Part shown: positions 1-64,000 of the stretch, piece after piece
How positions within the stretch are numbered: the first letter of the stretch is position 1
How the letters are laid out: every line of letters starts with the position of its first letter
Origin: an uncultured virus (IMG/VR IMGVR_UViG_3300014205_000203)
Taxonomy: Duplodnaviria > Heunggongvirae > Uroviricota > Caudoviricetes
IMG/VR virus record: IMGVR_UViG_3300014205_000203
Strand: one strand, 5' to 3'
Length of the DNA stretch: 64,000 nucleotides
Notes under the pieces: model-generated
The model's database searches: none
What the model saw: only the letters and a program-made list of their open reading frames with translations
Told to the model about the DNA's origin: nothing
Program-made: the position numbers and the translations under genes

Positions 1-153
1 ACATGGGTAATGTTGCGTTGGTTCGCTGTTCGTGGATTGCAAACCGGTTCGATGGCTGGCTGTTGTGGGTGCATTGGATGATGGGGAATTGTGTAGGTGC
101 ATAGAGTAGGAGAAATATTTAAGAGGAAATGCTCTTATTTCAAACATTTTGTT

Positions 154-161
154 TATCTTAG
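154..161 (+). promoter_or_regulatory. Possible Bacteroidota-type -7 promoter element (TAnnTTAG variant) before the early operon
   Basis: TATCTTAG is one mismatch from the TAnnTTTG consensus and lies 4 nt before ATG 166. The same TAnnTTAG-N4-ATG layout occurs at 60055-60041 (-). Confidence 0.35.
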
Positions 162-165
162 TGGC

Positions 166-1851
166 ATGATTGACAATTTTGCTGCATATAAGGACAAGAA
201 AATACCACGTTCATGGGAACTAACGGTTGAGCCTATGTACTTGGTTGTTGATTTGTTTTGTGGTGCTGGTGGTGTTACTACCGGATTTGCAGAAGCGCAG
301 TTGAATGGCAATCCATTCGTTAAGGTTATTGCATGTATCAACCATGACCACAAAGCAATCAAAAGCCATTGGGCTAATCATCCAGAAGTAATACACTTTG
401 AAGAAGATATACGCACACTCGAATTGAGTGGCTTATGTGATACTGTTGAGTACTGGCGAAGGATGTACCCGAATGCGTTAGTAATACTTTGGGGTAGTTT
501 GGAATGTACCAATTACAGCAAAGCTAAAGGAGGACAGGAGAAAGATGCAGACAGCAGAACATTGATGTATGCACTATACAAACATTGGACTGGCGAAGGC
601 TATGGTAAATCATCTTACGTTGAGGGTAAGTCATACATTCAATACATTAATCCAGACTACATAATGATTGAGAATGTAGAGGAATTTAAGACAAAGAATG
701 AGGACTTTGACGAATGGTGTAATGAGATAAACACGTTCGGTTATCGCAATGAATGGACAATGTTAAACAGCGCAAACTTCGGTGCATATACCAGCAGAGA
801 TAGGCTCTTTGGTTGCTTCGCTAAAGATGGTTTGCCTATCGTATTCCCACAACCAACACACGCAAAGAAGGTAGGAGTAAGCAAGAAGAACATGCTATTT
901 GCTGAATCATTACAACAATGGAAAGCTGTGAAGGAAGTATTAGATTTCACAGATGAAGGCAAGAGTATATTCAACCGTAAGAAGCCATTGGTAGAAGCTA
1001 CGCTGGCTCGTATCTATGCTGGGTTGATTAAGTATGTGGCTAATGGCGATACATCGTTTATTGCGAAGTATTACAGCGGCAGACCTAAAGGAAAAGTAAC
1101 CAGCACAGAGAATCCATTAGGAGCCATTACAACCGCTGGTAATCAGTCATTGATACAGTCTGTACGTTTCATAGATAATCAATACGGCAGAGGATATGCC
1201 AGCAGCATAGAAGACCCATTGAGTACACAAACAACTAAACCACGCCACAGCATTGTAGAAGTACAGAAATATGCTGCTACTCAAATACAAGATATTAATT
1301 CCCCTACTGGCGCTTTAATGACTACCGATAAGAATAGCCTTATTACTACTGTTCCTTTCATAATGGATACACAATTCAATAACACAGTTAGAAGCGTGGA
1401 AGATCCTATGGGAGTTATAACAGCTAATCGTAAATATCATTACTTAGTTAACCCATCATTCCCTAAAAATCCAAACAGAGGATTGCACAGCACAGACCAA
1501 CCGGCACCAGTTATTGTAGCCAGCCAAAATAAAGCACCGCTGCGTATGATTACCGTTGAGCATGGCTTAGTGCAAATACCTATCTATGATACAGACAGCG
1601 ATACAATGATTAAGATTAAAGAGTTCATGGTTATCTATGGTCTGGTTGATATTAAAATGAGAATGTTGAGGGTGCAAGAGTTAAAGATAATACAAGGCTT
1701 TCCTGCTGATTATATACTGGATGGTACACAGGAAGACCAGAAGAAATTTATCGGCAATAGCGTGGTGCCACAGGTCGTTAAATCATGGATAGAAGCAATG
1801 GCACAGGCAACCACGCCAGTAATAATAATGGAATACAAAAAAGCAGCATAA
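166..1851 (+). CDS. C5-cytosine DNA methyltransferase
   Basis: Motif I DLFCGAGG, catalytic SLECTNYS, motif VI ENVEEF, motif VIII SRDRLF, C-terminal QGFP and IGNSV. The centre has about five S-x-x-x-P-x-x-x-x-T-like repeats. ATG 166 preferred over GTG 97. Confidence 0.92.
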   Translation: MIDNFAAYKDKKIPRSWELTVEPMYLVVDLFCGAGGVTTGFAEAQLNGNPFVKVIACINHDHKAIKSHWANHPEVIHFEEDIRTLELSGLCDTVEYWRRMYPNALVILWGSLECTNYSKAKGGQEKDADSRTLMYALYKHWTGEGYGKSSYVEGKSYIQYINPDYIMIENVEEFKTKNEDFDEWCNEINTFGYRNEWTMLNSANFGAYTSRDRLFGCFAKDGLPIVFPQPTHAKKVGVSKKNMLFAESLQQWKAVKEVLDFTDEGKSIFNRKKPLVEATLARIYAGLIKYVANGDTSFIAKYYSGRPKGKVTSTENPLGAITTAGNQSLIQSVRFIDNQYGRGYASSIEDPLSTQTTKPRHSIVEVQKYAATQIQDINSPTGALMTTDKNSLITTVPFIMDTQFNNTVRSVEDPMGVITANRKYHYLVNPSFPKNPNRGLHSTDQPAPVIVASQNKAPLRMITVEHGLVQIPIYDTDSDTMIKIKEFMVIYGLVDIKMRMLRVQELKIIQGFPADYILDGTQEDQKKFIGNSVVPQVVKSWIEAMAQATTPVIIMEYKKAA

Positions 1852-1878
1852 TTAACCACTAACATAAACCATAACATC

Positions 1879-2352
1879 ATGTCAGCTACATCAACCAAAA
1901 CCTACAAATCATTTGCAAAGAATTTCAGGATTATTTGCGAGCCAGATGCACCAGCATTTAACAAAGTAAAAGTTTCCAGTTCAAGGGAGATTGATTTCTT
2001 TCTACGCAACCTTTGGAACATTGGACAGGATATTGAAATTGTTGAATCGTTCTATATCCTTCTTCTTAATCAGGGTAACAATATTACAGGATGGGTTAAG
2101 CTATCGTCTGGTGGTTTAACTGGTACAGTTGCAGACCCAGTACTGGTTGCTAAGTATGCAATAGAGCAGTTAGCTAAAAAGGTTGTAATAGCCCATAATC
2201 ACCCATCTGGAAACCTCCAACCATCAAGAGCCGATGAAGAAATGACAAGGCGCATAAAGGAAGGATTAAAGCTATTCGATATTCAGTTACTCGACCATAT
2301 CATTTTAACAGACGAAAGCTATTACTCATTCTCTGATGAAGGCATAATATAA
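1879..2352 (+). CDS. radC: RadC-like JAB/MPN domain protein
   Basis: ESFYILLL, AHNHPSGNLQPSRAD, LLDHIIL and YYSF motifs. Confidence 0.92.
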   Translation: MSATSTKTYKSFAKNFRIICEPDAPAFNKVKVSSSREIDFFLRNLWNIGQDIEIVESFYILLLNQGNNITGWVKLSSGGLTGTVADPVLVAKYAIEQLAKKVVIAHNHPSGNLQPSRADEEMTRRIKEGLKLFDIQLLDHIILTDESYYSFSDEGII

Positions 2353-2382
2353 TTCACCACTAATAAAATAAACTATAAAGCA

Positions 2383-2814
2383 ATGAACGCACAAAACACA
2401 CGCAGCAATCAAATAACCTTCCTTACAGCCTTTAGCACTCTATGGGTTGATGTAACAGCCATTGAAGCGCAGGATGGCAAAAATGGGCTGGAAACAACAG
2501 AAGGAAGCGACCAGCTAACCATAATGTTAAACTCATTCTGTAATGTAACGGGGTTACCTCAAATGAGTGCAGATGATCTTCTATTGAAATTACAGGATGA
2601 AGAAGTAAAAGCAGAAGCAAAATTATTCTTCTGGAAAGATAAATCAGGTAGGGGACAAAGTGGGCCTGTTACATTAGCTGGCATCCTTAATACTGCCGAT
2701 GATGATGAAGTAAACTATGATGATATTAAATTGGCTGAATGGGCAGAGAGCGCAGAACAAGGCGAAGAATGGGAGAATAGCACCGACCACTATGTTTGCA
2801 CCGAGGTTAACTGA
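2383..2814 (+). CDS. Hypothetical acidic protein; stop codon lies in the hammerhead 1 core
   Basis: 143 aa ORF with an A-rich leader. It ends GTT AAC TGA. Confidence 0.75.
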   Translation: MNAQNTRSNQITFLTAFSTLWVDVTAIEAQDGKNGLETTEGSDQLTIMLNSFCNVTGLPQMSADDLLLKLQDEEVKAEAKLFFWKDKSGRGQSGPVTLAGILNTADDDEVNYDDIKLAEWAESAEQGEEWENSTDHYVCTEVN

Positions 2815-2861
2815 CGAGGTTTTAATAACCGAAACCGGACACCTGGTGTCCGGTCTTAACC
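2805..2861 (+). ncRNA. Hammerhead ribozyme, type I (HHR1)
   Basis: GGTTAA-CTGACGA-[GGTT ttaat AACC]-GAAA-[CCGGACAC ctg GTGTCCGG]-TC-TTAACC. Full core with perfectly paired stems I-III. Predicted cut after GUC at C2855. Confidence 0.95.
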
Positions 2862-2878
2862 AAATAAAAAGATCATTT

Positions 2879-3154
2879 ATGAAAAATTTAATCGCTTTTA
2901 TCATCATCGGATTGCTAATCCTGTCCTTCCCTGCCAATGCTCAACCAAAGGTTGTGGAAGATGCTAACGGTAACTATAAAGCCGTTAAGAGTACAACAGC
3001 ACCAGCGCCGGAGCCAGCAACCAAAACAAAGAAAACCTTTACAGACACAAAAGGTATTGTTTACCCTGTCATGGTATCAAAGAACGGTAAGGAGTTCTAT
3101 GAAAGAGTAAGCAAAAAGGGTAATAAATACCGTGTGTACATCAAGGTTAACTGA
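2879..3154 (+). CDS. Small predicted secreted protein; stop codon lies in the hammerhead 2 core
   Basis: MKNLIAFIIIGLLILSFPANA-Q is a Sec-type signal peptide. ATG 2879 follows an A-rich leader (track start 2717 rejected). Confidence 0.75.
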   Translation: MKNLIAFIIIGLLILSFPANAQPKVVEDANGNYKAVKSTTAPAPEPATKTKKTFTDTKGIVYPVMVSKNGKEFYERVSKKGNKYRVYIKVN

Positions 3155-3199
3155 TGATGGCTTTAATAGCCGAAACAGGCTGTAAAGCCTGTCTTAACC
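3145..3199 (+). ncRNA. Hammerhead ribozyme, type I (HHR2)
   Basis: GGTTAA-CTGATGA-t-[GGCT ttaat AGCC]-GAAA-[CAGGCT gtaa AGCCTG]-TC-TTAACC. One extra U follows the CUGAUGA box. Predicted cut after C3193. Confidence 0.92.
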
Positions 3200-3216
3200 A
3201 AATAAAAAACTACATC

Positions 3217-3558
3217 ATGTACACACTCAAAAACAAAGTTCAACTTATTGGAAATTTAGGCAATGCGCCAGAAATCAAACAAACAGAAAACGGCACTATG
3301 GCTCGTTTCTCAGTTGCTATCAATGAAACATTCCACAATGCAAAAGGGGAAAAAGTAAAAGAAACAACATGGCATAGTTGTGTTGCATGGGGTAAAGTAG
3401 CTAAGATAGTAGAGAAGTATTTAAACAAAGCTGGTGCTGTGGCTATTGAAGGCAAATTGATTAATAGAAGTTACACCGATAAGGAGGGTAACAAAAAATA
3501 CATTACAGAAATAGAGGTAGGAGAAATTCTTCTTCTTGGAATGACACAGGTTAGCTGA
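3217..3558 (+). CDS. ssb: Single-stranded DNA-binding protein (short form, no acidic tail); stop codon lies in the hammerhead 3 core
   Basis: NKVQLIGNLG, ARFSVA, TTWHSCVAWGK and EGKLINRSYTDKEGNKKYITEI motifs. Confidence 0.93.
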   Translation: MYTLKNKVQLIGNLGNAPEIKQTENGTMARFSVAINETFHNAKGEKVKETTWHSCVAWGKVAKIVEKYLNKAGAVAIEGKLINRSYTDKEGNKKYITEIEVGEILLLGMTQVS

Positions 3559-3602
3559 CGAGGATTTATTATCCGAAACTGCCAGCAATGGCAGTCTTAA
3601 CC
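3549..3602 (+). ncRNA. Hammerhead ribozyme, type I (HHR3)
   Basis: GGTTAG-CTGACGA-[GGAT ttatt ATCC]-GAAA-[CTGCCA gcaa TGGCAG]-TC-TTAACC. Stem I has a G-U wobble and stem III has a GNRA loop. Predicted cut after C3596. Confidence 0.95.
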
Positions 3603-3620
3603 AAAAACCAATTACACATC

Positions 3621-4091
3621 ATGGAAACAAGCGAAATTACTGACAGTAAAAATATCTTTGACGATGTTCTGACAGTTATACAAAAAACAAATGACGGTGC
3701 AAATTTATCACCAAAAGATTTACACCTTACCGAATGTGCTATTAATGGCTTTCTTACAGAAGAAGGGATAGCAGAGTTTTACAGCGTGTATCATAGGGTT
3801 ATAGATGGCACCTATGATAAGCTAAAAAATTACCTGTTCGGAGTTGAACACATTACTAAAGACCATGAATGTTATGTGTATTACAAAGGGAAGCACATAG
3901 ATCATTTTACTTTCAATGGAGATTATAAAGGAGAAAGACAAGCAGCCATTAAAGCGGCTAAAATATGCTCACTATTGGAAAGTAAGAATATTGAAGTATC
4001 ACCGCTTACATATTGTTGGAAGGTGGAAGATTACCTGACAGCAGAAGAACTTGCAACCATTGAAGAACCAATGGGAGCATACGCAGATTAG
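3621..4091 (+). CDS. Hypothetical protein
   Basis: ATG 3621 follows the leader ttaaccaaaaaccaattacacatc. The ORF is flanked by HHR3 and HHR4. Confidence 0.75.
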   Translation: METSEITDSKNIFDDVLTVIQKTNDGANLSPKDLHLTECAINGFLTEEGIAEFYSVYHRVIDGTYDKLKNYLFGVEHITKDHECYVYYKGKHIDHFTFNGDYKGERQAAIKAAKICSLLESKNIEVSPLTYCWKVEDYLTAEELATIEEPMGAYAD

Positions 4092-4101
4092 CCCAGTCAG
4101 A

Positions 4102-4206
4102 GGTTAACTGATGAAGGCTAATTGCCCGAAAATCGGTAAGCAGTAACAAAAGCTGTGTGCATCATGTACCAATGGTTTGTTATAGAAGTCTTACCGATTA
4201 TTAACC
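4102..4206 (+). ncRNA. Hammerhead ribozyme, type I variant with extended stem III (HHR4)
   Basis: GGTTAA-CTGATGA-[aGGC taatt GCCc]-GAAA-[ATCGGTAAG...49 nt...CTTACCGAT]-TA-TTAACC. The cleavage triplet is UUA, with the predicted cut after A4200. The base of stem II is an A-C mismatch. Confidence 0.8.
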
Positions 4207-4223
4207 AAAAAAATTGAAATACT

Positions 4224-4868
4224 ATGTACACACCCAATCCAGAAATCGCCAAAATAATTTATCCTCTTAGCTATGTAAACGGCTGTATAGTTGATAAAAT
4301 TGGTCAGGTAATAATGAAAATGAACAGGGAACACGATAGCACCCCTTTAACCCCATCTTACAGAGATGATCTTGCAAAAGAAATTGTCGAACTGTACAAC
4401 AAAGCACATAGCCCGTCCTTCTTATTGTTAAGCTGGTGTACAGAAGATGTAATTGATAGGGCAAATGATATTGAATATGAGCATGAGATAACAGAAGAAC
4501 AGGCTATTGAAATTCTGGCTATGCTTGATGATGCACACGATGCCAATGTTGGCATTAACTGGGAGATAATAGATATAGTTACCCAGCAGTATTTTGATGA
4601 AAAGGAAAAGGAGAAAGAATTAAGCGACTTATCAAAGTTTGAGTTTCGGGATGGCAATTTCTACCCTTATGTAGAAGTTATGCTGCATGGCAATCTTGAA
4701 ACCATATCTACTGAAAGCCTTAGTAAAGTATTGATGAATGATGATGGCACAGAGCCAGTTAGCGAAGAAGCTGAACGCATGGACAATGCTATTTATTTCT
4801 ATGTACCAGATGAAATGATAACAAAGCCATTATCGGAACTTAAAAAATACATATTAGAACACGAATAA
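4224..4868 (+). CDS. Hypothetical acidic protein
   Basis: 214 aa ORF starting 23 nt after the HHR4 cut site. Confidence 0.75.
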   Translation: MYTPNPEIAKIIYPLSYVNGCIVDKIGQVIMKMNREHDSTPLTPSYRDDLAKEIVELYNKAHSPSFLLLSWCTEDVIDRANDIEYEHEITEEQAIEILAMLDDAHDANVGINWEIIDIVTQQYFDEKEKEKELSDLSKFEFRDGNFYPYVEVMLHGNLETISTESLSKVLMNDDGTEPVSEEAERMDNAIYFYVPDEMITKPLSELKKYILEHE

Positions 4869-4901
4869 CAAACCTTTATTAATAAACCAAAATCAATTAC
4901 C

Positions 4902-5219
4902 ATGTTACTAAATGACAAAACAAACCAGAACAAAATTAAAAGGGCGCAAGCCATTTTAAGGGCAGTCAGCCACAATTTAAGGCGTTCAATATTGGACACA
5001 ATAGAATTGAACGACAACAAAATTACTGTTACCGAAATCTACGTAAAATTAAGACTGGAGCAATCCGTTGCCAGCCAGCACTTAGCCATCTTACGTAAGG
5101 CAGGAATAGTAAAAACAGAAAGGAGTGGTAAGCTAATTTATTATTCTGTTAACAGCTTAGTAATTGAAGATGTACTTCAATGTTGTGTTGACCTTGAAAA
5201 AGCTACTACCAAAAGTTAA
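4902..5219 (+). CDS. ArsR/SmtB-family winged-helix regulator
   Basis: ILRAVSHNLRRSIL, TVTEIYVKLRLEQSVASQHLAILRKAGIVKTERSGKLIYYS. Confidence 0.9.
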   Translation: MLLNDKTNQNKIKRAQAILRAVSHNLRRSILDTIELNDNKITVTEIYVKLRLEQSVASQHLAILRKAGIVKTERSGKLIYYSVNSLVIEDVLQCCVDLEKATTKS

Positions 5220-5222
5220 CCA

Positions 5223-5272
5223 AAACTAAATGCTGACGGGCAGCCGGAATGTTCGAGCCATTCTTTATGTTT
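5223..5272 (+). ncRNA. Putative structured intergenic RNA with a tRNA T-arm-like hairpin
   Basis: Hairpin GCTG-acggg-CAGC is followed by GAATG-TTCGAGC-CATTC (5-bp stem, 7-nt TTCGA loop). A weak outer AU helix is possible. Confidence 0.4.
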
Positions 5273-5288
5273 CTAAATTTTAAACATC

Positions 5289-5549
5289 ATGGAACAAGTA
5301 ATTATTATAGCCGTATTGATGAATATGGGCTACAAAAAAAAGGCTTATGGCTATCAGAAGTTAACTGACAATACAACCCACTGGGTAACATTGTTCGATA
5401 CCAGTATGCAGATATGGGGCTTCCCAACAGAAGCAGAGCATAATGATGAAGTTGGTAAAACGTATGATACCGGCACCGTTGCTTATGACACATTAACCCC
5501 TGCATTATTCAGGAGTGTTATAGACCTGTTTCTAATCAATCACCAATAG
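5289..5549 (+). CDS. Hypothetical protein
   Basis: 86 aa ORF with an aaacatcATG leader like its neighbours. Confidence 0.65.
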   Translation: MEQVIIIAVLMNMGYKKKAYGYQKLTDNTTHWVTLFDTSMQIWGFPTEAEHNDEVGKTYDTGTVAYDTLTPALFRSVIDLFLINHQ

Positions 5550-5555
5550 TGTATA

Positions 5556-5813
5556 ATGGTAACAAAAATAACCTTAACAGGCGCAGCCATATCTTCTCCA
5601 CTCATTCAACAGAGTGGAAAGGTAGAACGTGCCACGTTCAGCATAGCAGTAACAGTGAAAGAAGAAACCGCACACTTTCCCGTTATATGCGAAGGCGAAC
5701 ACCTGGTATCAAGGGTAAGGAATGGAGTAACCGTAGGAACAAGGGTAAGCGTGGAAGTTACAGGAACATACGACCAGTTAATAGTCAGTTCAATGCTAAT
5801 AATGGCACAATGA
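5556..5813 (+). CDS. Divergent SSB/PriB-like OB-fold protein
   Basis: KITLTG, ATFSIAV, HFPVICEG and VGTRVSVE parallel the SSB strand pattern. Confidence 0.55.
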   Translation: MVTKITLTGAAISSPLIQQSGKVERATFSIAVTVKEETAHFPVICEGEHLVSRVRNGVTVGTRVSVEVTGTYDQLIVSSMLIMAQ

Positions 5814-6142
5814 TACTCTTTAAGATATTTTTTGTATTTGCCTGGGCTTTTGTTACTGACTTGTGCGTGTTCGCTCCGATCTATTTATCAGGAAGAATTT
5901 TGAAATTAATATTTTATAAACCCAAAACAAAAAAAAGACAATTTATGAAAAGAGTAATGTTAACCACTTGGCAGCTTTGCGCTGAAACCAAAGTAAGAAT
6001 GGAAAAGAATACGCTGGCGTATCAGGACACAACCACAAAAAAGGTTTATTCCTTATGCTCTGACGAAGTAAGAAGGTGGCTATCTGGTGGTGATGGTTCC
6101 ATCATTCCAAATGAAGAACCTGTTCCTAAAGAGGAAAGGTAG
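5810..6142 (+). CDS. Hypothetical protein (N-terminal hydrophobic segment; alternative start 5945)
   Basis: ATGA overlap with the previous stop. The track start at 5549 is rejected. Confidence 0.5.
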   Translation: MILFKIFFVFAWAFVTDLCVFAPIYLSGRILKLIFYKPKTKKRQFMKRVMLTTWQLCAETKVRMEKNTLAYQDTTTKKVYSLCSDEVRRWLSGGDGSIIPNEEPVPKEER

Positions 6143-6193
6143 CAACCATTCAATACCTATCAAGAACCCATTTACTAACTCAAACAAAATTTT

Positions 6194-6607
6194 ATGCAAC
6201 AACAATTCTTTAAAATAGAAAACTACGATGTAACCGACACAGAAGTTATCGTTACTACTGAACGGTACAAAATTGCCATCCCGGTTACTATTCCGAGGGA
6301 TAAGTTTGAATTGTGGTTAAGGGTAAAAGGTAAGCTACAATGGACTATCCACACTGGGGGTAAAATAAAGCAGTTCACCGGCACCATGTCATTGCCCGAA
6401 TACTGGGCAATAGATCAACAGCACATCAAACAGGATATTTACGAATACATCATCCTGCATCCAATTAAAAGGGATGGCGTTGTGTATTCAAATAGCATTG
6501 ATAGCCTGTTACTGGCCTTTGACCTCCACAACTCCCAGCGTGTAAACCCTGTATTTAATACCAGGTGGGAGTTTGAACAGGAAATTTTTGAACAAGTACT
6601 AAATTAA
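6194..6607 (+). CDS. Hypothetical protein
   Basis: 137 aa ORF with an A-rich leader. Confidence 0.7.
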   Translation: MQQQFFKIENYDVTDTEVIVTTERYKIAIPVTIPRDKFELWLRVKGKLQWTIHTGGKIKQFTGTMSLPEYWAIDQQHIKQDIYEYIILHPIKRDGVVYSNSIDSLLLAFDLHNSQRVNPVFNTRWEFEQEIFEQVLN

Positions 6608-6612
6608 TAGGT

Positions 6613-6804
6613 ATGTACACAACTAAAAATTACTATGCAAAAAAGATCAGGCAGCAATTAAAAAAGGCTGATGATGCCCGTATTGAAGCTGTTAAAGCTA
6701 ATAAAGACAATAATGCTTTGAGTATTGCCTATCTCACAGCACTATCTAATTTGAGCAACACTATTCAGCGAGCAATTACACACATTCAAAAAGAAAAAAA
6801 ATGA
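6613..6804 (+). CDS. Hypothetical protein
   Basis: 63 aa ORF tightly packed in the operon. Confidence 0.6.
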   Translation: MYTTKNYYAKKIRQQLKKADDARIEAVKANKDNNALSIAYLTALSNLSNTIQRAITHIQKEKK

Positions 6805-6953
6805 AAACAACAATCGCACACTTTCAATCTGCCATCATTGGCTATGTACGTATGGGCGCTTCCATACTGGAAATCGTTAGTAACATTGGTATAGCTGCAT
6901 CTGATGTAGAGGCGGTTATTATCCAGAACAAACTGCCTGTTAAACCAAACTAA
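6801..6953 (+). CDS. Small hypothetical protein (50 aa, not in ORF track)
   Basis: ATGA overlap. MKTTIAHFQSAIIGYVRMGASILEIVSNIGIAASDVEAVIIQNKLPVKPN fills the gap exactly. Confidence 0.6.
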   Translation: MKTTIAHFQSAIIGYVRMGASILEIVSNIGIAASDVEAVIIQNKLPVKPN

Positions 6954-6964
6954 ATTTTAAAGCT

Positions 6965-7660
6965 ATGCAGGAACTTATAACAGTTACGATAATGTACCGC
7001 AATAATTATGATGGCGGTGATGGGTGGACTTACTACCCAATGAGAATACGAATAGGCAGTAAATGCCCTGTTTGTAATGGGCTACGTGGTAAACCATACG
7101 AGTATAGGTTTTGTGATGATGGCGAATGGTTTACAGTTGATAAATGGGATAACCCGTGTGGGCACCTTGACAAGTATGGAGATGTTTATAAAGAATCAAA
7201 AAAAATTACAGAAATGATCTACAACGAATTTAAGCCGCTAAATTTCCCCGATGGGGTTAAATCAGTACTAACAGCCGAACGCTATCAAGGAACGCCGGTT
7301 ATTGTCTATACCAATGGCATAGAGCAGCATGTTTACAACATGGAAGGTGAACGGCTGGCGCTGCTATCCAGTTTCAAAGGAATAGACTTTTTAAAGCTGT
7401 CTTCCTCGGGTAAATGGTTTGCTTATGCCGGTGTGTATTTGAAGACAAGGAATTTGGGTAAAATCGTTCTGAATGAGGCTGTAAAGTTTGTTATAACCGA
7501 TGTGCTGGTGTACGATGGCGAATGTGTCATTAATATGCCTGGGGAAATAAGGGTACAAACATACCTATCAAAAATGCAGTACCATCCTGCAGCCGGGAAA
7601 GCGGAGATTTACAATTTTGTATCAGGCACCCCGATAAGTGGTGTATTTATAAACGCATAA
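6965..7660 (+). CDS. Zn-ribbon-like domain fused to a degenerate ATP-dependent ligase-like domain
   Basis: N-terminal CPVC...CGH. The C-terminal half has AERYQG (cf. KxDG) and ITDVLVYDG (cf. ligase motif IIIa). Confidence 0.45.
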   Translation: MQELITVTIMYRNNYDGGDGWTYYPMRIRIGSKCPVCNGLRGKPYEYRFCDDGEWFTVDKWDNPCGHLDKYGDVYKESKKITEMIYNEFKPLNFPDGVKSVLTAERYQGTPVIVYTNGIEQHVYNMEGERLALLSSFKGIDFLKLSSSGKWFAYAGVYLKTRNLGKIVLNEAVKFVITDVLVYDGECVINMPGEIRVQTYLSKMQYHPAAGKAEIYNFVSGTPISGVFINA

Positions 7661-8343
7661 TGATAGTAACAATCAATACAGATGCCTCATGGCACCCAAA
7701 AGAAAACTATGCAGGATTTGCTTTCTGGATAGTTTGTGATCAGGGTAAGTTTTGCCATGCAGGTATTTTAAAGAAACGGGTTATGCGACCAGAGATCGCA
7801 GAATTTAAGTGCATCATTAATGCTATCTATGTGCTGGGTAAACTCAATTACTCTAACGTAAACAAGATCATTATAAACACAGATTGCCTTAATGTTATTC
7901 ACCTGATTAAGAAGGACAAGAAAGCCATTAATATGTATGGTCTTCATTGGGGTAAGCACCTGGTATTAGAATATGAAAGATTGCTTAAAATTCAGAAAAT
8001 ACCAAAGAACAGATTTGATTTCCGGCATGTAAAAGCCCATGAAGAAATAAGCACTGCAAGGCAATATGTAAATGACTGGTGCGATAAAGCAGCGAAGGAA
8101 CAAATGTGGAAGAAGGTTAACAGTACAAAAGCTATTGTAAAAAACTGGAATGATTTAAAAGATCAGTTTGGATATGAAAGAGCAAAGCTGCTGGCTATGT
8201 CTGTAAGTAATGGTATTACTTGCTGGCCTCCACCTGACCATTTGGAGTTTCCATGTAGCGACAATAGTGATGCTATTGCATTATTCAGCCTTGTGGAAAC
8301 AGATAAGAAAATAATTTACGAATACAGAGGAACAGCTAATTAA
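7660..8343 (+). CDS. RNase H-like (RNase HI fold) protein with C-terminal extension
   Basis: INTDAS, AEF, INTDC, RHVKAH and NDWCDKAA match the RNase HI acidic catalytic pattern. Confidence 0.85.
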   Translation: MIVTINTDASWHPKENYAGFAFWIVCDQGKFCHAGILKKRVMRPEIAEFKCIINAIYVLGKLNYSNVNKIIINTDCLNVIHLIKKDKKAINMYGLHWGKHLVLEYERLLKIQKIPKNRFDFRHVKAHEEISTARQYVNDWCDKAAKEQMWKKVNSTKAIVKNWNDLKDQFGYERAKLLAMSVSNGITCWPPPDHLEFPCSDNSDAIALFSLVETDKKIIYEYRGTAN

Positions 8344-8349
8344 ATAATT

Positions 8350-8670
8350 ATGCATCCAATTATATTAGACGGCAAAAAATATTATTACCATTTTCAAAAG
8401 CTATCCAGAAATAGCACTGACCCTATATTTGGAGAGTTTAGGATTAATTTTTATAGGAAAGTCATAGTTCCTAAATGGAAGTTCTGGTTTATAAAATCAT
8501 CAACGAAAATTGAAAACACTATTGATATGGGTTATGTTGATGGAACTTTTGAAATAGTAGGCGACTTCGATTCCATGTCAGAAATGAAGAAGCAACGAGA
8601 AATTGTAAGACCGTCATTAATAGGTTTTATTACTGAACACAACAAGCGAACAAACTCACTCACCAAATAA
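8350..8670 (+). CDS. Hypothetical protein
   Basis: 106 aa ORF in the operon. Confidence 0.6.
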   Translation: MHPIILDGKKYYYHFQKLSRNSTDPIFGEFRINFYRKVIVPKWKFWFIKSSTKIENTIDMGYVDGTFEIVGDFDSMSEMKKQREIVRPSLIGFITEHNKRTNSLTK

Positions 8671-8677
8671 AAAAACA

Positions 8678-9115
8678 ATGAAAAAAGTAACAGTATTTGA
8701 CAACAAGACACTTGCAGTAATCGGCAGATTATTACAATCAAAAGCCGCCCACATTGCAAAATCTCATAAAAGAATGTTTTTGGAAAGTGGATATATCCTC
8801 TTTGCTCCTTTCTACATGAGAGATAAACTATTCGCCCAGGTAAAGCCGGGAGAACGTCATTTAAAATTGATTGAAGAACCCACTATGTACCCACAGGTAT
8901 TTATAACGGGTGAATTGCCAACCAATTACCCTGCAGAATTTTACAAAGCTGCGTTAACTGCCGATGCATTGGCTGGCTGGGGTGCTTGTATGGCTGGTAT
9001 TCCAATGCCTGAAAAATTCGGCTGGGGAATGATGATGATAGGCACTGTATTGGGCATTACTATGACCCCGGACAGTGTATCAGAATACGCAAAACAATTT
9101 TTACCACAATCATAA
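8678..9115 (+). CDS. Hypothetical protein
   Basis: 145 aa ORF in the operon. Confidence 0.65.
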   Translation: MKKVTVFDNKTLAVIGRLLQSKAAHIAKSHKRMFLESGYILFAPFYMRDKLFAQVKPGERHLKLIEEPTMYPQVFITGELPTNYPAEFYKAALTADALAGWGACMAGIPMPEKFGWGMMMIGTVLGITMTPDSVSEYAKQFLPQS

Positions 9116-9139
9116 TTAAAAACTAAAAAATCAAATTTT

Positions 9140-9463
9140 ATGAGTACAGCAACACAACCAAAATTACCATCAGATTTTACAATAGCCCCGTGGAACTCGG
9201 TGCTACAAAAATCAGAAGCAGAAACCATAGCGGCAAACATTATGGTTATCCTGAAAAGAACCGGCAACCAGTGGAGAACCTTAACCTGGGATGAATACAA
9301 GGAAGAAAGGCTAAAGGATGCAAAAACTGACAGGAGCCATTTCACCGAAGGCGAAAAGTTTTATTTTGATCTGTGTATTCCCTATTGCTTAACTGCCGAA
9401 ACCGCTGCTTTATTTGCGCCAGACTGGAAAAAAATTGCTAACGGTGAACCCATTGACTGCTAA
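9140..9463 (+). CDS. Hypothetical protein
   Basis: 107 aa ORF with an A-rich leader. Confidence 0.7.
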   Translation: MSTATQPKLPSDFTIAPWNSVLQKSEAETIAANIMVILKRTGNQWRTLTWDEYKEERLKDAKTDRSHFTEGEKFYFDLCIPYCLTAETAALFAPDWKKIANGEPIDC

Positions 9464-9466
9464 CCT

Positions 9467-10186
9467 ATGAACACACTATTTCACAGGGGAGAAGACCCCA
9501 AAGATGAATGGTTAACACCTCCAAAGATTAAAGAACCTTTGGGGGTGTTCGACCTTGACCCGTGCGCTCCGGTTAACCGTCCGTGGGACACAGCCAAAAA
9601 ACACTATACCATCGAAGATAACGGGCTAATACAGCCGTGGGAAGGTAGAGTGTGGATGAATCCCCCATATTCAAATATGGAGCCGTGGATGAAGCTATTA
9701 GCAGAGCATGGAAACGGGTTTGCCCTGACCTTTGCCCGGACAGAAACCGCATGGTTTGAACGCTGGGGATGGGGTAAAGCTGATAGTATGTTTTTCTTCT
9801 TTGGTCGTCTTACCTTCTATGAACTGCCAAAAGTAACCACAGGATCTTTGTTTGGTGCAGACGGACGGGTGCCGGTTAAGGGAAAAGGAAATGCCGGGGC
9901 TCCATCCGTCCTGATCGCTTACGGTAAGAATAACGTAGAAGCGTTACACGAATACAAGATACCAGGTAAGCACGTACAGCTTACATATACTCCCATCATT
10001 GTAGTAGGCATATCTCCAAAATGGATATCAGTAGTAACCATTGCTGTAAAACAATTCGGGGATGATGAATTACAACCAGTGTATGATATGGTTGAAAGGA
10101 TTGCGCCGGACAAGGTGGCTAAAAACCAGCACTGGAAAGCAAAGGTTAGACAACAAATTCAGTTAATCAGAAAACAAAAGGTATGA
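9467..10186 (+). CDS. Phage Dam-like DNA N6-adenine methyltransferase
   Basis: DEWLTP, FDLDPCA, VWMNPPY, ARTETAWF and GRLTF motifs. Confidence 0.9.
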   Translation: MNTLFHRGEDPKDEWLTPPKIKEPLGVFDLDPCAPVNRPWDTAKKHYTIEDNGLIQPWEGRVWMNPPYSNMEPWMKLLAEHGNGFALTFARTETAWFERWGWGKADSMFFFFGRLTFYELPKVTTGSLFGADGRVPVKGKGNAGAPSVLIAYGKNNVEALHEYKIPGKHVQLTYTPIIVVGISPKWISVVTIAVKQFGDDELQPVYDMVERIAPDKVAKNQHWKAKVRQQIQLIRKQKV

Positions 10187-10662
10187 TACGAACTCCTTAC
10201 ATGCAGCAGATAATGAACGATACCTACAATCAGGTTGCCATTATCGCAATTAAAAACGGCACTATTGAAGGTGCCTGGGAAGAAGCAGTTGCAGCAAGAT
10301 TAATGCTCGACTTTAATCACGGTGTTTCAGAAGCAGAGGTAATTCTGCAATTTGCAGACAATGATGAAAAGAAGGCCGCAGACCTTATTATCACATCATC
10401 ACTTCCAGAAGTGCCGGAGATATTCAATATTGAATTTCAGTATCAGGAATATTTAAAGCGTGTGGCATTGTCCGAAGAACACATGCACCAGCAGCAGAAA
10501 AAACAACTCCGGGAAACATTCTTTGGTGCCGTTGGCTGTGTGCTTATCCTCCTGCGTAATGAAACACAGAAACTATCGGAAGAAGATTCTATCAAAGCAT
10601 TCCAGTCTATGCTTGACCAGGTAGGGGAATTTTTTCTTAAAAAATCAGATCAACAAAATTAA
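10183..10662 (+). CDS. Hypothetical protein
   Basis: 159 aa ORF with an ATGA overlap. Confidence 0.65.
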   Translation: MIRTPYMQQIMNDTYNQVAIIAIKNGTIEGAWEEAVAARLMLDFNHGVSEAEVILQFADNDEKKAADLIITSSLPEVPEIFNIEFQYQEYLKRVALSEEHMHQQQKKQLRETFFGAVGCVLILLRNETQKLSEEDSIKAFQSMLDQVGEFFLKKSDQQN

Positions 10663-10663
10663 T

Positions 10664-10879
10664 ATGGGATATTTTGTAGCAAAACAAGGGCCTGACAAAT
10701 ACACAAAACGTAAAGCATCTAAGGATTGCTGGTGTCTTTGTTGCGAAGAACCTATTAAAAAAGGGGAAGAACGATATGTAGAATCGCATAGGCTAAATTT
10801 ATGTTGCCTGTGTTTTGATCAATGGGACGGGATGCCGCACGGAACAGCTTTAGGTAATATACCAAGATGTAAGAGATAA
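10664..10879 (+). CDS. Small Cys-rich (Zn-finger-like) protein
   Basis: CLCCEEPIKKGE...CCLC. Confidence 0.6.
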   Translation: MGYFVAKQGPDKYTKRKASKDCWCLCCEEPIKKGEERYVESHRLNLCCLCFDQWDGMPHGTALGNIPRCKR

Positions 10880-10890
10880 AATACTACAGT

Positions 10891-11124
10891 ATGAAAAAAC
10901 TCTATAAAACTAAAAGGAAGGGGACTATTTTAACGAACCTGCAGAAGCCGTTAGCTTCGCACCAAACTAAGATCTGTTCAGTAAAACTTGTCTGCGGAGG
11001 CATACCTCTCCCAAATAACCGGAGCCACTTCTATGCTAACTGTTCTGCCTGTATTGCTTGTACAGCTGAAAAATCAAAAAAGAAGTGGGAGGAAAAGAAA
11101 AAAAGCAAAGAGATTTATTTATAA
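10891..11124 (+). CDS. Small basic Cys-containing protein
   Basis: CxxxxxC...CxxCxxC; Lys-rich. Confidence 0.5.
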   Translation: MKKLYKTKRKGTILTNLQKPLASHQTKICSVKLVCGGIPLPNNRSHFYANCSACIACTAEKSKKKWEEKKKSKEIYL

Positions 11125-11141
11125 CTATAAAAGCTACCATT

Positions 11142-11528
11142 ATGAGATTATTTAAAAAATTCAGCAGCTTCAATCTTAGCCATTATATCCTTGTATCAAT
11201 AACTTTTCGTGGCTGGTGTTACCTTGAAGAAAATGAACGGGAAAATTTGATCACTGCAATAATGAATAGTAAAGTAATTGTTGACGGTAAAGCATATTAC
11301 AAATTACAGGCTGGCCTTGTTATGCAGATATTTGGAGCCCAGTCCTCCGGTTCACACCAGTTAATAGAAACAAATATCCTGATTCCAAAGGGCACCCAAA
11401 GTGAACTGAAAATATACAGGAGGAAAGTTAGAAACCAAAAGCTAAAGGTTATTGCGACCTGGGTAGGAATTTATGTAGTAAGTGTAGTGGTTCTTTACTA
11501 CCTAATATCAAAATACACCGGATTATAG
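11142..11528 (+). CDS. Hypothetical membrane-anchored protein
   Basis: ATG 11142 and a C-terminal hydrophobic helix. Confidence 0.55.
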   Translation: MRLFKKFSSFNLSHYILVSITFRGWCYLEENERENLITAIMNSKVIVDGKAYYKLQAGLVMQIFGAQSSGSHQLIETNILIPKGTQSELKIYRRKVRNQKLKVIATWVGIYVVSVVVLYYLISKYTGL

Positions 11529-11529
11529 A

Positions 11530-11766
11530 TTATTGTACTGCACGGCGCATCCATCCCAGTAAAAACTTTCGCTGGGATGGATTACGGGCTATTATAGCCA
11601 AATAATATTTCACCTTCTCTACTTTGTAATTAGCTAAGAATAGTTTTGAATAAAGGCTATCGTTTGTCTTTTTAAGCTGGGCGCAATATGCACTATCAAC
11701 CTTAACCTGGGCAGATGATTGCTGGCTCAATAGCAAGGGGAATAATATTAACAGTAAGTACCTCAT
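11530..11766 (-). CDS. Secreted coiled-coil protein of the lysis module (possible spanin-like)
   Basis: Signal peptide MRYLLLILFPLLLSQQSSAQ; overlaps the endolysin stop. Confidence 0.5.
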   Translation of the reverse strand: MRYLLLILFPLLLSQQSSAQVKVDSAYCAQLKKTNDSLYSKLFLANYKVEKVKYYLAIIARNPSQRKFLLGWMRRAVQ

Positions 11767-12158
11767 TTGTTGTTAAGTTTATTTATAAATGAATTGCTGG
11801 CTGTTCCTGTTTCTTCAATGCTTAATGATCTCTGTGCAAGTTTTACAGCTTGTTTTACTCCATAATTTACAGCACTATCATAGAGGGAATCGGCAATTTC
11901 CTGATTGGTAATTTCATCCCCCCTGATCTTATTCCAGAATGTGTTTACATAAAAGGTATGTACCATTTCTTCCAGTTCTGGAAATATTGTACCGTGGGCT
12001 ATTGGCTTTTTCTTATCAATGATTTTCCAACCTTCCCAATTAGGAAAATTAACCCGGCTGATACCTTTGTATGTTTCACCCCCGAGATCGCCAGCTACGT
12101 GGTTCCAGCCACCCTCATTAACTGCCGTCTTTTTATGTGCTAATAAAAACTTTGCCAT
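11763..12158 (-). CDS. Endolysin, glycoside hydrolase family 108-like
   Basis: NEGGW...DLGGETYKGIS catalytic signature, and LYDSAVNYG...AVKLAQ. Confidence 0.88.
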   Translation of the reverse strand: MAKFLLAHKKTAVNEGGWNHVAGDLGGETYKGISRVNFPNWEGWKIIDKKKPIAHGTIFPELEEMVHTFYVNTFWNKIRGDEITNQEIADSLYDSAVNYGVKQAVKLAQRSLSIEETGTASNSFINKLNNK

Positions 12159-12168
12159 GTTTTAAATT

Positions 12169-12615
12169 TTACGCAGCCATTACATCACTGCCGGCCGTCA
12201 GCTTGCGGTTAAAATAATCTGCCTGGGCTGCAGTATCGTAAACAAATTGTTTGTACCGGTTGCCATCTATTACTACAGTTAAGGCAGTTTTTAAAGCCAG
12301 CATGTATTTGTTGCGCTCTTTTTCATCCATTAGGTTAAGCGCACCTAACATACAATTTGCTTTGTCGATCGGGTCCTTAAATTTTTTACAGTTAACCACT
12401 TTATTGGTAGCGGCCAGCGAGTCAATGATAACATTAACTACTTTTTCTTTGTCCTTACCTGGTATCACGTCATAGATTAACTGGAAGCTGGGATCTCCAA
12501 TTATTTTGGCAACTTCGGTAGTTACAGTGTGAGCAACGTCCAATGCTTTAGTTAAGGCATTATCCAGTATAGATAACCCTTTTTTTACTGTCTTATTGAA
12601 ATTTTTACAAGCCAT
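12169..12615 (-). CDS. Hypothetical protein in the lysis cluster
   Basis: 148 aa ORF between the holin-like genes and the endolysin. Confidence 0.7.
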   Translation of the reverse strand: MACKNFNKTVKKGLSILDNALTKALDVAHTVTTEVAKIIGDPSFQLIYDVIPGKDKEKVVNVIIDSLAATNKVVNCKKFKDPIDKANCMLGALNLMDEKERNKYMLALKTALTVVIDGNRYKQFVYDTAAQADYFNRKLTAGSDVMAA

Positions 12616-12641
12616 ACAATTTGGTTTTAAATATTAAAATT

Positions 12642-12995
12642 CTACTGCTTATTGTCGGCAGCAGGTTCGGTTTTAGTTATTTTAGTTTCAGTTGTTTCAG
12701 TTATACTATCATCGTTTTTTTCTGTTGTTTTCTTCATGGTCAATGTTTCTTCCGTCACATCAACTTTAGCAGCTTTAGCAACCGCAGCAGCAATGATACC
12801 ACCAACAATTAAATATTTGCACATGGTATTAGCCCACGGATATAACACCCAGGTAAAGCCGGGAATGATCGCAGCACCAATAGTACCTGCCATCATATTG
12901 GCAGCAGCACCGGCAGCTACAATTAAACTGAACTTGAATATTCTTTTAAAGAATAATGGTGTAGGTGCTTTCCATCTTGATATTAAATTGCTCAT
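12642..12995 (-). CDS. Putative holin
   Basis: RWKAPTPLFFK N-terminus, two hydrophobic helices, charged tail, upstream of the endolysin. Confidence 0.65.
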   Translation of the reverse strand: MSNLISRWKAPTPLFFKRIFKFSLIVAAGAAANMMAGTIGAAIIPGFTWVLYPWANTMCKYLIVGGIIAAAVAKAAKVDVTEETLTMKKTTEKNDDSITETTETKITKTEPAADNKQ

Positions 12996-13273
12996 GGCTT
13001 CTTTTTTCTGGTTAATTTTCTTTTAAGATACGGGTATATGGCTTTATGGTCCCCGGCCTTAATTCTTTTTTTTACATACAAAAGAAATTCCTTCCCGGCT
13101 ACACCTGCAGCACCATAAACGAAAGCGATAAACACCCCCTTCAATATAATGAATACACTTAGGATTTCATTTGCATGAATAGCATAATCCAATAAGCCAC
13201 CCAAAATACCACATACGAATCCTACCGCTGTGTTAACGCCATTTGTTCCGTCGAGTTGTATCACCTTGTTCAA
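12992..13273 (-). CDS. Putative holin/antiholin-like membrane protein
   Basis: Two TM segments and a basic C-terminus. The TTG start is uncertain. Confidence 0.5.
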   Translation of the reverse strand: MNKVIQLDGTNGVNTAVGFVCGILGGLLDYAIHANEILSVFIILKGVFIAFVYGAAGVAGKEFLLYVKKRIKAGDHKAIYPYLKRKLTRKKKP

Positions 13274-13284
13274 TTTGAGTGGTT

Positions 13285-14076
13285 TTAGTTTGTTGCTTTA
13301 GCCATCTGAAGTAATTGCGTATTGCCCGTAAATTTAGCATACTTCTCTTGAAGTTTTCCCAAAAAGTATGGTATCATAGTTTCCGGCCATTCCAATTGTG
13401 TGCTTGCTGCTTGATTATAAATTAAATAATCCCCAGCGCCCGTTTGCGGATTACCTGGTGCAATAGTGTACGCAAATTTTGCTTTCTTTGGTTTTTGGTA
13501 ATAATCCAAAACAATTACACTAACTGATCTCGGTGCCACCTTGTAACCTTCTTTATACTGGGTAAGTTTTGGAGCCTCAAAAGTTGGGCATTTGGTTTCA
13601 TGTTCCAAACAAGCTGACCATTTGCTACTTTCCACTTTTGTTATTGTAGCTTCAAATATCCCGGCTTTGTATCTATCAACCCTTTGCAATTTTTCAAGTT
13701 CAGTTTCATTACCATCACACTTTTTACCGTCTTTAAAAATGGCGTGTCCTTCTTCACACATACATTCTTCTTTATGCTGCAATGACCGGGCCGCTTTCCA
13801 TGCTCCATAAGGAGGATAAAGAGGGGCATCAGGATATATTGCCAATCCCCAGTTGCCGGATTGTGGAGTAACAATGATGTTGACTGTATTAGCGAATGGA
13901 GCCAACCAGTCATCGATCTGCTGTGTCTTTTCATCCTGCCCTACAAAATCGTTAAACGCTTTCAGACTGATAGTGTTTACATCTTTTTCAAAATCCCTTT
14001 CAGGGCGAAACATTCCACCCTGAAAAGTATTATTGTCGGCACAGAACCGTTCCCATAAATCAAACATATCTATCAT
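13285..14076 (-). CDS. Putative head-tail adaptor / ring protein
   Basis: LDYYQKP...AY...STQLEWPE resembles crAss-like ring/tail tubular proteins; position in the virion module. Confidence 0.55.
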   Translation of the reverse strand: MIDMFDLWERFCADNNTFQGGMFRPERDFEKDVNTISLKAFNDFVGQDEKTQQIDDWLAPFANTVNIIVTPQSGNWGLAIYPDAPLYPPYGAWKAARSLQHKEECMCEEGHAIFKDGKKCDGNETELEKLQRVDRYKAGIFEATITKVESSKWSACLEHETKCPTFEAPKLTQYKEGYKVAPRSVSVIVLDYYQKPKKAKFAYTIAPGNPQTGAGDYLIYNQAASTQLEWPETMIPYFLGKLQEKYAKFTGNTQLLQMAKATN

Positions 14077-17018
14077 GGTGAAGTATCTAAGATTACAATT
14101 TGTATTCCATTACCGCCGCTTACAACTACATTTTCAAAAATATTAGACCCGTTGATTGGGTATGTCGCTGCATCAGTTACCGCATACGCAGTCCATCCAG
14201 TGCCGGTTGACAGGCTAACCAAACTTATCTGCGGATATGTACCGTCTGCAAGGTAGAACGATGCTACTCCTGCAGGTGGCAGTAAAGTTGTATTTGATAC
14301 TACATTACTTCCTTCACTTTCATCATACACAGTAACAAGAATACCCGCTAATGTTAGACTTGAATTATTGGTAACTGTTGAATTGTTACCTGGTTCAACA
14401 TCAAAAATAGATGGTGCCGATACCGGACCGTACCATTCAGTAGTTTCATTGCACACAGATTGAATTGTAACGCTGAATGTACCTGTTACTCCTTCTGGTG
14501 GTGCTATTGAAACAGGAGAAGCGCCAGCAGTATAAACCTGCAAGAACTGACCTCCATTCGGGAATTGTACTCTTATCCTTACTTTTTCAGAAGTGGCAGC
14601 ATAAGTAACAACAATATTGGTTCCGTTAAATGTAGCTGACATTGAAGTTATAGAACCACATGCATCGGTTGTTTTTTGTACCTCACCACACAAACGTCCA
14701 TCAGCATATACCGGCGTTATTCCAACAACATACTGACCTTCATCCAGATTAGAAATGTAGTAAGGAGTGGCACCGATCGGTACTGTTGCAGGTTCACTCC
14801 AATTCAATTCGCCTCCCTGATCTATTCTTGCATACCTTATCTTACTTGATACAGCTTCGGGATGCTCAAACTGAACCATGATGGCCATTAAGTTTGAAGA
14901 AGGAGAATCCAGCACGGCGCTCACCAGGAACAAATTGTAAGGTTGGCAGATATTGCCACCCCCACACATTTGCACAAGTGTACAGAACGCAGTAACAAAA
15001 TCCTGATTATAGGCACCCAGTTGTAATTGCCTCAACCCGAGTTCAACCGGGCCAATTCTTGCACAAGTACCCTGTTTAGTTCCCATTAGCCAATCATTTG
15101 CTCCCATCAGTGCTACACTGGGGGTAAATAATGACTGTATAGATGCACAGTTTACCGATTTAAGGCTCATAATAAAGTCAATGGTATTACAACCACGGGC
15201 AATAAGAGCAGCAAAAAATGTAGGCAATGTTGAGGCTATAGGAATAACTTCTGTTTTCTTTGTATTGGTAGTAGGGTCCACATAGCAAATAGTATATTCT
15301 TCGCTGGTATAAACCTTTTCGGCACCAAGTGGACACAGCCAGTCAATTATAGCCTGTACAATTTCGCTTGCACTTAATGGTGCAAACCCTGTACAATCTT
15401 CAGTAAATACAGCTTTTTTTCTTTGATCGAGCGAAGTAGCAGTATATAGCAACCCGGTTAAAGAGAAAGTATTTGTAGCGAAAGTTATTCTTACAGAACC
15501 ACCACCAAGATCCGTTACAACTGCCGTTCCTATTCCAAGCGTATTTAAGTGGGCTTCTAAAGCTGCCAAAGTAGAGCCATTAAATGAAAAATTAATAGTG
15601 GGTCTATTGTTGGAACTAACGGAAGAAGCTATTGCAATAAGTATTGCATTTGTTGTGTTGGCAGGAATCCCAGCCATTGTAAAACCATAATCACAAGCGC
15701 CACTATTAAAGATACATTTCCCATCTACTATTATTGTTCCACCACTTCCACCACACTTTTCCGATAGTTGACAAAAAAGGTTTTGTAAAGAGGCGCTGGC
15801 TGCAGTAGCCTGATAAATATCTTCGGCCAGATCATCAATATTTACGCTAAGGCTTATGGTGTTATTTGTTGCACCAACGGCAGTTAGTAATTGTATCGGG
15901 CCGCTTCCCTGGGTGAAAGTGTATGACTTGTCCTTTATATTTAAAAGGACATTGCCATCAGTAACCGAAAAAGAAGCTACAACATTACCGCCGCCATTAT
16001 TTACCGAAAATATAAATGGAGGTATAGCAGTACCGGCAGTTCCAATACCAGAAGAACCTACATTGCAATCACAGGAGAAATTGCCAATCGCTTTAATTTC
16101 TTCCACCAGTTTTGCAACATCAATACCGCATGACGGGTATTGCTTACCAATAAATGCACGTAATAATTTTGGAGTAATCTTATCCAGTTTCCTTTGCGCT
16201 TCAGCAACATTGGAACAGTTGCCGGTTTCAATACTGGATTCCAGCGCAGCTATTTCACAGGCAATCGGGCAAAGATCAATATTGCATGTTGTTGCAAATG
16301 CTAATTGTGCTGTGTACCTGATATCAATAAAAACATTGTCGCCCAGGTCATAGCGCCAGATGGAATAATAAGTGGCTTCGTGTTCTCCATTTAAGAAGAA
16401 CGGCACTAAAGCATCAGCAACAAATGTTGTAAGTATATATGGGTCTGGTAAGGTGCCGGTAGCATCCCGTGGATAGTCAACGGCCAGATAAGAAGATTGG
16501 TTAACCCCTTCTTTACCCTGATATAGTTTTGAGCCTCCATCCTGAATGTAAAGAGAAGATCTTTCGCAAAGAGTTTCAACAATAAATTCTTTATTGGTCA
16601 GATGGCCGAAGGTGTCCTGATATTTCCTGCTGCTCCCGGCTGGGGGGCATATTTCTTTATTCTTGTTTAAAAGAAAAATATTATCATCAGTATCTTTCAC
16701 CTGGAACTCTACACGATATTCGCTCCACTCTATTTGATTGTAAGGACGGGGCCATCCTGCTGTTATCTGTGCTGTGGTCCAGTTACCTTGTCCGGCAGGT
16801 TTCCACGGCGTAGTAAAATCGCTTTGAAATATTGGTGTGCCGGTTGGAGAAAAAATATTAAGCACCCATATCAAGGCTGAAAGATCAGGAATTGGAGAAA
16901 CATTTGGGTTGGCTGTTGTTTGATTGGTAAGGTTGATCACAGGATTTATACCTGTCAAATCAAACCGAACTTCAACCTCTAAGGTTCCTATATCTGGACT
17001 GGTTGTAATTACTGGCAC
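14073..17018 (-). CDS. Large Cys-rich virion protein with C-terminal FN3/Ig-like modules
   Basis: 981 aa. YYISNLDEGQYVVGITPVY is FN3-like, and Cys residues are frequent. Confidence 0.55.
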   Translation of the reverse strand: MPVITTSPDIGTLEVEVRFDLTGINPVINLTNQTTANPNVSPIPDLSALIWVLNIFSPTGTPIFQSDFTTPWKPAGQGNWTTAQITAGWPRPYNQIEWSEYRVEFQVKDTDDNIFLLNKNKEICPPAGSSRKYQDTFGHLTNKEFIVETLCERSSLYIQDGGSKLYQGKEGVNQSSYLAVDYPRDATGTLPDPYILTTFVADALVPFFLNGEHEATYYSIWRYDLGDNVFIDIRYTAQLAFATTCNIDLCPIACEIAALESSIETGNCSNVAEAQRKLDKITPKLLRAFIGKQYPSCGIDVAKLVEEIKAIGNFSCDCNVGSSGIGTAGTAIPPFIFSVNNGGGNVVASFSVTDGNVLLNIKDKSYTFTQGSGPIQLLTAVGATNNTISLSVNIDDLAEDIYQATAASASLQNLFCQLSEKCGGSGGTIIVDGKCIFNSGACDYGFTMAGIPANTTNAILIAIASSVSSNNRPTINFSFNGSTLAALEAHLNTLGIGTAVVTDLGGGSVRITFATNTFSLTGLLYTATSLDQRKKAVFTEDCTGFAPLSASEIVQAIIDWLCPLGAEKVYTSEEYTICYVDPTTNTKKTEVIPIASTLPTFFAALIARGCNTIDFIMSLKSVNCASIQSLFTPSVALMGANDWLMGTKQGTCARIGPVELGLRQLQLGAYNQDFVTAFCTLVQMCGGGNICQPYNLFLVSAVLDSPSSNLMAIMVQFEHPEAVSSKIRYARIDQGGELNWSEPATVPIGATPYYISNLDEGQYVVGITPVYADGRLCGEVQKTTDACGSITSMSATFNGTNIVVTYAATSEKVRIRVQFPNGGQFLQVYTAGASPVSIAPPEGVTGTFSVTIQSVCNETTEWYGPVSAPSIFDVEPGNNSTVTNNSSLTLAGILVTVYDESEGSNVVSNTTLLPPAGVASFYLADGTYPQISLVSLSTGTGWTAYAVTDAATYPINGSNIFENVVVSGGNGIQIVILDTSP

Positions 17019-17030
17019 TTTGTATAGTTT

Positions 17031-17064
17031 AAAGAAAAAGGGAGAACCGTACAGCTCTCCCTTT
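17031..17064 (-). terminator. Intrinsic terminator after the capsid block
   Basis: On the minus strand, AAAGGGAGAGC-TGTAC-GGTTCTCCCTTT is followed by TTCTTT. Confidence 0.75.
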
Positions 17065-17094
17065 AACGGTTATTAATTTTCGTTGCCGGGCTCC

Positions 17095-17751
17095 TTATGA
17101 TGTTTTGTTACATGCAATGAAGCAAACTTTCTTCACTGATGTTGTACGCAACCTGATAGTTTCGTCAGCCGGGTTACTCCATGTACCTGCAGAAGCGGCG
17201 TTGGCGTTCAGGTAGATAACCAGCGCAGCAATAGAAACACTTCCTGTACCAAAGGTTTGCTGTACCACCAATGTATCATCAACTTCAACTCTTGCTACAT
17301 ATACTGCACCACCAGTCAACGGGCTTTGCACTGCAAAGAACGCATCATAGTTTGTACTGCCGCCGTCAGAAATACAAGTGTCCTGACAGGTAGCCATATC
17401 AACAAGATCATCAACAACCAATGTTGGAATTGGTGAAGCATCGCAACATGCAGCAGCAGCAGCAGAATATTCAGCAATAGTTCCCAGTACAATATAGGTA
17501 TCGCCGGTGATAGAATTTTTCATTTTGAAGCAAGGCAAAGAATCATTTGTTGGCGCTGTATCTGCTATTACATAACGGAATCCCTGAAAATAAGGTTCCT
17601 TCTGTGGAACTGCCCAATAGTCTGCAATGGTTACAGCTGCAGTTCCTACGGGAATTGGCATTACCCTGCCGTAATTACCGCATGGGTTACAGATATATGC
17701 GTTTGCTTCATTTTTTTGAAGCACGGTTGCTTGAAGTGTAGGTAAAGACAT
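17095..17751 (-). CDS. Putative capsid decoration/auxiliary protein
   Basis: Ala/Thr/Val-rich 218 aa ORF, last gene before the capsid-block terminator. Call is positional. Confidence 0.45.
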   Translation of the reverse strand: MSLPTLQATVLQKNEANAYICNPCGNYGRVMPIPVGTAAVTIADYWAVPQKEPYFQGFRYVIADTAPTNDSLPCFKMKNSITGDTYIVLGTIAEYSAAAAACCDASPIPTLVVDDLVDMATCQDTCISDGGSTNYDAFFAVQSPLTGGAVYVARVEVDDTLVVQQTFGTGSVSIAALVIYLNANAASAGTWSNPADETIRLRTTSVKKVCFIACNKTS

Positions 17752-17785
17752 GATGTTTATTTTTTTTACTTTTTAAAAATGGTTT

Positions 17786-18709
17786 TTATACTGTGGCTGC
17801 TTTTGCTGCATCCAGTCTGGCTTTAAATAACTCATACGCTTCTTTACCCTCTGGCCTTTGATAAAAATTACCCAAAGCGGCTAACTTCTTTTCAGGAGTA
17901 TTTTGCACGTTGGAAAATTTTCTTATTACTTCGCTGGTTTCAGGATAAACAACCGAATCGCCTTCAATTGCAATTACTTTTAGTTCAATGGCGTGTTTAA
18001 TTTCAATGCCTATCGCCTGGTCAACTTCTTTTACCAGTTTCATAAACACATCGGGTTTGGCTTTAGCAAAGGCAATTAATGCGCTTACCTTCAAAGCCGG
18101 GTCCAGATCAGCGGCGATACCGAAATTAGGTATAACCCTATCTATTTCAACTTCATTGTATTCGTAACCATCACCCTTTGCTTTTACCAACTTGCTGTTG
18201 ATAAAGCCCATTGCCTGGGCAACCTTAAGATCAATAATGTTTTTATCGTCAGCCTTTTTTGCCGGTTTTACTTCTTTGAATACAGGTGGCAGTAATGGAT
18301 TACCCTCTGCGTTTAATGGCCTGTCAGGGTTACTTGCATTTTGAGCATGTTTTTTTGCCCAATTATATTGTCCTACATAAGCACCATTGTTAGGAACAAT
18401 TAAGAAACCATGTACAAAAACAATTTTATCACGAAGCGAAGTTGACATTTTAGCTTCTTCCTGCTTTGTTTTGATGATCTCCTGTTGCCCGTAAATGTAA
18501 CGGGTAACAACATTTATCATTACCTTCTCATCATCCGGGGATGGTTGCTGAATCATAGAGGTATTCATTATAACCCTGTGTTTAGGGTGAATAATGCGTA
18601 TTCTTTGATCTTCCGGTAATTCTACCGTGTCCTCACGGACAAAACCAGATCCTTCTCTGTTAAGAGGTATCAATTCAAGAATAAGAATGTCGTACTTTGC
18701 CTTGCTCAT
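17786..18709 (-). CDS. Hypothetical protein adjacent to the major capsid protein
   Basis: 307 aa ORF directly downstream of the MCP candidate. Confidence 0.7.
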   Translation of the reverse strand: MSKAKYDILILELIPLNREGSGFVREDTVELPEDQRIRIIHPKHRVIMNTSMIQQPSPDDEKVMINVVTRYIYGQQEIIKTKQEEAKMSTSLRDKIVFVHGFLIVPNNGAYVGQYNWAKKHAQNASNPDRPLNAEGNPLLPPVFKEVKPAKKADDKNIIDLKVAQAMGFINSKLVKAKGDGYEYNEVEIDRVIPNFGIAADLDPALKVSALIAFAKAKPDVFMKLVKEVDQAIGIEIKHAIELKVIAIEGDSVVYPETSEVIRKFSNVQNTPEKKLAALGNFYQRPEGKEAYELFKARLDAAKAATV

Positions 18710-18740
18710 AATAAAATTGTTTTTGTATCGGTTTATTTGA

Positions 18741-20252
18741 TTAACAGGTTAATACCGGATTTGCAACAAGATGCATTTCAGGGCTATGTACAGCCATTGT
18801 TATTGACTGAACATGGTTACCACTTATTTTTTCAGTACCATCAATTTTAAAGTGGTTGATGATGCTTTCTATATAATCTCCGGTTTCTGTCATGCCATAC
18901 TGGAAGAACTCAATAGGGGCAACTTTAGCGCCTGTTTTAAGATCAACTGTACCATCTTCGGCAATGAAAATACCTGTGTTATTAAGTTGTTCACTACCTA
19001 AGAAACGACTATCGCTCAATGCGCTTAACTCCATAAAGTTCAAAGTGAAGTTCAAACTTGCTAACCTGTAAGAATCAATACCATATTTTTCAACGGCACC
19101 TTCGCCCAGGCGTTTGTACATATCGAAATTGTAAAGAGTTTGGCCGTCAACTTTTATCATCCTGTTCAGGCTCTTAACCAAACCAGCTTTAAACGCTTTA
19201 CCGTGTTTAACGCTGAAACGATTACAACGCTTTAAACTATCCTGATACAAAACGAATGGTTCCAGATCAGTTTCCAGATCAAAACCTACGGATGGGTCAA
19301 AGTCAATTACCTGTGCAGAAGACAACAGTGTAGGCATAAGACCATAATAACCGGTATGGATGCCATCTGTTACAACTCCATACTGGCCGCTTAACAGAAC
19401 CGGGTTTGTAATGGGGCTACAGAACATTGATACTGCGTTCATGTTAATTTGCAGGGCTTCACGGCTTCTTACAGCTTCGTAAGCATCCCATGCATCATAA
19501 GGTTTACCCTGATAGTCAAACTTAGTCATGAACCTAAAAATATCTTCATAACCACGCATTAAGTCCAGTTCAACACTCCAATCCTTACGGAAACGGAATG
19601 GATTTAATTTTTGAACGTAACCAATGGTTTGAATGTCGTTTGTAGGCGCTGGGGTAGAATAGCCAGAAACCGGACGGGAAGGAGAAACAAAGTATTTAAC
19701 TCCAACCTTAATATTAACAGTAACATCTCCATCCCACGGAGCAATTTTCATCCTGTGGGAATAGTTGGTTGCTGTGTCCATCTCAACAATGGAATAAGTG
19801 ATATTATTATCCTTATCAATCAGGATATATCCAGTAGCAGGATAAGATTTTGTACCGCCGCCGCTATGTAACGCACGGTCGATGGTAACCCAGGTAGGAT
19901 CTCCTGCAGAAGCGCCTACTGCTGGTGCTGCTGCAACAATGTTGTAATCAAGATCGGTCATATACCTGTTGTATATCACCTTCGATTCTGTGGTTGCTGG
20001 ATTTTTGTAGGAGGTTCCGAAGGCTTCCATGAAGAAATTAATATCAATAGGAGCGCCACCGGCTTTAATTTCCCTAACTACATTTTTTATAAAAGAAGTC
20101 CCGAGATCAGTTCTGCCGCAATTATTTGAAGAAGAAGTGGTCGGGTTGGATTCATACATAGCGTTGAACGCTTCCATATCCAGAACATCAAGCACGGTGG
20201 CTATTTTTGTCCTGTATTGGGGTGTTTTTGAAACAAATGATGCCTTAGCCAT
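18741..20252 (-). CDS. Major capsid protein (HK97-fold, crAss-like)
   Basis: 503 aa, follows the scaffold-like gene and portal. TGYYGLMP resembles the HK97-fold GL motif. Call rests on synteny and size. Confidence 0.7.
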   Translation of the reverse strand: MAKASFVSKTPQYRTKIATVLDVLDMEAFNAMYESNPTTSSSNNCGRTDLGTSFIKNVVREIKAGGAPIDINFFMEAFGTSYKNPATTESKVIYNRYMTDLDYNIVAAAPAVGASAGDPTWVTIDRALHSGGGTKSYPATGYILIDKDNNITYSIVEMDTATNYSHRMKIAPWDGDVTVNIKVGVKYFVSPSRPVSGYSTPAPTNDIQTIGYVQKLNPFRFRKDWSVELDLMRGYEDIFRFMTKFDYQGKPYDAWDAYEAVRSREALQINMNAVSMFCSPITNPVLLSGQYGVVTDGIHTGYYGLMPTLLSSAQVIDFDPSVGFDLETDLEPFVLYQDSLKRCNRFSVKHGKAFKAGLVKSLNRMIKVDGQTLYNFDMYKRLGEGAVEKYGIDSYRLASLNFTLNFMELSALSDSRFLGSEQLNNTGIFIAEDGTVDLKTGAKVAPIEFFQYGMTETGDYIESIINHFKIDGTEKISGNHVQSITMAVHSPEMHLVANPVLTC

Positions 20253-20293
20253 AAAAATATTTTTAACGGGTTGTTTGTAATGTTTTTAAAATT

Positions 20294-21349
20294 CTACTGT
20301 TCTGCGGTTGCCATCATTTCGTCATACATTTTATCCAAATCACTACCCATATTTTCCTCTGTTACTTCAATTGCATCCATTCCGGGGTTCAGCCCTTTAC
20401 GTGCTTGAAGGTAAGTTTCCTTTTGGGTAGAATTGTAACCTTTGGCAGCCTGTGAAATTAACCGGGGACCGTGCTTTTTCCATAAAATGAAATCAGCGGT
20501 TTCCTTTAATTGTTCAGGAGTATAACCATCCCTTACAAATGTCGAAAACTGTTCATCGGCTAAAAACATATCTTCCACTTCTTTCAGGTCCGTGTCTGAA
20601 TAACCCAGCGGCACATTTACAGTGTTTTGCGGATTCTTGCTGTCAGGCACAGGCACCGTAAAATTTTGCAAACTTTTTAAAGCTGCTGAAACATCAGATT
20701 TGTAAACTGGCAAAGCGGCTTGCTTCTTTCTTTCGAAATTAGCTTTGCTGTTAATACTCTCATGGTACTGGTCAAAGTCTTTTGGGAGATCAACAATATT
20801 TTTAAACTTGTCTTTAATTTTCATATCGGACAAGGTCATAATTTCATTTTCACGGGCAACCCTCAAAGGATCTGTTTCGTCCAGGTGTTCAAACATATAA
20901 TTTGCCACCTTTTCTTCAATAGCTTCCGGAGCCATTTCAGGAAATGCTAATGTTAGCTTTTCTCTGATCTCGGATTTTACCAATTCTTTTTTATTGGCAA
21001 GAGCCAACTGGTAGGCATCGTAATCTTCTTTTTTGAATTTACCATTTGCCAAACCGTAAGTAAGCATTTCAGTGTTGCGCTTTTCTGCTTCAATTCTTAG
21101 TTCTTCTGCGGTTGGCTGTGGCTTAAAAGCCTCCAAAGCATCAAGGCTGGTAAGGTTTGCCCCGGTTCTTTTGTTAATTTCTTTCAGTAGATCTTCAGCA
21201 CTCATTTCCGGCTGTGGTGTTGGCTGGGTTTCGTCTGCCGGTGCTGCTGGGGGATATGGGTCAACATATTCCACATTCATCATTTCGGCATATTGTCTTG
21301 CCTTTACTCTTGCTTCTTCTTTTAATTCTTCTGAAATTTCTTGGCTCAT
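20294..21349 (-). CDS. Putative capsid scaffolding protein
   Basis: Acidic and helical with a Pro-rich linker, immediately upstream of the MCP. ATG 21349 (MSQEISEE) preferred. Confidence 0.6.
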   Translation of the reverse strand: MSQEISEELKEEARVKARQYAEMMNVEYVDPYPPAAPADETQPTPQPEMSAEDLLKEINKRTGANLTSLDALEAFKPQPTAEELRIEAEKRNTEMLTYGLANGKFKKEDYDAYQLALANKKELVKSEIREKLTLAFPEMAPEAIEEKVANYMFEHLDETDPLRVARENEIMTLSDMKIKDKFKNIVDLPKDFDQYHESINSKANFERKKQAALPVYKSDVSAALKSLQNFTVPVPDSKNPQNTVNVPLGYSDTDLKEVEDMFLADEQFSTFVRDGYTPEQLKETADFILWKKHGPRLISQAAKGYNSTQKETYLQARKGLNPGMDAIEVTEENMGSDLDKMYDEMMATAEQ

Positions 21350-21445
21350 AAAAAAAATATTGCACAGTAAAAGTATATCTGTATTTGGATAATAATTGCG
21401 GTTTGTGTAGATTGCAAGGACTTTCATCCTTATTAATAAATAGAA

Positions 21446-21766
21446 ATGCCATCTTCAACACAAATCCAAATTACCAGAACCGAGGGAGAATGGGGCCTCA
21501 TAATGAATAAACTTTGCCCTCCTGGTGATAATGCCAGTAAGATGGTTTCACGCCACATTCGCCGGGAAGTACTCAAAATAAAAAACAGATTAACCACTGT
21601 ACCGGAAAGCGTGACATGGATGGGTGGCGACCAGGTGAAGAAAAGATTTTACATTGACAATGCCATAATGGAAGATATTGTGTTCATAGCAACCTGCATG
21701 AAAGTTTCTGAACAATTTGTTATAGATCGATTAATTGTTACTCCACTCTTACAACCTCAACCATGA
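21446..21766 (+). CDS. Possible ribbon-helix-helix DNA-binding protein
   Basis: KKRFYID followed by two helices fits an RHH-like pattern; divergent from the capsid operon. Confidence 0.4.
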   Translation: MPSSTQIQITRTEGEWGLIMNKLCPPGDNASKMVSRHIRREVLKIKNRLTTVPESVTWMGGDQVKKRFYIDNAIMEDIVFIATCMKVSEQFVIDRLIVTPLLQPQP

Positions 21767-22308
21767 ATGAATATAAAGCCATAGAAGTTGCCGATTCTTT
21801 AAAGCCTTTAGATAAATTACGGTATTACATGGAGTATTTTATAAACTGTTTGCCGTCCAAAGCCTCAATTTCATTTGAGCAATTCTGTAGCCCCAAAAAC
21901 ATTATCAAACATGATGTTGGCGAAGATTGGAAAGAGTATGGTTTTGCATCACAGTGTTGGGTTAATCTTTCAGGTGGCTCTATCTATCATTCAGTTTACT
22001 ATAATTTAATTAGCGATTCCCTTAGATCAAATTATTACGTTAAGAATGTAAAAGCGGTTCGTATTCACTACCCAAACTTTAAACCAAATCAAACGCCTCC
22101 TATAATGTTCTTTGCTACTGCTGAAAACGGAAAAGATATATGGGATAACTTCGGCTTATTAACTCCAACAGATATAGCCCGTAATTCAGATGGCACACCA
22201 AAACAAGTAAAGCCAGAATACCAATGGCATGAACAAAATGCAAACTTACCTTCCCCTGCTGCCGGAACTCCTGTAACAATTACCATTACAAAAGACAATC
22301 ACGAATGA
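21763..22308 (+). CDS. Hypothetical protein
   Basis: 181 aa ORF with ATGA overlaps at both ends. Confidence 0.65.
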   Translation: MNEYKAIEVADSLKPLDKLRYYMEYFINCLPSKASISFEQFCSPKNIIKHDVGEDWKEYGFASQCWVNLSGGSIYHSVYYNLISDSLRSNYYVKNVKAVRIHYPNFKPNQTPPIMFFATAENGKDIWDNFGLLTPTDIARNSDGTPKQVKPEYQWHEQNANLPSPAAGTPVTITITKDNHE

Positions 22309-22580
22309 CAAAGAGAGAAAGGCAATACCATCTGCTAAGAAAATTATTCAAACCATGCATTATTCCTTTTTGTGGTACGCAAATGGTTTCACAAGTACGA
22401 TCAAATATAACTATCGCTGATATTGAAAAGTGTATTAAAGAATTAAAAGCCAGTATGCCGCCAGAACCCCCAAAATCTATATTTGATATACAATACTTAA
22501 CTCCTGTTCCGTGGGATGATTACGAAATATATCTGGAAAGAGAAAAACATAAACGAATGTTCAATTTATATTTTAAATAA
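22305..22580 (+). CDS. Hypothetical protein
   Basis: 91 aa ORF ending at the bidirectional terminator. Confidence 0.6.
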   Translation: MTKRERQYHLLRKLFKPCIIPFCGTQMVSQVRSNITIADIEKCIKELKASMPPEPPKSIFDIQYLTPVPWDDYEIYLEREKHKRMFNLYFK

Positions 22581-22612
22581 AAAATGGTACTGAAATCAGT
22601 ACCATTTTTTTT
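22579..22612. terminator. Bidirectional intrinsic terminator
   Basis: AAAAAATGGTACTG-AAAT-CAGTACCATTTTTTTT is a perfect inverted repeat with A/T tracts on both sides, between convergent genes. Confidence 0.88.
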
Positions 22613-22629
22613 ACAGGCCATTTTAAAAA

Positions 22630-22731
22630 TTACTTCTTTTTTGTTGGCACCACCTTCTTAGTGATTTTACTGCCTGAATTTTTCTTGGTAATTTCTGCGG
22701 CTGTGCCTTTTGCTTTTGACTGTTTTTTCAT
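22630..22731 (-). CDS. Tiny Lys-rich basic peptide (33 aa, not in ORF track)
   Basis: MKKQSKAKGTAAEITKKNSGSKITKKVVPTKKK with an A-rich leader. It fills the space between the portal stop and the terminator. Confidence 0.6.
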   Translation of the reverse strand: MKKQSKAKGTAAEITKKNSGSKITKKVVPTKKK

Positions 22732-22754
22732 TTTGTAAATTTTAATATTAATAA

Positions 22755-25214
22755 TTATACCCCGGGATTCTCTGTAATTAAAGATTTTTGAAGTTGTATT
22801 GTTGCCTTATCCTGTAATTGATCTTTTTCGTTTTCTACTTTCTGGTTTTCTTTTTCAACTGCAGCACCAGCGTTTGTATCTGCAACATACTGCTTACCTT
22901 CTAACATCTTATCGGCAGAATAAACATATCCATTGGTACGTATTCTTTCCTGCAATGTTTTTGCATCTGCTTTATACTTCTCAATATTAAACAGGTTACC
23001 AGATTTTTTATCTTCCATTGCCATAGCAAAATCATTGGCTGCTTTAACCTGTGCCTCTTTCCTGCGTTCTCCTTTTTCTTGGAAGAAGGCAGATTGTTTT
23101 GCAGCAACACGGGGATCATCAATAAGTTTAAGCAACTGGTATTCTGCGAATGTGATAAGCCCTTTTTGAAAAGCCAACTGCGCTTCTACAAGTTGCGCTT
23201 GTTTATCCGGCCAGTTAGAATATGATGTAGCTGTGATTGCGTATCTGCGTGGTGTAGCATCTGAAATAGAAGCAAGATCACTTACTATATCGTGCCCTAC
23301 CATTTTATACAAAAATTTGTATGCAACGGTTTGCGGAAACTTTAAAATATCCTGTGTATAGTTTAACATGATATCAGCAGTACTTCTAAATGACTGATCT
23401 ATCATTCTCGGAATGTAGCCGGTGGCGGCTCTTGACATTCTTAAATAAAGTTCATTCAATTTTTGTCCGTCCCGTGGGTTTGGTGCCTGGGCATTTGCTA
23501 TACCGGACATTCCAAATTTATCTGCCACCTGTTGTTCTGCCCAGTCCAAAACTATTTCACGAAGTTGTATTGCAAGAGCATCAAGCGCACCAGGTATTTT
23601 TGTATGACCAGAACCACCGCCGCCGCCGATCGGCTGGCCGTCAATATTCGGGTTAGTGTGAATCCTGATTAATTTTTTATCGAATTTCTCAATAAGCTTA
23701 TCAACCATATCACCAAATTTCCCGGCATCCTGTGGGGTCATAGCACCCTGTTTGTTTAATGCTGCCGCCATTCCTTTTGCCACATCTCTTATACTTTCAT
23801 AGGAATAATCCCAAATATCAGGTTTTGATCTGTGGATGGTCCATAGCATTTTAAAATAAGCATAGTTGGCAAGATCGATGTAGTTTTCAACAATACCCAC
23901 ACCGCTTAAACCTTCTTCGTGGGCTATTGTAATTGAACCTGCGCTAAATTCATCACATTGCCCCATAGTAGGCATCATGTACATATCTCCATAAGCATAC
24001 AATCTCTGGCTAATGGTTCCGGTTGCAAGGTAATAGCTTTGCAATGTTTTGAAATAGCCGTATTCTTCTTTTACCCAGGGAGTTTTAACCGGTGGTACAT
24101 AACTGGGGTCAACAGTAAACATTTGCCCATTTTCTGTATTCCTTTTTTCTGCATGAAGACAGTATTGCGGCCATTCAATAAATCCAAAAAACACTTTGTA
24201 GTTATAGTATTCAGAAGTATCGCAGTCAAGGTATCTAAGTTCTCTTTCGGGGGTTCCTTTTTCTTCTTGTAAGGTTCCAGTGGTATTAAAATCAACAGCA
24301 TTATAATTTTTACCACCATAGATAAATCCATCAAACTGGTTGGTAGTTCCGCTGCCATAGTTTATTGCTAATAATAGCTGCCTCCAATCACGTTCAAAAT
24401 CAAACTTATCTCCCAGCGTATTCATTAATTCCTGAATAGTTATTTGTCTTTCCCATCCCTTACAAGCTGCATCAGAGCCATCACGGGCATTTCCTTTAAC
24501 CCAAAAAGTTTGGTTTGGTTGAAGATACTTTGTAATTACCTGCCCGGTTAACCGGCTTACATAATCCTGTTTACAGATACATTTTACAGCTATGGTATCA
24601 TTAACGTAACGTGGAATATCTAATTCGGCTTTGTTTACAGTAAGGTAAGAAAGAACAGTAGTTTGAGCAGCTATTTCGTAGTTCAGTTTGTAATGCGTGT
24701 CGAAGAAGTACTTAACCTCCGATTCATCCTGTGGATTTAATCCCATCTTGGTAAATTCCTGCACATTACCATTAAAATCTTTTTCACGTAAAGCATAAGG
24801 TGTTTTGATGCCTACCTTTTCTCTAACCTTATTTACTTCTGTGGTATGCTCCTGCATTTTTTTAAGCCTGAACATATCCTGTTTCTTATCAACGGTTGCA
24901 GAAGGATCTACCGCTTCTATGTATGGCTTAATGCCAGCTTCACGGGCCTGTTCGATAATAATGTTCCTGGTCTTTTCCATAATGGGCAATGGCCGGAACT
25001 TTGTATGCTTTAAAAATTCTTCATCAGTAAAATAACGCTTAACAGTATCAGTTAAGTCTTGACAGGAAAGAAGAAGGGTTTTCATGCGCCTGTAATAATT
25101 AGTTTCTATCACAGGTTGCCAATATCTACGAAATGCCGAAACAGAAGTGTTTGCCCAGTCGTAGTCCATTTTGGATGGGTTAGATTCCCGTAAATTACTA
25201 TATGGGGGTAGCAT
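22755..25214 (-). CDS. Portal protein
   Basis: 819 aa, directly downstream of the terminase. PLPIMEK near the N-terminus, a KFGMSG wing-like segment and a C-terminal coiled coil. Confidence 0.75.
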   Translation of the reverse strand: MLPPYSNLRESNPSKMDYDWANTSVSAFRRYWQPVIETNYYRRMKTLLLSCQDLTDTVKRYFTDEEFLKHTKFRPLPIMEKTRNIIIEQAREAGIKPYIEAVDPSATVDKKQDMFRLKKMQEHTTEVNKVREKVGIKTPYALREKDFNGNVQEFTKMGLNPQDESEVKYFFDTHYKLNYEIAAQTTVLSYLTVNKAELDIPRYVNDTIAVKCICKQDYVSRLTGQVITKYLQPNQTFWVKGNARDGSDAACKGWERQITIQELMNTLGDKFDFERDWRQLLLAINYGSGTTNQFDGFIYGGKNYNAVDFNTTGTLQEEKGTPERELRYLDCDTSEYYNYKVFFGFIEWPQYCLHAEKRNTENGQMFTVDPSYVPPVKTPWVKEEYGYFKTLQSYYLATGTISQRLYAYGDMYMMPTMGQCDEFSAGSITIAHEEGLSGVGIVENYIDLANYAYFKMLWTIHRSKPDIWDYSYESIRDVAKGMAAALNKQGAMTPQDAGKFGDMVDKLIEKFDKKLIRIHTNPNIDGQPIGGGGGSGHTKIPGALDALAIQLREIVLDWAEQQVADKFGMSGIANAQAPNPRDGQKLNELYLRMSRAATGYIPRMIDQSFRSTADIMLNYTQDILKFPQTVAYKFLYKMVGHDIVSDLASISDATPRRYAITATSYSNWPDKQAQLVEAQLAFQKGLITFAEYQLLKLIDDPRVAAKQSAFFQEKGERRKEAQVKAANDFAMAMEDKKSGNLFNIEKYKADAKTLQERIRTNGYVYSADKMLEGKQYVADTNAGAAVEKENQKVENEKDQLQDKATIQLQKSLITENPGV

Positions 25215-25248
25215 TGGCTTATATATTTTTTATAAAAGTACTCATTTT

Positions 25249-27576
25249 TTAATTCCATTTATCAAGTGCGAATATAACGGCTCCTATTTCATCCGGCTTT
25301 AGGGTTGTTTCCTGATGCTCACTTCTCAGGGCCAAAAAGTTTTCTAAACACATAAGCGCATACCCTTTTGCCATTACTAAATCGAATCGCTTTGTATCTT
25401 TTGGGTCAAATTCTTTAGCCTGTTTTATAAATCTTTCACTTCTATTCAATTCCCCATAATCAACCTCTCCATGTTCTTTATCGGCTCTTTGAAAATAGCT
25501 TTTGATTAACAGAATTATATCTGAAATAACGTCCACGCTTCCGGCTTTCTGATTGGAGATAAATTTTAATTTGCCCCCCAATTCTACTGGTAGATTTTTA
25601 TGATTGGCTTTGTAAAAACATATCACACCAGCTTGATTTTTCCATAGCATATAATGGCCCAGCCCTTCATCTTCCAATTTTGTAGCAGTAGCGCCATTAT
25701 TAGCCTCAATGATGGTTAACTGACCAAAGTAAAGTATGTGCTTTACAATATCTTCAAACCATTCACGGGGATTATCTGGCCGTGCCATGTATTCGGCATA
25801 TTGTATTTTGGTAACAATCTTTTGGGCTGCAGTATTTCTTGCTGTGTTTGGAACGGCAATCGTATCAATAGTTACATTTGAAACTACATCCATATTCGCA
25901 GCATCTTTCCAGTCCGCAGGGTCAATACCGCCGCAATAATTAAACAAATATTGATCAGGAGGAAGTAAATTATTGTATTCATCCCGTCCTCTGGCTATTA
26001 CATTATTTGTGTCTTGCGGATAGGGTTTATGATACAACCGCATTTTATCTGTCTTACCCCGGCGAACATCTTCGTCTGGTAAAGGCACCCACTTAACTTT
26101 TCCAAAAATACCCTTCGGTCTTTTATCCTTTCTACCTACTTCCCAAAGTGCATTTTCCCATTCTAAGTGTCCCCATTCAAAAGTCTGCTCTGCTCTCTGT
26201 AAAGCCTCCAGATCTTGTTCAAGTTCAGTAAATCTTATAGGGTCAAAAACAGAGGATGAATCCCCAACACTCCATGCATCCCGTTTTGTGTTGGCATATT
26301 GCCTTTTCATTTTCAAAAACTCATTCGGGCGATCTTTAAGAGCCTCTAATATGTTTTTGATTTTCTGCATGGCTTCCTTTTCATTACACCTACCGTATTT
26401 ATTGAATGAAGTTGCCCAGGATTTAAAGGCTGGAATGTGTACACAGATCAATCCTGATTTTGTTTTACCTTCTGAAAATTCAGTGATAGTACTTAGTTCA
26501 GAATCATAAAATATTTTCTTAGCTTCTGTAAAAGAAACGCCGGATTGTTCAGGGGTATAAGAGGTAATCCATTGCTTACCTACTGCAAAATCCTGAATGT
26601 TTGTACCACCAATATTTGAACGGTAAATTTCACCGAAATTAAACTTATACTTCGGTGCCTCATCATACCATATATCGCTAAATACGTCAACGTCAAAAGC
26701 ATTGATAACAGTACCAACGCACATAACAGTTGTGTTCAATTCATCGTCAGTAATATTTCTCTTGCTTGATTTGCTGTTGTAACGCTTACCGAAAACAATA
26801 ATACCATCAGCTTCACTTTTTGATTTGAAGTCGGGCTTTAAAACCAGAGGCAAACCATTGTAAGCATACATGAAATGATCTCTGAAAGTTTTTGCACCTT
26901 TATCTTTATCAATACTCATGTGACCAAGATTTATATTCTTAGTCATGGTAGATTTATTCAGGTAGTAACACCACATTAAGTTTGTGATACCTGTTTTTTT
27001 TGCCTTACTCCAATCGGCACCAGAAATTAGGGGGGATGCATTGGTATGCTTAATTATGTAGAAGAAATCACGTTGATATTCCCGGTAATCGAAGTAGTCG
27101 CCTTTTTTATCTGGCCTCTTAGTTTTACACCACATCATTGTAAACCAATGATCACCGGTAATATACTCTATCTCATTTTCATTTCTAAAAAACACTCCAT
27201 CACGCCTACGTTCAAATTCACGTTCATAGCAGAAGCGAATGTAATCGCTGTCCTCCTTGTTTAAGGTAATTGCATATCCATCACCATCAAATGTGGTTTC
27301 CTGTGCAAATAATTCATCTTCTTCATCATCAAAACCAACCAGTATAGTTTCATTGGGAATGAACTTAAACCAAATCTCTTTATAATCTTGCTTTAAAATT
27401 CTGTCCCGGTTCCAAAAGGCTGTTTCAGGACCATCATTTATAAAAAAAACTTCTGAAGGATTGGCTGGCAAATCCGGCCTTGCAATAACATGACACTTGC
27501 CACCTGGTTCTTCTTCTACCAGTTTAACCTTGTCCCACTTTAGACCTGTGTATTTTTTATAGTTTTCTGGTAGCAT
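25249..27576 (-). CDS. terL: Terminase large subunit
   Basis: ITGDHWF, YREYQ (adenine-binding Q), Walker A-like KAKKTGIT, Walker B WYDEA, nuclease GGIDPAD, IEAN and RFDLVMA. Confidence 0.9.
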   Translation of the reverse strand: MLPENYKKYTGLKWDKVKLVEEEPGGKCHVIARPDLPANPSEVFFINDGPETAFWNRDRILKQDYKEIWFKFIPNETILVGFDDEEDELFAQETTFDGDGYAITLNKEDSDYIRFCYEREFERRRDGVFFRNENEIEYITGDHWFTMMWCKTKRPDKKGDYFDYREYQRDFFYIIKHTNASPLISGADWSKAKKTGITNLMWCYYLNKSTMTKNINLGHMSIDKDKGAKTFRDHFMYAYNGLPLVLKPDFKSKSEADGIIVFGKRYNSKSSKRNITDDELNTTVMCVGTVINAFDVDVFSDIWYDEAPKYKFNFGEIYRSNIGGTNIQDFAVGKQWITSYTPEQSGVSFTEAKKIFYDSELSTITEFSEGKTKSGLICVHIPAFKSWATSFNKYGRCNEKEAMQKIKNILEALKDRPNEFLKMKRQYANTKRDAWSVGDSSSVFDPIRFTELEQDLEALQRAEQTFEWGHLEWENALWEVGRKDKRPKGIFGKVKWVPLPDEDVRRGKTDKMRLYHKPYPQDTNNVIARGRDEYNNLLPPDQYLFNYCGGIDPADWKDAANMDVVSNVTIDTIAVPNTARNTAAQKIVTKIQYAEYMARPDNPREWFEDIVKHILYFGQLTIIEANNGATATKLEDEGLGHYMLWKNQAGVICFYKANHKNLPVELGGKLKFISNQKAGSVDVISDIILLIKSYFQRADKEHGEVDYGELNRSERFIKQAKEFDPKDTKRFDLVMAKGYALMCLENFLALRSEHQETTLKPDEIGAVIFALDKWN

Positions 27577-27577
27577 A

Positions 27578-28147
27578 TTATTGTGCAAAATCTTGCGGAC
27601 CTAATGTGTTTTTTGATTTTCTTAAAGCAGTCATTGAAGGTTTTAATGGTTCATAGCCATCAATAAACCTTGCTTTTGCTTCTTCCATTGTATTCAGTAA
27701 TTCTTTTGCATAAGTAATAGCATCCTTCCTGTCTTTAAGTTTGTCCCCCGTTTGTGATTGTTCCAAACAATGCCTCCGAAGATCACGGGCACTCGTATAG
27801 TCAACAAAGGCTTCGTTATTTTGATAGGCTAACCAATTATCAATAGCCTTACGTACATCAGCACTTTTTAAATTAGCAACAGCATCAAAAACATTTTCAT
27901 CGTCTGGTAAGCCAGATTTTTCATAAATTTTTTTATGCAGGGTTATCCAAGAGTTGCCAAATGTATGCAGCAACTCACTTTCAAGGGAATAAGCATAAAG
28001 AATAAATTTTACTGCGCCAGAAAATAAACTATCATCACTGAACTCTTTTTGCAATGGCTCAAAGATTTCCGGGATTTCAATTTCTTTCAGATAGCCAACA
28101 AGATTTCCGGCATTGTAGGCTATTATTTCTTTAAAGGGACTTATCAT
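27578..28147 (-). CDS. Hypothetical protein, candidate terminase small subunit
   Basis: Helical 189 aa ORF abutting terL; positional only. Confidence 0.45.
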   Translation of the reverse strand: MISPFKEIIAYNAGNLVGYLKEIEIPEIFEPLQKEFSDDSLFSGAVKFILYAYSLESELLHTFGNSWITLHKKIYEKSGLPDDENVFDAVANLKSADVRKAIDNWLAYQNNEAFVDYTSARDLRRHCLEQSQTGDKLKDRKDAITYAKELLNTMEEAKARFIDGYEPLKPSMTALRKSKNTLGPQDFAQ

Positions 28148-28151
28148 TTTA

Positions 28152-28616
28152 TTAGTTTGCTAATTTAATCCCAAAATTCGCTTCCGTTATATTGTCCGTA
28201 CCAACTTCTATTAACAGCATACCATCACGAGTTCCATCTGTACCGGATAGCGGACCTGAACCTAAATTTTCGCCAACGAGTAACCACCCAGGCGGCAAAT
28301 ATGTTTGTGTGAATGTATCGTATTCATCACATTGAATAAGCCAGCTTATAACTACTTTATAAGTAGTATTTACAGGAACATTGGTAAATGTATAGGTATC
28401 AAAAACAGCATGAATACCTTGTATAATGTGATTATCCGATGTGTCAAGGAGATAGACGTTCATCCCGTTGGTGATATTATACGGACCACCAGAACCATTG
28501 ATCTGCAGGTCAGTTAATCCATTGGCATCGTTATATACATGGCCGGAAATAGTTACCTGACCGAATGATACGAGAGCAGTTAAAAAAAGAGAGATGATAA
28601 TAATTGTCTTTTTCAT
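28152..28616 (-). CDS. Signal-peptide protein with an SdrD-B/prealbumin-like beta domain
   Basis: MKKTIIIISLFLTALVSFGQ followed by ISGHVYNDANG...YTFTNVP...ANFGI. Confidence 0.65.
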   Translation of the reverse strand: MKKTIIIISLFLTALVSFGQVTISGHVYNDANGLTDLQINGSGGPYNITNGMNVYLLDTSDNHIIQGIHAVFDTYTFTNVPVNTTYKVVISWLIQCDEYDTFTQTYLPPGWLLVGENLGSGPLSGTDGTRDGMLLIEVGTDNITEANFGIKLAN

Positions 28617-28635
28617 TTGCAATTTTATTATTGGT

Positions 28636-30945
28636 TTAAAAATTAGATTCTACCCAAATGGAATTTAGCTTGTAGCCTATAACAGAATTAGTACCTCCTA
28701 CACTCATCCATCCTTTTGCTGCCAGTAAAGTGTTAGCTGCTGGCATATCCGTAGAAGTTGAGCCGGTAACAACAGCGCCGCCTTGTGCCAAATCAACAAG
28801 AGTATAGGTAACTGTTGAACTATTCGGCTGTATTACCATTCTTAATTCATATAAGCTGGTACGATCAACCGTTGGAACAGGAATCCCCAGGTCAGTTTTA
28901 TTTGCAGTGCCGGAACCGTCATTGGTCATAAACTGAATGTTCGCATCTGCGGCATCCCATCCCACGCCTATTTGATTAACTATTGACGAAGGTTCAACAT
29001 CTGTTGGTGCCGCTGCTGAAGATCCTACACCTGTAAACATTCTTGTCGTTGCGGTTGCTACACCAGTTGCAGGACCGAACCTGCATATAAAAGTAAAACC
29101 ACCATCACCAGCGGAACCACCAATAAAATTCTGTGTGGCTGTTTCCCTGAATCCGGCAATAGCATTGGTGGCAGCAACGGTAACAAGAAATTCAAGACCT
29201 GGGCTTTGCGTGTATCTGTTTGTTGTTGACACGTTTATTGTTGTGGCAGTACCAATTGCATTGACTGTCCACCCTACCTGACCAAGTGTTGTACCATTAC
29301 CATTACCCACGGCCCACTTCACCCTTTTCATGCCATTTGGAGAAGTTAAGGCTCTTAATAAAGTTCCGGTTCCATCTGCTGTAACTACCTTTTCATCAGT
29401 GCCGGTTAATGAACTTGCTTTGATACTACCGACAACATCTACTGCGGCAGTAGGGACTTTCTTATTGAATCCAAAAAATGCAGTGTGAGCATCGTTATCA
29501 AAATACCCAAGATTATTTCCATCATCAGTTCTGAACCATGTTCCATTTCCGTCACTATTAAAATCACCAGCATCAACTATTCCAGATGCAAGTACCGTTT
29601 TTAATAGGCCGGAAGGATAAGCACCACCAGCAGCAGCCACAATGTTATTAGTGAATGTTTTTGCACCGGAAAAACTTTGTGTGGTAGTATTTACTAAGCC
29701 ACCAAATGAAGTGGAAGCAGGTTGAAGCGTTAATACATTGGCAGAAAAAGTTGCACCATTGGCATTCGGTGAACTACCAATAGCCCCCATAGACCACGGG
29801 GCTTGCAATCCCAGTGCTGTTACAGGTATTCCATAAACACCGTCACCTACGCTATCACGTATCACTATCTGCATATTCGTCATGGAGGAAGTGCGGCGTA
29901 AAGAATCAATACTTAGTTTCCCTTTTTCCAGAACAAAAGAAATAGAATCCCCTTCCATTCGGAATTGATTAGTTGCTCCAGTAGCTTGCAACCATACCCT
30001 GTTTGCTTCCAGTGTTAAATCTTTCACTTCTGAAATTTCAAAATCATAAGTACCGGCATTGCCTGTAAACAACCTGTCCTGCGTTGCAATATTATCTTCC
30101 ACAGCAAATCTATCAGCAGCAGCTACGGGTTGCCATGAAGCAAAACCATCAAGGTCAGATGTTAAAACATAACCTGCAGCCTGGGTTCCATCCTGATATT
30201 GAAATAGTCCACCTAAATAAAGGTTATTTGTAGCACCGATGCCACCAATATGAACATCTCCGCTATCAGCTGGCACCAAAACCGCATAAGCTGTAGAACC
30301 ACCAGCAGGGGAGGCTACGAATTTTGCAGCTATGTTGGTACCTGGGTTACTTCCATGATATGCTCCAACTATAAGTCCGTAAGTAAACCCGTTTGTAACA
30401 TCAAATCCTTTTGCAGTTATTATTGCCGCTACTGTTGTATCGAAACCTGTAGTGTTGCCGCCTTCGTGATAAACCTTAAAAAGCGAATGGCCGATACCAT
30501 TACCATTATTTGCCGTTTTCAAATGCTTTAAAACTAACCCATCGGTTTGAAGCATTGCACCTGACCAGTTCCATGTTTGCTGGTATGCTGAAATATCAAT
30601 ATTGTTTGTTCCTGTTGCGTTCAGCAATGTATTTATTGGCACAGTAGCGGAACCGCCGGTTGTTATTTCAACCCACATGGTAGTGGCTAAATTTCTTCGC
30701 CACATCTTACCATCAGAACTGGTGTTTACGATAATGAAAGGAACACCCTTTATATTGGCTGGTGCAGTTATAGCATTTACAGCCGTGGTATCAGTAAAAG
30801 TTCCGGCAACAATTCCCCGATCACCAGTGATGGCCCCGAGAAAATGACTATTCCAATTTGCATTTCCCTGGGTAGGGTTAGAGCCAAACTGCCCAAAGGA
30901 AAAAAGAGATGTAAATGTGAACAGTATTAAAAATATTTTTTTCAT
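28636..30945 (-). CDS. Fibre/spike-like protein with an N-terminal signal peptide
   Basis: ATG 30945 gives MKKIFLILFTFTSLFSFGQ. G/T/N-rich fibre motifs include GYVLTSDLDGFASWQ, TTTQSFSGAKTF and KVVTADGTG. Confidence 0.6.
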   Translation of the reverse strand: MKKIFLILFTFTSLFSFGQFGSNPTQGNANWNSHFLGAITGDRGIVAGTFTDTTAVNAITAPANIKGVPFIIVNTSSDGKMWRRNLATTMWVEITTGGSATVPINTLLNATGTNNIDISAYQQTWNWSGAMLQTDGLVLKHLKTANNGNGIGHSLFKVYHEGGNTTGFDTTVAAIITAKGFDVTNGFTYGLIVGAYHGSNPGTNIAAKFVASPAGGSTAYAVLVPADSGDVHIGGIGATNNLYLGGLFQYQDGTQAAGYVLTSDLDGFASWQPVAAADRFAVEDNIATQDRLFTGNAGTYDFEISEVKDLTLEANRVWLQATGATNQFRMEGDSISFVLEKGKLSIDSLRRTSSMTNMQIVIRDSVGDGVYGIPVTALGLQAPWSMGAIGSSPNANGATFSANVLTLQPASTSFGGLVNTTTQSFSGAKTFTNNIVAAAGGAYPSGLLKTVLASGIVDAGDFNSDGNGTWFRTDDGNNLGYFDNDAHTAFFGFNKKVPTAAVDVVGSIKASSLTGTDEKVVTADGTGTLLRALTSPNGMKRVKWAVGNGNGTTLGQVGWTVNAIGTATTINVSTTNRYTQSPGLEFLVTVAATNAIAGFRETATQNFIGGSAGDGGFTFICRFGPATGVATATTRMFTGVGSSAAAPTDVEPSSIVNQIGVGWDAADANIQFMTNDGSGTANKTDLGIPVPTVDRTSLYELRMVIQPNSSTVTYTLVDLAQGGAVVTGSTSTDMPAANTLLAAKGWMSVGGTNSVIGYKLNSIWVESNF

Positions 30946-30955
30946 AATGGCATTT

Positions 30956-31627
30956 TTATACTTTGCGATTGTAAGGACCAACAATTTTACTTCCATCATA
31001 CATAACAACAGTGATGGTGGTAATAATTCCAGTATCATAATCGACCGTGTAATCTTCGTTAATTTCTGTAAACACCTGTTTGTCGATGATAAGAAATTTA
31101 AGATCCTTTCCTCCTATCAAGTCATTACTTTGGAAGGTATTTGTTTCTTCTGTTGTTGTCCCGGATAAACAGTCATACACATATCCACTTCCTTCACTGC
31201 AACACTTTGCTTTTGGTTGGCCGTATTGATCAATTACAGAAACAGAACCACCCCGGCCAAATGGAGGAACAATTGTACCTTTCTCATATTCCAATCCCTC
31301 AATGGTATAGTTTACATGGCCGGACCTGGGCACCAGCCAAAGATAATCGCCATCCCCTTTTTTGATAAGTGAAGACAAGTGATAACCAACGGTATCAATA
31401 ACAATATCACCGGCACTTAATTCAAAAGAATAAAGCAATATTTCTTTACCTGTGATATGGGTCTTTCTGTAAAGAGAAAAAGAGAAAGGAGCGCCACCAT
31501 TATTAAAATTCAAGCCGGTAATACTGGCGCAATTACCATTTTCAGGAGTGTATATAATTATACCATGCAGCTTTTCAGTTCTGCCTTGTTGAAAGATGGG
31601 CCGTATTTCTCCGTTTATGTATGCCAT
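30956..31627 (-). CDS. Hypothetical virion-associated protein
   Basis: 223 aa beta-rich ORF between the fibre genes; C-terminal EDYTVDYDTGII. Confidence 0.55.
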   Translation of the reverse strand: MAYINGEIRPIFQQGRTEKLHGIIIYTPENGNCASITGLNFNNGGAPFSFSLYRKTHITGKEILLYSFELSAGDIVIDTVGYHLSSLIKKGDGDYLWLVPRSGHVNYTIEGLEYEKGTIVPPFGRGGSVSVIDQYGQPKAKCCSEGSGYVYDCLSGTTTEETNTFQSNDLIGGKDLKFLIIDKQVFTEINEDYTVDYDTGIITTITVVMYDGSKIVGPYNRKV

Positions 31628-31628
31628 G

Positions 31629-33692
31629 TTACCAGGTAGCTATTGCAACTCTTTTCCACGTATTAGTAGCCGTGGCTACGTAAATAAAATTAGCATCCCA
31701 GGCTATAGTACCTGCTACCCCTGCTGCTGCCGCACTTGCTGGCGTGGTAGAAGTGCCAACCGTTAGCGTACCATTTATAAGTAGGTTTTGACCAGCTTTA
31801 GAATCTGCCGTAAGCGATAATGTTCCTACAAGCAAGTGATATAAAAGATCATTTGCAGCATTTGTATTTTTTGCACCATTACCAACAAAGAAATATCCAT
31901 TGGCGGTAGTTTGATTAAGACCTGCTGCATACCCCAATGCTATATTATTACTTCCTGTTGTATTATTATACATTGCGGAATCTCCCAATACTGTATTTAC
32001 ATTTCCAGTAGTTGTTTGTCGCAATGCAAATGAACCGATAGCAGTATTACCTAAACCAAGAGTGGATGCAAACATTGCTCTATACCCTAATGCCGCATTA
32101 TTAGTACCCCCAGTTAAGGTACTCATTGCATACATACCTATAGCAGTATTCTGACCAGCATTATTTGAACCAACATAGGTAGTTGCATCAAAATTCCTTA
32201 AAGCTAAAGCGCCCACTGCTACGTTATTTACACCCGATACAAAACTTTCACCAGCTTGCGAACCTATAATTGTATTATAATTGCCAGTGGTATTTAACCT
32301 CATGGAATTATATCCTACTGCTGTATTGGTGATACCAATATTGTTATCTCTTAAAGCATTTATACCTACTGCAACATTCCATGAACCAGTGGTATTATTC
32401 TTTAGTGCCTTACTTCCAATAGCCACTGCATCGTCACCTGTAGTTACAGAAACCATAGTACTATCACCAATGCCTATTAAATTACTACCTGCAGAAGTAA
32501 GATTGCCAGAGTTCCTTCCTAAATAGATACTCAACCCATCAACCCCATCGGTTGCAAATCCTGTGGTATCATCCCTTAAAGTAAATATCCTTTCCCCAGT
32601 AGCAAGCCTCCAAAATTTATCTGTAGCTGTTCCATTAAACTGCAAGGCCGGTAATATCATTCCATTAGTGTATTGTAGTAATCCATTTATTTTTGTTCTT
32701 TGGGTACTCATATCTGTTGTTTCATAAGAAACAAATGGAGATTTACTTGTATCACCATCTAAATTTCCCCTGTCCAGAGAATTAAATACAATCATGCTAT
32801 CCAAGCTATTATTATAGTGCATGGCATAATATCCGAAGAAGGCATTATTATTTCCACCATTTTCTGTTTCGGAAACTGCACTACCTACATAAGTATTATA
32901 TTGACCAAATTGCCCATAGTGATGAATGTGCCACCCAAAACCTGTATTATGTGAACCACTATCTGAATGGGCAAATACACCACTGCCCATGCCGGTATTG
33001 TAACTTCCAACTCTTGTGTATTGGTAATTTGAAGTCCCTACGGCTACGTTTGAACCGCCTGTTGTTCCTTCCTTTAATGCAGAAGTACCTATTGCAATAT
33101 TAAACATACCCGTAGTATTCAATAATGCAGCTTTGTTGCCTATTGCTAACAATCCACTTGCATTGTTATTCCTACCTGCATAGTAGCCTATACCTGTGCT
33201 ATAATTACTGTTGGTTGCATTGGATAAGGCTTGTTCACCAATAGCGACATTACCAAAACCGGAAGTTATTCTTGCTAAAGCACTATCCATAATCCCCAGG
33301 TTAGAGCCTCCACCTTTGGCATCAAGCGTTCCTGCATTTCTGCCTAAGAAAATATCTAAATTAGTAATAGGGCCAGAACTTTCATACGTTGTATCTCGTC
33401 TGAATAACGCAAATCGTTGACCATCTACAAAACGCCAGTAATTAGTACTGGTGGTAGAATTGTACTGCGGATTAGAAAATACTGGATTAGTAATAACACT
33501 TCCAGATGCTTGAATAACACTCCATTTTGTGCCATCCCAATACACAAAATTATTATCCAAAACACTTACAGCCACCATTTTAATTGTTGGCTTAAATGCT
33601 GTATCAAGTGTGCTTAAAGCCCCTTTTGTTGAGCTTTGTGAATACCCGGTTACTGATACAAACAGGCAGATTAAAAAGAGGATCTTTTTCAT
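31629..33692 (-). CDS. Fibre/adhesin-like protein with N-x-A-x-G-x-x-A beta-roll repeats and a signal peptide
   Basis: MKKILFLICLFVSVTGYSQ, many 14-residue NxAxGxxA repeats, and a C-terminal GTIAWDANFIYVATATNTWKRVAIATW fibre-type motif. Confidence 0.7.
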   Translation of the reverse strand: MKKILFLICLFVSVTGYSQSSTKGALSTLDTAFKPTIKMVAVSVLDNNFVYWDGTKWSVIQASGSVITNPVFSNPQYNSTTSTNYWRFVDGQRFALFRRDTTYESSGPITNLDIFLGRNAGTLDAKGGGSNLGIMDSALARITSGFGNVAIGEQALSNATNSNYSTGIGYYAGRNNNASGLLAIGNKAALLNTTGMFNIAIGTSALKEGTTGGSNVAVGTSNYQYTRVGSYNTGMGSGVFAHSDSGSHNTGFGWHIHHYGQFGQYNTYVGSAVSETENGGNNNAFFGYYAMHYNNSLDSMIVFNSLDRGNLDGDTSKSPFVSYETTDMSTQRTKINGLLQYTNGMILPALQFNGTATDKFWRLATGERIFTLRDDTTGFATDGVDGLSIYLGRNSGNLTSAGSNLIGIGDSTMVSVTTGDDAVAIGSKALKNNTTGSWNVAVGINALRDNNIGITNTAVGYNSMRLNTTGNYNTIIGSQAGESFVSGVNNVAVGALALRNFDATTYVGSNNAGQNTAIGMYAMSTLTGGTNNAALGYRAMFASTLGLGNTAIGSFALRQTTTGNVNTVLGDSAMYNNTTGSNNIALGYAAGLNQTTANGYFFVGNGAKNTNAANDLLYHLLVGTLSLTADSKAGQNLLINGTLTVGTSTTPASAAAAGVAGTIAWDANFIYVATATNTWKRVAIATW

Positions 33693-33711
33693 TGTTTTCT
33701 ATTTTTAAATT

Positions 33712-36700
33712 TTAGTTTTCTTTTATCCATTTCTCTGCGGCAGCTTTGGCAGCTTTTCTATCATCACTATCTAATATAAATTCCGGTTGTCCTTTTTCAT
33801 TTATGTACATCATATTTTCCCAACCCGGATTCTTTTCAAGATCGCCCATATTTTCAATACCAAGAGTTTTATACCTTTCAATGGTTTTAGGACCGATACC
33901 AGGTAGAATGGTAATACTTGAATTACGTTGATAAACACCCCAATCTTCCAGCGCACCACCACCAAATATTCCTTCTGAAATATTGGTTGGTTTTTTAAAG
34001 TCCGAAGATACATTATTGCCAACAATCCAGTTACCCAGTTTATACCAATCTTTATAGGCTCTCCAAAGTGGTACAGCGGTTCTGTCACCAGCGATACTTG
34101 CAAGGGCTCCATTACCGGGGTCTATTTCATTGTTGCGGTAATAATTCATAGCATCATTAAACTTACTGGCCGTAGAAAAATCACTGGCGATACCAGAAGT
34201 TTTAATAACATAATTGGTTGCTCCCATCCATGCATTCTTATCGGTTTGAACATAATACTGAAGAAGCATTAAATCCGGAGAAACTTTTTTAAACAATCGA
34301 TTGCCCATGTAGCTGCTTTTAATTTGCTGCATAATGGAAGCCTCTGAAGTAAGCTGTTTTATTTCCAATTTAACTTCCGGAGTTTGCACATATTTAGATA
34401 GTTCCTCCAATCTTTTTTTCTTACGCTCCCTATCATCATCACCACCTTTGGTAAGCAGATAATAAACCACATATCCCATGAGTGTATAAGACAAACCGGC
34501 CATGCCCCTGCCTATTTGATTTCTGGCACCGAGCCTTTCTCTTATGGACTGCTTTATGGTATCTGTATTTTTAAAGTCAATATCTGCATTTGCATTACCT
34601 CCTAAGAATCCAGAAGCAATACCTAACCCTAATCCTGATTGGGCACGTAACACAACCCAGTTAGTTGCACCACCAGTAAACCGAAGTATCATACCATTCA
34701 TAAAAGTACTTCCCAACTTATGCCATGCCAGACGGTCCCACTTTTTAGCGGACCGCAATTTTTCTTCTCCTTTCACCATTCTGTCCCTGGCATCTTTGAT
34801 CATTTTAGATAACGGATTATTTGGTTCATGGCCCAATCCATACCCGGCTACATGGTAACTTCCTTTAAGAGTAGATACAACTATCTCAATTGCTTTTGCT
34901 CTATCTGTAAATAAACCATCGGTATTAAGGTTTGCTTTTACAAGATCATTAGCAAGTCTGGTGATGGTGCTATTGTTAACAGGGATGGCATATTTAGCGG
35001 AAAGTTGTGTGTTTATATTATTCAGAATATCAGAAGCATCGGTTTTTGCATCTTCAAATTTCTTTCCGTGTAATGCTTCATTTAAAATATTTGCAGCTTC
35101 TTCTTCTGTCTTACCATGCTGCAACAATGCCTGATACATTGCATTATGAAATGTCTTGTTTGTAATAACAGCTTTATTGGCACTATCAAACCCGAGTAAA
35201 CCAAGTCTGGCCGGAGCCATCAAACCGTATAGTACAGATTCAGCTTTATCTTTTAAAGTGCCTCCTTTCCATTTCCAACGTAGTGAATTTGAATATAATT
35301 CCCGTGGAGCAAAACTACCTACTTCTTCTCCGTATGCCTGACCACGTACAATAACATCAGCCAGAACAGAGCGATATACTTCCCGGTCTTCAGTATTTGT
35401 AAATTTTGCTTTGCCTGATAATATTGGGGTCATGGTTTCTTTGATACCAGATAACCAGTTTTCCATTATCGTTAATGGCCCCATAAGCATACCAGTCAGC
35501 AAAATATCCATAAAGTTTTTGATGGCGCTTATAATACGCATCAACACAGATTTATTGTTGATATTACGCTGAACTATCCGGTCAATATGCCTTTGGATGG
35601 TCTGCAAGGCAGAAGAAGCAAAAACATCATTGCCATAATTTTTATCAATTTCCCGATAAAGGTTTGATGCTGCTTTTGCCAATTCTTCAAGGTCGGCAAG
35701 ATCTTGTGCCTGTAAATCAGAAATACCAACAACACTGCTCAATAATTTGTCGTGGGCACTTTGAAAAATCCCCAGGTTATTTAATTCAGCCAATCTTTTT
35801 AAATCCGTTTTCTTGTTGCTGGCACGGTTGAGTGCTTCGGATTTATTTTCCATTTGCTTTAAACGCCACTCCACAATTTTTGCGTTTAGGTCGTTAAGTT
35901 CATTTACAAAGGAATCCTGCACACCATCAATAACAGAATCAGAATAACCTTTATCTCTCATTACCCGATCAATATTATTATAAATATCCAATACACTGCC
36001 GGTTTCATTTGATAGCTTCTTCCAGTCAATAACAGTTTTCCCGTCTTTCAATTCCTTGCCATAACCGGCCTCTTTCATTATGCTGGTGATGAAAGTTTTT
36101 GCTTCCTGTTTGGAGAAAAGAAGGGAGTAAGCGGAAGCCTTTAATTTGCCGGTCATTTCACGCCACTTTTGGGCAGTAGCATAATCTCCCTTTGCTTCCA
36201 TTTCCTGCGTGGCGGTATCTAACTGGTCTTTCATGGAATTAAAGAGATCATCAATACCGTTCAACCGTCCGTTAATATCTGTCATGCCCAAATTTTCATA
36301 TCCGAGTGCCTGGGTGAGCAATTCCTCCCAGTCCTTTTGATCTTTTGGAACGGCGCTATTCGTAAGATTAAGTTTGCGCTGTATGCCTTTCCATAAAGCC
36401 TCCTGCATCATACGCATATCAGAATAGATGGGGTCTGATATTTCAGTGTTTAATTTGGTGAACATATTTAAAATGCCATTCACCACTTCCAAATCAGGGC
36501 TATTCTGCCCTATTTGCCTTTCAAGCTGCTCTGGTGCTTCCAGACGGGCAGCACGGTTTATTGCATCGTTATAGCTTTTTAAAGCATATTCGTTAACGTC
36601 ATGGTCAGAATCAAATTGAGCATAGGATTTTGGCAGCACATCATTATAGATAAAGCCAATGGTTTGCAGGTCCACTTCAATGCCACTCATTCTGATATCA

Positions 36701-36828
36701 TTGTAAATAGATTGCAACCCAGCATCCAAATTTTTGGCAACACGGGAGTACGCAATAAACTCAACAAGATCGTTAAGGTCGTTGCGTAGTGTGGTATTCT
36801 TTACTAAACAAGAAATATCAAGCATCAC
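33712..36828 (-). CDS. Large helical protein, putative injected (cargo) virion protein
   Basis: 1038 aa, follows the giant polyvalent genes. C-terminal HhH-like ILPGIGPKT. Confidence 0.55.
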   Translation of the reverse strand: MMLDISCLVKNTTLRNDLNDLVEFIAYSRVAKNLDAGLQSIYNDIRMSGIEVDLQTIGFIYNDVLPKSYAQFDSDHDVNEYALKSYNDAINRAARLEAPEQLERQIGQNSPDLEVVNGILNMFTKLNTEISDPIYSDMRMMQEALWKGIQRKLNLTNSAVPKDQKDWEELLTQALGYENLGMTDINGRLNGIDDLFNSMKDQLDTATQEMEAKGDYATAQKWREMTGKLKASAYSLLFSKQEAKTFITSIMKEAGYGKELKDGKTVIDWKKLSNETGSVLDIYNNIDRVMRDKGYSDSVIDGVQDSFVNELNDLNAKIVEWRLKQMENKSEALNRASNKKTDLKRLAELNNLGIFQSAHDKLLSSVVGISDLQAQDLADLEELAKAASNLYREIDKNYGNDVFASSALQTIQRHIDRIVQRNINNKSVLMRIISAIKNFMDILLTGMLMGPLTIMENWLSGIKETMTPILSGKAKFTNTEDREVYRSVLADVIVRGQAYGEEVGSFAPRELYSNSLRWKWKGGTLKDKAESVLYGLMAPARLGLLGFDSANKAVITNKTFHNAMYQALLQHGKTEEEAANILNEALHGKKFEDAKTDASDILNNINTQLSAKYAIPVNNSTITRLANDLVKANLNTDGLFTDRAKAIEIVVSTLKGSYHVAGYGLGHEPNNPLSKMIKDARDRMVKGEEKLRSAKKWDRLAWHKLGSTFMNGMILRFTGGATNWVVLRAQSGLGLGIASGFLGGNANADIDFKNTDTIKQSIRERLGARNQIGRGMAGLSYTLMGYVVYYLLTKGGDDDRERKKKRLEELSKYVQTPEVKLEIKQLTSEASIMQQIKSSYMGNRLFKKVSPDLMLLQYYVQTDKNAWMGATNYVIKTSGIASDFSTASKFNDAMNYYRNNEIDPGNGALASIAGDRTAVPLWRAYKDWYKLGNWIVGNNVSSDFKKPTNISEGIFGGGALEDWGVYQRNSSITILPGIGPKTIERYKTLGIENMGDLEKNPGWENMMYINEKGQPEFILDSDDRKAAKAAAEKWIKEN

Positions 36829-39800
36829 TTACATTTATCAATGAAATTTTTAATTTTGTCAACTATGCTGCTCATGCCTCCCTTCTTCGCAATTTCATCT
36901 GCTTTTGCAGCTGCAGTTTTTTGCGCTTCAACCGGCGACATAGTTTTTTTATTCTGTTTCTTCTTTATGTTGTCAGCTTTTTTTTCTGCCGCCTCTGCCT
37001 CTGCCGCATCCTTCTCCTGCTGACTGATTTTACGAAATTCTTCAATTCCCGCTTGAACACGACTTTCAATATCGGCCTGTTCAGCTTGTAATTTACGTAA
37101 TAAGTTTTGGTCTTTAATTTCACGTTCTTCAAGTATTTGGTTAGCAAATAGATCACCCATATATTTATCACGATACAACCGTAACAATGCACCGGCAGAA
37201 ACCTCTTTACCTCTTTTATTCATGTACTCCTGATAATACTGTGTAACTGCATTATCCAATCCACGCAGTTCATCTACCCTTTCTGGATTACGGTTTATTT
37301 CTTCCCGAATTTCTCCCAGGAAGGTTGCCATCAGCACTGCTTTTTTAGCCAACAGTTCTTCATCACCACTCATGCCTTTAATATAATTGAAAAGAGGCTG
37401 GCCGTAATCGGATAGATCGCTGCCCCATTTTCCCATTGCGGCACCAATCATATTTTTACCATCCTGCAACATATCAACACGGCGCTGGGTGAGGTAGCTT
37501 TGATCTCCTTCTGGAGCATAACCCAAAGCGGAAGTAATTGTATTACCGGAAAGCATATCCTTCACTTCGCCAGAGGTTGACATTTGATAATCACCGATCG
37601 GGTCCCGGCTTTCCCATTCTTCATAATCTTGTTGGTTGTCCTCCTGTTCTTCTTCCTTCTGGCGCTCTCTTAAAATATCAGCAACAGCACGGGTAGAAAA
37701 TTCTTCAAAGGTTAAATTTTGAAGTTCTGCAGAAGTAATATTGTCAAAGCCTAAAGCATTTTTGATAGCATTCCATAAAGATTTTAACCATGCAGTAATG
37801 CCTTCTTTTCTTGCTTCTGTTACAAACTGGGCTCCTTTATCTCCAATAGCCATAGCAAGAGCCTCATGCTGATAAAACCTTTCTCTTTCATCCTCTGCAA
37901 GTTTTGCAGCCTGTTGTTGATAGAAAGGATTTGATTTTACTTTGTCCAGGTACGAACTGCCAGAAACAAGTTCAATACCACGGTTATAAATTTCTGGTCT
38001 GTTTTGTTGTGCCCAATTAGTCCAGATATGCCCAGCTTCATGGATGGGGGTATTAGGATTAAGATGTTTACCGTTAAGATAAATTTTACCGGCATGAGTA
38101 AATCCTAAAATTTTACCTTCTGGTGAATACTGAAAGAAAACATCATCCAACTTGTATTTTTTAATTATATCCTTAGCTTCCTGCATTTCTGAATCTCTAA
38201 AAAATTCTTGTAACACAGGGGTTCCTTCCGATATATAAATACCTATCATCCTTTCAATAAACTTGTGTGCATCATATTCAAGACTACCTTTTCTATCATA
38301 CTCTATGCTATCGTATTCTTCCTGTGTAGCATAATCCTTTTGGTCAAATTCCACTTTACTGGAATACTGTGCAGCATGGGCTAATTCTGTTACGAAATCA
38401 TCAAAGCTGGCAATGTTACCTAATTGAATATTTCCTTTAAAAATATCGGCTGTCGCATAAGGCCGCTTTCTGTTAGCCAAATCATATTTCGTCCTTAAAA
38501 TATCAGGCTTACCGAAACGCTCCCATAATTTTAAAGCCCGTTCTATAACTTCCTTTGGCGCAACTTCATCATTAACAGCATAAGATTGTTGCAACAACTC
38601 AACAACAGTATTTTTAGTAGAAATATCAACTTTAGGGTTTGATGTTGAAAGAGTAATTGTAGTTAACGCAGCAGCTACAAAGTTCCTTACATAATTCTGG
38701 TATTCCACATTGCCCAGTTCTGCGGCTTTATCTTTTAAAGCCTCTGTGTTTGGTAATATCTCAACCCCATTGCCATTAATAGCATTAAGGTTACTTTCAA
38801 TTCTATCAATCACACTCATTACCATAGCAAAAGGTGTATCTTCTCCCCGGCCATATTCGTGGTATGCTTCTTCTACCAGTTTACGCATTTGTGGTGAATC
38901 ATCTTCCAGTTCCGTAGCTACAAGGTTTTGAATATCCACCAGACGATTATTACCCAGGTCTATTTGCTCTTTAACAACTTCCTGCATTTCCTGTATTTCA
39001 TCGGGAGTAGGGCCGGTAACAGAAAATTCAGGTTCCATTTCTGCATCATCCTCATTTGGCCGTCCTTCCTCTTTGTAGGTGAAGAAGCGGAAACCATCTT
39101 GCTTTGCAAGGTTAACCATGTGCCCTAAATTGCCGGAAGTTTTTAAACCCAGTGCATTTGATAAGTCCTGATCATTTGCTATTCTTAGCACCTGACCATC
39201 TGAACGGATAACATATAAATTTTCCAGTTCAAATTCATTAGGAAATTCTTCACGTTCGCCCAGGGCTTCAAGTTCTTCAGCAGAAGGAACACTTTTTTGT
39301 TTTGACATTTCATCAAGCAAAGTGGCTAACCTCAATTGATTTGCAACAGCATCTTCCAGTTCTTTTTGTTTAGGAAATTCGGCTGGTAATGATTCAAGAT
39401 ACTGGCTCTTGTCCTTAATATCTTTTTCATAAGATTTAAGCCACCCCTTTTTTCGGTCAATATCTGGTTGCTGGTTCCTTATTTCACGTTGGAAGTACCC
39501 AGCCAGACTAACAGCATCAACAGAAAAAGACGGGTCGTATGGAACATTAGAAATAGGGCTCTTAACTGTGAAGTATGGCACTAATTGAACTCCCTTTTCT
39601 CCTTCATCCCCCCTCATTTTTATAACAACATCAAAGCCAGCAATATTTCCTATCACTTTTGAATCGCTCTTTACCTCTTTCCAATCTTTCTTTTTTAATT
39701 TAAGAGTTTCAGGATAACGCTGTACAAAATCCCTGATATAATCTTTCCGAACCTGCAGCAGTTTATCTCCGGCTTTTTTACGCTCTGTAAATTCTTCGCC

Positions 39801-42800
39801 GCCAATTGTAATTTTATATTTCCATTCGCCGGTTTTTTCATCCTTTTCAGAATTTTTCTCAAACAGATCTTTATCCTTTTGTAATTCTGAAATTTGTGCT
39901 TCACTATCAGCCATATTCTTTTTGCTCCATGCTATCTTATCTTTCAAGCTGTACTTTTCCTGTTCAAATGCTTTTTTAGAAGCATCCAGGTCTTTTACTT
40001 TTTTATCAATCTTCGCCTTCTCCAACAAGATAGGGTTACCGGAAAGCATGGCCGTCATAGCTGCAAACGAAACACCGTTTTCTTCATCACCGTCGCCCTC
40101 TGATATTTCACGGGCAGCACCTTCACCAGTTTTAGCCTGATTGATGAATTTTTGTTTTGCATCAAGCAACTGGTATTTATAAGCATCCAGAGTTGCTTCG
40201 GTGGCATAATAATAAATAGGTATTTTATTATTGTAGTGATTTTTAATGATAAAGTTACCCTGACGAATATACCTGCCATTCCTTTGCTCCATATCCGATG
40301 GCCTCCACGGTACATCAAGATGATGCCCAGCTACTACTTTATTTTGCACGTTAACACCAGTTCCCAATTTTGAAGTGCTACCAATGATCACCCGTATTTT
40401 ACCGGCACGGGCATCTTCAAACATCTGCGCTCTGGAAATATCACTTTTGTAATCATGGATAAAGACAATTTCCTCACTGGGGATGCCACGTTTGATTAAC
40501 TTATTTTTAAGTTCTTCGTAAATGTTAAAAGTTTCTTCATTTGCTTCATTAACCGCTTCCTCAAACTCTGCTTCTGTGTATTCCAGTTCGGATAATATTT
40601 TGTCCCTTATTTTTTCAAGGGTAGGAAATGTTTGTCTGTCAGAATATGCACCGGCACCAAAAATATTTTCCATTATTTCCCGATCGACACCACGGCTTTC
40701 AAGCAAATCAAAAAGGTTTGCTCTGGTGCTGGCAGCTTTAGGAGTGCCCAGGTCGCTAAATACTAACTGGATGCCTTTAAGGGCATTTGATTCATTATAA
40801 TGCCGGGTAATGTAGTCAGCAGCCACACCTAACTTACCTACTTCAGTACTTGCATAAGATGGGTTTATCAACTTCATATCAATAGCCATCTTAGCAGCTA
40901 AACCAGTTGCCAAAAGCATGTACGACTTTTTCATGTTGTCGTTCATCTTTACGCCGATGTAAGAACCATCTTTTGTTTCTGCAAATTTTTGAATTTTCTT
41001 TGCATACTTTCTTTGCTCTAAAGTAGGAGCAATATTTACCAGCAAACCATCTGACTTTTCACCTTCGGTATAATTTATTTTTTCATCACCATGTACAATT
41101 TGACCGGCATTTGGTACTACCCAATCATCATTACCATCTGACATAAGGCTAATCCAAAATTCATTTTTTTCAATTCCTTTTATGCGGCCAATAACTTGAA
41201 ACTTATTACCCTCAATAGTTACATTTTGGTTAGCCAGAATTTCTTTATCAGTTTTAACACGGAAGGTTTGTTTTGGAACGGGTTTATCCAGTTTTAAATT
41301 GCTGTCATTCCGAACGTCTGAAATCTCCCTGTACATGGCGCTCATTTCAGGCACGTTCATAAATTCACGCATCCTTACTTTTGGCTTCAATGAATTTGTA
41401 ACACCAAACTCAATTTCAGAACCAACCCGAGCAAAAGTATTTGCCCACTGATCGAAGGAGTCAATACCCATTTCTTTCAGCTTATTTGGCCGCAGGTATT
41501 TAAACAGCGAATACATTTCAACCATAGTATTGCTGATGGGAGTACCGGAGGCAAACACAGTTCCTTTATCTGCACCGTACATCTTCTGCAGGGACCGGAT
41601 GGCAAACAGCATATTAAATGCTTTGGCTGAACCTTTGGGGCTACCCAAACCAGATATACCACGCTGTATGGTATTGTATGCAAGGTTTTTGAACTGCTGG
41701 CTTTCATCAACAAACATAAAATCAATACCCATTTCCTCAAAGGTTTTCAGGTAAGGATCTTTGGGCATTAAGCGTAGTTTATTCAACCTATCTTCTAAGT
41801 TCTGCTTCCTTTGTTCCAAACCATTCAATTCACGTTTTGACAGGTCATGATCTTTTGCTATTCTGATATCATTATCAAGAGCCTCAATTTCTGCGCTGAT
41901 AATTTCGTCCTGAATTTCCCGTGATTGCTCAATTTTCCCAAACTGGTCATGTGTCATTACAATAAGATCCCAGTTATTGTTTGCCATTTTTGCAAAGAAG
42001 GCACGGCGATTCTGTGGGGTAAAATCTTTTTCCTTTGGAGAAAGAACCTTACCCATTGGAAAGGAGTTTTTATATTCTCTGGCTAAGTCAGCAGTATTGG
42101 CTTTTAAACCAATAACAATAGGCTTTTTAAACAATCCCATCTCTTTACCCTTGTTGGCTGCCAATGCCATTAAAAGCGTTTTTCCCGAACCTACAATGTG
42201 ATCGATGATACCACCCATCTGTTGTAATATCATCCAAACTCCATCAAGCTGGTGGCTTTTTGGTGTATGCTGACCGGCGTATCCTGGGAAAGAAAGATTG
42301 CTACCATCATATTTTCTGGTAACAACATTATTATAATTTTGATTGTAGTATTCAACCAGATCATTTCTTCTATCATCATCTTGCCATATCCAGTTATCCC
42401 ACGCCTGTTTTATTTTATTAACCTTATCGTTAGCCTCTTTGGTAGCCTGATCATTTACAACGGTAACCTGTGGTGGACCTTTGAATGTATCTTTTACAAT
42501 GGGCATCCGGTTTTGTATCGCTTCTGCCAACAATTCAAAGCCATCCATCCTTGTAGTTCCGTACACATCTGTTATTTCGGTATTGTAGCTGCTATTGCCT
42601 GAAACACTTACACGTCCGGTAGATAGTTTGGTAACATAAACATTCTGTTTGAATATTTGGGATGCAAACTCATTCAGATATTTTGTTGAAATCCACGGCG
42701 CAGAAATAGGAGCATATATTTGAGATGCGTTTAAGTCCTGTGGTTGTGCAGCTTCAAGAGCAACAACATTTTCTTCAAAAAATTTATCCTCTGTGGCTGC

Positions 42801-45800
42801 AGTTTTTGCTTCTCTTAATTTCTTACGTACATCACCAGACAGGTATTTATCTTTGGTTTCAAAATCTCCGGTAATAGGATTTTTATATATCAACCCTTTC
42901 CCAATTTCAATAACTTCCTCGGGTGCTTTACTAAGGAGCCCGGATATTCTATCTAAATCAACACGGCCAGTTTCATTCAGGTTAATGGCTATGGCTTCAT
43001 GAATATCTTTTGCTGATTCTGGTCTGGTAACTTTCTGGAAAACACGCTTTGTAAAAATATCTGCAAGGCTTACTACTTTTTTATCTACCACATTTTCCAA
43101 AGCCAGCATATTGTAACCATCAATATCAATATCAACAAGTGGCTTATTGGATAATAGAGTACCATTGTTTTTTACAAAAGTTTTATATGCTTTATTAAGG
43201 TCTGACCTTTTCCCTTCAATAAAATCAGTTCCCATATCTCCATACTCCGCAGCATACAATTCATTTAAGGCTTTGCGAAGGGGAAGAAGGTCGGTAACAG
43301 CCTTGATATATTTTTTTGCAATTTTTACTGGCTGTACTTTCTTAATTTGGAAATCATCGTAAGTAAGTCCTGTTTGTTGTTTAAGCCATTCATATTCATC
43401 TGGCAGTAGATCATATTCCCTTATCTTATCAGGATTAACACCAACGGAACGGGCTTTTGCATCCAGTTCTTCATTAATGGCAAGTTCATCTGAATAAATA
43501 CCATATTCTCCCGGCGATACTTCAACAATATTACCTGGGCGCTGGCCGTTGTTCTGAACAAACTGCTCAATCTCCTGCTTTACCTCATTGTCTTTTTCTT
43601 GTTGTTCAGTTTCGGCTATTTTAGTTTTAAATATTTTCCCAGCAAGGGCGCTGATACCTTCTTCAAGATTTATACCTGTTGGCAATACTGTTATATCATC
43701 CGAATTTTCAGAACTTCCATACATAGAGAAGGCAACCACTTCACCCAGTACCATATCAGGGTTATCATGGAAATACTCATTGTAGGCAACATTAAACATC
43801 TGGTCCTTATCCTTATGTTTAAGCTGTGCTGTTTTAATTTCTGTGAAAGGATGATCTTGTTTTTTTTCTTCGCCTTCTGCAAACTTGCGTAGGAAGATGA
43901 TATCAGTTGTTACCTGTGTATTTGCATTTCCACGGAAAGAATCATTTGGCAAACGGATGGCCCCTAAAAACTGGGAACGGTCAGCCATCATTTCCCGTAG
44001 GTTGGCATTAATATTTGAATCTAATATGCCGGTACTGGTAACAAAGGCAATTAAACCATTGGGTTTAACGTCCTGCAAAGCACGGGCAAAGAAATAAGAG
44101 TGGATGCGGTTTTGAGATTCTTTTAATACAGGATCTTTCCCCTTTTCAAAATTAATATCGGTAACTTTTACTTTACCGAAAGGAATATTTGAAATAACAA
44201 GGTCAACACTACCTGGGGGAATTGCTACGTCCTGATACCCGGTTATTTTGGAACTGATATTTGGATAAAGCCCTTTTAAAATCTGTCCGGTAATGTTTTC
44301 AACTTCAATAGCAGTAATCTTTGAATTGTCTGCTATATCCCGTGGCATGGCACCAATGAAATGCCCAGTACCGGCACTGGTTTCTAAAATATTACCTCCT
44401 TTAAAACCAGCTTCCTTTAAAATATTGTAGATACCACGGATGATAGGAATAGCGGTATAGTGTGCGTTTTGTGTTGATCTGGTTACAGCATCCAGATTGG
44501 CTTTATAGTTTTCTTCATCAAGTTCTCTTATAACATCATGTGCTTCCTTAATTTTTGAACGAAGTGAAATATTAGATGCCTTCCAACTCATATTGCTGGA
44601 TGGATTAAAGCCTATTTCTTTAATGCCACCCCAGCCAACATATTTGAACAAGGTTTTTTGTTCTTCATACGTAGCCCTTCTTTTTTCTTTTGAAAGACTA
44701 ACCAAAACTCGTAAAGCATCTATATTATCTTGTAGCTTTTGCGCTACATTAAAACTCTTGGTATTTACAAAATCAAGAGGAATAACAAAATTTTGATTGT
44801 GCTGCAGTTCTGAAATAACAGGTTTTTGTTCAGCAGGTTCAGGCGTAGGTTGTTCCATAGATTGGCCTCCCAGTTCTCTATTAAGTTCTTCGTTACCATT
44901 TAAAGGGACATCAGCGTTTCCATCACTGTTTCCTGTGCCTGGTTCGCCGGTGTTCCGTTCCCCACTAAAGTTTCCTGCATCGTTACTGCTGCCTGTACCT
45001 TCTTCACCAGCCACAAGTCCAGCGTTTGGTTGTCCTTCATTTCTTTGTACATCTCCGGGTGTTCCGTTTCCAACCACTCCTTCAGGTCGTTCGTCCACGG
45101 GTGCGCTAATAGCATTTGTTGATTGTCGTCCATTTTTAATATCATTTAAAATGTTATCAAAAGTTACTCCACGTAAATTGGGGTCCATATTATTGGCTTC
45201 ATCTTCGGTAGCTTTTGTGTTATAGTAATATCCATATACGCCGGATAATTCTTCAAAGAAATCTTTAACCTTATCACCCCATCGATCGTGAAGATCTTCT
45301 ACAATATCAGAAAATTTATAAACCCCGGCTTTCATGTAAAGACCAATAAGTTTAACCCCTTTTTCAATTTTAACAGGGTCAATACCTCCACTGGTTAAAA
45401 GATTGCCACCTTTGGTAAAATCATCAAAGGCACTATCAATATCTTTTTTTAATTGTTCATCCCGGATAATTCTTTTTTCTTCTTTGGTGGTAACAGGAGT
45501 ATTGTTTTCATCAACCAGTTTGCCATCTGAAAAATGAAGCTGCTTTATATTTCCTTTTTCATCATGTAGTTCATACTTGCCGTCAGATATAGATGCAAAT
45601 GTTACAATGCCGGAATATTCGCCAATAAATATTTTTTTACCTGTAAGGGCTTTAAATTCTTTATCTGGATTAGGTTTTGACATTTCAGAAATAGAAGGTG
45701 TTATGTATTTTTTTGCCTCATTTCTTAATATCTCGGCCATTTCTTTAGCGGTAATATTATCATGCTTCCATTGATTTGCACCTTTATATTTAGCCTGACC

Positions 45801-46562
45801 TTGTGCAGCAGGTTCTTCCAATCGATAGAAAAAACCTTTGAAAGTATAATTGTCATAATGGGTTGTGTATTCAGGTTCGTACTTAGCCTGAATATACATT
45901 TGGTATTGCGTACCAGGTATGATCATTCTAATAACAATATCGCCACCAGCAGGAGCAATATTAGGATATACAGATTGAAGCTGCCAGCCATTTATTCTGC
46001 CAATTTCTTTGGCGTATTTTACTATTTCATGCTTTGCCTTTTTACCAATTTCTCTATATGGTAACTCATGGTTTATATTTTCAGTTGACCAACTTGCAGT
46101 AAGTTTCCCAACCTTGCTTTGAATTTCATTTAAGGATGCTTCTACCTTTTCGATGGCTGCATCAATTTCTGTTTCCGTTTGAGCATTTTCTCCTTGGTGG
46201 ATAATAGCTTCTGCTGTACTGATGATAACTTCTGTACTGCGCTCTGGTTGGGCAGTGTTGTTGACTGTTGCATTTTCAGCTTCTTTAGTTATTAATTGGG
46301 AAAACAAGTCTATAACTTCCTTCGTTTCCTTTATATTATTTTTTCGTGGTGGTATAGCAGGTAGGTTTGAATCGATTTTATTTCTCAATTCATTATAATT
46401 CACTATTAATTTATCGTAGTGGGCCAGAACAATGGCTTTGCCAATAATTTTTTGTTCTTCCTCGGACAAATCGGTATCGTCAGGAACTTGTCTATCAAAT
46501 TCCAATTTAAGCGCCAGCAACGCTTTGTTCTTAACCTTATCAAAACAATTTATTTTAGCCAT
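36825..46562 (-). CDS. DarB-like polyvalent protein: N6-adenine MTase + SNF2/SF2 helicase + zincin-like domain
   Basis: ILETSAGTGHF and ISNIPF (MTase). HIVGSGKT, FVDESQ, SGTPISN and QRNGRYIRQGN (helicase). PIHEAGH (HExxH). Confidence 0.88.
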   Translation of the reverse strand: MAKINCFDKVKNKALLALKLEFDRQVPDDTDLSEEEQKIIGKAIVLAHYDKLIVNYNELRNKIDSNLPAIPPRKNNIKETKEVIDLFSQLITKEAENATVNNTAQPERSTEVIISTAEAIIHQGENAQTETEIDAAIEKVEASLNEIQSKVGKLTASWSTENINHELPYREIGKKAKHEIVKYAKEIGRINGWQLQSVYPNIAPAGGDIVIRMIIPGTQYQMYIQAKYEPEYTTHYDNYTFKGFFYRLEEPAAQGQAKYKGANQWKHDNITAKEMAEILRNEAKKYITPSISEMSKPNPDKEFKALTGKKIFIGEYSGIVTFASISDGKYELHDEKGNIKQLHFSDGKLVDENNTPVTTKEEKRIIRDEQLKKDIDSAFDDFTKGGNLLTSGGIDPVKIEKGVKLIGLYMKAGVYKFSDIVEDLHDRWGDKVKDFFEELSGVYGYYYNTKATEDEANNMDPNLRGVTFDNILNDIKNGRQSTNAISAPVDERPEGVVGNGTPGDVQRNEGQPNAGLVAGEEGTGSSNDAGNFSGERNTGEPGTGNSDGNADVPLNGNEELNRELGGQSMEQPTPEPAEQKPVISELQHNQNFVIPLDFVNTKSFNVAQKLQDNIDALRVLVSLSKEKRRATYEEQKTLFKYVGWGGIKEIGFNPSSNMSWKASNISLRSKIKEAHDVIRELDEENYKANLDAVTRSTQNAHYTAIPIIRGIYNILKEAGFKGGNILETSAGTGHFIGAMPRDIADNSKITAIEVENITGQILKGLYPNISSKITGYQDVAIPPGSVDLVISNIPFGKVKVTDINFEKGKDPVLKESQNRIHSYFFARALQDVKPNGLIAFVTSTGILDSNINANLREMMADRSQFLGAIRLPNDSFRGNANTQVTTDIIFLRKFAEGEEKKQDHPFTEIKTAQLKHKDKDQMFNVAYNEYFHDNPDMVLGEVVAFSMYGSSENSDDITVLPTGINLEEGISALAGKIFKTKIAETEQQEKDNEVKQEIEQFVQNNGQRPGNIVEVSPGEYGIYSDELAINEELDAKARSVGVNPDKIREYDLLPDEYEWLKQQTGLTYDDFQIKKVQPVKIAKKYIKAVTDLLPLRKALNELYAAEYGDMGTDFIEGKRSDLNKAYKTFVKNNGTLLSNKPLVDIDIDGYNMLALENVVDKKVVSLADIFTKRVFQKVTRPESAKDIHEAIAINLNETGRVDLDRISGLLSKAPEEVIEIGKGLIYKNPITGDFETKDKYLSGDVRKKLREAKTAATEDKFFEENVVALEAAQPQDLNASQIYAPISAPWISTKYLNEFASQIFKQNVYVTKLSTGRVSVSGNSSYNTEITDVYGTTRMDGFELLAEAIQNRMPIVKDTFKGPPQVTVVNDQATKEANDKVNKIKQAWDNWIWQDDDRRNDLVEYYNQNYNNVVTRKYDGSNLSFPGYAGQHTPKSHQLDGVWMILQQMGGIIDHIVGSGKTLLMALAANKGKEMGLFKKPIVIGLKANTADLAREYKNSFPMGKVLSPKEKDFTPQNRRAFFAKMANNNWDLIVMTHDQFGKIEQSREIQDEIISAEIEALDNDIRIAKDHDLSKRELNGLEQRKQNLEDRLNKLRLMPKDPYLKTFEEMGIDFMFVDESQQFKNLAYNTIQRGISGLGSPKGSAKAFNMLFAIRSLQKMYGADKGTVFASGTPISNTMVEMYSLFKYLRPNKLKEMGIDSFDQWANTFARVGSEIEFGVTNSLKPKVRMREFMNVPEMSAMYREISDVRNDSNLKLDKPVPKQTFRVKTDKEILANQNVTIEGNKFQVIGRIKGIEKNEFWISLMSDGNDDWVVPNAGQIVHGDEKINYTEGEKSDGLLVNIAPTLEQRKYAKKIQKFAETKDGSYIGVKMNDNMKKSYMLLATGLAAKMAIDMKLINPSYASTEVGKLGVAADYITRHYNESNALKGIQLVFSDLGTPKAASTRANLFDLLESRGVDREIMENIFGAGAYSDRQTFPTLEKIRDKILSELEYTEAEFEEAVNEANEETFNIYEELKNKLIKRGIPSEEIVFIHDYKSDISRAQMFEDARAGKIRVIIGSTSKLGTGVNVQNKVVAGHHLDVPWRPSDMEQRNGRYIRQGNFIIKNHYNNKIPIYYYATEATLDAYKYQLLDAKQKFINQAKTGEGAAREISEGDGDEENGVSFAAMTAMLSGNPILLEKAKIDKKVKDLDASKKAFEQEKYSLKDKIAWSKKNMADSEAQISELQKDKDLFEKNSEKDEKTGEWKYKITIGGEEFTERKKAGDKLLQVRKDYIRDFVQRYPETLKLKKKDWKEVKSDSKVIGNIAGFDVVIKMRGDEGEKGVQLVPYFTVKSPISNVPYDPSFSVDAVSLAGYFQREIRNQQPDIDRKKGWLKSYEKDIKDKSQYLESLPAEFPKQKELEDAVANQLRLATLLDEMSKQKSVPSAEELEALGEREEFPNEFELENLYVIRSDGQVLRIANDQDLSNALGLKTSGNLGHMVNLAKQDGFRFFTYKEEGRPNEDDAEMEPEFSVTGPTPDEIQEMQEVVKEQIDLGNNRLVDIQNLVATELEDDSPQMRKLVEEAYHEYGRGEDTPFAMVMSVIDRIESNLNAINGNGVEILPNTEALKDKAAELGNVEYQNYVRNFVAAALTTITLSTSNPKVDISTKNTVVELLQQSYAVNDEVAPKEVIERALKLWERFGKPDILRTKYDLANRKRPYATADIFKGNIQLGNIASFDDFVTELAHAAQYSSKVEFDQKDYATQEEYDSIEYDRKGSLEYDAHKFIERMIGIYISEGTPVLQEFFRDSEMQEAKDIIKKYKLDDVFFQYSPEGKILGFTHAGKIYLNGKHLNPNTPIHEAGHIWTNWAQQNRPEIYNRGIELVSGSSYLDKVKSNPFYQQQAAKLAEDERERFYQHEALAMAIGDKGAQFVTEARKEGITAWLKSLWNAIKNALGFDNITSAELQNLTFEEFSTRAVADILRERQKEEEQEDNQQDYEEWESRDPIGDYQMSTSGEVKDMLSGNTITSALGYAPEGDQSYLTQRRVDMLQDGKNMIGAAMGKWGSDLSDYGQPLFNYIKGMSGDEELLAKKAVLMATFLGEIREEINRNPERVDELRGLDNAVTQYYQEYMNKRGKEVSAGALLRLYRDKYMGDLFANQILEEREIKDQNLLRKLQAEQADIESRVQAGIEEFRKISQQEKDAAEAEAAEKKADNIKKKQNKKTMSPVEAQKTAAAKADEIAKKGGMSSIVDKIKNFIDKCK

Positions 46563-46710
46563 TACCGTTGTCGGTTTTTTCTTTATTCTGCATTAATAAT
46601 ATTTCTGTAATATCAGCCAAAGAAAGTGCTATTGATTTTAAAAGGTCCACTACCTCTTTATGGCGCTGTTCCTCAATAATCCTTTGTATTTTTTCATCTT
46701 CTGTTGGCAT
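46555..46710 (-). CDS. Small hypothetical protein (51 aa, not in ORF track)
   Basis: MPTEDEKIQRIIEEQRHKEVVDLLKSIALSLADITEILLMQNKEKTDNGNG fills the gap between the giant ORFs and overlaps the next start. Confidence 0.55.
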   Translation of the reverse strand: MPTEDEKIQRIIEEQRHKEVVDLLKSIALSLADITEILLMQNKEKTDNGNG

Positions 46711-46719
46711 GAGGTAAAT

Positions 46720-49700
46720 TTATGAAAACAAACAATCAATTAAATTTTTTATCCCGTATAACTGGTTTTTTATTTCCTCATACTCTTGCCGGTTGCCTTC
46801 GGTTGTTCCTGCTAAAGTAAAGAGATCGGTTATCAACATGGTTTGCATATTGATATCCGGTTTCATTATTTCATTGAGCCGGGTTGTCTTTTCTTTTTCA
46901 AGAACATTAATTTTTTCAGCCAGATTTGCTTCGGATTGTTCTATTCGCTTTGCGTTAACGTCTTCCCCTGCAATAATCTGTTCTCCTTCTTGAATGGATC
47001 TTGCAGCAGTGTCCGGGCTTTCCGCATTGCGTTCAATATCCTCGATAATTGTATCGTCCTCCTCAATTTGTTCGGTGTTATTGATAAAGGCGTCAACTTG
47101 TTGTTCTGTAATGTTTCCATTGTCAATTTCAGTTTGAATATTATCGAATAGGCTTAGTATTCCTTTATTGGCTTCGCTGATTGCGCCTTTCTTTTCTTTC
47201 AGCTTTATATAATCCTGCTGCATCCTGCTAAGAATAGCATTATCAGGGACCAACTTTTCTGCAACTTCCTGTGGGGTTAATTGTGCCTCGTTATACTTGG
47301 TCTGTTTGTCCGCAATTATTTTTTGTTGGTCCTTTATCTGCTTTTCTTTATCCGATAGCTGTTGTTCGTAGGTTTCATCCACGTAAGATTTTGTTGCCTT
47401 ATGCGCCAGATTAAGTGGGTTTTCAGCATTAAAATCAAAACCAGAAACAACATTGTTAATCCGGCTACTGATCTCAGCCAGATTCTTAATTTTAGAATAG
47501 GCACCATCCTTTAACCAGTCAAATATTTCATTCTCATGCTCATTGGTAAGCTGGGGGAACTGCTGCCGTACTTCGCCGGTCCATCGGGCCATCTGCAATG
47601 AATTGGCTTTACTCTTGGTATCACCTTCCTGTCCCAATGCCTTTAAAAATGCAATAGCCTTACCATTAGGGTTTAAATAAGACAGGGCAATGATGGTGGG
47701 TGCATTTCTACCCTCGTACTCTTTAGCCTCATTTAAAATCGCTCTGGATGATGTACCATGCAATCTTGCTTCACGATAGTAGTTAGCCCTTTCAATTGGT
47801 GTTTCTTTAGTGGAAAGAGTATTGGAGCGCAAAGCAATGGCAATAGCATCTTCCTTGCTACCTTCAAATATTTCTGCCGGGATGGTATCAAAGCCAGCGT
47901 AGCCACGTATGGTTAACTGCTTAAATGCTTCAAAACGGGAATGGCCGGAAAGAACATAAAGCTGGCCGTTGTTTTTCCAAAGTGTAATCGGGTCGAACTC
48001 TGTCCAGGTAAAAGTATCTTCCTGCACCGCTTTTAAAATCTTATCAACACTTTCCTGACTAAATTCTGTTTCACGATTTTGGAATGATGATGTGTCGGTG
48101 CTTATGGAAGTAAGAGGAACATCAACAATTTTTATTCGCTGGGAACCAGGTGTTACTTCGGGTTTATTTATTTCAAGAAAATCGGCAGACAACAAATTAA
48201 TTTGTTTATCGAGATCAATATTCTTTACAATCTTATCTTCTGTTTGATTTTTAGCATCGAATATTTCAGTTACTTGAAATTCCTTGTTAGTTTCTACAAA
48301 CGATTTACTTCCAAACCTGCCTCCTTTTTTTATGTTTTCTTTTAAAGAATTAATATCTTCCTTATCTACCCAATAATATGTAGTGAAAAAATTATACCCA
48401 ATTTCATACGAACTTACCTTAGAAAACGGCTCTATTAATTCATTAGTTGCATACCCCCCCTCTGCCACTACGTAACCATCTTTAAAAGGAACAATAGTTA
48501 CTACGCCTTTTACATCTCTCATTTCGTTTATCGTTTCCGATAAATTTTGCAATTTGTCGTTTGTAGATGGTAGCCCTATTTCTTTTAAAATTGATGTCAA
48601 ATCTTTATCAGCAGCATCATTATTTTGTTTTGCCTTTGCAGTTTTTATTTTTGGTACTGGCTTCTCTATCTCTGCTTCCAAATTTTCATCCTCAATATTT
48701 GATACAACATTTCCTTCACCACGTATCAGTCTATCTTCATTATCAATTTGTATTAATCTTACAATACCATTTTTGCCTTTATCAACGCCTTCTACAACCC
48801 ATCTATTCTTGCCCCAGGTAAATGTACTTCCCCTTTGAGGATTTGGCACTCCTTGTTTTTGAACAGTGGTAGAATCGGTAGATAATGTTACAAAGCTATC
48901 AGCATAACCGATACTTGGATATGATTTATCTTCTTCTATTGCTCTCGGATTATCTATTAAATCCTGAACAGTTAAAATAGGAGGCTGACCATCTTTATAA
49001 TAATAAAATTGCTTTCCAGCTTTTGGTTTTATAAGTTTTACTTCTTCTATTTCCAGTTCTTCATACCTATCAGTAAGTTGCTGTACTCTTTTATCATAAG
49101 AATCTTTCAGTTCTTCAATCCTTTCCTGTTTAAACAAATCAGAACTGTTTTCAATTTCAGTTTTCCTTTTATTGAAAATATTTTTTGCTTTGGTTAAAGC
49201 CCGTTTTTTCTTTTCTTCTATGGGTAGCCGGGTATCTACATTATAAGGAACCCTAAACACTTGACCTTCTTCTGAAATTTCACCACTGGCTAATTTTTCA
49301 ATATAATCAATTCCGATTTTCATACCTTCCCCCACTCTCCTATCCATTTGCCCCAACAACCATTCTTTTCTTGATGGCAATTTTTCTGCTGCGGCCTTTA
49401 CTCTTGCAATTTCTTCTGGCGTGTACAATAAAGGTGCAGCTTCCCTTTTTTCGGCTTTCTCTTTTAAATAATTTTCGTACTTGCCAGATTGATTTATAAT
49501 ATTAACATTCATCCCGGCACTGTACTTACTCATGTACACCTTTTTATCAATTATTTCATAATTGATCTTTTTTAATTGTGGTTCAGCTTTAGCATTATCA
49601 ATAGCTTCGTCTTTTGAAAAACCTTCGGAAAGTATTTTGCCAGTAGCAACTTCTACTACTTTCCAATTCATGCCAGTATCTTCTTTACCTACAACCGTAT

Positions 49701-52700
49701 CAAGGTGTTCCAACCCTTCAATTTCAACAGGAGTAGCTTTAAACGTGGTGCCATCAGCAAGATTATAGGATTGAGATTTAATCCCTTTTTTTGCCTTTAA
49801 TTGTTCCAGTTTTGATAATTTCTTACTTTCTGGTTTTGCTGGCTGCTGTTCTATTTTTTTAAAAGTAACGCCGCTTTCAGTTCCGAAAGATTCCATATCA
49901 TAATCAGTAGTATAGCCAGCTTCTTCTAACTTTTGCTGAAACTCTGTTTTGTCGTTAGCATCTCCATACTGATCTACTATATCTTTTACATTCTGTGGCA
50001 AATCTTCATATTCAATATCTTCGGATTCTTCTTTTGGCTCTGCATATTTTTTGTTTTTTTCCAGTCCCAATTCAAGAAGTTGGATATGTTTATCAATACC
50101 AACAATACCAGCAATATCAATAGATGGGTCCGTTAATCTTTCCTCCTGATACTTAATGGCATTTTCAATTTGTTCTGTGCTATTCTTAGCAATCAGGTTT
50201 ACAGTCAGTTCTTCATCATCAAATTGATTTCTAAAACTGTCCGGGGCTTGTAGGGCTTGTTCTTTTAATTCACTTATGCTGGGCTGTTCGTAATTTTTAA
50301 CCTGCTTTTCTTTTACTTTATCTATTAATTCAGCATCGGAAGGGATGCTTTCTTCTTGTTTGCTATCTTCCGCTTTTTTAGTGGAGATGAAAGAATCTGC
50401 GCTTAAATATCCTGCATTAAATTCTTTTGGAATAGATAACTTACCCTTGTCGTCAATGTGATTATTTTCTACCAGCCAGTTTTCAAATTTTTCGTCAAGC
50501 GTTTTGCCTGACATTTTATCCAATTCGGCTTTAGGAACAGAAATAATTGCAACACTATTGTTGTTCAAATCTCTATGAACAACTTCTCCGTTCATCAATC
50601 TTTCTACCTGGTTAGTTACATTATCCTTACCGGAAGCGGTTAATGTACTTGATATGCCGGTTCCTAAAGAAACAGACATACCATTTTCGGTTATGCTTTT
50701 GGCATTTTCTTCTGTGGTTACGTGAGTGAATAAATAATTATCTTCAGCCAGACCACCTACATATTCTTTTACTTTATCCTTTCCTTTTATTGCATTTGCA
50801 TTATCGTCAATACCTCCAATATCTCTAATTTTTTGCTGCGCTTCTTCATCACCAGCGACAACAAAATTATGGTCCTCTGGCTCCTTTTCTGCGGTAGCTA
50901 AAAATTCATCCCGGCTGACTGCTTTATCATCAATGGTGTATTCAGGTACTTCCGGTTGTTCCTCTGAAAGACCAATGATTTGCTTTCTGTATTCCTGCTG
51001 TTTGGCAATTTTATCTTTCCAAATTTCTTTAGTGGCAGCATCGGTGGTGGAAGACATTTGTTTTTCCATGTATGCCTCGGTAACACGGCTCCAAATGTAA
51101 TTTGCCTTTTCAGTAGTGTTTAAATCTGCGCCGGATGCTTTCTTAGGAACTTCTGCGTTTGCTACTGCAGCCGTATTAATAAGCTGAATTTGTTGGGTGG
51201 CATATTCCTGCGAAATGGCTCCCTGGGCAACGGATCTGTTAAGATCATCAACCATTGCCTGACGGTTCTGTGCAGCAACCAGAAGACTACCTTTTGAAAA
51301 ACTGTTTGCTTTGGCAGCACCAATCCCATTTAACAATGCAGGAACGGCCATAGATAACCCTGTTTGATATGCGGTAGTCATTAACTCCTTTTTCAAATCA
51401 CGGTTCTTAAAACTGTCCGCCTCGGGGTTTAAATACATATTGGTAACATAGTCTGAAATCTGTGTTACCATTTCTTCCCCAATCTCGGCACCGGAAACTT
51501 TAGCAGTAGCAGCTACACCTTTTACAAATTTTCCCACATATTCTTTTAATGCACTGGGGTCATTTTTTAAAGATTTGTCAGACAAAATTTTAAGAAGGTC
51601 CTTTGTCTGGTTTTTTGAAAACTTACTGTATATGCCTCGGGCAATATCAAGAGGACTTAAAAATAATTCGGTAGCGCCTTCCATTGAAGCATTGAAAGCT
51701 GCGGCTTTTTTAGCTAATGAATTATCGCTGGTATAACTCAATGCTGCTTTCAAATTTCCATCGTATGACATTGCATAAGATGTTGTAAAAACAGAAAGAG
51801 GATCTTTTATGTTTGATAAAAACTTACCGGCTGCAATGTTTGCTGTTGCATCATCAAAAGGAATAACAACCCTCATATTGGCAGCTTTGGCATTGGCAAG
51901 CAATTCAACCCCTGCCTTACCCATAAGACCTTCAGATAAAGCACCAATAACGCCACTGGTTCCGTACATAATAGCAGCCTGTGTAGCAAACTGGCCGGTT
52001 CCTTTTAAAACATCGTTCATCACACCTCTTACACCGGCATCTTCGGATTCTAACCTTTTTTTGGCAACATCAACATTCCCGGCTGATTGTGATTCGGCAT
52101 ATACTGTATTGGAAGAACGGGAAATATCTTTTATAGTTTTTGAAATTCCAACAATGGGTTCAATAAGCCCTTCTCCCAGTTCACGGAAACCGCCAGCTTT
52201 GGCAATACTGTTTTCCCCGATCATCACCCCTTCATTATCCTGTAAAAATTTTATAGCTGCTTGTGCCTGGGCACTATTGGGGTCAATGCCTTGTTCTTTT
52301 AAATATTGTTCGGATGCCCATTTAATTTGTTCTGGCGAATAACTCCACGTATGCCCCAACATAAAGTCAGAAGCAATTCCCTGTGGAGAAGGATTGCCAA
52401 CCTGTTTTATTTTTCCTATTTCATCCAACTTGTTAGCCACACCATCTGCAATGAATCCACGTAACACTTCTGGATTATCAAGAATATTTTTTTTGCGTGT
52501 TTCCAGAAGTTGAGTAGCTTTTTTAGCAAAAGCACCATCAATAGCATTTACTTTTTCTATTAATGGTTTGGATTGATTAACAATATCATTGTATTGTTTT
52601 ATTTTACTTTGATAATCTTGTGTTTGTTGTGGAGATAATGGCTGTTTTGCCTTTATCATTTCTACGTACTTATCAATATCAGGTTTGATGGTATTAAGGA

Positions 52701-53718
52701 TTTTACCAACCTCGTCAAACTTTTGTCTTTCCTGTGGAGTAACGGGAGATTTAAGCATATCCCGTTTCAATTTTGCTTCCTCAATATTCAATCCCAGGTT
52801 AGTAATCTTTGCTTCCTGACTTGCACTAATCGGCAATCCGTTAGCAATAGCATCCTGTACCCTTTCATATTCTGCAGGTTCAGTAAGTTTCAGCATGTTA
52901 ACGCCTGTCAAAAACTGGGAAGGAACTTTTTTGAGTTTATCCTCTGTTTCTTTTACTTTTAAATTGACACCTTTAATCGGCTGATTTAAAGTAATAAGGT
53001 CAGACATGAACTGATTGAAACTATTGCCTATTTCATTTGTACGCCTGTTAATTTCAATTTCCTTATCACCATTAACGACCAGTTCCGTTGCTGCTTTTCT
53101 CTTTAAATTTTGAACTTCTAAAAGATCTTTTTCGGCATCTTCTTCCTGTTTAGATTTTCTGCTGGCACGTTGGCCTTGTCTTGCAATACGATAAGCATCC
53201 AATTGTGATTTTAATGTATTTTCAACATTAACTGCATTATCGTATTCAATCTCCATAGCCGTTTTTGCTCTTGGAGTAATGTATTGGCTTCCCGGCATCA
53301 AATCAAATGGCTTTTCAATAGCAGTAGGGGTAGGAGCAACTCTATGCTTTACTAAAAGAGTATTTAATTTTTGTTGATCTTCCGGTCTAAATAATATTTC
53401 GGGAGTTTTATCACGTTTTGCTTCTGCCTCATTTATCGCCTTCACTGGGTTTAATGGGTTGTCTTCCCACTTTAGCGCCGGGGTTGTCGTAGATGTTGTA
53501 CCAGGTACAGCGCCAGCCGCAGAACCTTCGGACGGATTCGTAGATGCTTCGGCACCATCTTTTTTTTTTAATGACCCTTTTGCGGCAGCATCCAATATAG
53601 ATGCGAGTTCTGGCTCTACTTTTCCAGTACTACCTTTCTTCTTGGGTTCGGCTCCGGTTTTACCAGCAGCTTTGTCAAGTATTTTATTCAGGTCTATATC
53701 GTCTTTCTTTACCGACAT
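46720..53718 (-). CDS. Large polyvalent protein with a ParB-like and a possible ART-like domain (putative cargo)
   Basis: 2332 aa. PITLWK...YVLSGHSRFEA is ParB/Srx-like. LFTHVTT...ITENGM is an ART-like start (weak). Confidence 0.65.
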   Translation of the reverse strand: MSVKKDDIDLNKILDKAAGKTGAEPKKKGSTGKVEPELASILDAAAKGSLKKKDGAEASTNPSEGSAAGAVPGTTSTTTPALKWEDNPLNPVKAINEAEAKRDKTPEILFRPEDQQKLNTLLVKHRVAPTPTAIEKPFDLMPGSQYITPRAKTAMEIEYDNAVNVENTLKSQLDAYRIARQGQRASRKSKQEEDAEKDLLEVQNLKRKAATELVVNGDKEIEINRRTNEIGNSFNQFMSDLITLNQPIKGVNLKVKETEDKLKKVPSQFLTGVNMLKLTEPAEYERVQDAIANGLPISASQEAKITNLGLNIEEAKLKRDMLKSPVTPQERQKFDEVGKILNTIKPDIDKYVEMIKAKQPLSPQQTQDYQSKIKQYNDIVNQSKPLIEKVNAIDGAFAKKATQLLETRKKNILDNPEVLRGFIADGVANKLDEIGKIKQVGNPSPQGIASDFMLGHTWSYSPEQIKWASEQYLKEQGIDPNSAQAQAAIKFLQDNEGVMIGENSIAKAGGFRELGEGLIEPIVGISKTIKDISRSSNTVYAESQSAGNVDVAKKRLESEDAGVRGVMNDVLKGTGQFATQAAIMYGTSGVIGALSEGLMGKAGVELLANAKAANMRVVIPFDDATANIAAGKFLSNIKDPLSVFTTSYAMSYDGNLKAALSYTSDNSLAKKAAAFNASMEGATELFLSPLDIARGIYSKFSKNQTKDLLKILSDKSLKNDPSALKEYVGKFVKGVAATAKVSGAEIGEEMVTQISDYVTNMYLNPEADSFKNRDLKKELMTTAYQTGLSMAVPALLNGIGAAKANSFSKGSLLVAAQNRQAMVDDLNRSVAQGAISQEYATQQIQLINTAAVANAEVPKKASGADLNTTEKANYIWSRVTEAYMEKQMSSTTDAATKEIWKDKIAKQQEYRKQIIGLSEEQPEVPEYTIDDKAVSRDEFLATAEKEPEDHNFVVAGDEEAQQKIRDIGGIDDNANAIKGKDKVKEYVGGLAEDNYLFTHVTTEENAKSITENGMSVSLGTGISSTLTASGKDNVTNQVERLMNGEVVHRDLNNNSVAIISVPKAELDKMSGKTLDEKFENWLVENNHIDDKGKLSIPKEFNAGYLSADSFISTKKAEDSKQEESIPSDAELIDKVKEKQVKNYEQPSISELKEQALQAPDSFRNQFDDEELTVNLIAKNSTEQIENAIKYQEERLTDPSIDIAGIVGIDKHIQLLELGLEKNKKYAEPKEESEDIEYEDLPQNVKDIVDQYGDANDKTEFQQKLEEAGYTTDYDMESFGTESGVTFKKIEQQPAKPESKKLSKLEQLKAKKGIKSQSYNLADGTTFKATPVEIEGLEHLDTVVGKEDTGMNWKVVEVATGKILSEGFSKDEAIDNAKAEPQLKKINYEIIDKKVYMSKYSAGMNVNIINQSGKYENYLKEKAEKREAAPLLYTPEEIARVKAAAEKLPSRKEWLLGQMDRRVGEGMKIGIDYIEKLASGEISEEGQVFRVPYNVDTRLPIEEKKKRALTKAKNIFNKRKTEIENSSDLFKQERIEELKDSYDKRVQQLTDRYEELEIEEVKLIKPKAGKQFYYYKDGQPPILTVQDLIDNPRAIEEDKSYPSIGYADSFVTLSTDSTTVQKQGVPNPQRGSTFTWGKNRWVVEGVDKGKNGIVRLIQIDNEDRLIRGEGNVVSNIEDENLEAEIEKPVPKIKTAKAKQNNDAADKDLTSILKEIGLPSTNDKLQNLSETINEMRDVKGVVTIVPFKDGYVVAEGGYATNELIEPFSKVSSYEIGYNFFTTYYWVDKEDINSLKENIKKGGRFGSKSFVETNKEFQVTEIFDAKNQTEDKIVKNIDLDKQINLLSADFLEINKPEVTPGSQRIKIVDVPLTSISTDTSSFQNRETEFSQESVDKILKAVQEDTFTWTEFDPITLWKNNGQLYVLSGHSRFEAFKQLTIRGYAGFDTIPAEIFEGSKEDAIAIALRSNTLSTKETPIERANYYREARLHGTSSRAILNEAKEYEGRNAPTIIALSYLNPNGKAIAFLKALGQEGDTKSKANSLQMARWTGEVRQQFPQLTNEHENEIFDWLKDGAYSKIKNLAEISSRINNVVSGFDFNAENPLNLAHKATKSYVDETYEQQLSDKEKQIKDQQKIIADKQTKYNEAQLTPQEVAEKLVPDNAILSRMQQDYIKLKEKKGAISEANKGILSLFDNIQTEIDNGNITEQQVDAFINNTEQIEEDDTIIEDIERNAESPDTAARSIQEGEQIIAGEDVNAKRIEQSEANLAEKINVLEKEKTTRLNEIMKPDINMQTMLITDLFTLAGTTEGNRQEYEEIKNQLYGIKNLIDCLFS

Positions 53719-55595
53719 TATTGTTCAGGATTTTCGCTATAAAATTCAGCCATATTTTTTGTACTGCCCAAAGATTTTTTCATGGCTTGTGTATGGAAAT
53801 TCTCATTTGTTGAGCCATTTTCTCCAACCAATTTTACATCATAATTTTTACGCCGTATCTGTGCTTTTATGTAATCATCAAGAGTATTAACACCGAGTTC
53901 TTTTCTTTGGGCTTCTGAGGTTGAACTAACAACGGCATCATACTGCTTACTCATTTCTGCCGGGGTTAATACCTTACCATTAAATTGATATTCCTGATTA
54001 TAATAACCTCCTTTGTAACCAACTACTTTTCCAAATGTAGCAGGATCTTTGGGGTCTTTTCCATAAATAGTTTCAGCACCAATTGGTTTCAGTATTTGAG
54101 GTTTTGCAGTTCCGTTTTTATCAGTAGCAAAAGTAAATACGGGAGTTGTTAACTGATTTGGTATTTGCGATAATGCGCCATTGGTTCCAACCAATTGTTG
54201 TTGAGTGTATAAGTTTTCCCTGTACCCATCCTCAATAAGTTTATCCTGCTGTGCCTTATCTTTCAGGTCTTTTACTTTTTGCCAATACCAACCAGATTTT
54301 GCATTTTCACCTTTTGCCTGGGCACCTTTTAATAAAATATCTGCTTTGTTCTTTGCATTTTCCATGTTGAGTTTAAAGGCATTTTCATCAAAAGATTTTT
54401 TGCCTTTTATAACATAGTCGCCTTTTACATTTGCCAGTGCAACTTTAGCATTGAACGTAGGTACATCATCCAGTATCACAACTTTATTACCTACCATTCG
54501 GTAATTTATTGCATTGGGATATTCGCCAGTATCTACTTCCCGTCCAACTGGGCTGTTTGGATTGTTCGGGTCTGGTGGTCCTGCTGGCCCAGGTACTTTT
54601 ATTGATGGTATTTCGTTGGCTTGGTCATGCTGTGCAAGTCTTTTATTCCATTCTTGTAACACATTTTTAGGAATATCAGAATCGGCACCTTGAAATATAT
54701 CGTAAATGCGCTGCTGATTAACCCTCCCAGGTTCATCACTAACATATTCTTTAGTTGTATTGCGAAGGAAAGTTTTATAATCCCATTTTTGGTCAGGCTC
54801 CGTAATAATAATAGGGAGTTCTCCATTCGGGCCTAATACAGCATCTTCGCCAGTTACAGGGATGGTCCCCTTTGTTTTTGCCGGACCGCCACCGCCGCCA
54901 GAAACAGCCGGTTTAGTTGTTGTTTGTGTAGTGGTTCCTTTTGGCCCTACTGTTTCTTTTGTTGTGGTAGAAGGAACATTTGCCGGTTTTCCACCTACAA
55001 GCAAACCGCCAGTTTGTGCGTTGGAAATCATTTTATCCAAATCCATTGTAAAAGCCTTCTGATAAGGTCTTATAGGATCTGTTTTAGGTCGGGCCATTTC
55101 TCTGGCTATATGATCATCAAGAGCCTTTTGTTCCTCCGGCAATGTAGCTTCTGACCGTAGCTGTCTTAATTTTTGAATAGCAACATATCTGGATTGAAGA
55201 ACTGCAGCTGCATCTTTTAATTTCTGGTGCTTTCTTACATAATCATCGTACTCAACATTTTGGCCGTTTTCGTTTGGCTCCATGCTTTTAACAGCAAGAA
55301 AAGCCTTACGGTCTTCGTTCTCTGCTTCTTTGAAATAATCCATATCCTCGGGAAGAATAGCACCAACAGCAACAGCATCTTCGGAAAGTCCTTGCAAAAG
55401 TTTGTCCTGTTGTTTGAGTTGATGGTCGTATTTCATTATTGCCCTCTGATGATCGTACAGACGAATATCATCGGCAGCTTTGTTCACCTGGTCTAATTCA
55501 ACGACGGGCACAGGAATATTTGTGTCCTGCCCCAATCCCATTTCGGCATCTGGCTTAATGCTTAATATTTCTGCACCGGTATTACGTTGCGCCAT
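53718..55595 (-). CDS. Putative internal virion/ejection protein
   Basis: 625 aa with coiled-coil and low-complexity linkers, in the cargo block. Confidence 0.5.
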   Translation of the reverse strand: MAQRNTGAEILSIKPDAEMGLGQDTNIPVPVVELDQVNKAADDIRLYDHQRAIMKYDHQLKQQDKLLQGLSEDAVAVGAILPEDMDYFKEAENEDRKAFLAVKSMEPNENGQNVEYDDYVRKHQKLKDAAAVLQSRYVAIQKLRQLRSEATLPEEQKALDDHIAREMARPKTDPIRPYQKAFTMDLDKMISNAQTGGLLVGGKPANVPSTTTKETVGPKGTTTQTTTKPAVSGGGGGPAKTKGTIPVTGEDAVLGPNGELPIIITEPDQKWDYKTFLRNTTKEYVSDEPGRVNQQRIYDIFQGADSDIPKNVLQEWNKRLAQHDQANEIPSIKVPGPAGPPDPNNPNSPVGREVDTGEYPNAINYRMVGNKVVILDDVPTFNAKVALANVKGDYVIKGKKSFDENAFKLNMENAKNKADILLKGAQAKGENAKSGWYWQKVKDLKDKAQQDKLIEDGYRENLYTQQQLVGTNGALSQIPNQLTTPVFTFATDKNGTAKPQILKPIGAETIYGKDPKDPATFGKVVGYKGGYYNQEYQFNGKVLTPAEMSKQYDAVVSSTSEAQRKELGVNTLDDYIKAQIRRKNYDVKLVGENGSTNENFHTQAMKKSLGSTKNMAEFYSENPEQ

Positions 55596-56581
55596 TATAA
55601 TTGTTTAAAGACTACATCAATTAATGAATAATCTACCCACAAATACCCATTTTCTCCCACGATAGAAGCATACGGAACTTCCTGTGCCAGAACACCTTCA
55701 AATCTTCCCGGTATTCCATGATACCCAAACTGGTAAACATTTAAACCGGAAGGGGAAGTACCAACTTTGGTTATGCTGTGTTTAAATCTTTTATCGCTGG
55801 GTATTCCTCCACCGCCACCGCCAGAAATACCGCCGCCTGGGAAGCCACCGCTACCGCCACCCGACATGCCACCACCCATTCCATAAGGCATTGGACCGCC
55901 ACCGCCACCACTTATGCCGCTACCCATACCGCCACCGCCAGAAATTGCACTGCGGTTACTTCCTCCCCAACTCCAAATATCAGAAGCGCCACCACCACCG
56001 CCGCCGCCAGAGTTTCCACCACCACCCATGCCGCCCATACCACCGAGTGAATCCATACCTTTTGCTGTTTGTGCCGCAGCAGCTTTTTTAGCTTCTCCTA
56101 CAGCTTTTATTTTATTGATGTAAGGACCATATTCATTTACTAACCAGTTCTTTTCTTCCTCTGCGGCCATGTTGTCAAGCTGCTTTAAATAATCATCCAC
56201 TTTCTTCATGCGTAAATTATCACGAATGACAGCCATTTGCTGCCGCCCCTGGGCACTATCACCATAAATATCACCGATATTATTTGCACTCGTTCCGCTT
56301 TTTAACATGGCAGAAATAGTAGAAGAAAGACTTCTATCCTCACTGTCATTATAGGCTTGGTCTGCTTCTGCGGATATTCCATTTGCAAGATCACTTCCGG
56401 TCAACAACAAAGCATCCCGGTCAAACTGGCTCGTTTTTTTAACCGGCTTTGTTTTTTCCAGATAATTAGCTTCTGCATTGGCTTTGGTTAAATTAACCTG
56501 ACCAGCAACCATGTTATACCCGGCAATAGCCATCCCTAACATATTACCGCCACCGGCCCCGCCTCCTGATGCTCCTGGCAT
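55595..56581 (-). CDS. Gly-rich putative ejection/pilot protein with a C-terminal S74-like autoproteolytic chaperone domain
   Basis: Poly-Gly/Met tract, then SDKRFK...GVLAQEV...VDYS. Confidence 0.65.
   Translation of the reverse strand: MPGASGGGAGGGNMLGMAIAGYNMVAGQVNLTKANAEANYLEKTKPVKKTSQFDRDALLLTGSDLANGISAEADQAYNDSEDRSLSSTISAMLKSGTSANNIGDIYGDSAQGRQQMAVIRDNLRMKKVDDYLKQLDNMAAEEEKNWLVNEYGPYINKIKAVGEAKKAAAAQTAKGMDSLGGMGGMGGGGNSGGGGGGGASDIWSWGGSNRSAISGGGGMGSGISGGGGGPMPYGMGGGMSGGGSGGFPGGGISGGGGGGIPSDKRFKHSITKVGTSPSGLNVYQFGYHGIPGRFEGVLAQEVPYASIVGENGYLWVDYSLIDVVFKQL
55800..56050. repeat. Low-complexity (GGC/GGT)n Gly-coding tract
   Basis: Repeated ccaccgccaccgcc units on the + strand. Confidence 0.8.
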
Positions 56582-56585
56582 AGCT

Positions 56586-57080
56586 TTAATTTTTTCTGTT
56601 AAATAAATAAATTACCTTTTCTTCTTCACTAAATTCTTCCAAACCGTTGCGAAGAAAGAAATTTATAGCCCGTGTGTTTTCTTTATACAAACATACCATA
56701 AATCCTTCTTTGAAAACAATCTCCTTCAACCACTTTAACCATTCCAGTACAATTGCGCTCTGACGACAATAAACATTTATACCAAATGAATAAAGTAATT
56801 TTTCTGAAATTACAGTAAATCCAATAGCGGTATCATTGGTATAGATGCCATATAATTTTACTTCTTTAGTTTGTGCCAGTTCATCAATATTTTTCAAATT
56901 ATTCAAGATCATTTCCTCCGTATTAGAATCCTGAAAATGATATTTATTGATAAGATCTTCATCTTCCTTTAAAGCAATGGAAACCAGTTCCAACAATTCT
57001 TCTCTTTTAACCTTCTTTATTGAGAAAGGAATAATGCCGGATTTTGGCTCGTAAGCATCAATGTTTGTCGATGTTGTCAT
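56586..57080 (-). CDS. GNAT-family acetyltransferase-like protein
   Basis: AIGF...SFGINVYCRQ...ENTRAINFFLRNGL. Confidence 0.7.
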   Translation of the reverse strand: MTTSTNIDAYEPKSGIIPFSIKKVKREELLELVSIALKEDEDLINKYHFQDSNTEEMILNNLKNIDELAQTKEVKLYGIYTNDTAIGFTVISEKLLYSFGINVYCRQSAIVLEWLKWLKEIVFKEGFMVCLYKENTRAINFFLRNGLEEFSEEEKVIYLFNRKN

Positions 57081-58276
57081 AATTTTATTTCGGCTGTTGG
57101 TATGTTAAAGAACCTGTCAGGGTCCATTGGATTAAGATACTCAAAATATTCATTAATCGCTTTTGTATAGCGCCTTTCTTTTTCCCTAAGTACATTTGGA
57201 TGGGCACCCGAAAATACATTTGATTCAAAATCCATCCCGTACCATATCGGCCATCTTGCAAAGCTATCAATCATTATTTCACCGCCGCAGCTTATCGGGT
57301 CAACCTGAAAGTGACCAATAACAAATCCGTTATCATCTTTCACGTTCTTTAAATACAATTTGTCGCCGCATTCGCTCCATTTCATTTCACCGGTACAATC
57401 TATTCGTGATTTTTCATACCACACCTTGCAGCATTTTGGTTTTGCACCTAAAAAGCAGCCGCATTTATTGTATATAAGATCTTCATTTTCTGCTGTGTCT
57501 TTAGGGCAACCACAATCTTTTGTGTCAAGTCTGCCCAGGTTCTTGTAAGTTTTTAATACTACAACTTCCTGTCCTGAACTACATGAACCTACTCTTTCTT
57601 TTATACCATTGCCGGACGTTATTATTATTGGGGCATTATCACTTACACAAACTGTTACACCGGTATCGTCAACTTCTTGACTTCTTACCAATTCTCCGTC
57701 ACATTTTGTATAGCTGAATGATGCAGAACCAATAATACTTCCGAACAACTGCCATGTTGAACAAGTACCATTCAAAACAGGGTTTTCGGAATACTGCAGC
57801 ACATCTCCATTATCACAACATTTTACCCAGGTCTTTTCATAGTACTTAACTCCATCCAGTTCAAATTTTTCAGTTATTACAACCTGTAAATTGTCGATGC
57901 AATCGCACAGGTCTGTAGAAGAACAGCCACAACCAGACTTTTGGATTGGTGGCTTTGTAAAAACATTGAGTTTATCGTTATAGAAAACCTGTATTAATTC
58001 ATTATGCTTATTGGTAACATCTACTCCTAAAAACCTTGTCATTCCATAAGGCTTTTTTATGTACGGGTATTTGTCGCCGGGACCGGCAGGAAATACTTGT
58101 AAATACTTACTGATAGTGGTAGGCATTATGTTGGTGTACAATTTTTCGAAAATATCCTGCGCTATGGCTTCGTATTTTCTGAAATACTTACGATTCAAAT
58201 TACCTTGACGAAGCAGATAACCATTAACCACTTCGGAAAGTGTATATTTCGGCGATATGTCTTTTTCTTCGGTCAT
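57077..58276 (-). CDS. Cys-rich putative ring/adaptor virion protein
   Basis: 399 aa; YTLSEVVNGYL start and many Cys clusters; positional. Confidence 0.5.
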   Translation of the reverse strand: MTEEKDISPKYTLSEVVNGYLLRQGNLNRKYFRKYEAIAQDIFEKLYTNIMPTTISKYLQVFPAGPGDKYPYIKKPYGMTRFLGVDVTNKHNELIQVFYNDKLNVFTKPPIQKSGCGCSSTDLCDCIDNLQVVITEKFELDGVKYYEKTWVKCCDNGDVLQYSENPVLNGTCSTWQLFGSIIGSASFSYTKCDGELVRSQEVDDTGVTVCVSDNAPIIITSGNGIKERVGSCSSGQEVVVLKTYKNLGRLDTKDCGCPKDTAENEDLIYNKCGCFLGAKPKCCKVWYEKSRIDCTGEMKWSECGDKLYLKNVKDDNGFVIGHFQVDPISCGGEIMIDSFARWPIWYGMDFESNVFSGAHPNVLREKERRYTKAINEYFEYLNPMDPDRFFNIPTAEIKL

Positions 58277-58938
58277 TATTTAACAGGCTGTGTTTGTGAA
58301 GTATCAACTTCGGTTGCCGGTGTAATGTTTTTATTTGAATTATTCGTTGTATCAACAAATGGTGTTTCCTTCTTCCCAGCAATCATAAAGTTCCATGCAA
58401 TTGTTGCAATTTCAAACTCTTTACTCTTAGGCAGTTTAAATTGATCATCGTCTGGTGAGGCAATGTAATACACAGGAACCGTTTCGGGTATATTACAAGT
58501 TCCGTCAAACTTCAATTCTTCAAAATCTGCATACCAGTAAATTATATCACTTTTTACTCTTTTGCCACTTAATTGCCACGATTCAGTTATTGTAGTACGG
58601 ACGAACTTTGAGCCATTGCCTACCTGTTGAATACCAGATGTTTGAGAATCGTAGGTAAAGCCAGTAAATTTCAAGTTAGAAATATCGGCTTTTTTATCTT
58701 TAACTTTTACATCTTTCTTGCTCCACCAGTCCTGAGAAAAAATGATCATTGGTATTCCTTCTGAACGGGAAGCATCATAAATTTGTTTAGCTACCTGGTC
58801 TGCCACACTTCCAAAAGCCTTACCTATCCAAATAGCAAAGTCCTCCAGATCAAAGAAGGCTTCATCAGGCTTGAAGTCCTGATAGTACAAGTCCATAATT
58901 CCTTGTGCTGCTTGTTTAAGTGCTTTTGAAACCGCCAT
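58276..58938 (-). CDS. Putative ring/adaptor virion protein
   Basis: 220 aa; C-terminal DDQFKLP...EIA...DTTNN resembles ring-protein tails; positional. Confidence 0.45.
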   Translation of the reverse strand: MAVSKALKQAAQGIMDLYYQDFKPDEAFFDLEDFAIWIGKAFGSVADQVAKQIYDASRSEGIPMIIFSQDWWSKKDVKVKDKKADISNLKFTGFTYDSQTSGIQQVGNGSKFVRTTITESWQLSGKRVKSDIIYWYADFEELKFDGTCNIPETVPVYYIASPDDDQFKLPKSKEFEIATIAWNFMIAGKKETPFVDTTNNSNKNITPATEVDTSQTQPVK

Positions 58939-59200
58939 TACTGATTAATTTTTCTGTTTCTTCAATCAACGCTTCTTGTTTATATATAACATCAATTTTA
59001 TGAAAAATTGCAGACTTTGCCATATCTCTAAAATCTTCCTCCTTGTTAAATGCTTTCAAATCCGTTTTACTCATTACTTCCAACATTGCATCTCTGTATT
59101 CAACCAAATTCCATGTAATTTCCTTTAACCATTTGTTATATTCTTCTATAAATACTTTTTCCTCTGCATTGGTTATTCCGGTTACTTTAAAACGTGCCAT
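58916..59200 (-). CDS. Hypothetical protein
   Basis: 94 aa ORF coupled to both neighbours. Confidence 0.6.
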   Translation of the reverse strand: MARFKVTGITNAEEKVFIEEYNKWLKEITWNLVEYRDAMLEVMSKTDLKAFNKEEDFRDMAKSAIFHKIDVIYKQEALIEETEKLISNGGFKST

Positions 59201-59994
59201 TATACAACTGGTTGTATTAAAATTATCCTGTTATTTACATTGTTACCGCAATGCTCCGGGCATTCTGTTACTCCAAAATTACTTATGGAATAGTTCAGTT
59301 TTATAACACCGTCAAACTTATCCAATATCCATTGAACCTGCTTACCGCTTTCTCCACCTATACTGCTTTCAATTATAAATCCTTTAGAGTGCTGCAATAC
59401 TGCTAACAAATGATCAAAGTTTCCTTCAAAAGCCAATCCTTTAATCAAAATAAATTTATCCCGTGGAAGTTCGGTATTTATCAAGTCCCTTCCTTCTTTT
59501 TTGTCAACAGATAAATAGCCTGAATATCTGGTCAGGTTTTCTGTCAAGCCTCCCACTTCAATAACAGGATAATCTTTTTGAATTGCGGCCTGTAAAAAGC
59601 AATCATACAATTTATCTCTGAACTCAAATTTATTAAGGTAAGAATAATCGCTGTTAGGAATGATACCGCCTGTGTATTTATATCCGTATTCAAAGAATTT
59701 TACAGCCCGATCGATAACAGCACAAATGCCACACATAGCAACAATGTAAAACGGAATATTAGCAAATACCTGGTATTGTACAGGTATGTACTTTAGAATT
59801 GCATACTGCGACATTATGAAGACAATACCCCAAATTGAGCTAACACAGATACCGCAGCTAAAAAGAGCCTCGTGCATAGCCTTTGGGAAAAAGTATTTCC
59901 AGACTTTAGGGAGTTTATCAAGTAAAAAACCATTGCGCTGAAGTGTGTACCAGCCATAGCAAAAGAAAGCGCCTGTAATAACAATTTGTAGCAT
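59200..59994 (-). CDS. Membrane protein (about 3 TM, CxxC) with a C-terminal Rossmann/SAM-like domain
   Basis: MLQIVITGAFFCYGW, LFSCGICVSSIWG and VIEVGG. The track start at 60258 overlaps the opposite gene and is rejected. Confidence 0.55.
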   Translation of the reverse strand: MLQIVITGAFFCYGWYTLQRNGFLLDKLPKVWKYFFPKAMHEALFSCGICVSSIWGIVFIMSQYAILKYIPVQYQVFANIPFYIVAMCGICAVIDRAVKFFEYGYKYTGGIIPNSDYSYLNKFEFRDKLYDCFLQAAIQKDYPVIEVGGLTENLTRYSGYLSVDKKEGRDLINTELPRDKFILIKGLAFEGNFDHLLAVLQHSKGFIIESSIGGESGKQVQWILDKFDGVIKLNYSISNFGVTECPEHCGNNVNNRIILIQPVV

Positions 59995-60047
59995 ACTATA
60001 AATTTGGGGCCATTGATTCAACCCATTCTGCATAGGTTTCCATTGTG

Positions 60048-60075
60048 CTAAATTAATATTAAATTGTTTACTTTG
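60048..60075. promoter_or_regulatory. Candidate divergent promoter region for the virion genes
   Basis: TAATTTAG on - (60055-60048) and TTACTTTG on + (60068-60075), each one mismatch from TAnnTTTG, between divergent ORFs. Confidence 0.35.
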
Positions 60076-60091
60076 TGTAAAATTTATTCCA

Positions 60092-63000
60092 ATGCCAGAT
60101 GCAAAGTTAATCCCCGTAAAATGCAACCTCGACCTGGGCCCCGAATACATAGACGAACATACCGCCAGATTTATGAAAGGATTAACCCCGTTTGTTGGAA
60201 CGGTAGATAGTGCTGGCAATGTTCTGGAAGGGGAAAATGAGATAAAATTAAAGCCCAATCAGTCAAATGAATTGTACGTTAATATTCCTGTACCGGCTGG
60301 AGATAATTTTTTGGTTGGAGCCCGTGGTTTTCCTGAAAGTAATGAGATTTATTGCGCTGTTTACAACAGTAATAATGATCATTTTTGGTATCGCCTCAAT
60401 TGCTTAACCAGAACCTTCGATATTATAAAAATAGATAGCTGCTTTAACTTCCAGAAAGATCCCCGCTATTTTATGGGTATCGGGCAAATAACCCTTACGC
60501 TTATTCCTCTTGTCAATCCAGATACAAAAGAAGAATTTATTGCCAAAGAATTGAAATGGACCGACAATAAAAATCCGCAGGGGTTCATACGAGTTCAAGA
60601 CTGCATAGATACCAATGGGTTTGATGCAACTGCGTTTCCATACTTTGCCGGCACTTATGATAAATGCCCTTTAGTCAGGATGGGTGTACCTACTCCAAAA
60701 CAATGCATTAAGGTTACAGAGATACCTTCAGAGCCGGGATTTTCAAGCAATATTGAAATTGGGTTTTCTGGTGGCATAACCACAAACGAAGTGTGTGCAG
60801 CTGTAACTTTTGCCGGGATAACGGGAACCTTCCTTGTAACATTCTATGCTGCCACCAATACAATGAAGTTCCAAACCAACACGAATGGTAATGAATTTAC
60901 TACAATTGGTAGTACAATTACTATAAACGGGACCGTTGCTAATAATGGCATTAGAAATATTATGGTAGTGGCTATTTCCTCAAGCCTTGTAAATGATCAG
61001 AAAAACAACCGTCTGCTATACCAAAAATGGTATTTTATGCAGCAAAATGTTGATGTGTGGGGACGACCTTCTGAATGGGGTATAAGATCAGCCGAATACA
61101 TACCAGGTATCAATGATTGTATTGCTAACAGCAATAACATTGTTCGCTGTCTTAATCTTGAACTGGATGCAGGAAATCCAATTATTGATAGCATAAATAT
61201 TGGATTTATTTCGTGTGCAAATGGTATTTCTACTGTTTGGAAGAAAGAAGCAACATTATTTTTATACAAGGGAAGTAACATTGGGGAATGGTGGAAACGT
61301 CCACGAAACCCGGATATTGCCTACAATCAGGTAACCAATACAATTACTTATAAATTCTGCCGGGATAAAGAGTGCGAAATTATCCCTGTTGATGAAACGA
61401 CCAGAATAGAAAACCCGTTACCTAAAAGATCAGCGGCCATCATGGATTTAAACCATGAAACCTCACTATTCAATAATAAAAGCAAGTTTTCTCCTTTCTC
61501 CCAGGCGCTAAAGGAAAAAATAACACATACTGTAATTCCTCCGACTGAAGCAGACCTCGGGTTACGTAACATAACTATCTACGTGGCTATTTACAACGAA
61601 TTTTACCAAGCCCCAACAGATTATCAAGGTAAGTTTGTTGGAGTGGCACCAGATGGGAATAACGGATTTTACTTTGGGGGAATTACCAGCAATGGTCAGT
61701 ATAGCGGTGCATGGGCTGAAAGATATCAGCAGCGATTTAAAAATAAGGCTCAATCCGGTTTTGATGGTTATTTGGTAGGTGGTGGCAATGTAATAAGCAC
61801 TCAGGTAATAGAACAGCCAAACGGAACTTTATTAGACGACCCGAAACATACATTAATGTTTAACCAAAGTGGTTTACCACTTCAAAAATTTGTATTTACC
61901 AATGTGCCTGTACCACCAACTGGTAAATATATTTTCAGGCTGGCTTCTCAACTTTCAGATTCAAATGTGGATGCAAATTACAGGCAAACAAGTACAACAG
62001 TTTGGGGAACTTGCGACTATACAAGGGTGAATGGAAGGTTAAATATTGATTCTAAAACAAGAGGTAAGTATCATTCGCAGGAAATCTTAATTGATGTATG
62101 CAATGGCGACTATGATACATTTAAAGATGGCGGTAATAAGATTCTTGTGGTTGCAGATATGGCTGCAGTTGTACAAGGTGGAGAATACAAAGCTGTAAGC
62201 CGGTATGTGTATGAAACCAACATGAATGGTTATAATCAATCACCAGTTGAGTTGCTTAATGTGATTGCGGCCAATATGACCACTTCCCAAATAACAGATC
62301 ACAACGGATATATGTGGGTAACAACCAGAGGCCGGGGAAGAACCTATGCGCTTGATCAGGTTTATACTTGTGTGTGGAACCAATTAAGATACGGACAGTC
62401 TAATACGGCAGGAATGGTTATTGACCAGCCGATATTTACGCAAGGGGTTTTAGAAAAACCATGTAACAGAGTATTGATAAGAGGTAAGATATTATTGCAA
62501 GGAACAAACATTGGTATTTCAAATGCTTTAGTAACTATTACCCGTGGTGCAAGTGCTGTAACTGATGAAAATGGGGAATTTGAAATAATCGCACACGATG
62601 ATGTTTACGAGTTTTTAGGAGGTAGAGTAAGAAAAGATAAATTGATAATTACTTCTGTCTGTGCTTATGATAAACTCTGTCTGGATATACCAGTTCAATG
62701 GCCCCCTTGTTCAAATTGTAATGAAAGGATTGTTACTATTGCTGAAACTGTTTTTTTAACCTATACCAATAAAAAAGGATTGCTAAGTGGTGGCGTTTAT
62801 CCGCTGGGCTGTGTTGGCTTTGATTGGTTAGGCCGTGCAACATTTGTTCAGCCGTTGGGAATGATTACCATTCCTACCATTACTGAAACAAAAAACATTG
62901 CTCCATCTACGGTTCAAATAAATATTGACCCTGCAGCAACATTCCCGGCAGATATAGAATACATCACCTTCTGGATAGGGCCGGAAACCACTTTACAAAA

Positions 63001-64000
63001 ATATCTTAGCTGGATTGCAGATAAGGTTGAATTTATAGATGCCCAGGGATTAGTAAATAATACCTCCCCAACACAGATAAGAATTTACTACGGCTCTATA
63101 CTTGAATTTAACAAGTTAAACAACTTCAATACAACAACTGCGTGGGATTTTATACCAGAAGGACAAACAAAACCTGTATTGAATGACCGGGTTAGATTTT
63201 ACATCAACGGGGATGGTAAATTTTTCAATAAAGCTAATTCCAATCTTGTAAAGTATGATGATACCGGAAAAGCTTTTACAATCGATTATAGCGCCGACCT
63301 GAAAGATCTTAAAGAAAATGCTTTGCTTAGATTGGAAAGGTTGAAAAATTGTACTGGCAATGAAAAATACCGTGAAGTATGTGGAAGCAAAGTTGAAATA
63401 AGAAACGGTAAGGCCCTTACAAATCAGTTCATCTTAAATGCTTACGATACCTACTATGTAAACCGGGCCATGCCGGTTCCTGCGCCTGTAATTCAAGCGC
63501 CAACAACCGCAGCCATAACAACAACCATAACAACTGGTAACACTTCTGTTGCTACCCAGCAAATCCCTGTTGCTACACCTACCGTTTTACAGCTACGTAC
63601 ATTCGGATTTAAGTTTGAGCATTTTGCACCTTCCAATTTTTGGGGTAGTGGATGCTTGATTGGACGGGAGCATAGCAAGAATCCATACGAAGCGGAATTG
63701 ATAGAGCCATATCAGGTAATGAGAAGTGGTGCTTTGTCTGTCAACGGCCAGCTTAACTACCTGTGCTACTTTGATGATCGGAAGAAACTGAATTTTGAAA
63801 TCCCGGAATGTGGAGGCATCACAAGTGTAGTGCAGAAAATAGGAATCGTTGCCGCCATCTGCAGAACTAAAATATTTACCGTAGGTTTTAATGATAACCT
63901 GGGCAGAGTAAATAAAGATGGAACATTTCAGGCAGGTAGTATAGATAATGAATTTGGTAAGCCACAACCGATCGGGGATTATGGCTGCGACCATAAGGAT
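60092..64000 (+). CDS. Large tail stabilisation/nozzle-like protein (P22 gp10/crAss-like), partial; absent from the ORF track because it has no stop in the window
   Basis: ATG 60092 gives MPDAKLIPVKCNLDLGPEYID. The frame is open at every point checked and ends PQPIGDYGCDHKD. N-terminal NLDL and late GDYGC resemble crAss-like stabilisation proteins. Confidence 0.7.
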   Translation, partial: MPDAKLIPVKCNLDLGPEYIDEHTARFMKGLTPFVGTVDSAGNVLEGENEIKLKPNQSNELYVNIPVPAGDNFLVGARGFPESNEIYCAVYNSNNDHFWYRLNCLTRTFDIIKIDSCFNFQKDPRYFMGIGQITLTLIPLVNPDTKEEFIAKELKWTDNKNPQGFIRVQDCIDTNGFDATAFPYFAGTYDKCPLVRMGVPTPKQCIKVTEIPSEPGFSSNIEIGFSGGITTNEVCAAVTFAGITGTFLVTFYAATNTMKFQTNTNGNEFTTIGSTITINGTVANNGIRNIMVVAISSSLVNDQKNNRLLYQKWYFMQQNVDVWGRPSEWGIRSAEYIPGINDCIANSNNIVRCLNLELDAGNPIIDSINIGFISCANGISTVWKKEATLFLYKGSNIGEWWKRPRNPDIAYNQVTNTITYKFCRDKECEIIPVDETTRIENPLPKRSAAIMDLNHETSLFNNKSKFSPFSQALKEKITHTVIPPTEADLGLRNITIYVAIYNEFYQAPTDYQGKFVGVAPDGNNGFYFGGITSNGQYSGAWAERYQQRFKNKAQSGFDGYLVGGGNVISTQVIEQPNGTLLDDPKHTLMFNQSGLPLQKFVFTNVPVPPTGKYIFRLASQLSDSNVDANYRQTSTTVWGTCDYTRVNGRLNIDSKTRGKYHSQEILIDVCNGDYDTFKDGGNKILVVADMAAVVQGGEYKAVSRYVYETNMNGYNQSPVELLNVIAANMTTSQITDHNGYMWVTTRGRGRTYALDQVYTCVWNQLRYGQSNTAGMVIDQPIFTQGVLEKPCNRVLIRGKILLQGTNIGISNALVTITRGASAVTDENGEFEIIAHDDVYEFLGGRVRKDKLIITSVCAYDKLCLDIPVQWPPCSNCNERIVTIAETVFLTYTNKKGLLSGGVYPLGCVGFDWLGRATFVQPLGMITIPTITETKNIAPSTVQINIDPAATFPADIEYITFWIGPETTLQKYLSWIADKVEFIDAQGLVNNTSPTQIRIYYGSILEFNKLNNFNTTTAWDFIPEGQTKPVLNDRVRFYINGDGKFFNKANSNLVKYDDTGKAFTIDYSADLKDLKENALLRLERLKNCTGNEKYREVCGSKVEIRNGKALTNQFILNAYDTYYVNRAMPVPAPVIQAPTTAAITTTITTGNTSVATQQIPVATPTVLQLRTFGFKFEHFAPSNFWGSGCLIGREHSKNPYEAELIEPYQVMRSGALSVNGQLNYLCYFDDRKKLNFEIPECGGITSVVQKIGIVAAICRTKIFTVGFNDNLGRVNKDGTFQAGSIDNEFGKPQPIGDYGCDHKD

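Follow-up and report, generated by a model that had tools for sequence, protein, structure and literature searches.

The question raised by this locus is whether a tailed phage could divide a polycistronic message into mRNAs for single genes by means of RNA elements that cut themselves. Within the window (the whole stretch of 64,000 nucleotides of uncultured viral DNA that was analysed), four type I hammerhead motifs, all on the + strand, occupy successive boundaries among five small genes (Table 1). The initial annotation had placed them at the same coordinates and had given the same order of elements. Each copy runs from GGUUAA of stem I (GGUUAG in copy 3) through CUGANGA, stem II, GAAA, stem III and U-H to UUAACC. 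The pairs that it listed are also correct, both for stem II (GGTT/AACC, GGCT/AGCC and GGAT/ATCC) and for stem III (CCGGACAC/GTGTCCGG, CAGGCT/AGCCTG, CTGCCA/TGGCAG and ATCGGTAAG/CTTACCGAT), and its cuts after 2855, 3193, 3596 and 4200, with unit lengths of 338, 403 and 604 nt, agree with those predicted here. The best explanation, and in our view a probable one, is that four cis-acting type I hammerheads at gene junctions cut a polycistronic message into single-gene mRNAs.

Table 1. Hammerhead motifs, genes and leaders of the array, in window coordinates; cuts are predicted
Feature	Coordinates	Strand	Description
Upstream ORF, 143 aa	2383..2814	+	Without Pfam family; stop (UGA, 2812-2814) shared with the CUGA core of hammerhead 1
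Hammerhead 1	2805..2861	+	Stem I GGUUAA/UUAACC; core CUGACGA; stem II GGUU/AACC, loop UUAAU; GAAA; stem III of 9 bp counting A15.1-U16.1; predicted cut after C2855
ORF 91 aa (unit 1)	2879..3154	+	phrog_16207 (function unknown); hydrophobic N-terminus; AUG 23 nt past cut 1; stop (UGA, 3152-3154) shared with the core of hammerhead 2
Hammerhead 2	3145..3199	+	Core CUGAUGA; stem II GGCU/AGCC; stem III CAGGCU/AGCCUG; predicted cut after C3193
ssb, 113 aa (unit 2)	3217..3558	+	PF00436, E 1.7e-29; AUG 23 nt past cut 2; stop (UGA, 3556-3558) shared with the core of hammerhead 3
Hammerhead 3	3549..3602	+	Stem I GGUUAG/UUAACC (one G-U pair); stem II GGAU/AUCC; stem III CUGCCA/UGGCAG; predicted cut after C3596
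ORF 156 aa (unit 3)	3621..4091	+	Without family; no relative in viral contigs; AUG 24 nt past cut 3; stop UAG ends 10 nt before hammerhead 4
Hammerhead 4 (atypical)	4102..4206	+	Stem II of 3 bp, GGC/GCC, A·C mismatch closing the core side; stem III AUCGGUAAG/CUUACCGAU with structured 49-nt insert (4141-4189); UA cleavage site; predicted cut after A4200
ORF 214 aa, first gene past the array	4224..4868	+	AUG 23 nt past cut 4; no relatives found in viral contigs
Predicted post-cut leaders	2856-2878, 3194-3216, 3597-3620, 4201-4223	+	23-24 nt; 50-57% A

The placement is exact: each ribozyme fills a gene junction, as originally claimed, and the four copies bracket three single genes of the same strand. 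In copies 1-3 the UGA of the core doubles as the stop codon of the upstream gene. The next AUG lies 23-24 nt beyond each predicted cut, after a leader for which little pairing is predicted. None of the 12 terminator-like sites in positions 1-12000 is on the + strand, and no promoter was identified, a sigma-70 scan being uninformative (24 sites against 38 expected, fewer than in shuffles). The + strand genes around the array include a C5 methyltransferase, RadC, ssb and RNase H and form a replication and anti-defence module of a tailed phage. Its identity as a phage is based on terminase, endolysin, tail spike and a DarB-like protein, and the host lineage is probably Bacteroidota. Judged by gene content, the array would lie in an early operon, presumably transcribed as one unit.

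The identification as canonical type I hammerheads is supported by core and stems, by covariation within a wider family and by matches to a model of that family. All four copies have the three-helix layout, in which stem I is open and loops cap the other two stems, and all four retain the conserved core (C3 U4 G5 A6 N7 G8 A9, G12 A13 A14, the A15.1-U16.1 pair and an H17 that is not G, being C in three copies and A in copy 4). The pattern CTGANGA..CGAAA..TTAACC has three matches against 0.01 expected, a number reached in 0/100 shuffles, and GGTTARCTGANGA occurs exactly four times, always at the four elements. A descriptor scan of both strands returned only these four, copy 4 after relaxation of the stem II rule. 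Likewise, the family covariance model matched only these four sites over the 64 kb, with 71.2, 68.1 and 65.3 bits for copies 1, 2 and 3, all in its training set, and 52.1 bits (E 3e-10, one non-standard pair) for copy 4, which is outside it.

In the comparison with Rfam that the initial annotation had proposed, there are 0 gathering-threshold matches across the whole window. A search of 2600-4400 at E<=10 listed no hammerhead, and sub-threshold alignments appeared only with a 91-base query (2790-2880). With this query RF00163 (Hammerhead_1) scores 14.1 bits, below its cutoff of 34, in an end-to-end alignment with 2805-2861 that agrees at all core positions. RF03152 (RAGATH-1-hammerhead) scores 19.9 bits, also below its cutoff (56.3); model positions 26-77 are matched and the first 25 have no counterpart in the array.

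Two irregularities are absent from the initial annotation: copy 2 has an additional U (3158) between A9 and stem II, and copy 4 combines a short, mismatched stem II with an insert. Copies 1 and 3 are free of mispairs beside the core (positions 10.1-11.1, 1.1-2.1 and 15.1-16.1), which holds for copy 2 only if its additional U counts as inserted. In copy 4, 10.1/11.1 is A·C, and Perreault et al. 2011 (PMC3088659) took a mispair at that position as grounds for discarding a candidate. Energy minimization predicts the hammerhead fold for copies 1, 3 and 4; for copy 2 a competing fold (-23.8 kcal/mol) is 3.3 kcal/mol more stable than the hammerhead fold (-20.5 kcal/mol).

Since copies 2 and 4 deviate beside the core, four active ribozymes are not assured, and these two copies may be slower-cutting. 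It is quite possible, if short of probable, that only copies 1 and 3 cut constitutively, with slow, conditional or dead ribozymes in copies 2 and 4 and with products larger than single genes. The inserted U and competing fold of copy 2 point this way, as do the A·C mismatch beside the core and the 3-bp stem II of copy 4, and slow core variants in phages are reported by Perreault et al. (PMC3088659). Yet the U inserted after A9 recurs in 14/146 distinct family members and is thus tolerated by selection, co-transcriptional folding favours local hairpins, and copy 4 still reaches 52 bits with the family model.

A blastn search of 2300-5300 against deposited phages gave no match. The hammerheads belong to a large family in uncultured viral contigs, with at least 128 loci, that is mostly linked to Bacteroidota phages. 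Its structure was assessed in 145 distinct viral-contig matches, selected by a pattern that requires no pairing in stems II and III. Stem II has at least 3 bp in 134/145 of them against about 19.6/145 after shuffling, stem III has at least 3 bp in 143/145 against about 6.7, and U-H directly precedes UUAACC in 143/145. The covariation of stems II and III first noticed among the four copies is borne out by alignment A1, in which 97.6% of cells are paired, compared with 77.4% in shuffles, and double changes occupy 457 cells, compared with 123 (slid controls, 23-41%). RNAalifold, unguided, finds stems I and III along with three of the four pairs in stem II. Across the family, loop II usually has the form U-NNN-U, and stem I is bordered by conserved A residues, one 5' (95%) and two 3' (99% and 84%). 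For a tertiary contact or pseudoknot between loop II and these flanks, the former being of the kind that speeds cleavage at low Mg2+, 135 mutual-information tests gave no convincing covariation, the best being matched by 2/200 permutations.

This pattern of variation bears on the idea that the elements act as DNA, either as integron attC-like recombination sites or as protein-binding repeats, with an incidental resemblance to hammerheads. Structured repeats between small cassettes, in a single orientation, would suit such a role, which is nonetheless barely credible: invariance coincides exactly with the unpaired hammerhead core (CUGANGA, GAAA and U-H), the paired positions vary with compensation, and family elements are always on the coding strand of the flanking genes. 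The core sites of attC are RYYYAAC and GTTRRRY, and by eye the elements do not match them.

In a search that left stem I free, its length is exactly 6 bp in 111/116 distinct matches. An invariant stem I was considered and rejected as an artefact of the pattern; once stem II was fixed in its place, wide covariation of stem I emerged, with about 36 different pairings among the matches listed. In the window an excised unit would start with UUAACC and end with a ribozyme bearing GGUUAA, so that its ends can pair, and this stem I is common to all four copies, though that pairing makes up only 15/116 of the free-stem-I variants. Cut products might therefore be religated, by the ribozyme or by an RtcB-type ligase, into circular or spliced RNAs, a possibility that Perreault et al. 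also raise; they sought such products and found none (PMC3088659). We regard rejoining as very improbable, for the stem I duplex is weak (about -4.1 kcal/mol, computed) and neighbouring copies in other arrays carry different, internally compensated stems I. Locus L023, for example, has GGTTTA/TAAACC, GACTAA/TTAGTC, GGTTAA/TTAACC and GGGTAA/TTACTC, and L010 and L016 have the GGTTAA pairing alongside GGTCTA/TAGATC. Because stems I differ within arrays, end-to-end compatibility is not conserved.

The family has a strict layout, with the upstream stop in or beside the ribozyme, a 6-bp stem I and a leader of about 20 nt before the next AUG. Of the upstream stops at 149 junctions, 82 overlap the ribozyme, 12 abut it and 34 lie 1-10 nt ahead of it, and the first AUG falls 18-24 nt past the cut in 113/148. 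Two cultured phages carry single copies, Cellulophaga phage phi19:3, between gp051 and gp050 (NC_021789.1 21766-21820, minus strand), and Flavobacterium phage vB_FspP_elemoA_13-1B (MT497087.1 27355-27418, minus strand), which makes the processing model directly testable in culturable systems.

The genes at these junctions could suggest passengers of gene shuffling, that is, conserved boundary modules of small accessory-gene cassettes, spread by recombination, that hardly affect expression. The flanking genes are small, most of them orphans (downstream ORFs with a median of 73 aa, n=124; any Pfam match in only 8/121), and an orthologous array is absent from 23 ssb-anchored viral loci (39-53% identity), where the family model has 0 matches. 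Moreover, junctions reassort on both sides: in comparisons between different loci, 19 pairs are homologous in both flanks, 120 upstream only and 36 downstream only, figures that are pair counts dominated by one large family and that therefore allow no conclusion on which flank travels with the ribozyme. We find such a passive role decidedly unlikely, since a passive element would not retain all core bases and compensatory pairing across hundreds of divergent copies, and the conserved ends, of only about 12-13 nt, are short for homologous exchange.

The family with a 6-bp stem I might serve Bacteroidota phages as a dedicated cistron insulator, matched to a host whose translation initiates without Shine-Dalgarno pairing. 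Cleavage would then be required for the downstream gene, removing a folded ribozyme about 17 nt upstream of the AUG and leaving an A-rich, unstructured leader with a 5'-OH, fixed at about 23 nt. A ribosome terminating at a stop inside stem I or the core would unfold the ribozyme, and cutting would track the translation level of the upstream gene because the stop codon is in the ribozyme. An insulator of this kind, with a cleavage-dependent downstream gene and translation-responsive cutting, seems unlikely.

Under the preferred reading, the cutting of one message into single-gene mRNAs, each motif would fold during synthesis of the polycistronic RNA, forming stem I (6 bp), stem II (4 bp) and a GC-rich stem III, and would cut after H17. 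The upstream piece would retain its stop codon, and its terminus would be the folded ribozyme bearing a 2',3'-cyclic phosphate. Stem I, at 6 bp, is weak enough to release the downstream piece, which would carry a 5'-OH and an unstructured, A-rich leader of 23-24 nt ahead of the AUG. Separate mRNAs for the 91-aa protein, SSB and the 156-aa protein would result, together with the remainder of the operon, and their stability and translation would be uncoupled from one another. Such self-cleavage in vivo, with its effect on expression, appears to be the most reasonable interpretation and would match in vitro results on other prophage arrays.

The early mRNA of T7 is processed by RNase III, a host protein enzyme that acts on double-stranded sites and leaves 5'-phosphate and 3'-OH ends. 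Both systems would share intergenic cutting of a polycistronic early transcript and a hairpin at the 3' ends, whereas the RNA of the array would cut itself, giving 5'-OH and 2',3'-cyclic phosphate ends. RiboJ-type insulators are engineered, derive from a satellite RNA ribozyme and are not a natural phage element. The likeness is that a hammerhead ahead of the gene shortens the 5' untranslated region to a brief leader of fixed length, and such trimming makes expression independent of upstream sequence.

The novelty implied by the initial annotation is unsupported, the arrangement and the same interpretation having been published (PMC3088659; PMC6765202; PMC6155905). Since hammerhead cutting of phage message into gene lengths was described in 2011, the array is a clean new example rather than a discovery. 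Reviews continue to describe as an open question what hammerheads do biologically in bacteria and phages (PMC6765202, PMC6155905). To this the window contributes a tidy four-copy example, and it brings to light a large family, found mainly in association with Bacteroidota phages, that is missed at Rfam thresholds.

The closest precedents, described by Perreault et al. 2011 (PMC3088659), are clustered prophage hammerheads that flank genes in A. tumefaciens (around ardA), C. scindens and A. caulinodans. Several same-strand hammerheads there flank single small, non-conserved phage genes, and products of the expected size arise in vitro from native transcripts of about 2 kb; for A. tumefaciens cleavage was found in vivo too. 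Its authors draw the same inference, that long phage transcripts give gene-length mRNAs, a point restated in the two reviews (PMC6765202, PMC6155905). The same paper describes HHphage of haloviruses HF1/HF2, a hammerhead 13 nt upstream of the start codon of an early gene, with a mapped transcript 5' end within 3 nt of the cleavage site; it differs in being the lone hammerhead of an archaeal virus, with an unusual insertion in its core, at the head of a polycistronic transcript (PMC3088659). The term 'stop codon' has 0 occurrences in the main text of PMC3088659. Compared with the prophage arrays as described there, the copies in the window are all of type I with a stem I of exactly 6 bp, their cleavage is predicted and a Bacteroidota host is probable; copies 1-3 enclose the stop codon of the upstream gene, and the distance from cut to AUG is fixed at 23-24 nt.

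The plus strand carries, between 2805 and 4206, four elements (copies 1-4, see table), each with the order stem I - CUGANGA - stem II - GAAA - stem III - U-H - stem I'. On re-reading of the sequence, the coordinates and stems proposed in the initial annotation hold, as do its predicted cuts (after 2855, 3193, 3596 and 4200) and the resulting units of 338, 403 and 604 nt, and the presence of four hammerhead elements in the window is confirmed. Absent from that account are two departures from the simple core. In copy 2 an additional U stands between A9 and stem II, as it does in 14/146 distinct family members; a 2001 paper by De la Peña and Flores reportedly dealt with a viroid hammerhead that has one nucleotide too many in its core. 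Stem II of copy 4 has 3 bp, with an A·C mismatch closing its core side, and breaks the rule against mispairs adjoining the core that is contained in the available text of Perreault et al. (PMC3088659). The cleavage site of copy 4 is UA and its stem III holds a 49-nt structured insert (4141-4189), which folds as its own hairpin, UAACAAA/UUUGUUA.

The pattern CTGANGA..CGAAA..TTAACC has three matches in the window against 0.01 expected, and none of 100 shuffles gave three. Without mismatch, GGTTARCTGANGA occurs exactly four times, once per element. A descriptor scan of both strands returned the four elements only: two under strict rules, and all four when stem II pairing was not demanded. The Rfam check that had been proposed gave no match in the whole window at gathering thresholds, and a scan of 2600-4400 at E<=10 returned no hammerhead model. 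With a 91-base query around copy 1, two sub-threshold hammerhead alignments were obtained: Hammerhead_1 (RF00163) lay end to end on 2805-2861 with all core bases matched (14.1 bits, cutoff 34), and RAGATH-1-hammerhead aligned over model positions 26-77 (19.9 bits, cutoff 56.3). Standard annotation, which applies Rfam cutoffs, would therefore leave the motifs unreported.

Scanning IMG/VR viral contigs with GGTTAR-CTGANGA-N8-20-CGAAA-N12-40-TTAACC, with pairing in stems II and III not demanded, revealed the family pattern in at least 128 loci, many with 2-5 copies. Among the 145 distinct matches listed, stem II reaches at least 3 bp in 134 (about 19.6 after shuffling) and stem III, including A15.1-U16.1, in 143 (about 6.7 after shuffling); U-H stands immediately 5' of UUAACC in 143. 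Over 15 tested pairs of their MAFFT alignment (A1), 97.6% of cells hold standard pairs vs 77.4% in shuffles, and double changes number 457 vs 123; with the partner shifted by 1-3 columns, 23-41% of cells are paired. RNAalifold, run unaided, finds stem I, stem III and three of the four pairs of stem II. A tertiary contact could not be demonstrated. A covariance model built from A1 (the family model) matches only the four sites within the window, and scores copy 4, which was outside the training set, at 52.1 bits (E 3e-10). An invariant stem I was rejected as a family trait: the apparent invariance arose because the first pattern fixed its sequence, and a second scan, with a common stem II fixed instead, shows a varied stem I. 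Its length is exactly 6 bp in 111/116 distinct matches, with about 36 compensated pairings among the matches listed, GGTTAA/TTAACC accounting for 15 of the 116.

In one subfamily (loci L008, L029, L031, L033, L048, L060, L115, L117 and others), stem III takes the form AUAAAGGCCC...GGGCUUUUAU: a GC hairpin and then a U run, resembling an intrinsic terminator, just 5' of the cleavage site; these copies have a homologous upstream gene in common.

The initial annotation placed the elements at gene boundaries, and stop and AUG positions put each motif at a junction. In copies 1-3 the UGA of the core CUGA is the stop of the upstream ORF (ends at 2814, 3154 and 3558), copy 4 begins 10 nt 3' of a UAG stop, and the next AUG lies 23, 23, 24 and 23 nt from predicted cuts 1-4. 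Across 149 family junctions, ribozyme and upstream stop overlap in 82 and are directly adjacent in 12; the stop lies 1-10 nt upstream of the ribozyme in 34 and farther away in 8, and the other 13 have no ORF of at least 40 codons ending nearby. The first AUG is 18-24 nt 3' of the cut in 113 of 148. Downstream ORFs are small (median 73 aa, n=124), and 8 of 121 have a Pfam match at E<=0.001 (four TreK-like, one RadC, one DUF7222, two weak). Cut-to-cut spacing in family arrays ranges from 179 to 2573 nt (47 gaps).

The insert of copy 4 contains, at 4160-4169, CATCATGTAC, a 10-mer also present across the ssb start codon (3213-3222), with three matches in the window vs 0.13 expected; it may be the scar of a former gene start. 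An AUG-led mini-frame from this insert would cross the predicted cut site.

The window belongs to a tailed phage, with a large terminase, an endolysin, a tail spike and a DarB-like protein of 3245 aa, the last encoded by one of two adjoining giant genes (table). Its terminase matches 82 deposited phages at about 25% identity or less, all of Flavobacterium, Cellulophaga or Maribacter except one host-less record. The motif pattern also occurs in 16 bacterial genome contigs, 8 of them under names that we take to belong to Bacteroidota. The array sits in a plus-strand block (97-11528) encoding a C5 methyltransferase, RadC, ssb, an ArsR-type regulator and RNase H, where none of 12 terminator-like sites lies on the plus strand; we infer that this block is early and polycistronic. 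The ArsR-type gene (4902-5219) has its stop overlapped by a fifth plus-strand TTAACCAAA (5216-5224), after which comes CTGACGG. No hammerhead is found at this site by the family model or by the descriptor; the match may be chance or the remnant of a decayed junction. At 60092-64000 (+), an open-ended ORF of at least 1303 aa, with no Pfam family, overlaps several short minus-strand ORFs and exits the window end in the frame that the methyltransferase ORF (97-1851) also uses.

Coordinates of the hammerhead elements and giant genes
Feature	Location	Strand	Evidence
Hammerhead, copy 1	2805-2861	+	
Hammerhead, copy 2	3145-3199	+	
Hammerhead, copy 3	3549-3602	+	
Hammerhead, copy 4	4102-4206	+	
DarB-like anti-restriction/methyltransferase protein, 3245 aa	36825-46562	-	phrog_10089, 1202.7 bits
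2332-aa protein	46720-53718	-	without PHROG or Pfam match
Hammerhead, Cellulophaga phage phi19:3	NC_021789.1 21766-21820	-	family model; full core by eye
Hammerhead, Flavobacterium phage vB_FspP_elemoA_13-1B	MT497087.1 27355-27418	-	family model; full core by eye

Two of four cultured phage genomes examined have one family-model site each, both between small hypothetical genes. The phi19:3 site separates gp051 and gp050, with the gp051 stop within stem I, and no feature annotated there names a hammerhead. These two phages offer test systems for the family.

Self-processing of the phage operon by the four motifs is a reasonable but unproven reading of the sequence, and folding with self-cleavage during transcription is its most likely course. 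Each motif would fold and then cut the RNA while transcription proceeds. The upstream RNA would retain its stop codon, and its 3' end would be the folded ribozyme, bearing a cyclic phosphate. Tethered only by the 6-bp stem I (about -4.1 kcal/mol), the downstream RNA would depart with a 5'-OH end and its leader. These leaders are 50-57% A and mostly unpaired by prediction. The 91-aa gene, ssb, the 156-aa gene and the remainder of the operon would thus have uncoupled fates. In copy 2, stems II and III have the words GGCU and AGCC in common and so permit a cross-paired alternative fold, predicted to be favoured over the hammerhead fold by 3.3 kcal/mol; this alternative could restrain the cut that precedes ssb, kinetically or conditionally.

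In the portions available of Perreault et al. 2011 (PMC3088659), prophage single genes or short gene blocks are often flanked by multiple hammerheads, and processing into operon-length or gene-length mRNAs is inferred; native transcripts of about 2 kb from three arrays gave products of the expected sizes, and circular or spliced products were sought without success. Two reviews (PMC6765202, PMC6155905), in the passages available, restate the point on prophage arrays and call the role open. A strict 6-bp stem I, a stop inside the ribozyme and a fixed leader length were not found in the accessible parts of the literature surveyed, and the main text of PMC3088659 (Perreault 2011) contains no instance of 'stop codon'. 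The present array is of modest interest; the defined layout of its family merits experiment. As far as the accessible text of PMC3088659 goes, the present array is of the same kind as those of Perreault 2011, with multiple gene-flanking phage hammerheads and the same processing proposed; the self-processing reading of phage hammerhead arrays is already in print.

Follow-up and report, generated by a model that had tools for sequence, protein, structure and literature searches.

Near one end of a 64,000-nt stretch of DNA from an uncultured virus of the Caudoviricetes (IMG/VR IMGVR_UViG_3300014205_000203; the whole stretch is referred to below as the window), three consecutive small genes end on UGA stop codons that are also part of the catalytic core of a hammerhead ribozyme. 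This arrangement raises the question of whether the core UGA was selected as a stop codon, such that a terminating ribosome would cover the core and translation would gate self-cleavage, as an initial annotation of the window proposed, or whether the overlap results from genome compaction, which the same annotation gave as the alternative.

The window is a segment of a phage genome. Its minus strand encodes a terminase large subunit, virion proteins, a DarB-like protein and an endolysin, and positions 1-11.5 kb of the plus strand carry a block of small genes that includes a methylase, a RadC-like protein, a single-stranded DNA-binding protein (ssb) and an RNase H. The phage probably has a Bacteroidota host, because the close named relatives of its ssb are mostly of Chitinophagaceae type. 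Within 36825-53718 on the minus strand, a 3245-aa DarB-like methylase/helicase adjoins a 2332-aa protein without a Pfam or PHROG match.

Three of four hammerheads in the window overlap an upstream stop codon

The genes ending in EVN, KVN and QVS terminate, as initially annotated, on the core UGA of real hammerheads (HH1-HH3; Table 1): their TGA stops lie at 2812-2814, 3152-3154 and 3556-3558, and a type I descriptor places the core C at 2811, 3151 and 3555. Each TGA forms positions 2-4 of CUGA(C/U)GA, directly after the 5' strand of the 6-bp stem I. Most other early genes do end in UAA, since among the 21 plus-strand ORFs listed the stops of the other 18 are 12 TAA, 3 TAG and 3 TGA. The frame is the same at HH1-HH3, as initially annotated. 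It differs at a fourth, degenerate copy that the initial annotation did not include (HH4, at 4102-4206; counterpart of the core C at 4108): the gene before it terminates on a TAG at 4089-4091, 20 nt ahead of the core UGA, such that the core-UGA overlap is found at three of the window's four hammerheads.

Table 1. Hammerheads, flanking genes and a leader in the early block of the window.
Feature	Position	Strand	Details
Hypothetical gene, 143 aa, ends in EVN	2383..2814	+	Stop is HH1 core UGA; weak phrog_9962 match
HH1, type I hammerhead	2804..2862	+	Stem I 2805-2810/2856-2861, core 2811-2817, stem II 2818-2830, GAAA 2831-2834, stem III 2835-2853; predicted cut after GUC at 2855; hammerhead fold is the minimum-free-energy fold
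A-rich leader, 17 nt, HH1 stem I to next ATG	2862..2878	+	Probable translation-initiation region
Gene for 91-aa protein with hydrophobic N-terminus, ends in KVN	2879..3154	+	Stop is HH2 core UGA; phrog_16207
HH2, type I hammerhead	3144..3200	+	One extra U after A9; predicted cut after GUC at 3193
Short ssb, ends in QVS	3217..3558	+	Stop is HH3 core UGA; PF00436, phrog_44
HH3, type I hammerhead	3548..3603	+	Predicted cut after GUC at 3596; minimum-free-energy fold has the hammerhead shape
Hypothetical gene, 156 aa	3621..4091	+	UAG stop upstream of HH4
HH4, degenerate hammerhead	4101..4207	+	Does not pass the type I descriptor

Residues and base pairs are numbered according to the standard hammerhead scheme. 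HH1-HH3 each have a 6-bp stem I, a 4-bp stem II, GAAA, a stem III and a GUC site, and the descriptor that finds these three matches in the window gave a mean of 0.015 matches in 200 order-2 Markov resamples. Membership of the type I class is further indicated by the CUGANGA core and GAAA around three helices, by the open-ended stem I and loop-closed stems II and III, and by an NUH triplet (here GUC) together with the pairs A15.1-U16.1 and G10.1-C11.1, which are named in passages of PMC3088659 (Perreault 2011); HH4 has this last set of features only in part. HH4 has a mismatched first stem II pair (10.1-11.1), a stem III of ~67 nt with an internal hairpin, and a UUA cleavage triplet, which is absent among the triplets of the 382 listed survey candidates described below; its activity is doubtful, and it is possibly decaying. 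For HH2, a predicted inactive rival fold (3159-3190), in which the 5' strand of stem II pairs with the 3' strand of stem III, is 3.3 kcal/mol more stable than the hammerhead fold in a prediction that leaves out tertiary contacts. No Rfam (release 15) model reached its gathering score in the window, and none matched at E up to 10 in positions 1-10000, which lowers the case for membership of an Rfam family and not of the hammerhead class.

Longer ORFs at 2717-3154, 3154-3558 and 3588-4091 were rejected as giving the true starts because their first codons fall in or before ribozymes and the shorter starts follow A-rich leaders; the shorter starts agree with homologue lengths for the first two of these three re-started genes. 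The ssb is called as 134 aa in the protein database (P0005), starting at an ATG that overlaps the core of HH2; its homologues are 114-124 aa, favouring the start at 3217. A sigma-70 promoter scan gave matches below the chance level, and matches to TANNTTTG, a motif taken from general knowledge, were uninformative.

A survey of related hammerheads

We scanned IMG/VR with one pattern based on stem I and two based on stem II, which matched at least 129, at least 125 and at least 133 stretches, and took full flanks for 80 stretches per scan. Among the matches listed there are 407 distinct type I candidates, 382 of them strict, and an upstream ORF could be assigned for 364; of the remainder, 12 have too little context and six have no such ORF. 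Excluding the window's own three left 278 unambiguous ORFs of at least 60 aa, which collapse by protein family and stop position to 250 non-redundant junctions from 181 loci (hereafter, listed junctions). These counts include any recoded phages, and related phages are collapsed only partly. Genes were called as the longest ORF, which is crude. Offsets are counted from the U of the core UGA to the first base of the stop codon.

The core and stems of the 382 strict candidates are demanded by the descriptor, whereas the identities of the first stem II pair and of the cleavage triplet are not; the former is G-C in 377/382 and the latter is GUC or GUA in 342/382 of those listed. Many stem I pair types occur across the 382 listed candidates, with the pairing itself demanded by the scan. 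An A flanks stem I on its two sides in 96% and 97% of listed 6-bp modules (2804 and 2862 in the window), and loop II of the survey modules is short and ends in U, suggesting that the flanking A residues and loop II form a candidate tertiary contact. Six loci (L138, L139, L157, L171, L180 and L307) carry another type I form, which is GC-rich and has a longer stem II; stem I is 5 bp in most of these, and they share an A/C-rich 3' tail that is possibly involved in a pseudoknot. One IMG/VR contig (L318-L321) has ~12 candidate hammerheads in ~6 kb, mostly with a single stem I sequence.

Members of the family also occur in named phages. Flavobacterium phage elemoC_13-1C (MT497066.1) has a hammerhead at 5997-6056, annotated as an antisense hypothetical CDS, and an unannotated 21-aa ORF upstream of it stops on a UAG at -9; matches were found in 59 Flavobacterium phage records. 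Pelagibacter phages HTVC201P (MH598802.1:2266-2291) and HTVC019P (KC465901.1:2952-2977) match in core and stem II and are likely to be further members.

Upstream stops crowd the ribozyme without preference for the core UGA

The upstream stop is the core UGA in 44 of the 250 listed junctions. Stops in stem I are found in 48 (43 at -4 and five at -6), stops at -15 to -8 in 106, and stops at +10 or +11, in loop II, in 19, so that 217/250 lie within -15 to +11 of the core UGA. The other 33 comprise two beyond this range and 31 further upstream, a class that is inflated by missed small ORFs. Register shares are stable under stricter filters and in the subset selected on stem II: among listed junctions, core stops make up 42/224 when one junction is kept per protein family, 14/80 for ORFs of at least 100 aa, and 26/162 for loci picked by stem II. 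A separate set of 15 GTDB loci with 16 hammerheads, not pooled with the 250, has a similar register mixture, including at least three core stops on long ORFs.

A frame bias towards the core UGA across homologues, which the initial annotation would lead one to expect, is not seen once the availability of stop codons is taken into account. The core frame is used by 49 of 113 listed ORFs that enter the module, slightly above a flat one-third (p=0.028), and by 20 of 33 in listed modules without a -4 stop (p=0.0014), five of the 20 being -6 stops. A stop precedes the cleavage site in the core frame of all 250 listed modules, and in the other two frames of 201 and 158. When this is corrected for, the core frame is used in 49 of 112 listed cases against 46 expected (p=0.57). 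Use of the three frames departs from the availability model (49/18/45 seen, 46/29/37 expected, p=0.046; listed junctions), the residual being a deficit of read-through past the core into loop II. ORFs crossing the cleavage site are rare, with one seen against 21 expected among listed junctions. Two general rules emerge: upstream stops lie close around the ribozyme, and an ORF hardly ever extends across the cleavage site.

Listed modules that offer both stops use -4 in 43 cases and the core UGA in 29 (p=0.12). Members of one upstream protein family (n=15, listed) stop at -13, -11, -9, -4 and 0, and core stops are not clustered within loci (one pair seen, 2.6 expected; listed junctions). Tandem UGA-UGA is not enriched among listed core-stop cases (31/44 against 125/206 of the others, p=0.24). 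Among 27 listed arrays with at least three hammerheads, two have a same-register triple, in registers -4 and +10. At the family rate of 44/250, the probability of the window's triple is 0.005 for three of three, 0.019 for at least three of four, and 0.014 for any identical register; a same-register core triple is thus uncommon for one array.

Related phages therefore stop at many nearby positions, which makes the overlap look like tight packing. Spacing on the two sides of the module was unequal. Among listed junctions, the median upstream gap is -1 nt, with the stop ending 1 nt inside stem I, and the downstream leader is at least 12 nt in 239/243; in the window, the leaders from stem I to the next ATG after HH1, HH2 and HH3 are 17, 17 and 18 nt. 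The module is packed hard on its upstream side and keeps a clear leader downstream. With the ribozyme subtracted, the stop-to-ATG gap has a median of 17 nt compared with 9 nt in 600 control junctions; this gap is ordinary, although junctions that have a ribozyme and those that lack one differ in gap distribution (p=1e-4). TTAACC, with which each predicted cleaved mRNA starts, also follows or overlaps ribozyme-free stops in the window (1852-1878 and 5216-5221), where it may serve as a leader motif or be left over from ribozymes that have been lost.

Homologues of the genes that end in the ribozyme

The three closest homologues of the 91-aa protein (61-66% identity) all end in KVN, suggesting that the core-UGA register may have been inherited or kept in this lineage. 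For the DNA around these three, we found no relative in viral contigs, and the relatives in metagenomes are more distant and ribozyme-free; none of nine pattern matches sought for this DNA has an ORF ending at the motif. The family as a whole was located at 21 metagenome loci, and none of the 19 examined, at which the match reaches the C-terminus, has a hammerhead; these ribozyme-free relatives end at similar lengths, in YLKF, YLKIN or YLTL. In the ssb, five residues follow the last conserved Gly, compared with 5-7 in 118 of 119 listed homologues, of which none ends in VN or VS; one ends in SSSRG, which would fit the -4 register, as judged from the protein. No hammerhead was found at 23 viral ssb loci. 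For the EVN gene, a search of 30-77 aa proteins gave no shorter homologues. Because the ssb tail and the lengths in the KVN family match those of homologues, the ribozyme supplies last codons without lengthening the proteins.

Discussion

The compaction alternative is the best fit to the register counts, stop availability and spacing. We propose that these are probably polycistron-processing type I hammerheads packed against the upstream gene, with stops on the core UGA an outcome of compaction rather than a selected register. Hammerhead cleavage leaves an upstream piece that retains its stop codon, with two hairpins and a 2',3'-cyclic phosphate at its 3' end. In the window, the ribozymes would cut the polycistronic early transcript into single-gene mRNAs, and by established hammerhead chemistry each downstream piece would begin with 5'-OH-UUAACC and the short A-rich leader. 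The resulting mRNAs might each have their own stability or translation; on the plus strand, positions 1-12000 of the window contain no terminator-like site. The module would be confined to the space between the stop of one gene and the initiation region of the following gene, with overlap tolerated upstream and not downstream, and a gene running into it would survive only if its stop preceded the cleavage site. Because the invariant core UGA is the only stop present in every module, stops at this position are best read as survivorship under compaction, not as selected. Several observations count against compaction: the KVN ending in all three close homologues, the core-frame excess over one-third, the departure from the frame model at p=0.046, the uncommon triple, the unequal gap distributions and the crude ORF caller.

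Selection of the core UGA so that a terminating ribosome sits on the catalytic core is favoured by its use in three of the window's four copies, the KVN ending in all three close homologues, and the raw excess of the core frame. The survey largely refutes this reading, which we now consider very unlikely: only 44 of the 250 listed junctions have the core stop, the excess disappears after availability correction, genes end on the stem I stop no less often, same-register triples elsewhere are at -4 and +10, and the SSSRG ssb homologue would fit -4. A special UGA register is unsupported because use of the core frame matches its availability share and orthologues drift between registers. Avoidance of non-stop mRNA, which the initial annotation suggested as a benefit, is borne out by the near-absence of ORFs that cross the cut, and applies to every register rather than to the core UGA alone.

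A broader form of translational gating does not depend on the exact stop codon: the ribozyme may simply lie within reach of the terminating ribosome, such that upstream translation delays or resets its folding. The bacterial ribosome reaches ~10-15 nt in the 3' direction, which encompasses the 217/250 listed stops within -15 to +11, and a passing ribosome could reset the more stable rival fold of HH2. Nonetheless, ordinary intergenic spacing with the ribozyme subtracted predicts the same proximity, 31 of the 250 listed junctions are further away (some reflecting missed small ORFs), and predicted misfolding in the survey modules does not depend on stop register (p=0.28). Moreover, because cleavage is practically irreversible, a brief occlusion would for the most part only postpone it. 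We regard such gating as rather unlikely; if real, it would stem from general stop proximity and not from the identity of the UGA. Phage self-cleaving ribozymes would then have a role as a widespread switch in mRNA processing that senses translation, with upstream translation deciding if and when the RNA is cut; the core UGA would be the deepest of the common registers. It is less likely still that the modules serve mainly as repeated joints between cassettes, or as structured leaders, in gene shuffling, with cleavage secondary or partly decayed. Near-identical modules do lie between unrelated small genes (250 listed junctions from 181 loci), many-copy arrays exist, and HH4 is degenerate, but the core is intact, the G-C pair and the GUC or GUA triplet are kept in 377 and 342 of the 382 listed candidates, and the avoidance of the cleavage site by ORFs (one against 21 expected) implies cleavage in vivo.

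The surveyed stop positions provide a natural allelic series together with two measurable rules, and the cultured Flavobacterium elemo phages, which carry a member of the family, provide a test system. Annotation is also affected, since Rfam misses these hammerhead copies and gene callers mis-annotate across them.

This class of element has been known since 2011, and the window's copies are ordinary type I hammerheads of a large phage family; type I hammerheads are treated as usual in bacteria and phages in passages of PMC13725137. We found no paper that reports stop codons within the cores of phage hammerheads in the literature searched, with limited coverage of subscription journals. In the main text of PMC3088659, the terms "stop codon", "ribosom", "translation" and "overlap" do not occur. 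The passages available from a 2019 review (PMC6765202) place phage and bacterial self-cleaving ribozymes near phage genes, suggest polycistron processing and call their purpose unresolved; they draw no link to termination, and "stop codon" is absent from its main text. Passages of Perreault 2011 (PMC3088659) describe clustered prophage hammerheads flanking single genes or short gene blocks, propose that long transcripts are processed into single-gene mRNAs, and report cleavage in vitro for three tandem sets and in E. coli for one. The window likewise has a phage operon in which single small genes are flanked by ribozymes, several in all, and shares with those clusters, as far as these passages describe them, tandem hammerheads between small, variable phage genes; it differs in its compact type I architecture (stem I of 6 bp, stem II of 4 bp) without an obvious pseudoknot. 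By inspection, the core consensus is like that of the Rfam hammerhead families. Hammerheads of eukaryotic RNA viruses are also alike in their type I topology and their location just 5' of ORFs, and one of them takes up the entire length of a small intergenic region and gives rise to a subgenomic RNA; initiation there is cap-independent, whereas the window belongs to a dsDNA phage with bacterial initiation.

Follow-up and report, generated by a model that had tools for sequence, protein, structure and literature searches.

In the early operon of a phage, four successive gene junctions each carry a type I hammerhead ribozyme, at 2805-4206 on the + strand of the window, which is the whole 64,000-nt stretch of uncultured virus DNA analysed here (IMG/VR IMGVR_UViG_3300014205_000203). 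We consider it probable, at roughly 60%, that each of these four DNA-metabolism junctions is filled by a hammerhead and a short leader, with self-cleavage yielding single-gene RNAs.

Structure of the four ribozymes

The ribozymes, the stop codons that they contain and the leaders that follow them are:

2805..2861, +, HH1, type I hammerhead (66.4 bits with the R1 covariance model)
2805-2810 (GGTTAA) and 2856-2861 (TTAACC), +, stem I of HH1, read from the sequence
2811-2817 (CUGACGA) and 2831-2834 (GAAA), +, core of HH1, with GUC and a predicted cut after C2855; stem II is GGUU/AACC and stem III CCGGACA/UGUCCGG
2812..2814, +, HH1 core UGA, on which the upstream ORF 2383-2814 ends
2856..2878, +, HH1 leader UUAACCAAAUAAAAAGAUCAUUU, 23 nt, then ATG 2879
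3145..3199, +, HH2, type I hammerhead, predicted cut after C3193 (R1, 68.8 bits)
3152-3154, +, UGA of the HH2 core, stop codon of ORF 2879-3154
3194..3216, +, HH2 leader UUAACCAAAUAAAAAACUACAUC, 23 nt, then ATG 3217 (SSB)
3549..3602, +, HH3, type I hammerhead, predicted cut after C3596 (R1, 64.3 bits)
3556-3558, +, UGA of the HH3 core, stop codon of the SSB gene
3597..3620, +, HH3 leader UUAACCAAAAACCAAUUACACAUC, 24 nt, then ATG 3621
4102..4206, +, HH4, variant hammerhead, predicted cut after A4200, read from the sequence
4201..4223, +, HH4 leader UUAACCAAAAAAAUUGAAAUACU, 23 nt, then ATG 4224

The consensus of the hammerhead core is C3 U4 G5 A6 N7 G8 A9 with G12 A13 A14, and HH1-HH4 contain it in full. 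They share the type I topology, with three helices around a junction and helix I open, the 5′ and 3′ ends both lying in helix I. The A15.1-U16.1 pair is followed by an H17 that is not G, in the triplet GUC in HH1-HH3 and UUA in HH4. The G10.1-C11.1 pair closing helix II is present in HH1-HH3 and replaced by A.C in HH4, which also has the stem II GGC/GCC, A as H17, a stem III of 9 bp and a loop III enlarged by an insertion of 49 nt; R1 scored it at only 20.9 bits and misaligned it. An additional U separates A9 from G10.1 in HH2. The sequence of stem I is the same in HH1, HH2 and HH4, and differs in HH3 (GGUUAG/UUAACC) by one G.U pair. Predicted folding of the isolated HH1, HH3 and HH4 RNAs gave the three-way hammerhead as the minimum free energy structure, and the search pattern had three matches in the window versus 0.00 expected. 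These features support the assignment of all four motifs, from their sequence, to the hammerhead class, HH4 without the G10.1-C11.1 pair. Two further R1 matches in the window were rejected, one at 12333-12397 (−), which is without a core and inside a coding sequence, and one at 62557-62609 (+).

Covariation and conservation in the family

An alignment of 105 copies (A1), limited beforehand to rows with a stem III of 4 bp or more, had 99.1% of its paired cells occupied by base pairs. Double changes in stems II and III, found at seven pairs, filled 288 cells as compared with 71 ± 6 in shuffled alignments, and none of 500 shuffles reached as high a value. The core columns were invariant, partly as the search pattern fixed them, and 10.1/11.1 was GC in 103 of the 105 copies. 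Positions 16.1-17 among the matches listed were UC in 120, UA in 29, UU in one and other in two cases (n = 152). Stem I and its flanking adenines were nearly invariant, as were three positions of loop II (U.A.U), and the GG of stem I was present in 104/105 copies even though the pattern did not force it. The model search also recovered covariants of stem I, namely GAUUAA/UUAAUC, GCUUAA/UUAAGC, GGUCUA/UAGAUC, GCAUGA/UCAUGC and others.

Rfam 15 gave no hammerhead family at the gathering threshold, nor with queries of 12 kb, 1.5 kb or 76 nt when matches up to E = 10 were admitted, and a scan of 14 ribozyme-rich loci returned tRNA only and no hammerhead. We rejected this silence as evidence against the motif, as core, helices and covariation are all present, and, with the defining hammerhead features there, we take the models to be incomplete. 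Rfam-based annotation misses a subfamily of hammerheads that phage metagenomes commonly contain.

Leaders, start codons and stop codons in the window

Reading of the coordinates confirmed the predicted cut-to-AUG distances of 23, 23, 24 and 23 nt (ATG 2879, 3217, 3621 and 4224) proposed in the first-pass annotation. Its description of the leaders as A-rich and devoid of a Shine-Dalgarno sequence was also borne out, since those of HH1-HH4 contain 1, 0, 0 and 1 G, respectively, and GGAG, GAGG and AGGA are absent. That the leaders are near-identical, as it had stated too, is true of their length and first 9 nt, all four beginning with UUAACCAAA, but not of the remainder: the HH1 and HH2 leaders have their first 15 nt in common, and what follows is A-rich but differing.

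The start at ATG 2879 is supported by the signal-peptide-like N-terminus that it opens (MKNLIAFIIIGLLILSFPANA) in a 91-aa protein, with which phrog_16207 aligns from residue 5. That at ATG 3217 is backed by the position of the Pfam SSB domain, which begins at residue 27 of the long ORF from ATG 3154, equal to residue 6 counted from ATG 3217, and by SSB relatives, whose start lies 1-4 codons ahead of the aligned block in 18 of the 21 examined. The in-frame alternatives, ATG 3154 and ATG 3588, are within ribozymes, upstream of the cuts. For the genes from ATG 3621 (a 156-aa protein with no family) and ATG 4224 (a 214-aa protein, phrog_10258), the starts are probable ones, taken from the family spacing rule given below. 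At three of the four junctions, the UGA in the CUGA core of the ribozyme doubles as the stop codon of the gene before it; at HH4, the preceding ORF ends on TAG 4089-4091, 10 nt ahead of stem I.

Spacing rule and embedded stops in IMG/VR

The IMG/VR sample was drawn with a pattern fixing stem I and comprised at least 128 loci. With the first ATG, not a curated gene call, taken as the start, the start was 18-26 nt past the cut in 113 of the 131 unique same-stem-I hammerheads among the matches listed, versus 12.3% in shuffles. The first ATG was at 16-28 nt in 116 of the matches listed, and 113 of these 116 opened an ORF of at least 30 codons or one running off the locus. In contrast, a gap of 18-26 nt was found at only 44 of 788 ribozyme-free junctions of the same loci. 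Hammerheads with another stem I sequence had cut-to-ATG distances of 20-27 nt in 9/12 cases. The lower bound of the spacing is sharp, at stem I plus 12 nt, placing −12/−13 directly behind stem I. Within a contig, the distances differed on average by 2.03 nt as compared with 6.81 nt after permutation (0/5000), and by 1.85 versus 2.43 nt (39/5000) when two outlier loci were left out. One phage (L190) has leaders of 40-45 nt at seven ribozymes. As the spacing recurs in more than 100 unrelated phage sequences, it looks selected, and the 131 unique examples among the matches listed support selection on it, judged from sequence.

Stop codons are embedded in the ribozymes of the family as well. Among the matches listed, 123 hammerheads had an upstream ORF of at least 40 codons, and in 79 of them its stop was in or overlapped stem I or the core at one of three codons (36 TAA in stem I, 25 core UGA and 18 TAG overlapping stem I), with a further 31/123 stops located 3-9 nt ahead of stem I.

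Initiation signature and predicted accessibility of the leaders

Initiation regions of Bacteroidia are described as being without a Shine-Dalgarno sequence, with adenines at −3, −6, −12 and −13 and low structure from −20 to +20 (Baez 2019, PMC6847099). Leaders of the family consisted of 58% A, 25% U, 13% C and 4% G among the matches listed, where A was present at −3 in 72%, at −6 in 58%, at −12 in 91% and at −13 in 73%, and where a Shine-Dalgarno-like 4-mer occurred in 12 of 113 leaders. The frequencies support the presence of the signature described by Baez 2019 in the family leaders, and they bear out the earlier view of an A-rich leader of the Bacteroidota type. In the window, three of the four leaders have A−3, one has A−6, and A−12 and A−13 are found in three each. 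The spacer sequence past +8 is not conserved.

It had also been proposed that cleavage frees the leader from stem I. By predicted folding, this would be so for only the first 6 nt, as the accessibility of the stem I strand (duplex of −4.1 kcal/mol) is predicted to rise from 0.53 to 0.90 on cleavage, but accessibility would barely be altered in the spacer (0.71 to 0.77) and in the AUG region (0.58 to 0.65).

The same leader without a ribozyme

A similar leader had been noted ahead of radC, directly 3′ of the methyltransferase stop codon:

1852..1878, +, ribozyme-free leader UUAACCACUAAC...ACAUC, given also as TTAACCACTAACATAAACCATAACATC-ATG, before radC ATG 1879

This observation holds, as the leader is there and the R1 covariance model found no ribozyme upstream of it. 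Across the sample, UUAACC was located 18-28 nt ahead of 55 ribozyme-free starts, that of radC among them, versus 14.8 ± 6.1 for permuted hexamers, and the cases were spread over 36 of 72 loci. This enrichment indicates that the standard leader and its use need neither a ribozyme nor a defined 5′ end. Of the idea that cleavage standardises each gene, selection on the spacing is supported, but the same leader stands at 55 starts without a ribozyme. An origin of these leaders by simple deletion between two TTAA repeats was rejected, as they are preceded by TA or TAA and not by GG.

The phage and its relatives

The window encodes a terminase, a tailspike, an endolysin and SSB, and its terminase matched 82 phage records, 81 of them Flavobacterium, Cellulophaga or Maribacter phages and one Caudoviricetes; the window is from a tailed phage, probably with a host among Bacteroidota. 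A tblastn search with 18 window proteins against 80 loci (L129-L208) matched RadC only, in L178, at 41% identity. No ribozyme was found at any of 23 loci of SSB relatives. Most genes downstream of ribozymes (88/102) are small orphans without a PHROG family, with a median of 75 aa.

Proposed mechanism and alternatives

In the reading that we favour, each ribozyme would fold during the synthesis of the polycistronic RNA and cut after GUC (UUA in HH4). The upstream piece would retain its stop codon, within or just ahead of the ribozyme, and its 3′ end would be the folded ribozyme with a 2′,3′-cyclic phosphate. The weak 6-bp stem I would then dissociate, leaving the downstream gene on its own RNA with a 5′-OH and a G-poor, A-rich leader of 23-24 nt without a Shine-Dalgarno sequence, which would supply the upstream adenines used by Bacteroidia ribosomes. 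The fixed spacing would follow from an initiation region that extends to about −13 and must begin behind stem I, together with the tight packing of phage genomes. As a net result, translation and decay of each cistron would be uncoupled from those of its neighbours. The motif, its covariation, the spacing rule and the embedded stops are shown by the sequences, whereas in vivo cleavage and its consequences for translation and stability are inferred. Overall, the interpretation of the first-pass annotation is partly supported. A stronger claim, which we regard as unlikely, is that the hammerhead and UUAACC leader form a natural portable junction part whose self-cleavage is required for efficient initiation in Shine-Dalgarno-less Bacteroidota phages, with ribosomes loading from the fresh 5′-OH end 18-26 nt ahead of the AUG. 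If so, the A−12/−13 determinant would sit directly behind the cut strand, each phage would get its own fixed leader length, and bacteria would have an equivalent of the translation that, in eukaryotic RNA viruses, was shown in 2026 to depend on cleavage.

The constant spacing may instead reflect packing only, an explanation that we find possible though rather doubtful. The ribozymes would then cut for a purpose other than initiation: the decay of early transcripts could be timed in this way, or 5′-OH and cyclic-phosphate ends could be produced that engage or evade RNA repair and nucleases of the host. In a compact genome, a folded element would simply be abutted by an initiation region that is free of structure over 12 nt or more. 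The sharp lower bound, the nearly equal accessibility predicted for the initiation region in cut and uncut RNA and the use of the same leader at ribozyme-free junctions fit this well, as does the Weinberg 2019 review (PMC6765202), where the purpose is termed undefined. However, ribozyme-free junctions of the same loci show no preference for the 18-26-nt gap, and packing alone explains neither the phage-specific uniformity of the spacing nor the long leaders at the seven ribozymes of the L190 phage.

It is quite improbable that the ribozyme and leader are chiefly a portable junction cassette, which spreads between phages or marks boundaries of gene exchange, with cleavage maybe secondary. Stops in two of three frames and a ready-made leader would let such a cassette fit between any two genes, and the stops embedded in stem I or the core, the orphan nature of most downstream genes, the ribozyme-free SSB-relative loci and the recurrence of this stem I and loop II in contigs with which the window has no gene in common, save for the single RadC match, are all in line with it. 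Yet copies differ from one another in stems II and III, with covariation, even inside one phage, which argues for old copies whose folding is under selection; moreover, the spacer past +8 is not conserved, and the modules have no linked machinery for transposition or recombination. Highly improbable, in our view, are circular single-gene RNAs, in which the 5′ UUAACC of a segment would pair with GGUUAA of its own 3′ ribozyme and the rebuilt hammerhead would align the ends for ligation by itself or RtcB. This possibility was raised by Perreault 2011 (PMC3088659), where circular or spliced products were sought in the systems of that study and none were detected. It would account for a stem I kept identical in HH1, HH2 and HH4, with one G.U in HH3, and for the unforced GG, but a tertiary contact between stem I and the conserved loop II would explain such invariance equally well, and so would the leader motif, which is found without ribozymes as well.

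Relation to known systems

In synthetic insulators of the RiboJ type, a hammerhead just upstream of the ribosome-binding region cleaves off the upstream context and leaves a defined 5′-OH leader. RiboJ was engineered from a type III satellite-RNA hammerhead, and an added 3′ hairpin exposes the Shine-Dalgarno site. The phage hammerheads likewise lie just upstream of the initiation region, where cleavage would define a 5′-OH leader, but their module is without the hairpin and the Shine-Dalgarno sequence and overlaps the upstream stop codon. For hosts that make no use of Shine-Dalgarno sites, the modules would offer insulator parts already made and tuned by nature.

Clustered prophage hammerheads from Agrobacterium, Azorhizobium and Clostridium, of the same class and topology and in several copies flanking single genes of varying identity, were reported to cleave in vitro, and their processing into single-gene mRNAs was proposed (Perreault 2011, PMC3088659). 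The fixed geometry is the new part, clustered phage hammerheads being already known: the running text of Perreault 2011 is not known to give a fixed cut-to-start spacing, stops built into stem I or the core, a shared UUAACC leader or a link to Shine-Dalgarno-less Bacteroidia initiation. We found no cut-to-start spacing rule for hammerheads reported in the literature, and no hammerhead ribozyme in the part covered of that on crAss, Flavobacterium, Cellulophaga and Bacteroides phages. According to the same study, HHphage of the haloarchaeal viruses HF1/HF2 precedes the first early gene, 13 nt separating it from the start codon, and a mapped 5′ end is within 3 nt of the cut site (PMC3088659). It differs in being one copy that heads a transcript in an archaeal host, with a core variant that needs high salt and no repeated inter-gene module. 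A 2026 study (PMC13725137) describes an ORF preceded by a type I hammerhead, the self-cleavage of which was shown to be needed for translation initiation; that system is eukaryotic, with cap-independent translation on RNA genomes, and the study explicitly set DNA bacteriophage matches aside. The role of genomic hammerheads, bacterial and phage, has been an open question since 2011, their purpose being called undefined in reviews (PMC6765202). Our analysis yields a measurable rule of three parts, a stop inside the ribozyme, a start 18-26 nt past the cut and the Bacteroidia initiation signature in the leader, which is testable with simple reporters in Flavobacterium or Bacteroides.

Hammerheads in named phages and bacterial genomes

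A blastn search with 2780-4240 had no match among named phages. An 81-nt query gave weak matches only, two of which, in Pelagibacter phage HTVC019P and the crAss-like cr11_1, are hammerheads with another stem I and no gene start nearby. The genome scan yielded 102 pattern matches, 94 of which failed the structure test and are attributed to chance. Four of the eight structurally valid matches are in Bacteroidota bins (L212, L226, L232 and L252), and the other four are in three bins labelled beta-proteobacterium, Aliivibrio and Streptomycetaceae.

Four hammerhead ribozymes precede fixed leaders at consecutive gene junctions

Direct reading of positions 1500-5000 of the window revealed four copies of one motif, all on the + strand, in the order GGUUAA, CUGAYGA, short hairpin, GAAA, second hairpin, U-H, UUAACC. 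This is a type I hammerhead layout, with an open helix I, a CUGANGA and GAAA core, A15.1-U16.1 and predicted cleavage after H17.

Predicted hammerhead ribozymes (HH1-HH4), with the leader running from the predicted cut to the next ATG
HH1: 2805-2861, + strand, predicted cut after C2855, next ATG 2879, leader 23 nt
HH2: 3145-3199, + strand, predicted cut after C3193, next ATG 3217, leader 23 nt
HH3: 3549-3602, + strand, predicted cut after C3596, next ATG 3621, leader 24 nt
HH4: 4102-4206, + strand, predicted cut after A4200, next ATG 4224, leader 23 nt

The leader lengths of 23-24 nt proposed by the first-pass annotation were confirmed, as was its description of A-rich leaders devoid of a Shine-Dalgarno (SD) sequence: each has at most one G, and no SD-like word occurs in any of the four. 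The leaders had also been called near-identical, which holds for their length and first nine bases (UUAACCAAA opens all four), but beyond these they are merely similar in A-richness. HH4 deviates in that A.C replaces the G10.1-C11.1 pair and loop III is enlarged by an insertion of 49 nt; its catalytic activity is doubtful.

The observation of four ribozymes with fixed leaders is real, and stronger than the first-pass annotation knew. It is best read as predicted ribozymes punctuating a phage operon, so that each gene would receive the SD-less leader typical of the phage and be uncoupled from its neighbours. Improved translation or stability through cleavage itself is a candidate effect. Clustered prophage hammerheads, and the idea that they process transcripts into single-gene mRNAs, are already described in Perreault 2011 (PMC3088659) and a 2019 review (PMC6765202). 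A literature search, with the Perreault 2011 alignment file outside its scope, found nothing on a fixed cut-to-start geometry or embedded stop codons, on a link between hammerheads and Bacteroidia initiation, or on the blindness of Rfam to this hammerhead subfamily.

Hammerhead structure is supported by covariation

Rfam 15 gave no match to the motifs of the window at the gathering threshold, and none at E <= 10 with 12 kb, 1.5 kb or 76 nt of it; on 14 loci of ribozyme-rich relatives, the sole match was a tRNA. Therefore, we tested the defining hammerhead features directly. A pattern of stem I and core taken from the window copies had three matches in the window (0.00 expected) and occurred in at least 128 IMG/VR stretches. 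Among the matches listed, 139 of the 152 in these stretches passed a structure test, which demanded U16.1, an H17 other than G and 4 bp or more in stem III; 131 of the 139 were unique. We aligned the 102 of 127 unique passing sequences that were no longer than 60 nt with three window copies (alignment A1). The hammerhead structure paired 99.1% of cells in A1, as compared with 24-40% in slid controls, and two-sided changes numbered 288 cells versus 71 +/- 6 after shuffling (0/500 shuffles as high), where stem III had been pre-filtered for pairing and stem II had not.

The covariance model R1, built from A1, scored HH1-3 at 64-69 bits and HH4 at 20.9 bits; the long insertion in HH4 led to its misalignment. 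In 714 kb from 77 loci, R1 found 121 copies; among the 22 outside the strict pattern were stem I covariants such as GAUUAA/UUAAUC, GCUUAA/UUAAGC, GGUCUA/UAGAUC and GCAUGA/UCAUGC. The predicted minimum-free-energy fold of isolated HH1, HH3 and HH4 was a three-way junction. In A1, three positions of loop II were nearly invariant (U.A.U), and stem I was flanked by a conserved A before GG and by an A at +7 (99%). The U.A.U positions and flanking A's may make a tertiary contact, which would explain why stem I is fixed in sequence.

Spacing from the predicted cut to the start codon is constrained

Among the matches listed, the first ATG lay 18-26 nt past the predicted cut in 113 of 131 unique copies, versus 12.3% when the downstream 120 nt were shuffled. 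At ribozyme-free same-strand junctions of the same loci, by crude ORF calls, an 18-26 nt gap occurred in 44 of 788. Of 116 copies with an ATG at 16-28 nt, 113 opened an ORF that either spanned 30 codons or more or ran off the locus. The distances were more alike inside one contig than among contigs (mean difference 2.03 versus 6.81 permuted, 0/5000; 1.85 versus 2.43, 39/5000, without two outlier loci).

The ATG lay at 20-27 nt in nine of 12 stem-I variants and at 44 nt in the remaining three, all from one phage (L190). All seven ribozymes of this phage (on the - strand, e.g., 5686-5737, 7359-7410 and 8510-8563) had leaders of 40-45 nt, with a common AAAAGUCAGGUGCAGACUAUAACAGGCAC-like insertion, about 21 nt long, separating UUAAYC from AUG. 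This insertion is a second conserved RNA element.

The N-terminus from ATG 2879 resembles a signal peptide, and its PHROG match begins at residue 5. In the ORF from ATG 3154, the SSB Pfam domain starts at residue 27, which is residue 6 from ATG 3217; in 18 of 21 SSB relatives examined, the start is 1-4 codons ahead of the aligned block. The other upstream ATGs, 3154 and 3588, sit within ribozymes, and predicted cleavage would remove both. ATG 3621 and ATG 4224 are putative starts on the basis of the family spacing rule.

Unnoted by the first-pass annotation, the UGA of the CUGA core is the stop codon of the upstream ORFs 2383-2814, 2879-3154 and 3217-3558, while the fourth upstream ORF ends with TAG 4089-4091, 10 nt ahead of HH4 stem I. 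As upstream stops lie in the core or near stem I, the ribozyme and leader occupy the entire intergenic gap. Among the matches listed, 123 copies were preceded by an ORF of 40 codons or more, whose stop was a TAA within stem I (36), the UGA of the core (25), a TAG overlapping stem I (18), 3-9 nt ahead of stem I (31), deeper within the ribozyme (6) or farther upstream (7).

Leaders resemble Bacteroidia initiation regions with and without a ribozyme

The spacer, the leader behind the stem I strand, averaged A 58%, U 25%, C 13% and G 4% across the family, and an SD-like 4-mer occurred in 12 of 113 leaders. Counted from the ATG, A was found at -3 in 72%, -6 in 58%, -12 in 91% and -13 in 73% of the 113. 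These positions coincide with those at which adenines are positive determinants in Flavobacterium johnsoniae, where initiation also involves low structure from -20 to +20, according to Baez et al. 2019 (PMC6847099). In the shortest leaders (18-19 nt), two conserved A's directly behind stem I are -12/-13, and their abutting stem I would account for the sharp lower bound on spacing.

Cleavage had been proposed to free the leader from stem I. Partition-function folding of 113 junctions bears this out for the six stem I bases, whose predicted probability of being unpaired was 0.53 uncut and 0.90 cut, but not for the initiation region (spacer, 0.71 to 0.77; AUG region, 0.58 to 0.65). Moreover, TTAACC occurred without a ribozyme 18-28 nt ahead of gene starts in 55 cases at 36 of 72 loci, versus 14.8 +/- 6.1 (maximum 35) for 89 permuted hexamers; thus, the standard leader exists independent of cleavage. 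The window radC, correctly described earlier as having such a leader and no ribozyme, is one of the 55; unlike it, the RadC homologue of locus L178 carries a ribozyme. The ribozyme-free leader may serve in initiation, mark a processing site or be what remains of a lost ribozyme.

Ribozyme-free leaders that open with TTAACC 12-28 nt ahead of gene starts lie in the window at 1852-1858, 2353-2363 (there TTCACC), 5216-5222 and 13009-13015(-), and also in L130, L177 and other loci; some phages have a nearly identical one at many genes. An unusually long gap of 69 nt (5220-5288) follows the ArsR/MarR-like gene (4902-5219) of the window, with TTAACCAAAAC at its start and a G+C-rich stretch, CTGACGGGCAGCCGGAATGTTCGAGCC.

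Ribozyme junctions belong mainly to free phage genomes

In bacterial genomes (596 Gb), only 8 of 102 pattern matches passed the structure test, four in Bacteroidota bins and four spread over three bins that bear the labels beta-proteobacterium, Aliivibrio and Streptomycetaceae. The ribozyme junction belongs mainly to free phage genomes. It is bound to no particular genes: none of 23 SSB-relative loci had a ribozyme, and RadC alone matched when 18 window proteins were compared with 80 loci. The 102 unique downstream genes had a median of 75 aa, with no PHROG family for 88. Many of the IMG/VR clusters of ribozymes are found no more than a few kb from the end of their contig (e.g., 211-1062 of 73.5 kb; 74372-75224 of 75.4 kb; 77-82 kb of 82.7 kb), which fits an early-entering genome end.

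Hammerhead-like motifs were also seen in Pelagibacter phage HTVC019P (KC465901.1, L210:2501-2553, 34.4 bits with R1) and crAss-like phage cr11_1 (MT774383.1, L209:4001-4051, 27.9 bits). Both differ in context from the junction module: their stem I is of another sequence, they lie in unannotated intergenic DNA, and neither is close to the start of a long ORF.

The window encodes a terminase, tailspike, endolysin, SSB, RadC and methyltransferases. Its terminase matched 82 phage records at about 25% identity, 81 of them Flavobacterium, Cellulophaga or Maribacter phages and one Caudoviricetes. The structural module contains two giant ORFs, 36825-46562(-) of 3245 aa and 46720-53718(-) of 2332 aa, which the PHROG scan of the window left out; they may be comparable to the giant virion proteins found in crAss-like phages and related phages of Bacteroidota.

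Follow-up and report, generated by a model that had tools for sequence, protein, structure and literature searches.

Four tandem type I hammerhead motifs between small phage genes, with linear single-gene mRNAs sharing a leader as their probable products

Hammerhead clusters that flank single genes or short gene blocks in prophages were described in 2011 (PMC3088659), where linear products of the expected kind were obtained in vitro from three tandem arrays, and from one of these in E. coli as well, and where circular and spliced products were named as alternatives. Tandem type I hammerheads are also known from animal non-LTR retrozymes, from which they release units of 170-400 nt (PMC7229834), and type I hammerhead cleavage has been tied to translation initiation in fungal viruses (PMC13725137). 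The role of bacterial hammerheads was called largely unresolved in a 2019 review (PMC6765202). The locus presented here resembles the clusters of PMC3088659 in that same-strand hammerheads lie between small phage genes, an arrangement for which cutting of a polycistronic RNA was proposed there, and three of its genes are each bounded by two hammerhead copies. It offers a compact test bed for the question of why phages cluster self-cleaving ribozymes between small genes.

The virus record comprises 85,700 nt (85.7 kb), of which the first 64 kb form the window, i.e., the whole stretch of DNA that was analysed. Exact 123-nt inverted terminal repeats at the genome ends (1-123 and 85578-85700) indicate a linear genome, and a large terminase and virion proteins are encoded in the record. 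The array sits close to one genome end in a series of small plus-strand genes, preceded by a cytosine methylase and a RadC-like gene, and from this position and content we infer that the array genes are early genes. An RNase H-like gene at window 7660-8343 belongs to the same series, and two very large ORFs lie on the minus strand, one (36825-46562, 3245 aa) with weak methylase, SNF2 and helicase domain matches and the other (46720-53718, 2332 aa) with no Pfam or PHROG match. The best named relative of the single-stranded DNA-binding protein (SSB) encoded in the array is a Chitinophagaceae protein (77% identity), and the array's form of stem I is also present in two Chitinophagaceae genomes (L651, L727), so that a Bacteroidota host is likely. 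Searches of the phage for tyrosine integrase PF00589, reverse transcriptase, RtcB and PF09414 RNA ligase gave no match, and a T4 RNA ligase 1 search gave no signal even in controls. A sigma-70 promoter and terminator scan showed no excess over shuffles, the sigma-70 model being ill-suited to Bacteroidota. The features of the array and its surroundings are as follows, in window coordinates:

1852-1878, plus strand: leader of the RadC-like gene, starting TTAACCA, with no hammerhead upstream
2805-2861, plus strand: type I hammerhead 1, predicted cut after 2855 (GUC)
2856-3193, plus strand: predicted fragment 1, 338 nt, with a 23-nt leader, ORF 2879-3154 and the body of hammerhead 2
2879-3154, plus strand: 91-aa protein with a hydrophobic N-terminus and no assigned function (phrog_16207)
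3145-3199, plus strand: type I hammerhead 2, predicted cut after 3193, with a competing inactive fold
3194-3596, plus strand: predicted fragment 2, 403 nt, with a 23-nt leader, the SSB gene and the body of hammerhead 3
3217-3558, plus strand: short SSB, 113 aa (Pfam PF00436)
3549-3602, plus strand: type I hammerhead 3, predicted cut after 3596, with a G-U pair in stem I
3597-4200, plus strand: predicted fragment 3, 604 nt, with a 24-nt leader, ORF 3621-4091 and the body of hammerhead 4
3621-4091, plus strand: 156-aa protein with no Pfam or PHROG match, its stop 10 nt before hammerhead 4
4102-4206, plus strand: type I hammerhead 4, with a 67-nt stem III region and a predicted cut after UUA at 4200
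4224-4868, plus strand: 214-aa protein with no assigned function, 23 nt past the last cut (part match to phrog_10258)

All four motifs carry the CUGANGA...GAAA...NUH core and fold as a three-way junction with an open 6-bp stem I. Every copy has UUAACC as the 3' arm of stem I; the 5' arm reads GGUUAA except in copy 3, where it reads GGUUAG. Hammerhead 2 has an extra U following A9, and in hammerhead 4 the basal pair of stem II is replaced by an A-C mismatch. The core UGA is at the same time the stop codon of ORF 2383-2814 in hammerhead 1, of ORF 2879-3154 in hammerhead 2 and of the SSB gene in hammerhead 3. A strict scan found copies 1 and 3, with zero matches in 30 shuffled genomes, and a relaxed scan, to which this shuffle control does not extend, found all four copies and no more in the 85,700-nt genome. 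Scan and folds bear out the description in the earlier note of a stem I common to four copies whose stems II and III vary, and the fragments of 338, 403 and 604 nt that it had proposed were recovered with exactly the same coordinates. Rfam 15 reports no hammerhead in the window at the gathering score or at E up to 5, which we take as a gap in the model because the motifs carry the hammerhead core consensus.

Cleavage at these sites is predicted, with probabilities of the active fold in context of 0.44 for copy 1, 0.16 for copy 3, 0.002 for copy 2 and below 0.001 for copy 4. Copies 2 and 4 are thus predicted to prefer inactive folds in context, and cutting may be partial. The alternative fold of hammerhead 2 is the more stable one; in it the arms of stems II and III trade partners with stem I staying paired, and it could slow the cut controlling the SSB leader, the top gainer from cleavage. 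At window 4089-4120, the bases past the stop of ORF 3621-4091 seem able to base-pair with the hammerhead 4 core, and a terminating ribosome might block this pairing and so couple cutting to translation.

Hammerheads of the same build are found in many other viruses. A search with the GGUUAR/UUAACC stem I fixed gave an estimated 630 viral stretches, with 111 of the 129 returned loci passing the scan, and a search by one pattern with stem I free and loop II and core fixed gave an estimated 1200. All family counts given here describe partial, pattern-defined samples in which related phages are not independent. In the stem-I-free search, stem I has exactly 6 pairs in 162 of 171 unique matches and is flanked by A on both sides. 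Three further viral scans, with N7 or the second stem II pair fixed as in the seed copy, and one genome scan were also run; the enlarged set holds 486 unique viral copies, in which 128 stem I variants were counted (counts require at least 5 pairs in stem I). The form seen here, GGUUAA/UUAACC, is the commonest one but accounts for only 21 of the 168 stem-bearing matches of the stem-I-free search and 86 of the 486 copies, so that a mere family consensus was rejected as a full explanation of the match between our four copies. The subfamily is of type I topology, its stem I is 6 bp long with an A on either side, and loop II is a 5-nt U-N-A-R-U. An ATG-led ORF of at least 30 codons begins 8-60 nt past the cut in 551 of 627 unique members, with the distance from cut to ATG peaking at 18-31 nt, and the stop of the upstream gene falls within the 5' arm in 69 of 410 cases and coincides with the core UGA in 81 of 410. 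Pairing kept over 128 stem I variants is covariation in keeping with a type I hammerhead, stem I being open and stems II and III closed; covariation in a hand-picked set of 12 copies is illustrative only.

Completeness reaches 90% or more for 38 of 47 hand-picked long records, and a single detectable copy is present in 18 of these 38 (an automated count gave 20 one-copy phages, of which 2 with a second site were taken out by hand). The architecture is retained in solo copies, 75 of 76 having a 6-bp stem I, and GGUUAA is about as frequent among them as among array copies (14 of 76 and 56 of 276). Rfam found two tRNAs only in 15 single-copy loci and the rest of the phage genome; since Rfam misses this hammerhead family, its silence says little about other ribozyme classes beside the solo copies. 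Two further occurrences may be recorded here. In the crAss-like phage cr11_1 (RefSeq NC_055876.1, L258:3990-4056), an intergenic type I hammerhead missing from the annotation is built much like ours but has another stem I, and arrays of 9 and 6 copies (L673 and L694), in which the 3' arm is invariant and the 5' arm switches between the perfect and the wobble form, lie on short contigs of one Aliivibrio MAG and possibly represent misbinned phage.

Variable as stem I is across the family, within arrays it is far more uniform than stems II and III. In the unconstrained sample, neighbours could fully cross-pair via stem I in 30 of 57 pairs against 3.7 expected. Neighbour pairs are enriched for stem II (16 against 8.2) and stem III (23 against 4.8) as well, which means that ancestry contributes to the match. 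At the variable positions of stem I, the excess identity over 198 pairs is 0.57-0.75, against 0.10-0.33 in stem II and 0.23-0.36 in stem III; for leader positions outside stem I it is 0.26-0.36. Counted by array cluster (n = 63), stem I comes out ahead of both stems II and III in 41, versus 16 (p = 0.001), and it is still identical in 27 of 65 pairs in which stems II and III have diverged. By these sequence comparisons, the match within arrays is a genuine pattern of the family and more than copy ancestry. Coding overlap was rejected as its cause, with an excess identity of 0.70 in the 17 pairs where both stops precede stem I and 0.73 in the 83 overlapping pairs. Between related phages whose downstream proteins are 45-65% identical, stem I is kept (excess 0.78, 21 pairs) and stems II and III are saturated. 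The two arms also differ, the 3' arm being more conserved than the 5' arm in 18 versus 2 of 199 pairs and in 14 versus 2 of 109 arrays (p = 0.004).

The earlier note had proposed that the common stem I lets each excised gene RNA close on itself, giving circular or re-ordered mRNAs, an old alternative already published for clustered phage hammerheads. In its strongest form, this explanation holds that the match was selected because it allows the closed RNA to become a functional circular mRNA, with the ribozyme or the host's RtcB doing the sealing, which we regard as improbable. Array specificity, the greater uniformity of stem I and its survival in pairs with diverged stems II and III are all in keeping with such selection, and tandem type I hammerheads do circularise in animal retrozymes, where RtcB seals 30-80% in vitro (PMC7229834); RtcB is present in 5 of 5 tested Bacteroidota genomes that bear this ribozyme family. 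The phage, on the other side, has no match to RtcB or the PF09414 ligase, self-ligation of retrozyme monomers amounts to 1-3%, with fast ligation by natural type I hammerheads also cited (PMC7229834), and circles were sought and not detected among clustered prophage hammerheads according to PMC3088659, in which those data are not shown.

The ends of each of our three fragments are indeed complementary and could rebuild a nicked hammerhead, as the earlier note had seen; closure is predicted for the 403-nt SSB fragment only. Closure of that fragment has a predicted probability of 0.42 at 37 °C and 0.09 at 20 °C, compared with about 1e-4 for the 338-nt and 5e-5 for the 604-nt fragment. Closure appears feasible for typical fragments of the family, with a median predicted probability of 0.25 (n = 35, of 36 candidate fragments), all of these values coming from naked-RNA models without tertiary contacts or ribosomes. 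Gene bodies, however, do no better than control sequence for closure (20 of 35, p = 0.17), and there is no additional pairing past the 6 bp. Single-gene fragments are fully closable more often than longer ones (66 of 93 versus 52 of 106, p = 0.002), a trend which favours circles and which is gone once arrays serve as their own control (6 versus 7, with 15 ties).

If circles had been selected, the 5' arm of the downstream copy should fit the 3' arm of the upstream copy better than in the reverse combination. Differing neighbours do not favour the circle pairing (21 versus 38 of 198 pairs); after de-duplication the counts are 15 versus 23 (p = 0.26), and among 93 single-gene fragments they are 8 versus 13. 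Adjacent copies match no better than non-adjacent ones (0.67 over 135 pairs and 0.65 over 173), fully closable fragments make up all of the fragments in 49 of 109 arrays, some in 19 and none in 41, and 43 of 199 fragments pair at no more than 4 of 6 positions. One-copy phages are moreover common (18 of 38 near-complete genomes), and none of 5 loci with distant homologues of the first cassette gene (38-50% identity) holds a hammerhead; no close relative of that gene was found among the viral contigs searched. Three closer homologues of the 91-aa protein, known as protein sequences, end in residues that encode the 5' arm here. A stop-free circular frame occurs in 0 of 199 family fragments. Lastly, a sealed junction would rebuild the ribozyme and be re-cut unless misfolded. 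This difficulty would be avoided if the array-specific 6 bp acted as a barcode for an RtcB-sealed, stable coding circle kept from a second cut by an inactive fold or by the passage of ribosomes, a version that we likewise consider unlikely. With no comparative test in favour of circle pairing, two of the three fragments predicted to stay open and a shared leader that probably explains the match, the proposal of circular or re-ordered mRNAs is not supported.

End pairing might also act without ligation, as a nicked closed loop that shields the ends from nucleases outside translation. No ligase is then needed, and the predicted probability of closure exceeds 0.1 for 23 of 35 family fragments. 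The tests of direction and adjacency are negative for this explanation in the same manner, and, judging from ribosome footprints in general, a ribosome terminating at the core UGA would disturb the helix, as would another that loads onto the 23-nt leader; we give it little credence. Any copy within an array is, furthermore, compatible with any other, so that a swap of ends in trans could in principle yield functional mRNAs in which genes are re-ordered or skipped. A slight excess of the skipping-type pairing (38 versus 21, p = 0.036) is seen before de-duplication and is gone after it. The intermolecular helix of 6 bp is weak (about -5.6 kcal/mol), each junction restores a ribozyme that would re-cut it, and spliced products were not detected according to PMC3088659. 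End-swapping would alter no protein because every gene has its own start and stop, and as a function of the array it is very improbable. A comparison with integron-like cassettes was also made and rejected, there being no bias toward pairing of a cassette's own ends and no PF00589 in the phage; many stem I arms resemble integron core-site motifs, with an exact fit in 65-66 of 544 (about 12%).

A further explanation, which is possible although we would not bet on it, places the cause at the level of DNA, either as duplication with cassette exchange inside the core or as slower evolution of stem I. Recombination in the core would split the arms of stem I and move hairpins II and III intact, so that only stem I is kept uniform. 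The symmetry of the pairing (full pairing in 118 circle-type and 121 reverse combinations of 198), the array-wide uniformity of stem I and its retention between phages with saturated stems II and III all fit. Among 199 neighbour pairs, 16 share all of stem II only and 6 all of stem III only, and in one array (L075, from the stem-I-fixed search) a wobble copy coexists with the two perfectly paired forms. In the main set, however, both parental forms are present in the array for 0 of 48 wobble stem I copies, and two DNA runs, of which one may be the source and one covers short pieces only, showed no deletion joints. Recombination alone also leaves the greater conservation of the 3' arm unexplained, and the solo-orthologue control for slow evolution is small, with 23 pairs mostly from one lineage.

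The reading that describes the locus best, and which we consider likely, is one of linear single-gene mRNAs with an open shared leader of 23-24 nt. The four hammerheads would cut an early phage transcript into linear single-gene mRNAs, each starting with the same open, A/C/U-rich leader of 23-24 nt. The weak 6-bp stem I would let the product go, and cleavage would free the initiation region; each mRNA would then start with a 5'-OH and finish with a hairpin whose 3' end is a cyclic phosphate, with possible effects on translation or stability. The likeness of stem I from copy to copy is likely due to its 3' arm, with which the shared leader starts, and the 5' arm would follow the leader through complementarity. 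Paired ends, and now and then a circle, would arise as side products, and duplication or cassette exchange at the DNA level may add to the uniformity.

The arguments for linear single-gene mRNAs are the conservation of the 3' arm, its recurrence in front of genes without a ribozyme, the spacing to the ORFs and the predicted opening costs, along with the frequency of one-copy phages, the unchanged architecture of solo copies and the linear products reported for the arrays of PMC3088659. The motifs, their spacing, the comparative patterns and the leader start on ribozyme-less genes are read directly from the DNA. Each predicted cut lies 23-24 nt upstream of an ATG. The predicted cost of opening the leader to +15 is 3.4, 11.7, 2.4 and 3.3 kcal/mol for the four genes before cleavage and 1.9, 1.6, 1.0 and 0.5 kcal/mol after it, the largest fall being that of SSB. 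A freed initiation region should matter here since initiation in Bacteroidetes is tuned by structure and A-3 and not by a Shine-Dalgarno sequence (PMC6847099); A-3 is present in three of the four leaders.

The leader start is not confined to genes that follow a ribozyme. The leader of the RadC-like gene begins TTAACCA, and that of the next gene, which also lacks a ribozyme, begins TTCACCA (2353). Across the family, the heptamer that begins with a locus's own 3' arm is found, equally far from the ATG, in 32 of 2336 leaders whose genes have no detected ribozyme, compared with 11.4 +/- 3.4 in 60 permutations (maximum 18), and the excess persists without the UUAACC class (18 versus 6.2). Of these 32 leaders, 28 have no core upstream, 3 follow missed ribozymes and 1 is apparently spurious. 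At one locus (L143), whole leaders match those of ribozyme-led genes. Classes of stem I also track the type of leader, some being mostly without and others mostly with a Shine-Dalgarno-like motif. Against the leader stand the small share of ribozyme-less leaders with the exact heptamer (about 1.4%) and the higher closability of single-gene fragments described above, and the ribozyme-less heptamer leaders could be relics of lost ribozymes or reflect common base composition. Moreover, since uniformity drops sharply in the leader beyond stem I, the constraint on the leader must be strongest on its first six bases.

What the comparison adds is a large type I subfamily missed by Rfam, whose stem I is free to vary between phages, hardly changes inside an array and is linked to the leader. 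Should circles turn up, they would amount to protein-coding circular mRNAs made naturally by a DNA phage; our evidence does not point in that direction. A search of the literature on phage hammerhead arrays gave no report of circles, with subscription papers and preprint supplements largely outside its coverage.

Set against the clusters of PMC3088659, the motifs here differ in being all of type I, with a 6-bp stem I, and invisible to Rfam. An array-specific stem I held in common with the leader is absent from the text of that paper that was examined, and four motif searches of its supplements gave no match, although gapped or cut alignments there could conceal the subfamily. With the retrozymes of PMC7229834 the array shares tandem type I hammerheads, as well as 5'-OH and cyclic phosphate ends that are able to rebuild the ribozyme. 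Retrozyme units, however, are tandem repeats of one element whose circles have been shown experimentally, whereas the phage units are unrelated protein-coding genes with only the ribozyme and the leader in common, in a DNA phage that gave no match to reverse transcriptase. The paired totivirus ribozymes of PMC13725137 have been proposed to yield circles, with rod-like units of 3n length and stop-free frames; the lengths of the phage fragments, unlike those units, are not multiples of 3. In position the array resembles the fungal-virus case of the same paper, in which a type I hammerhead also lies just upstream of an ORF, there in RNA genomes of eukaryotic hosts and here in a DNA phage.
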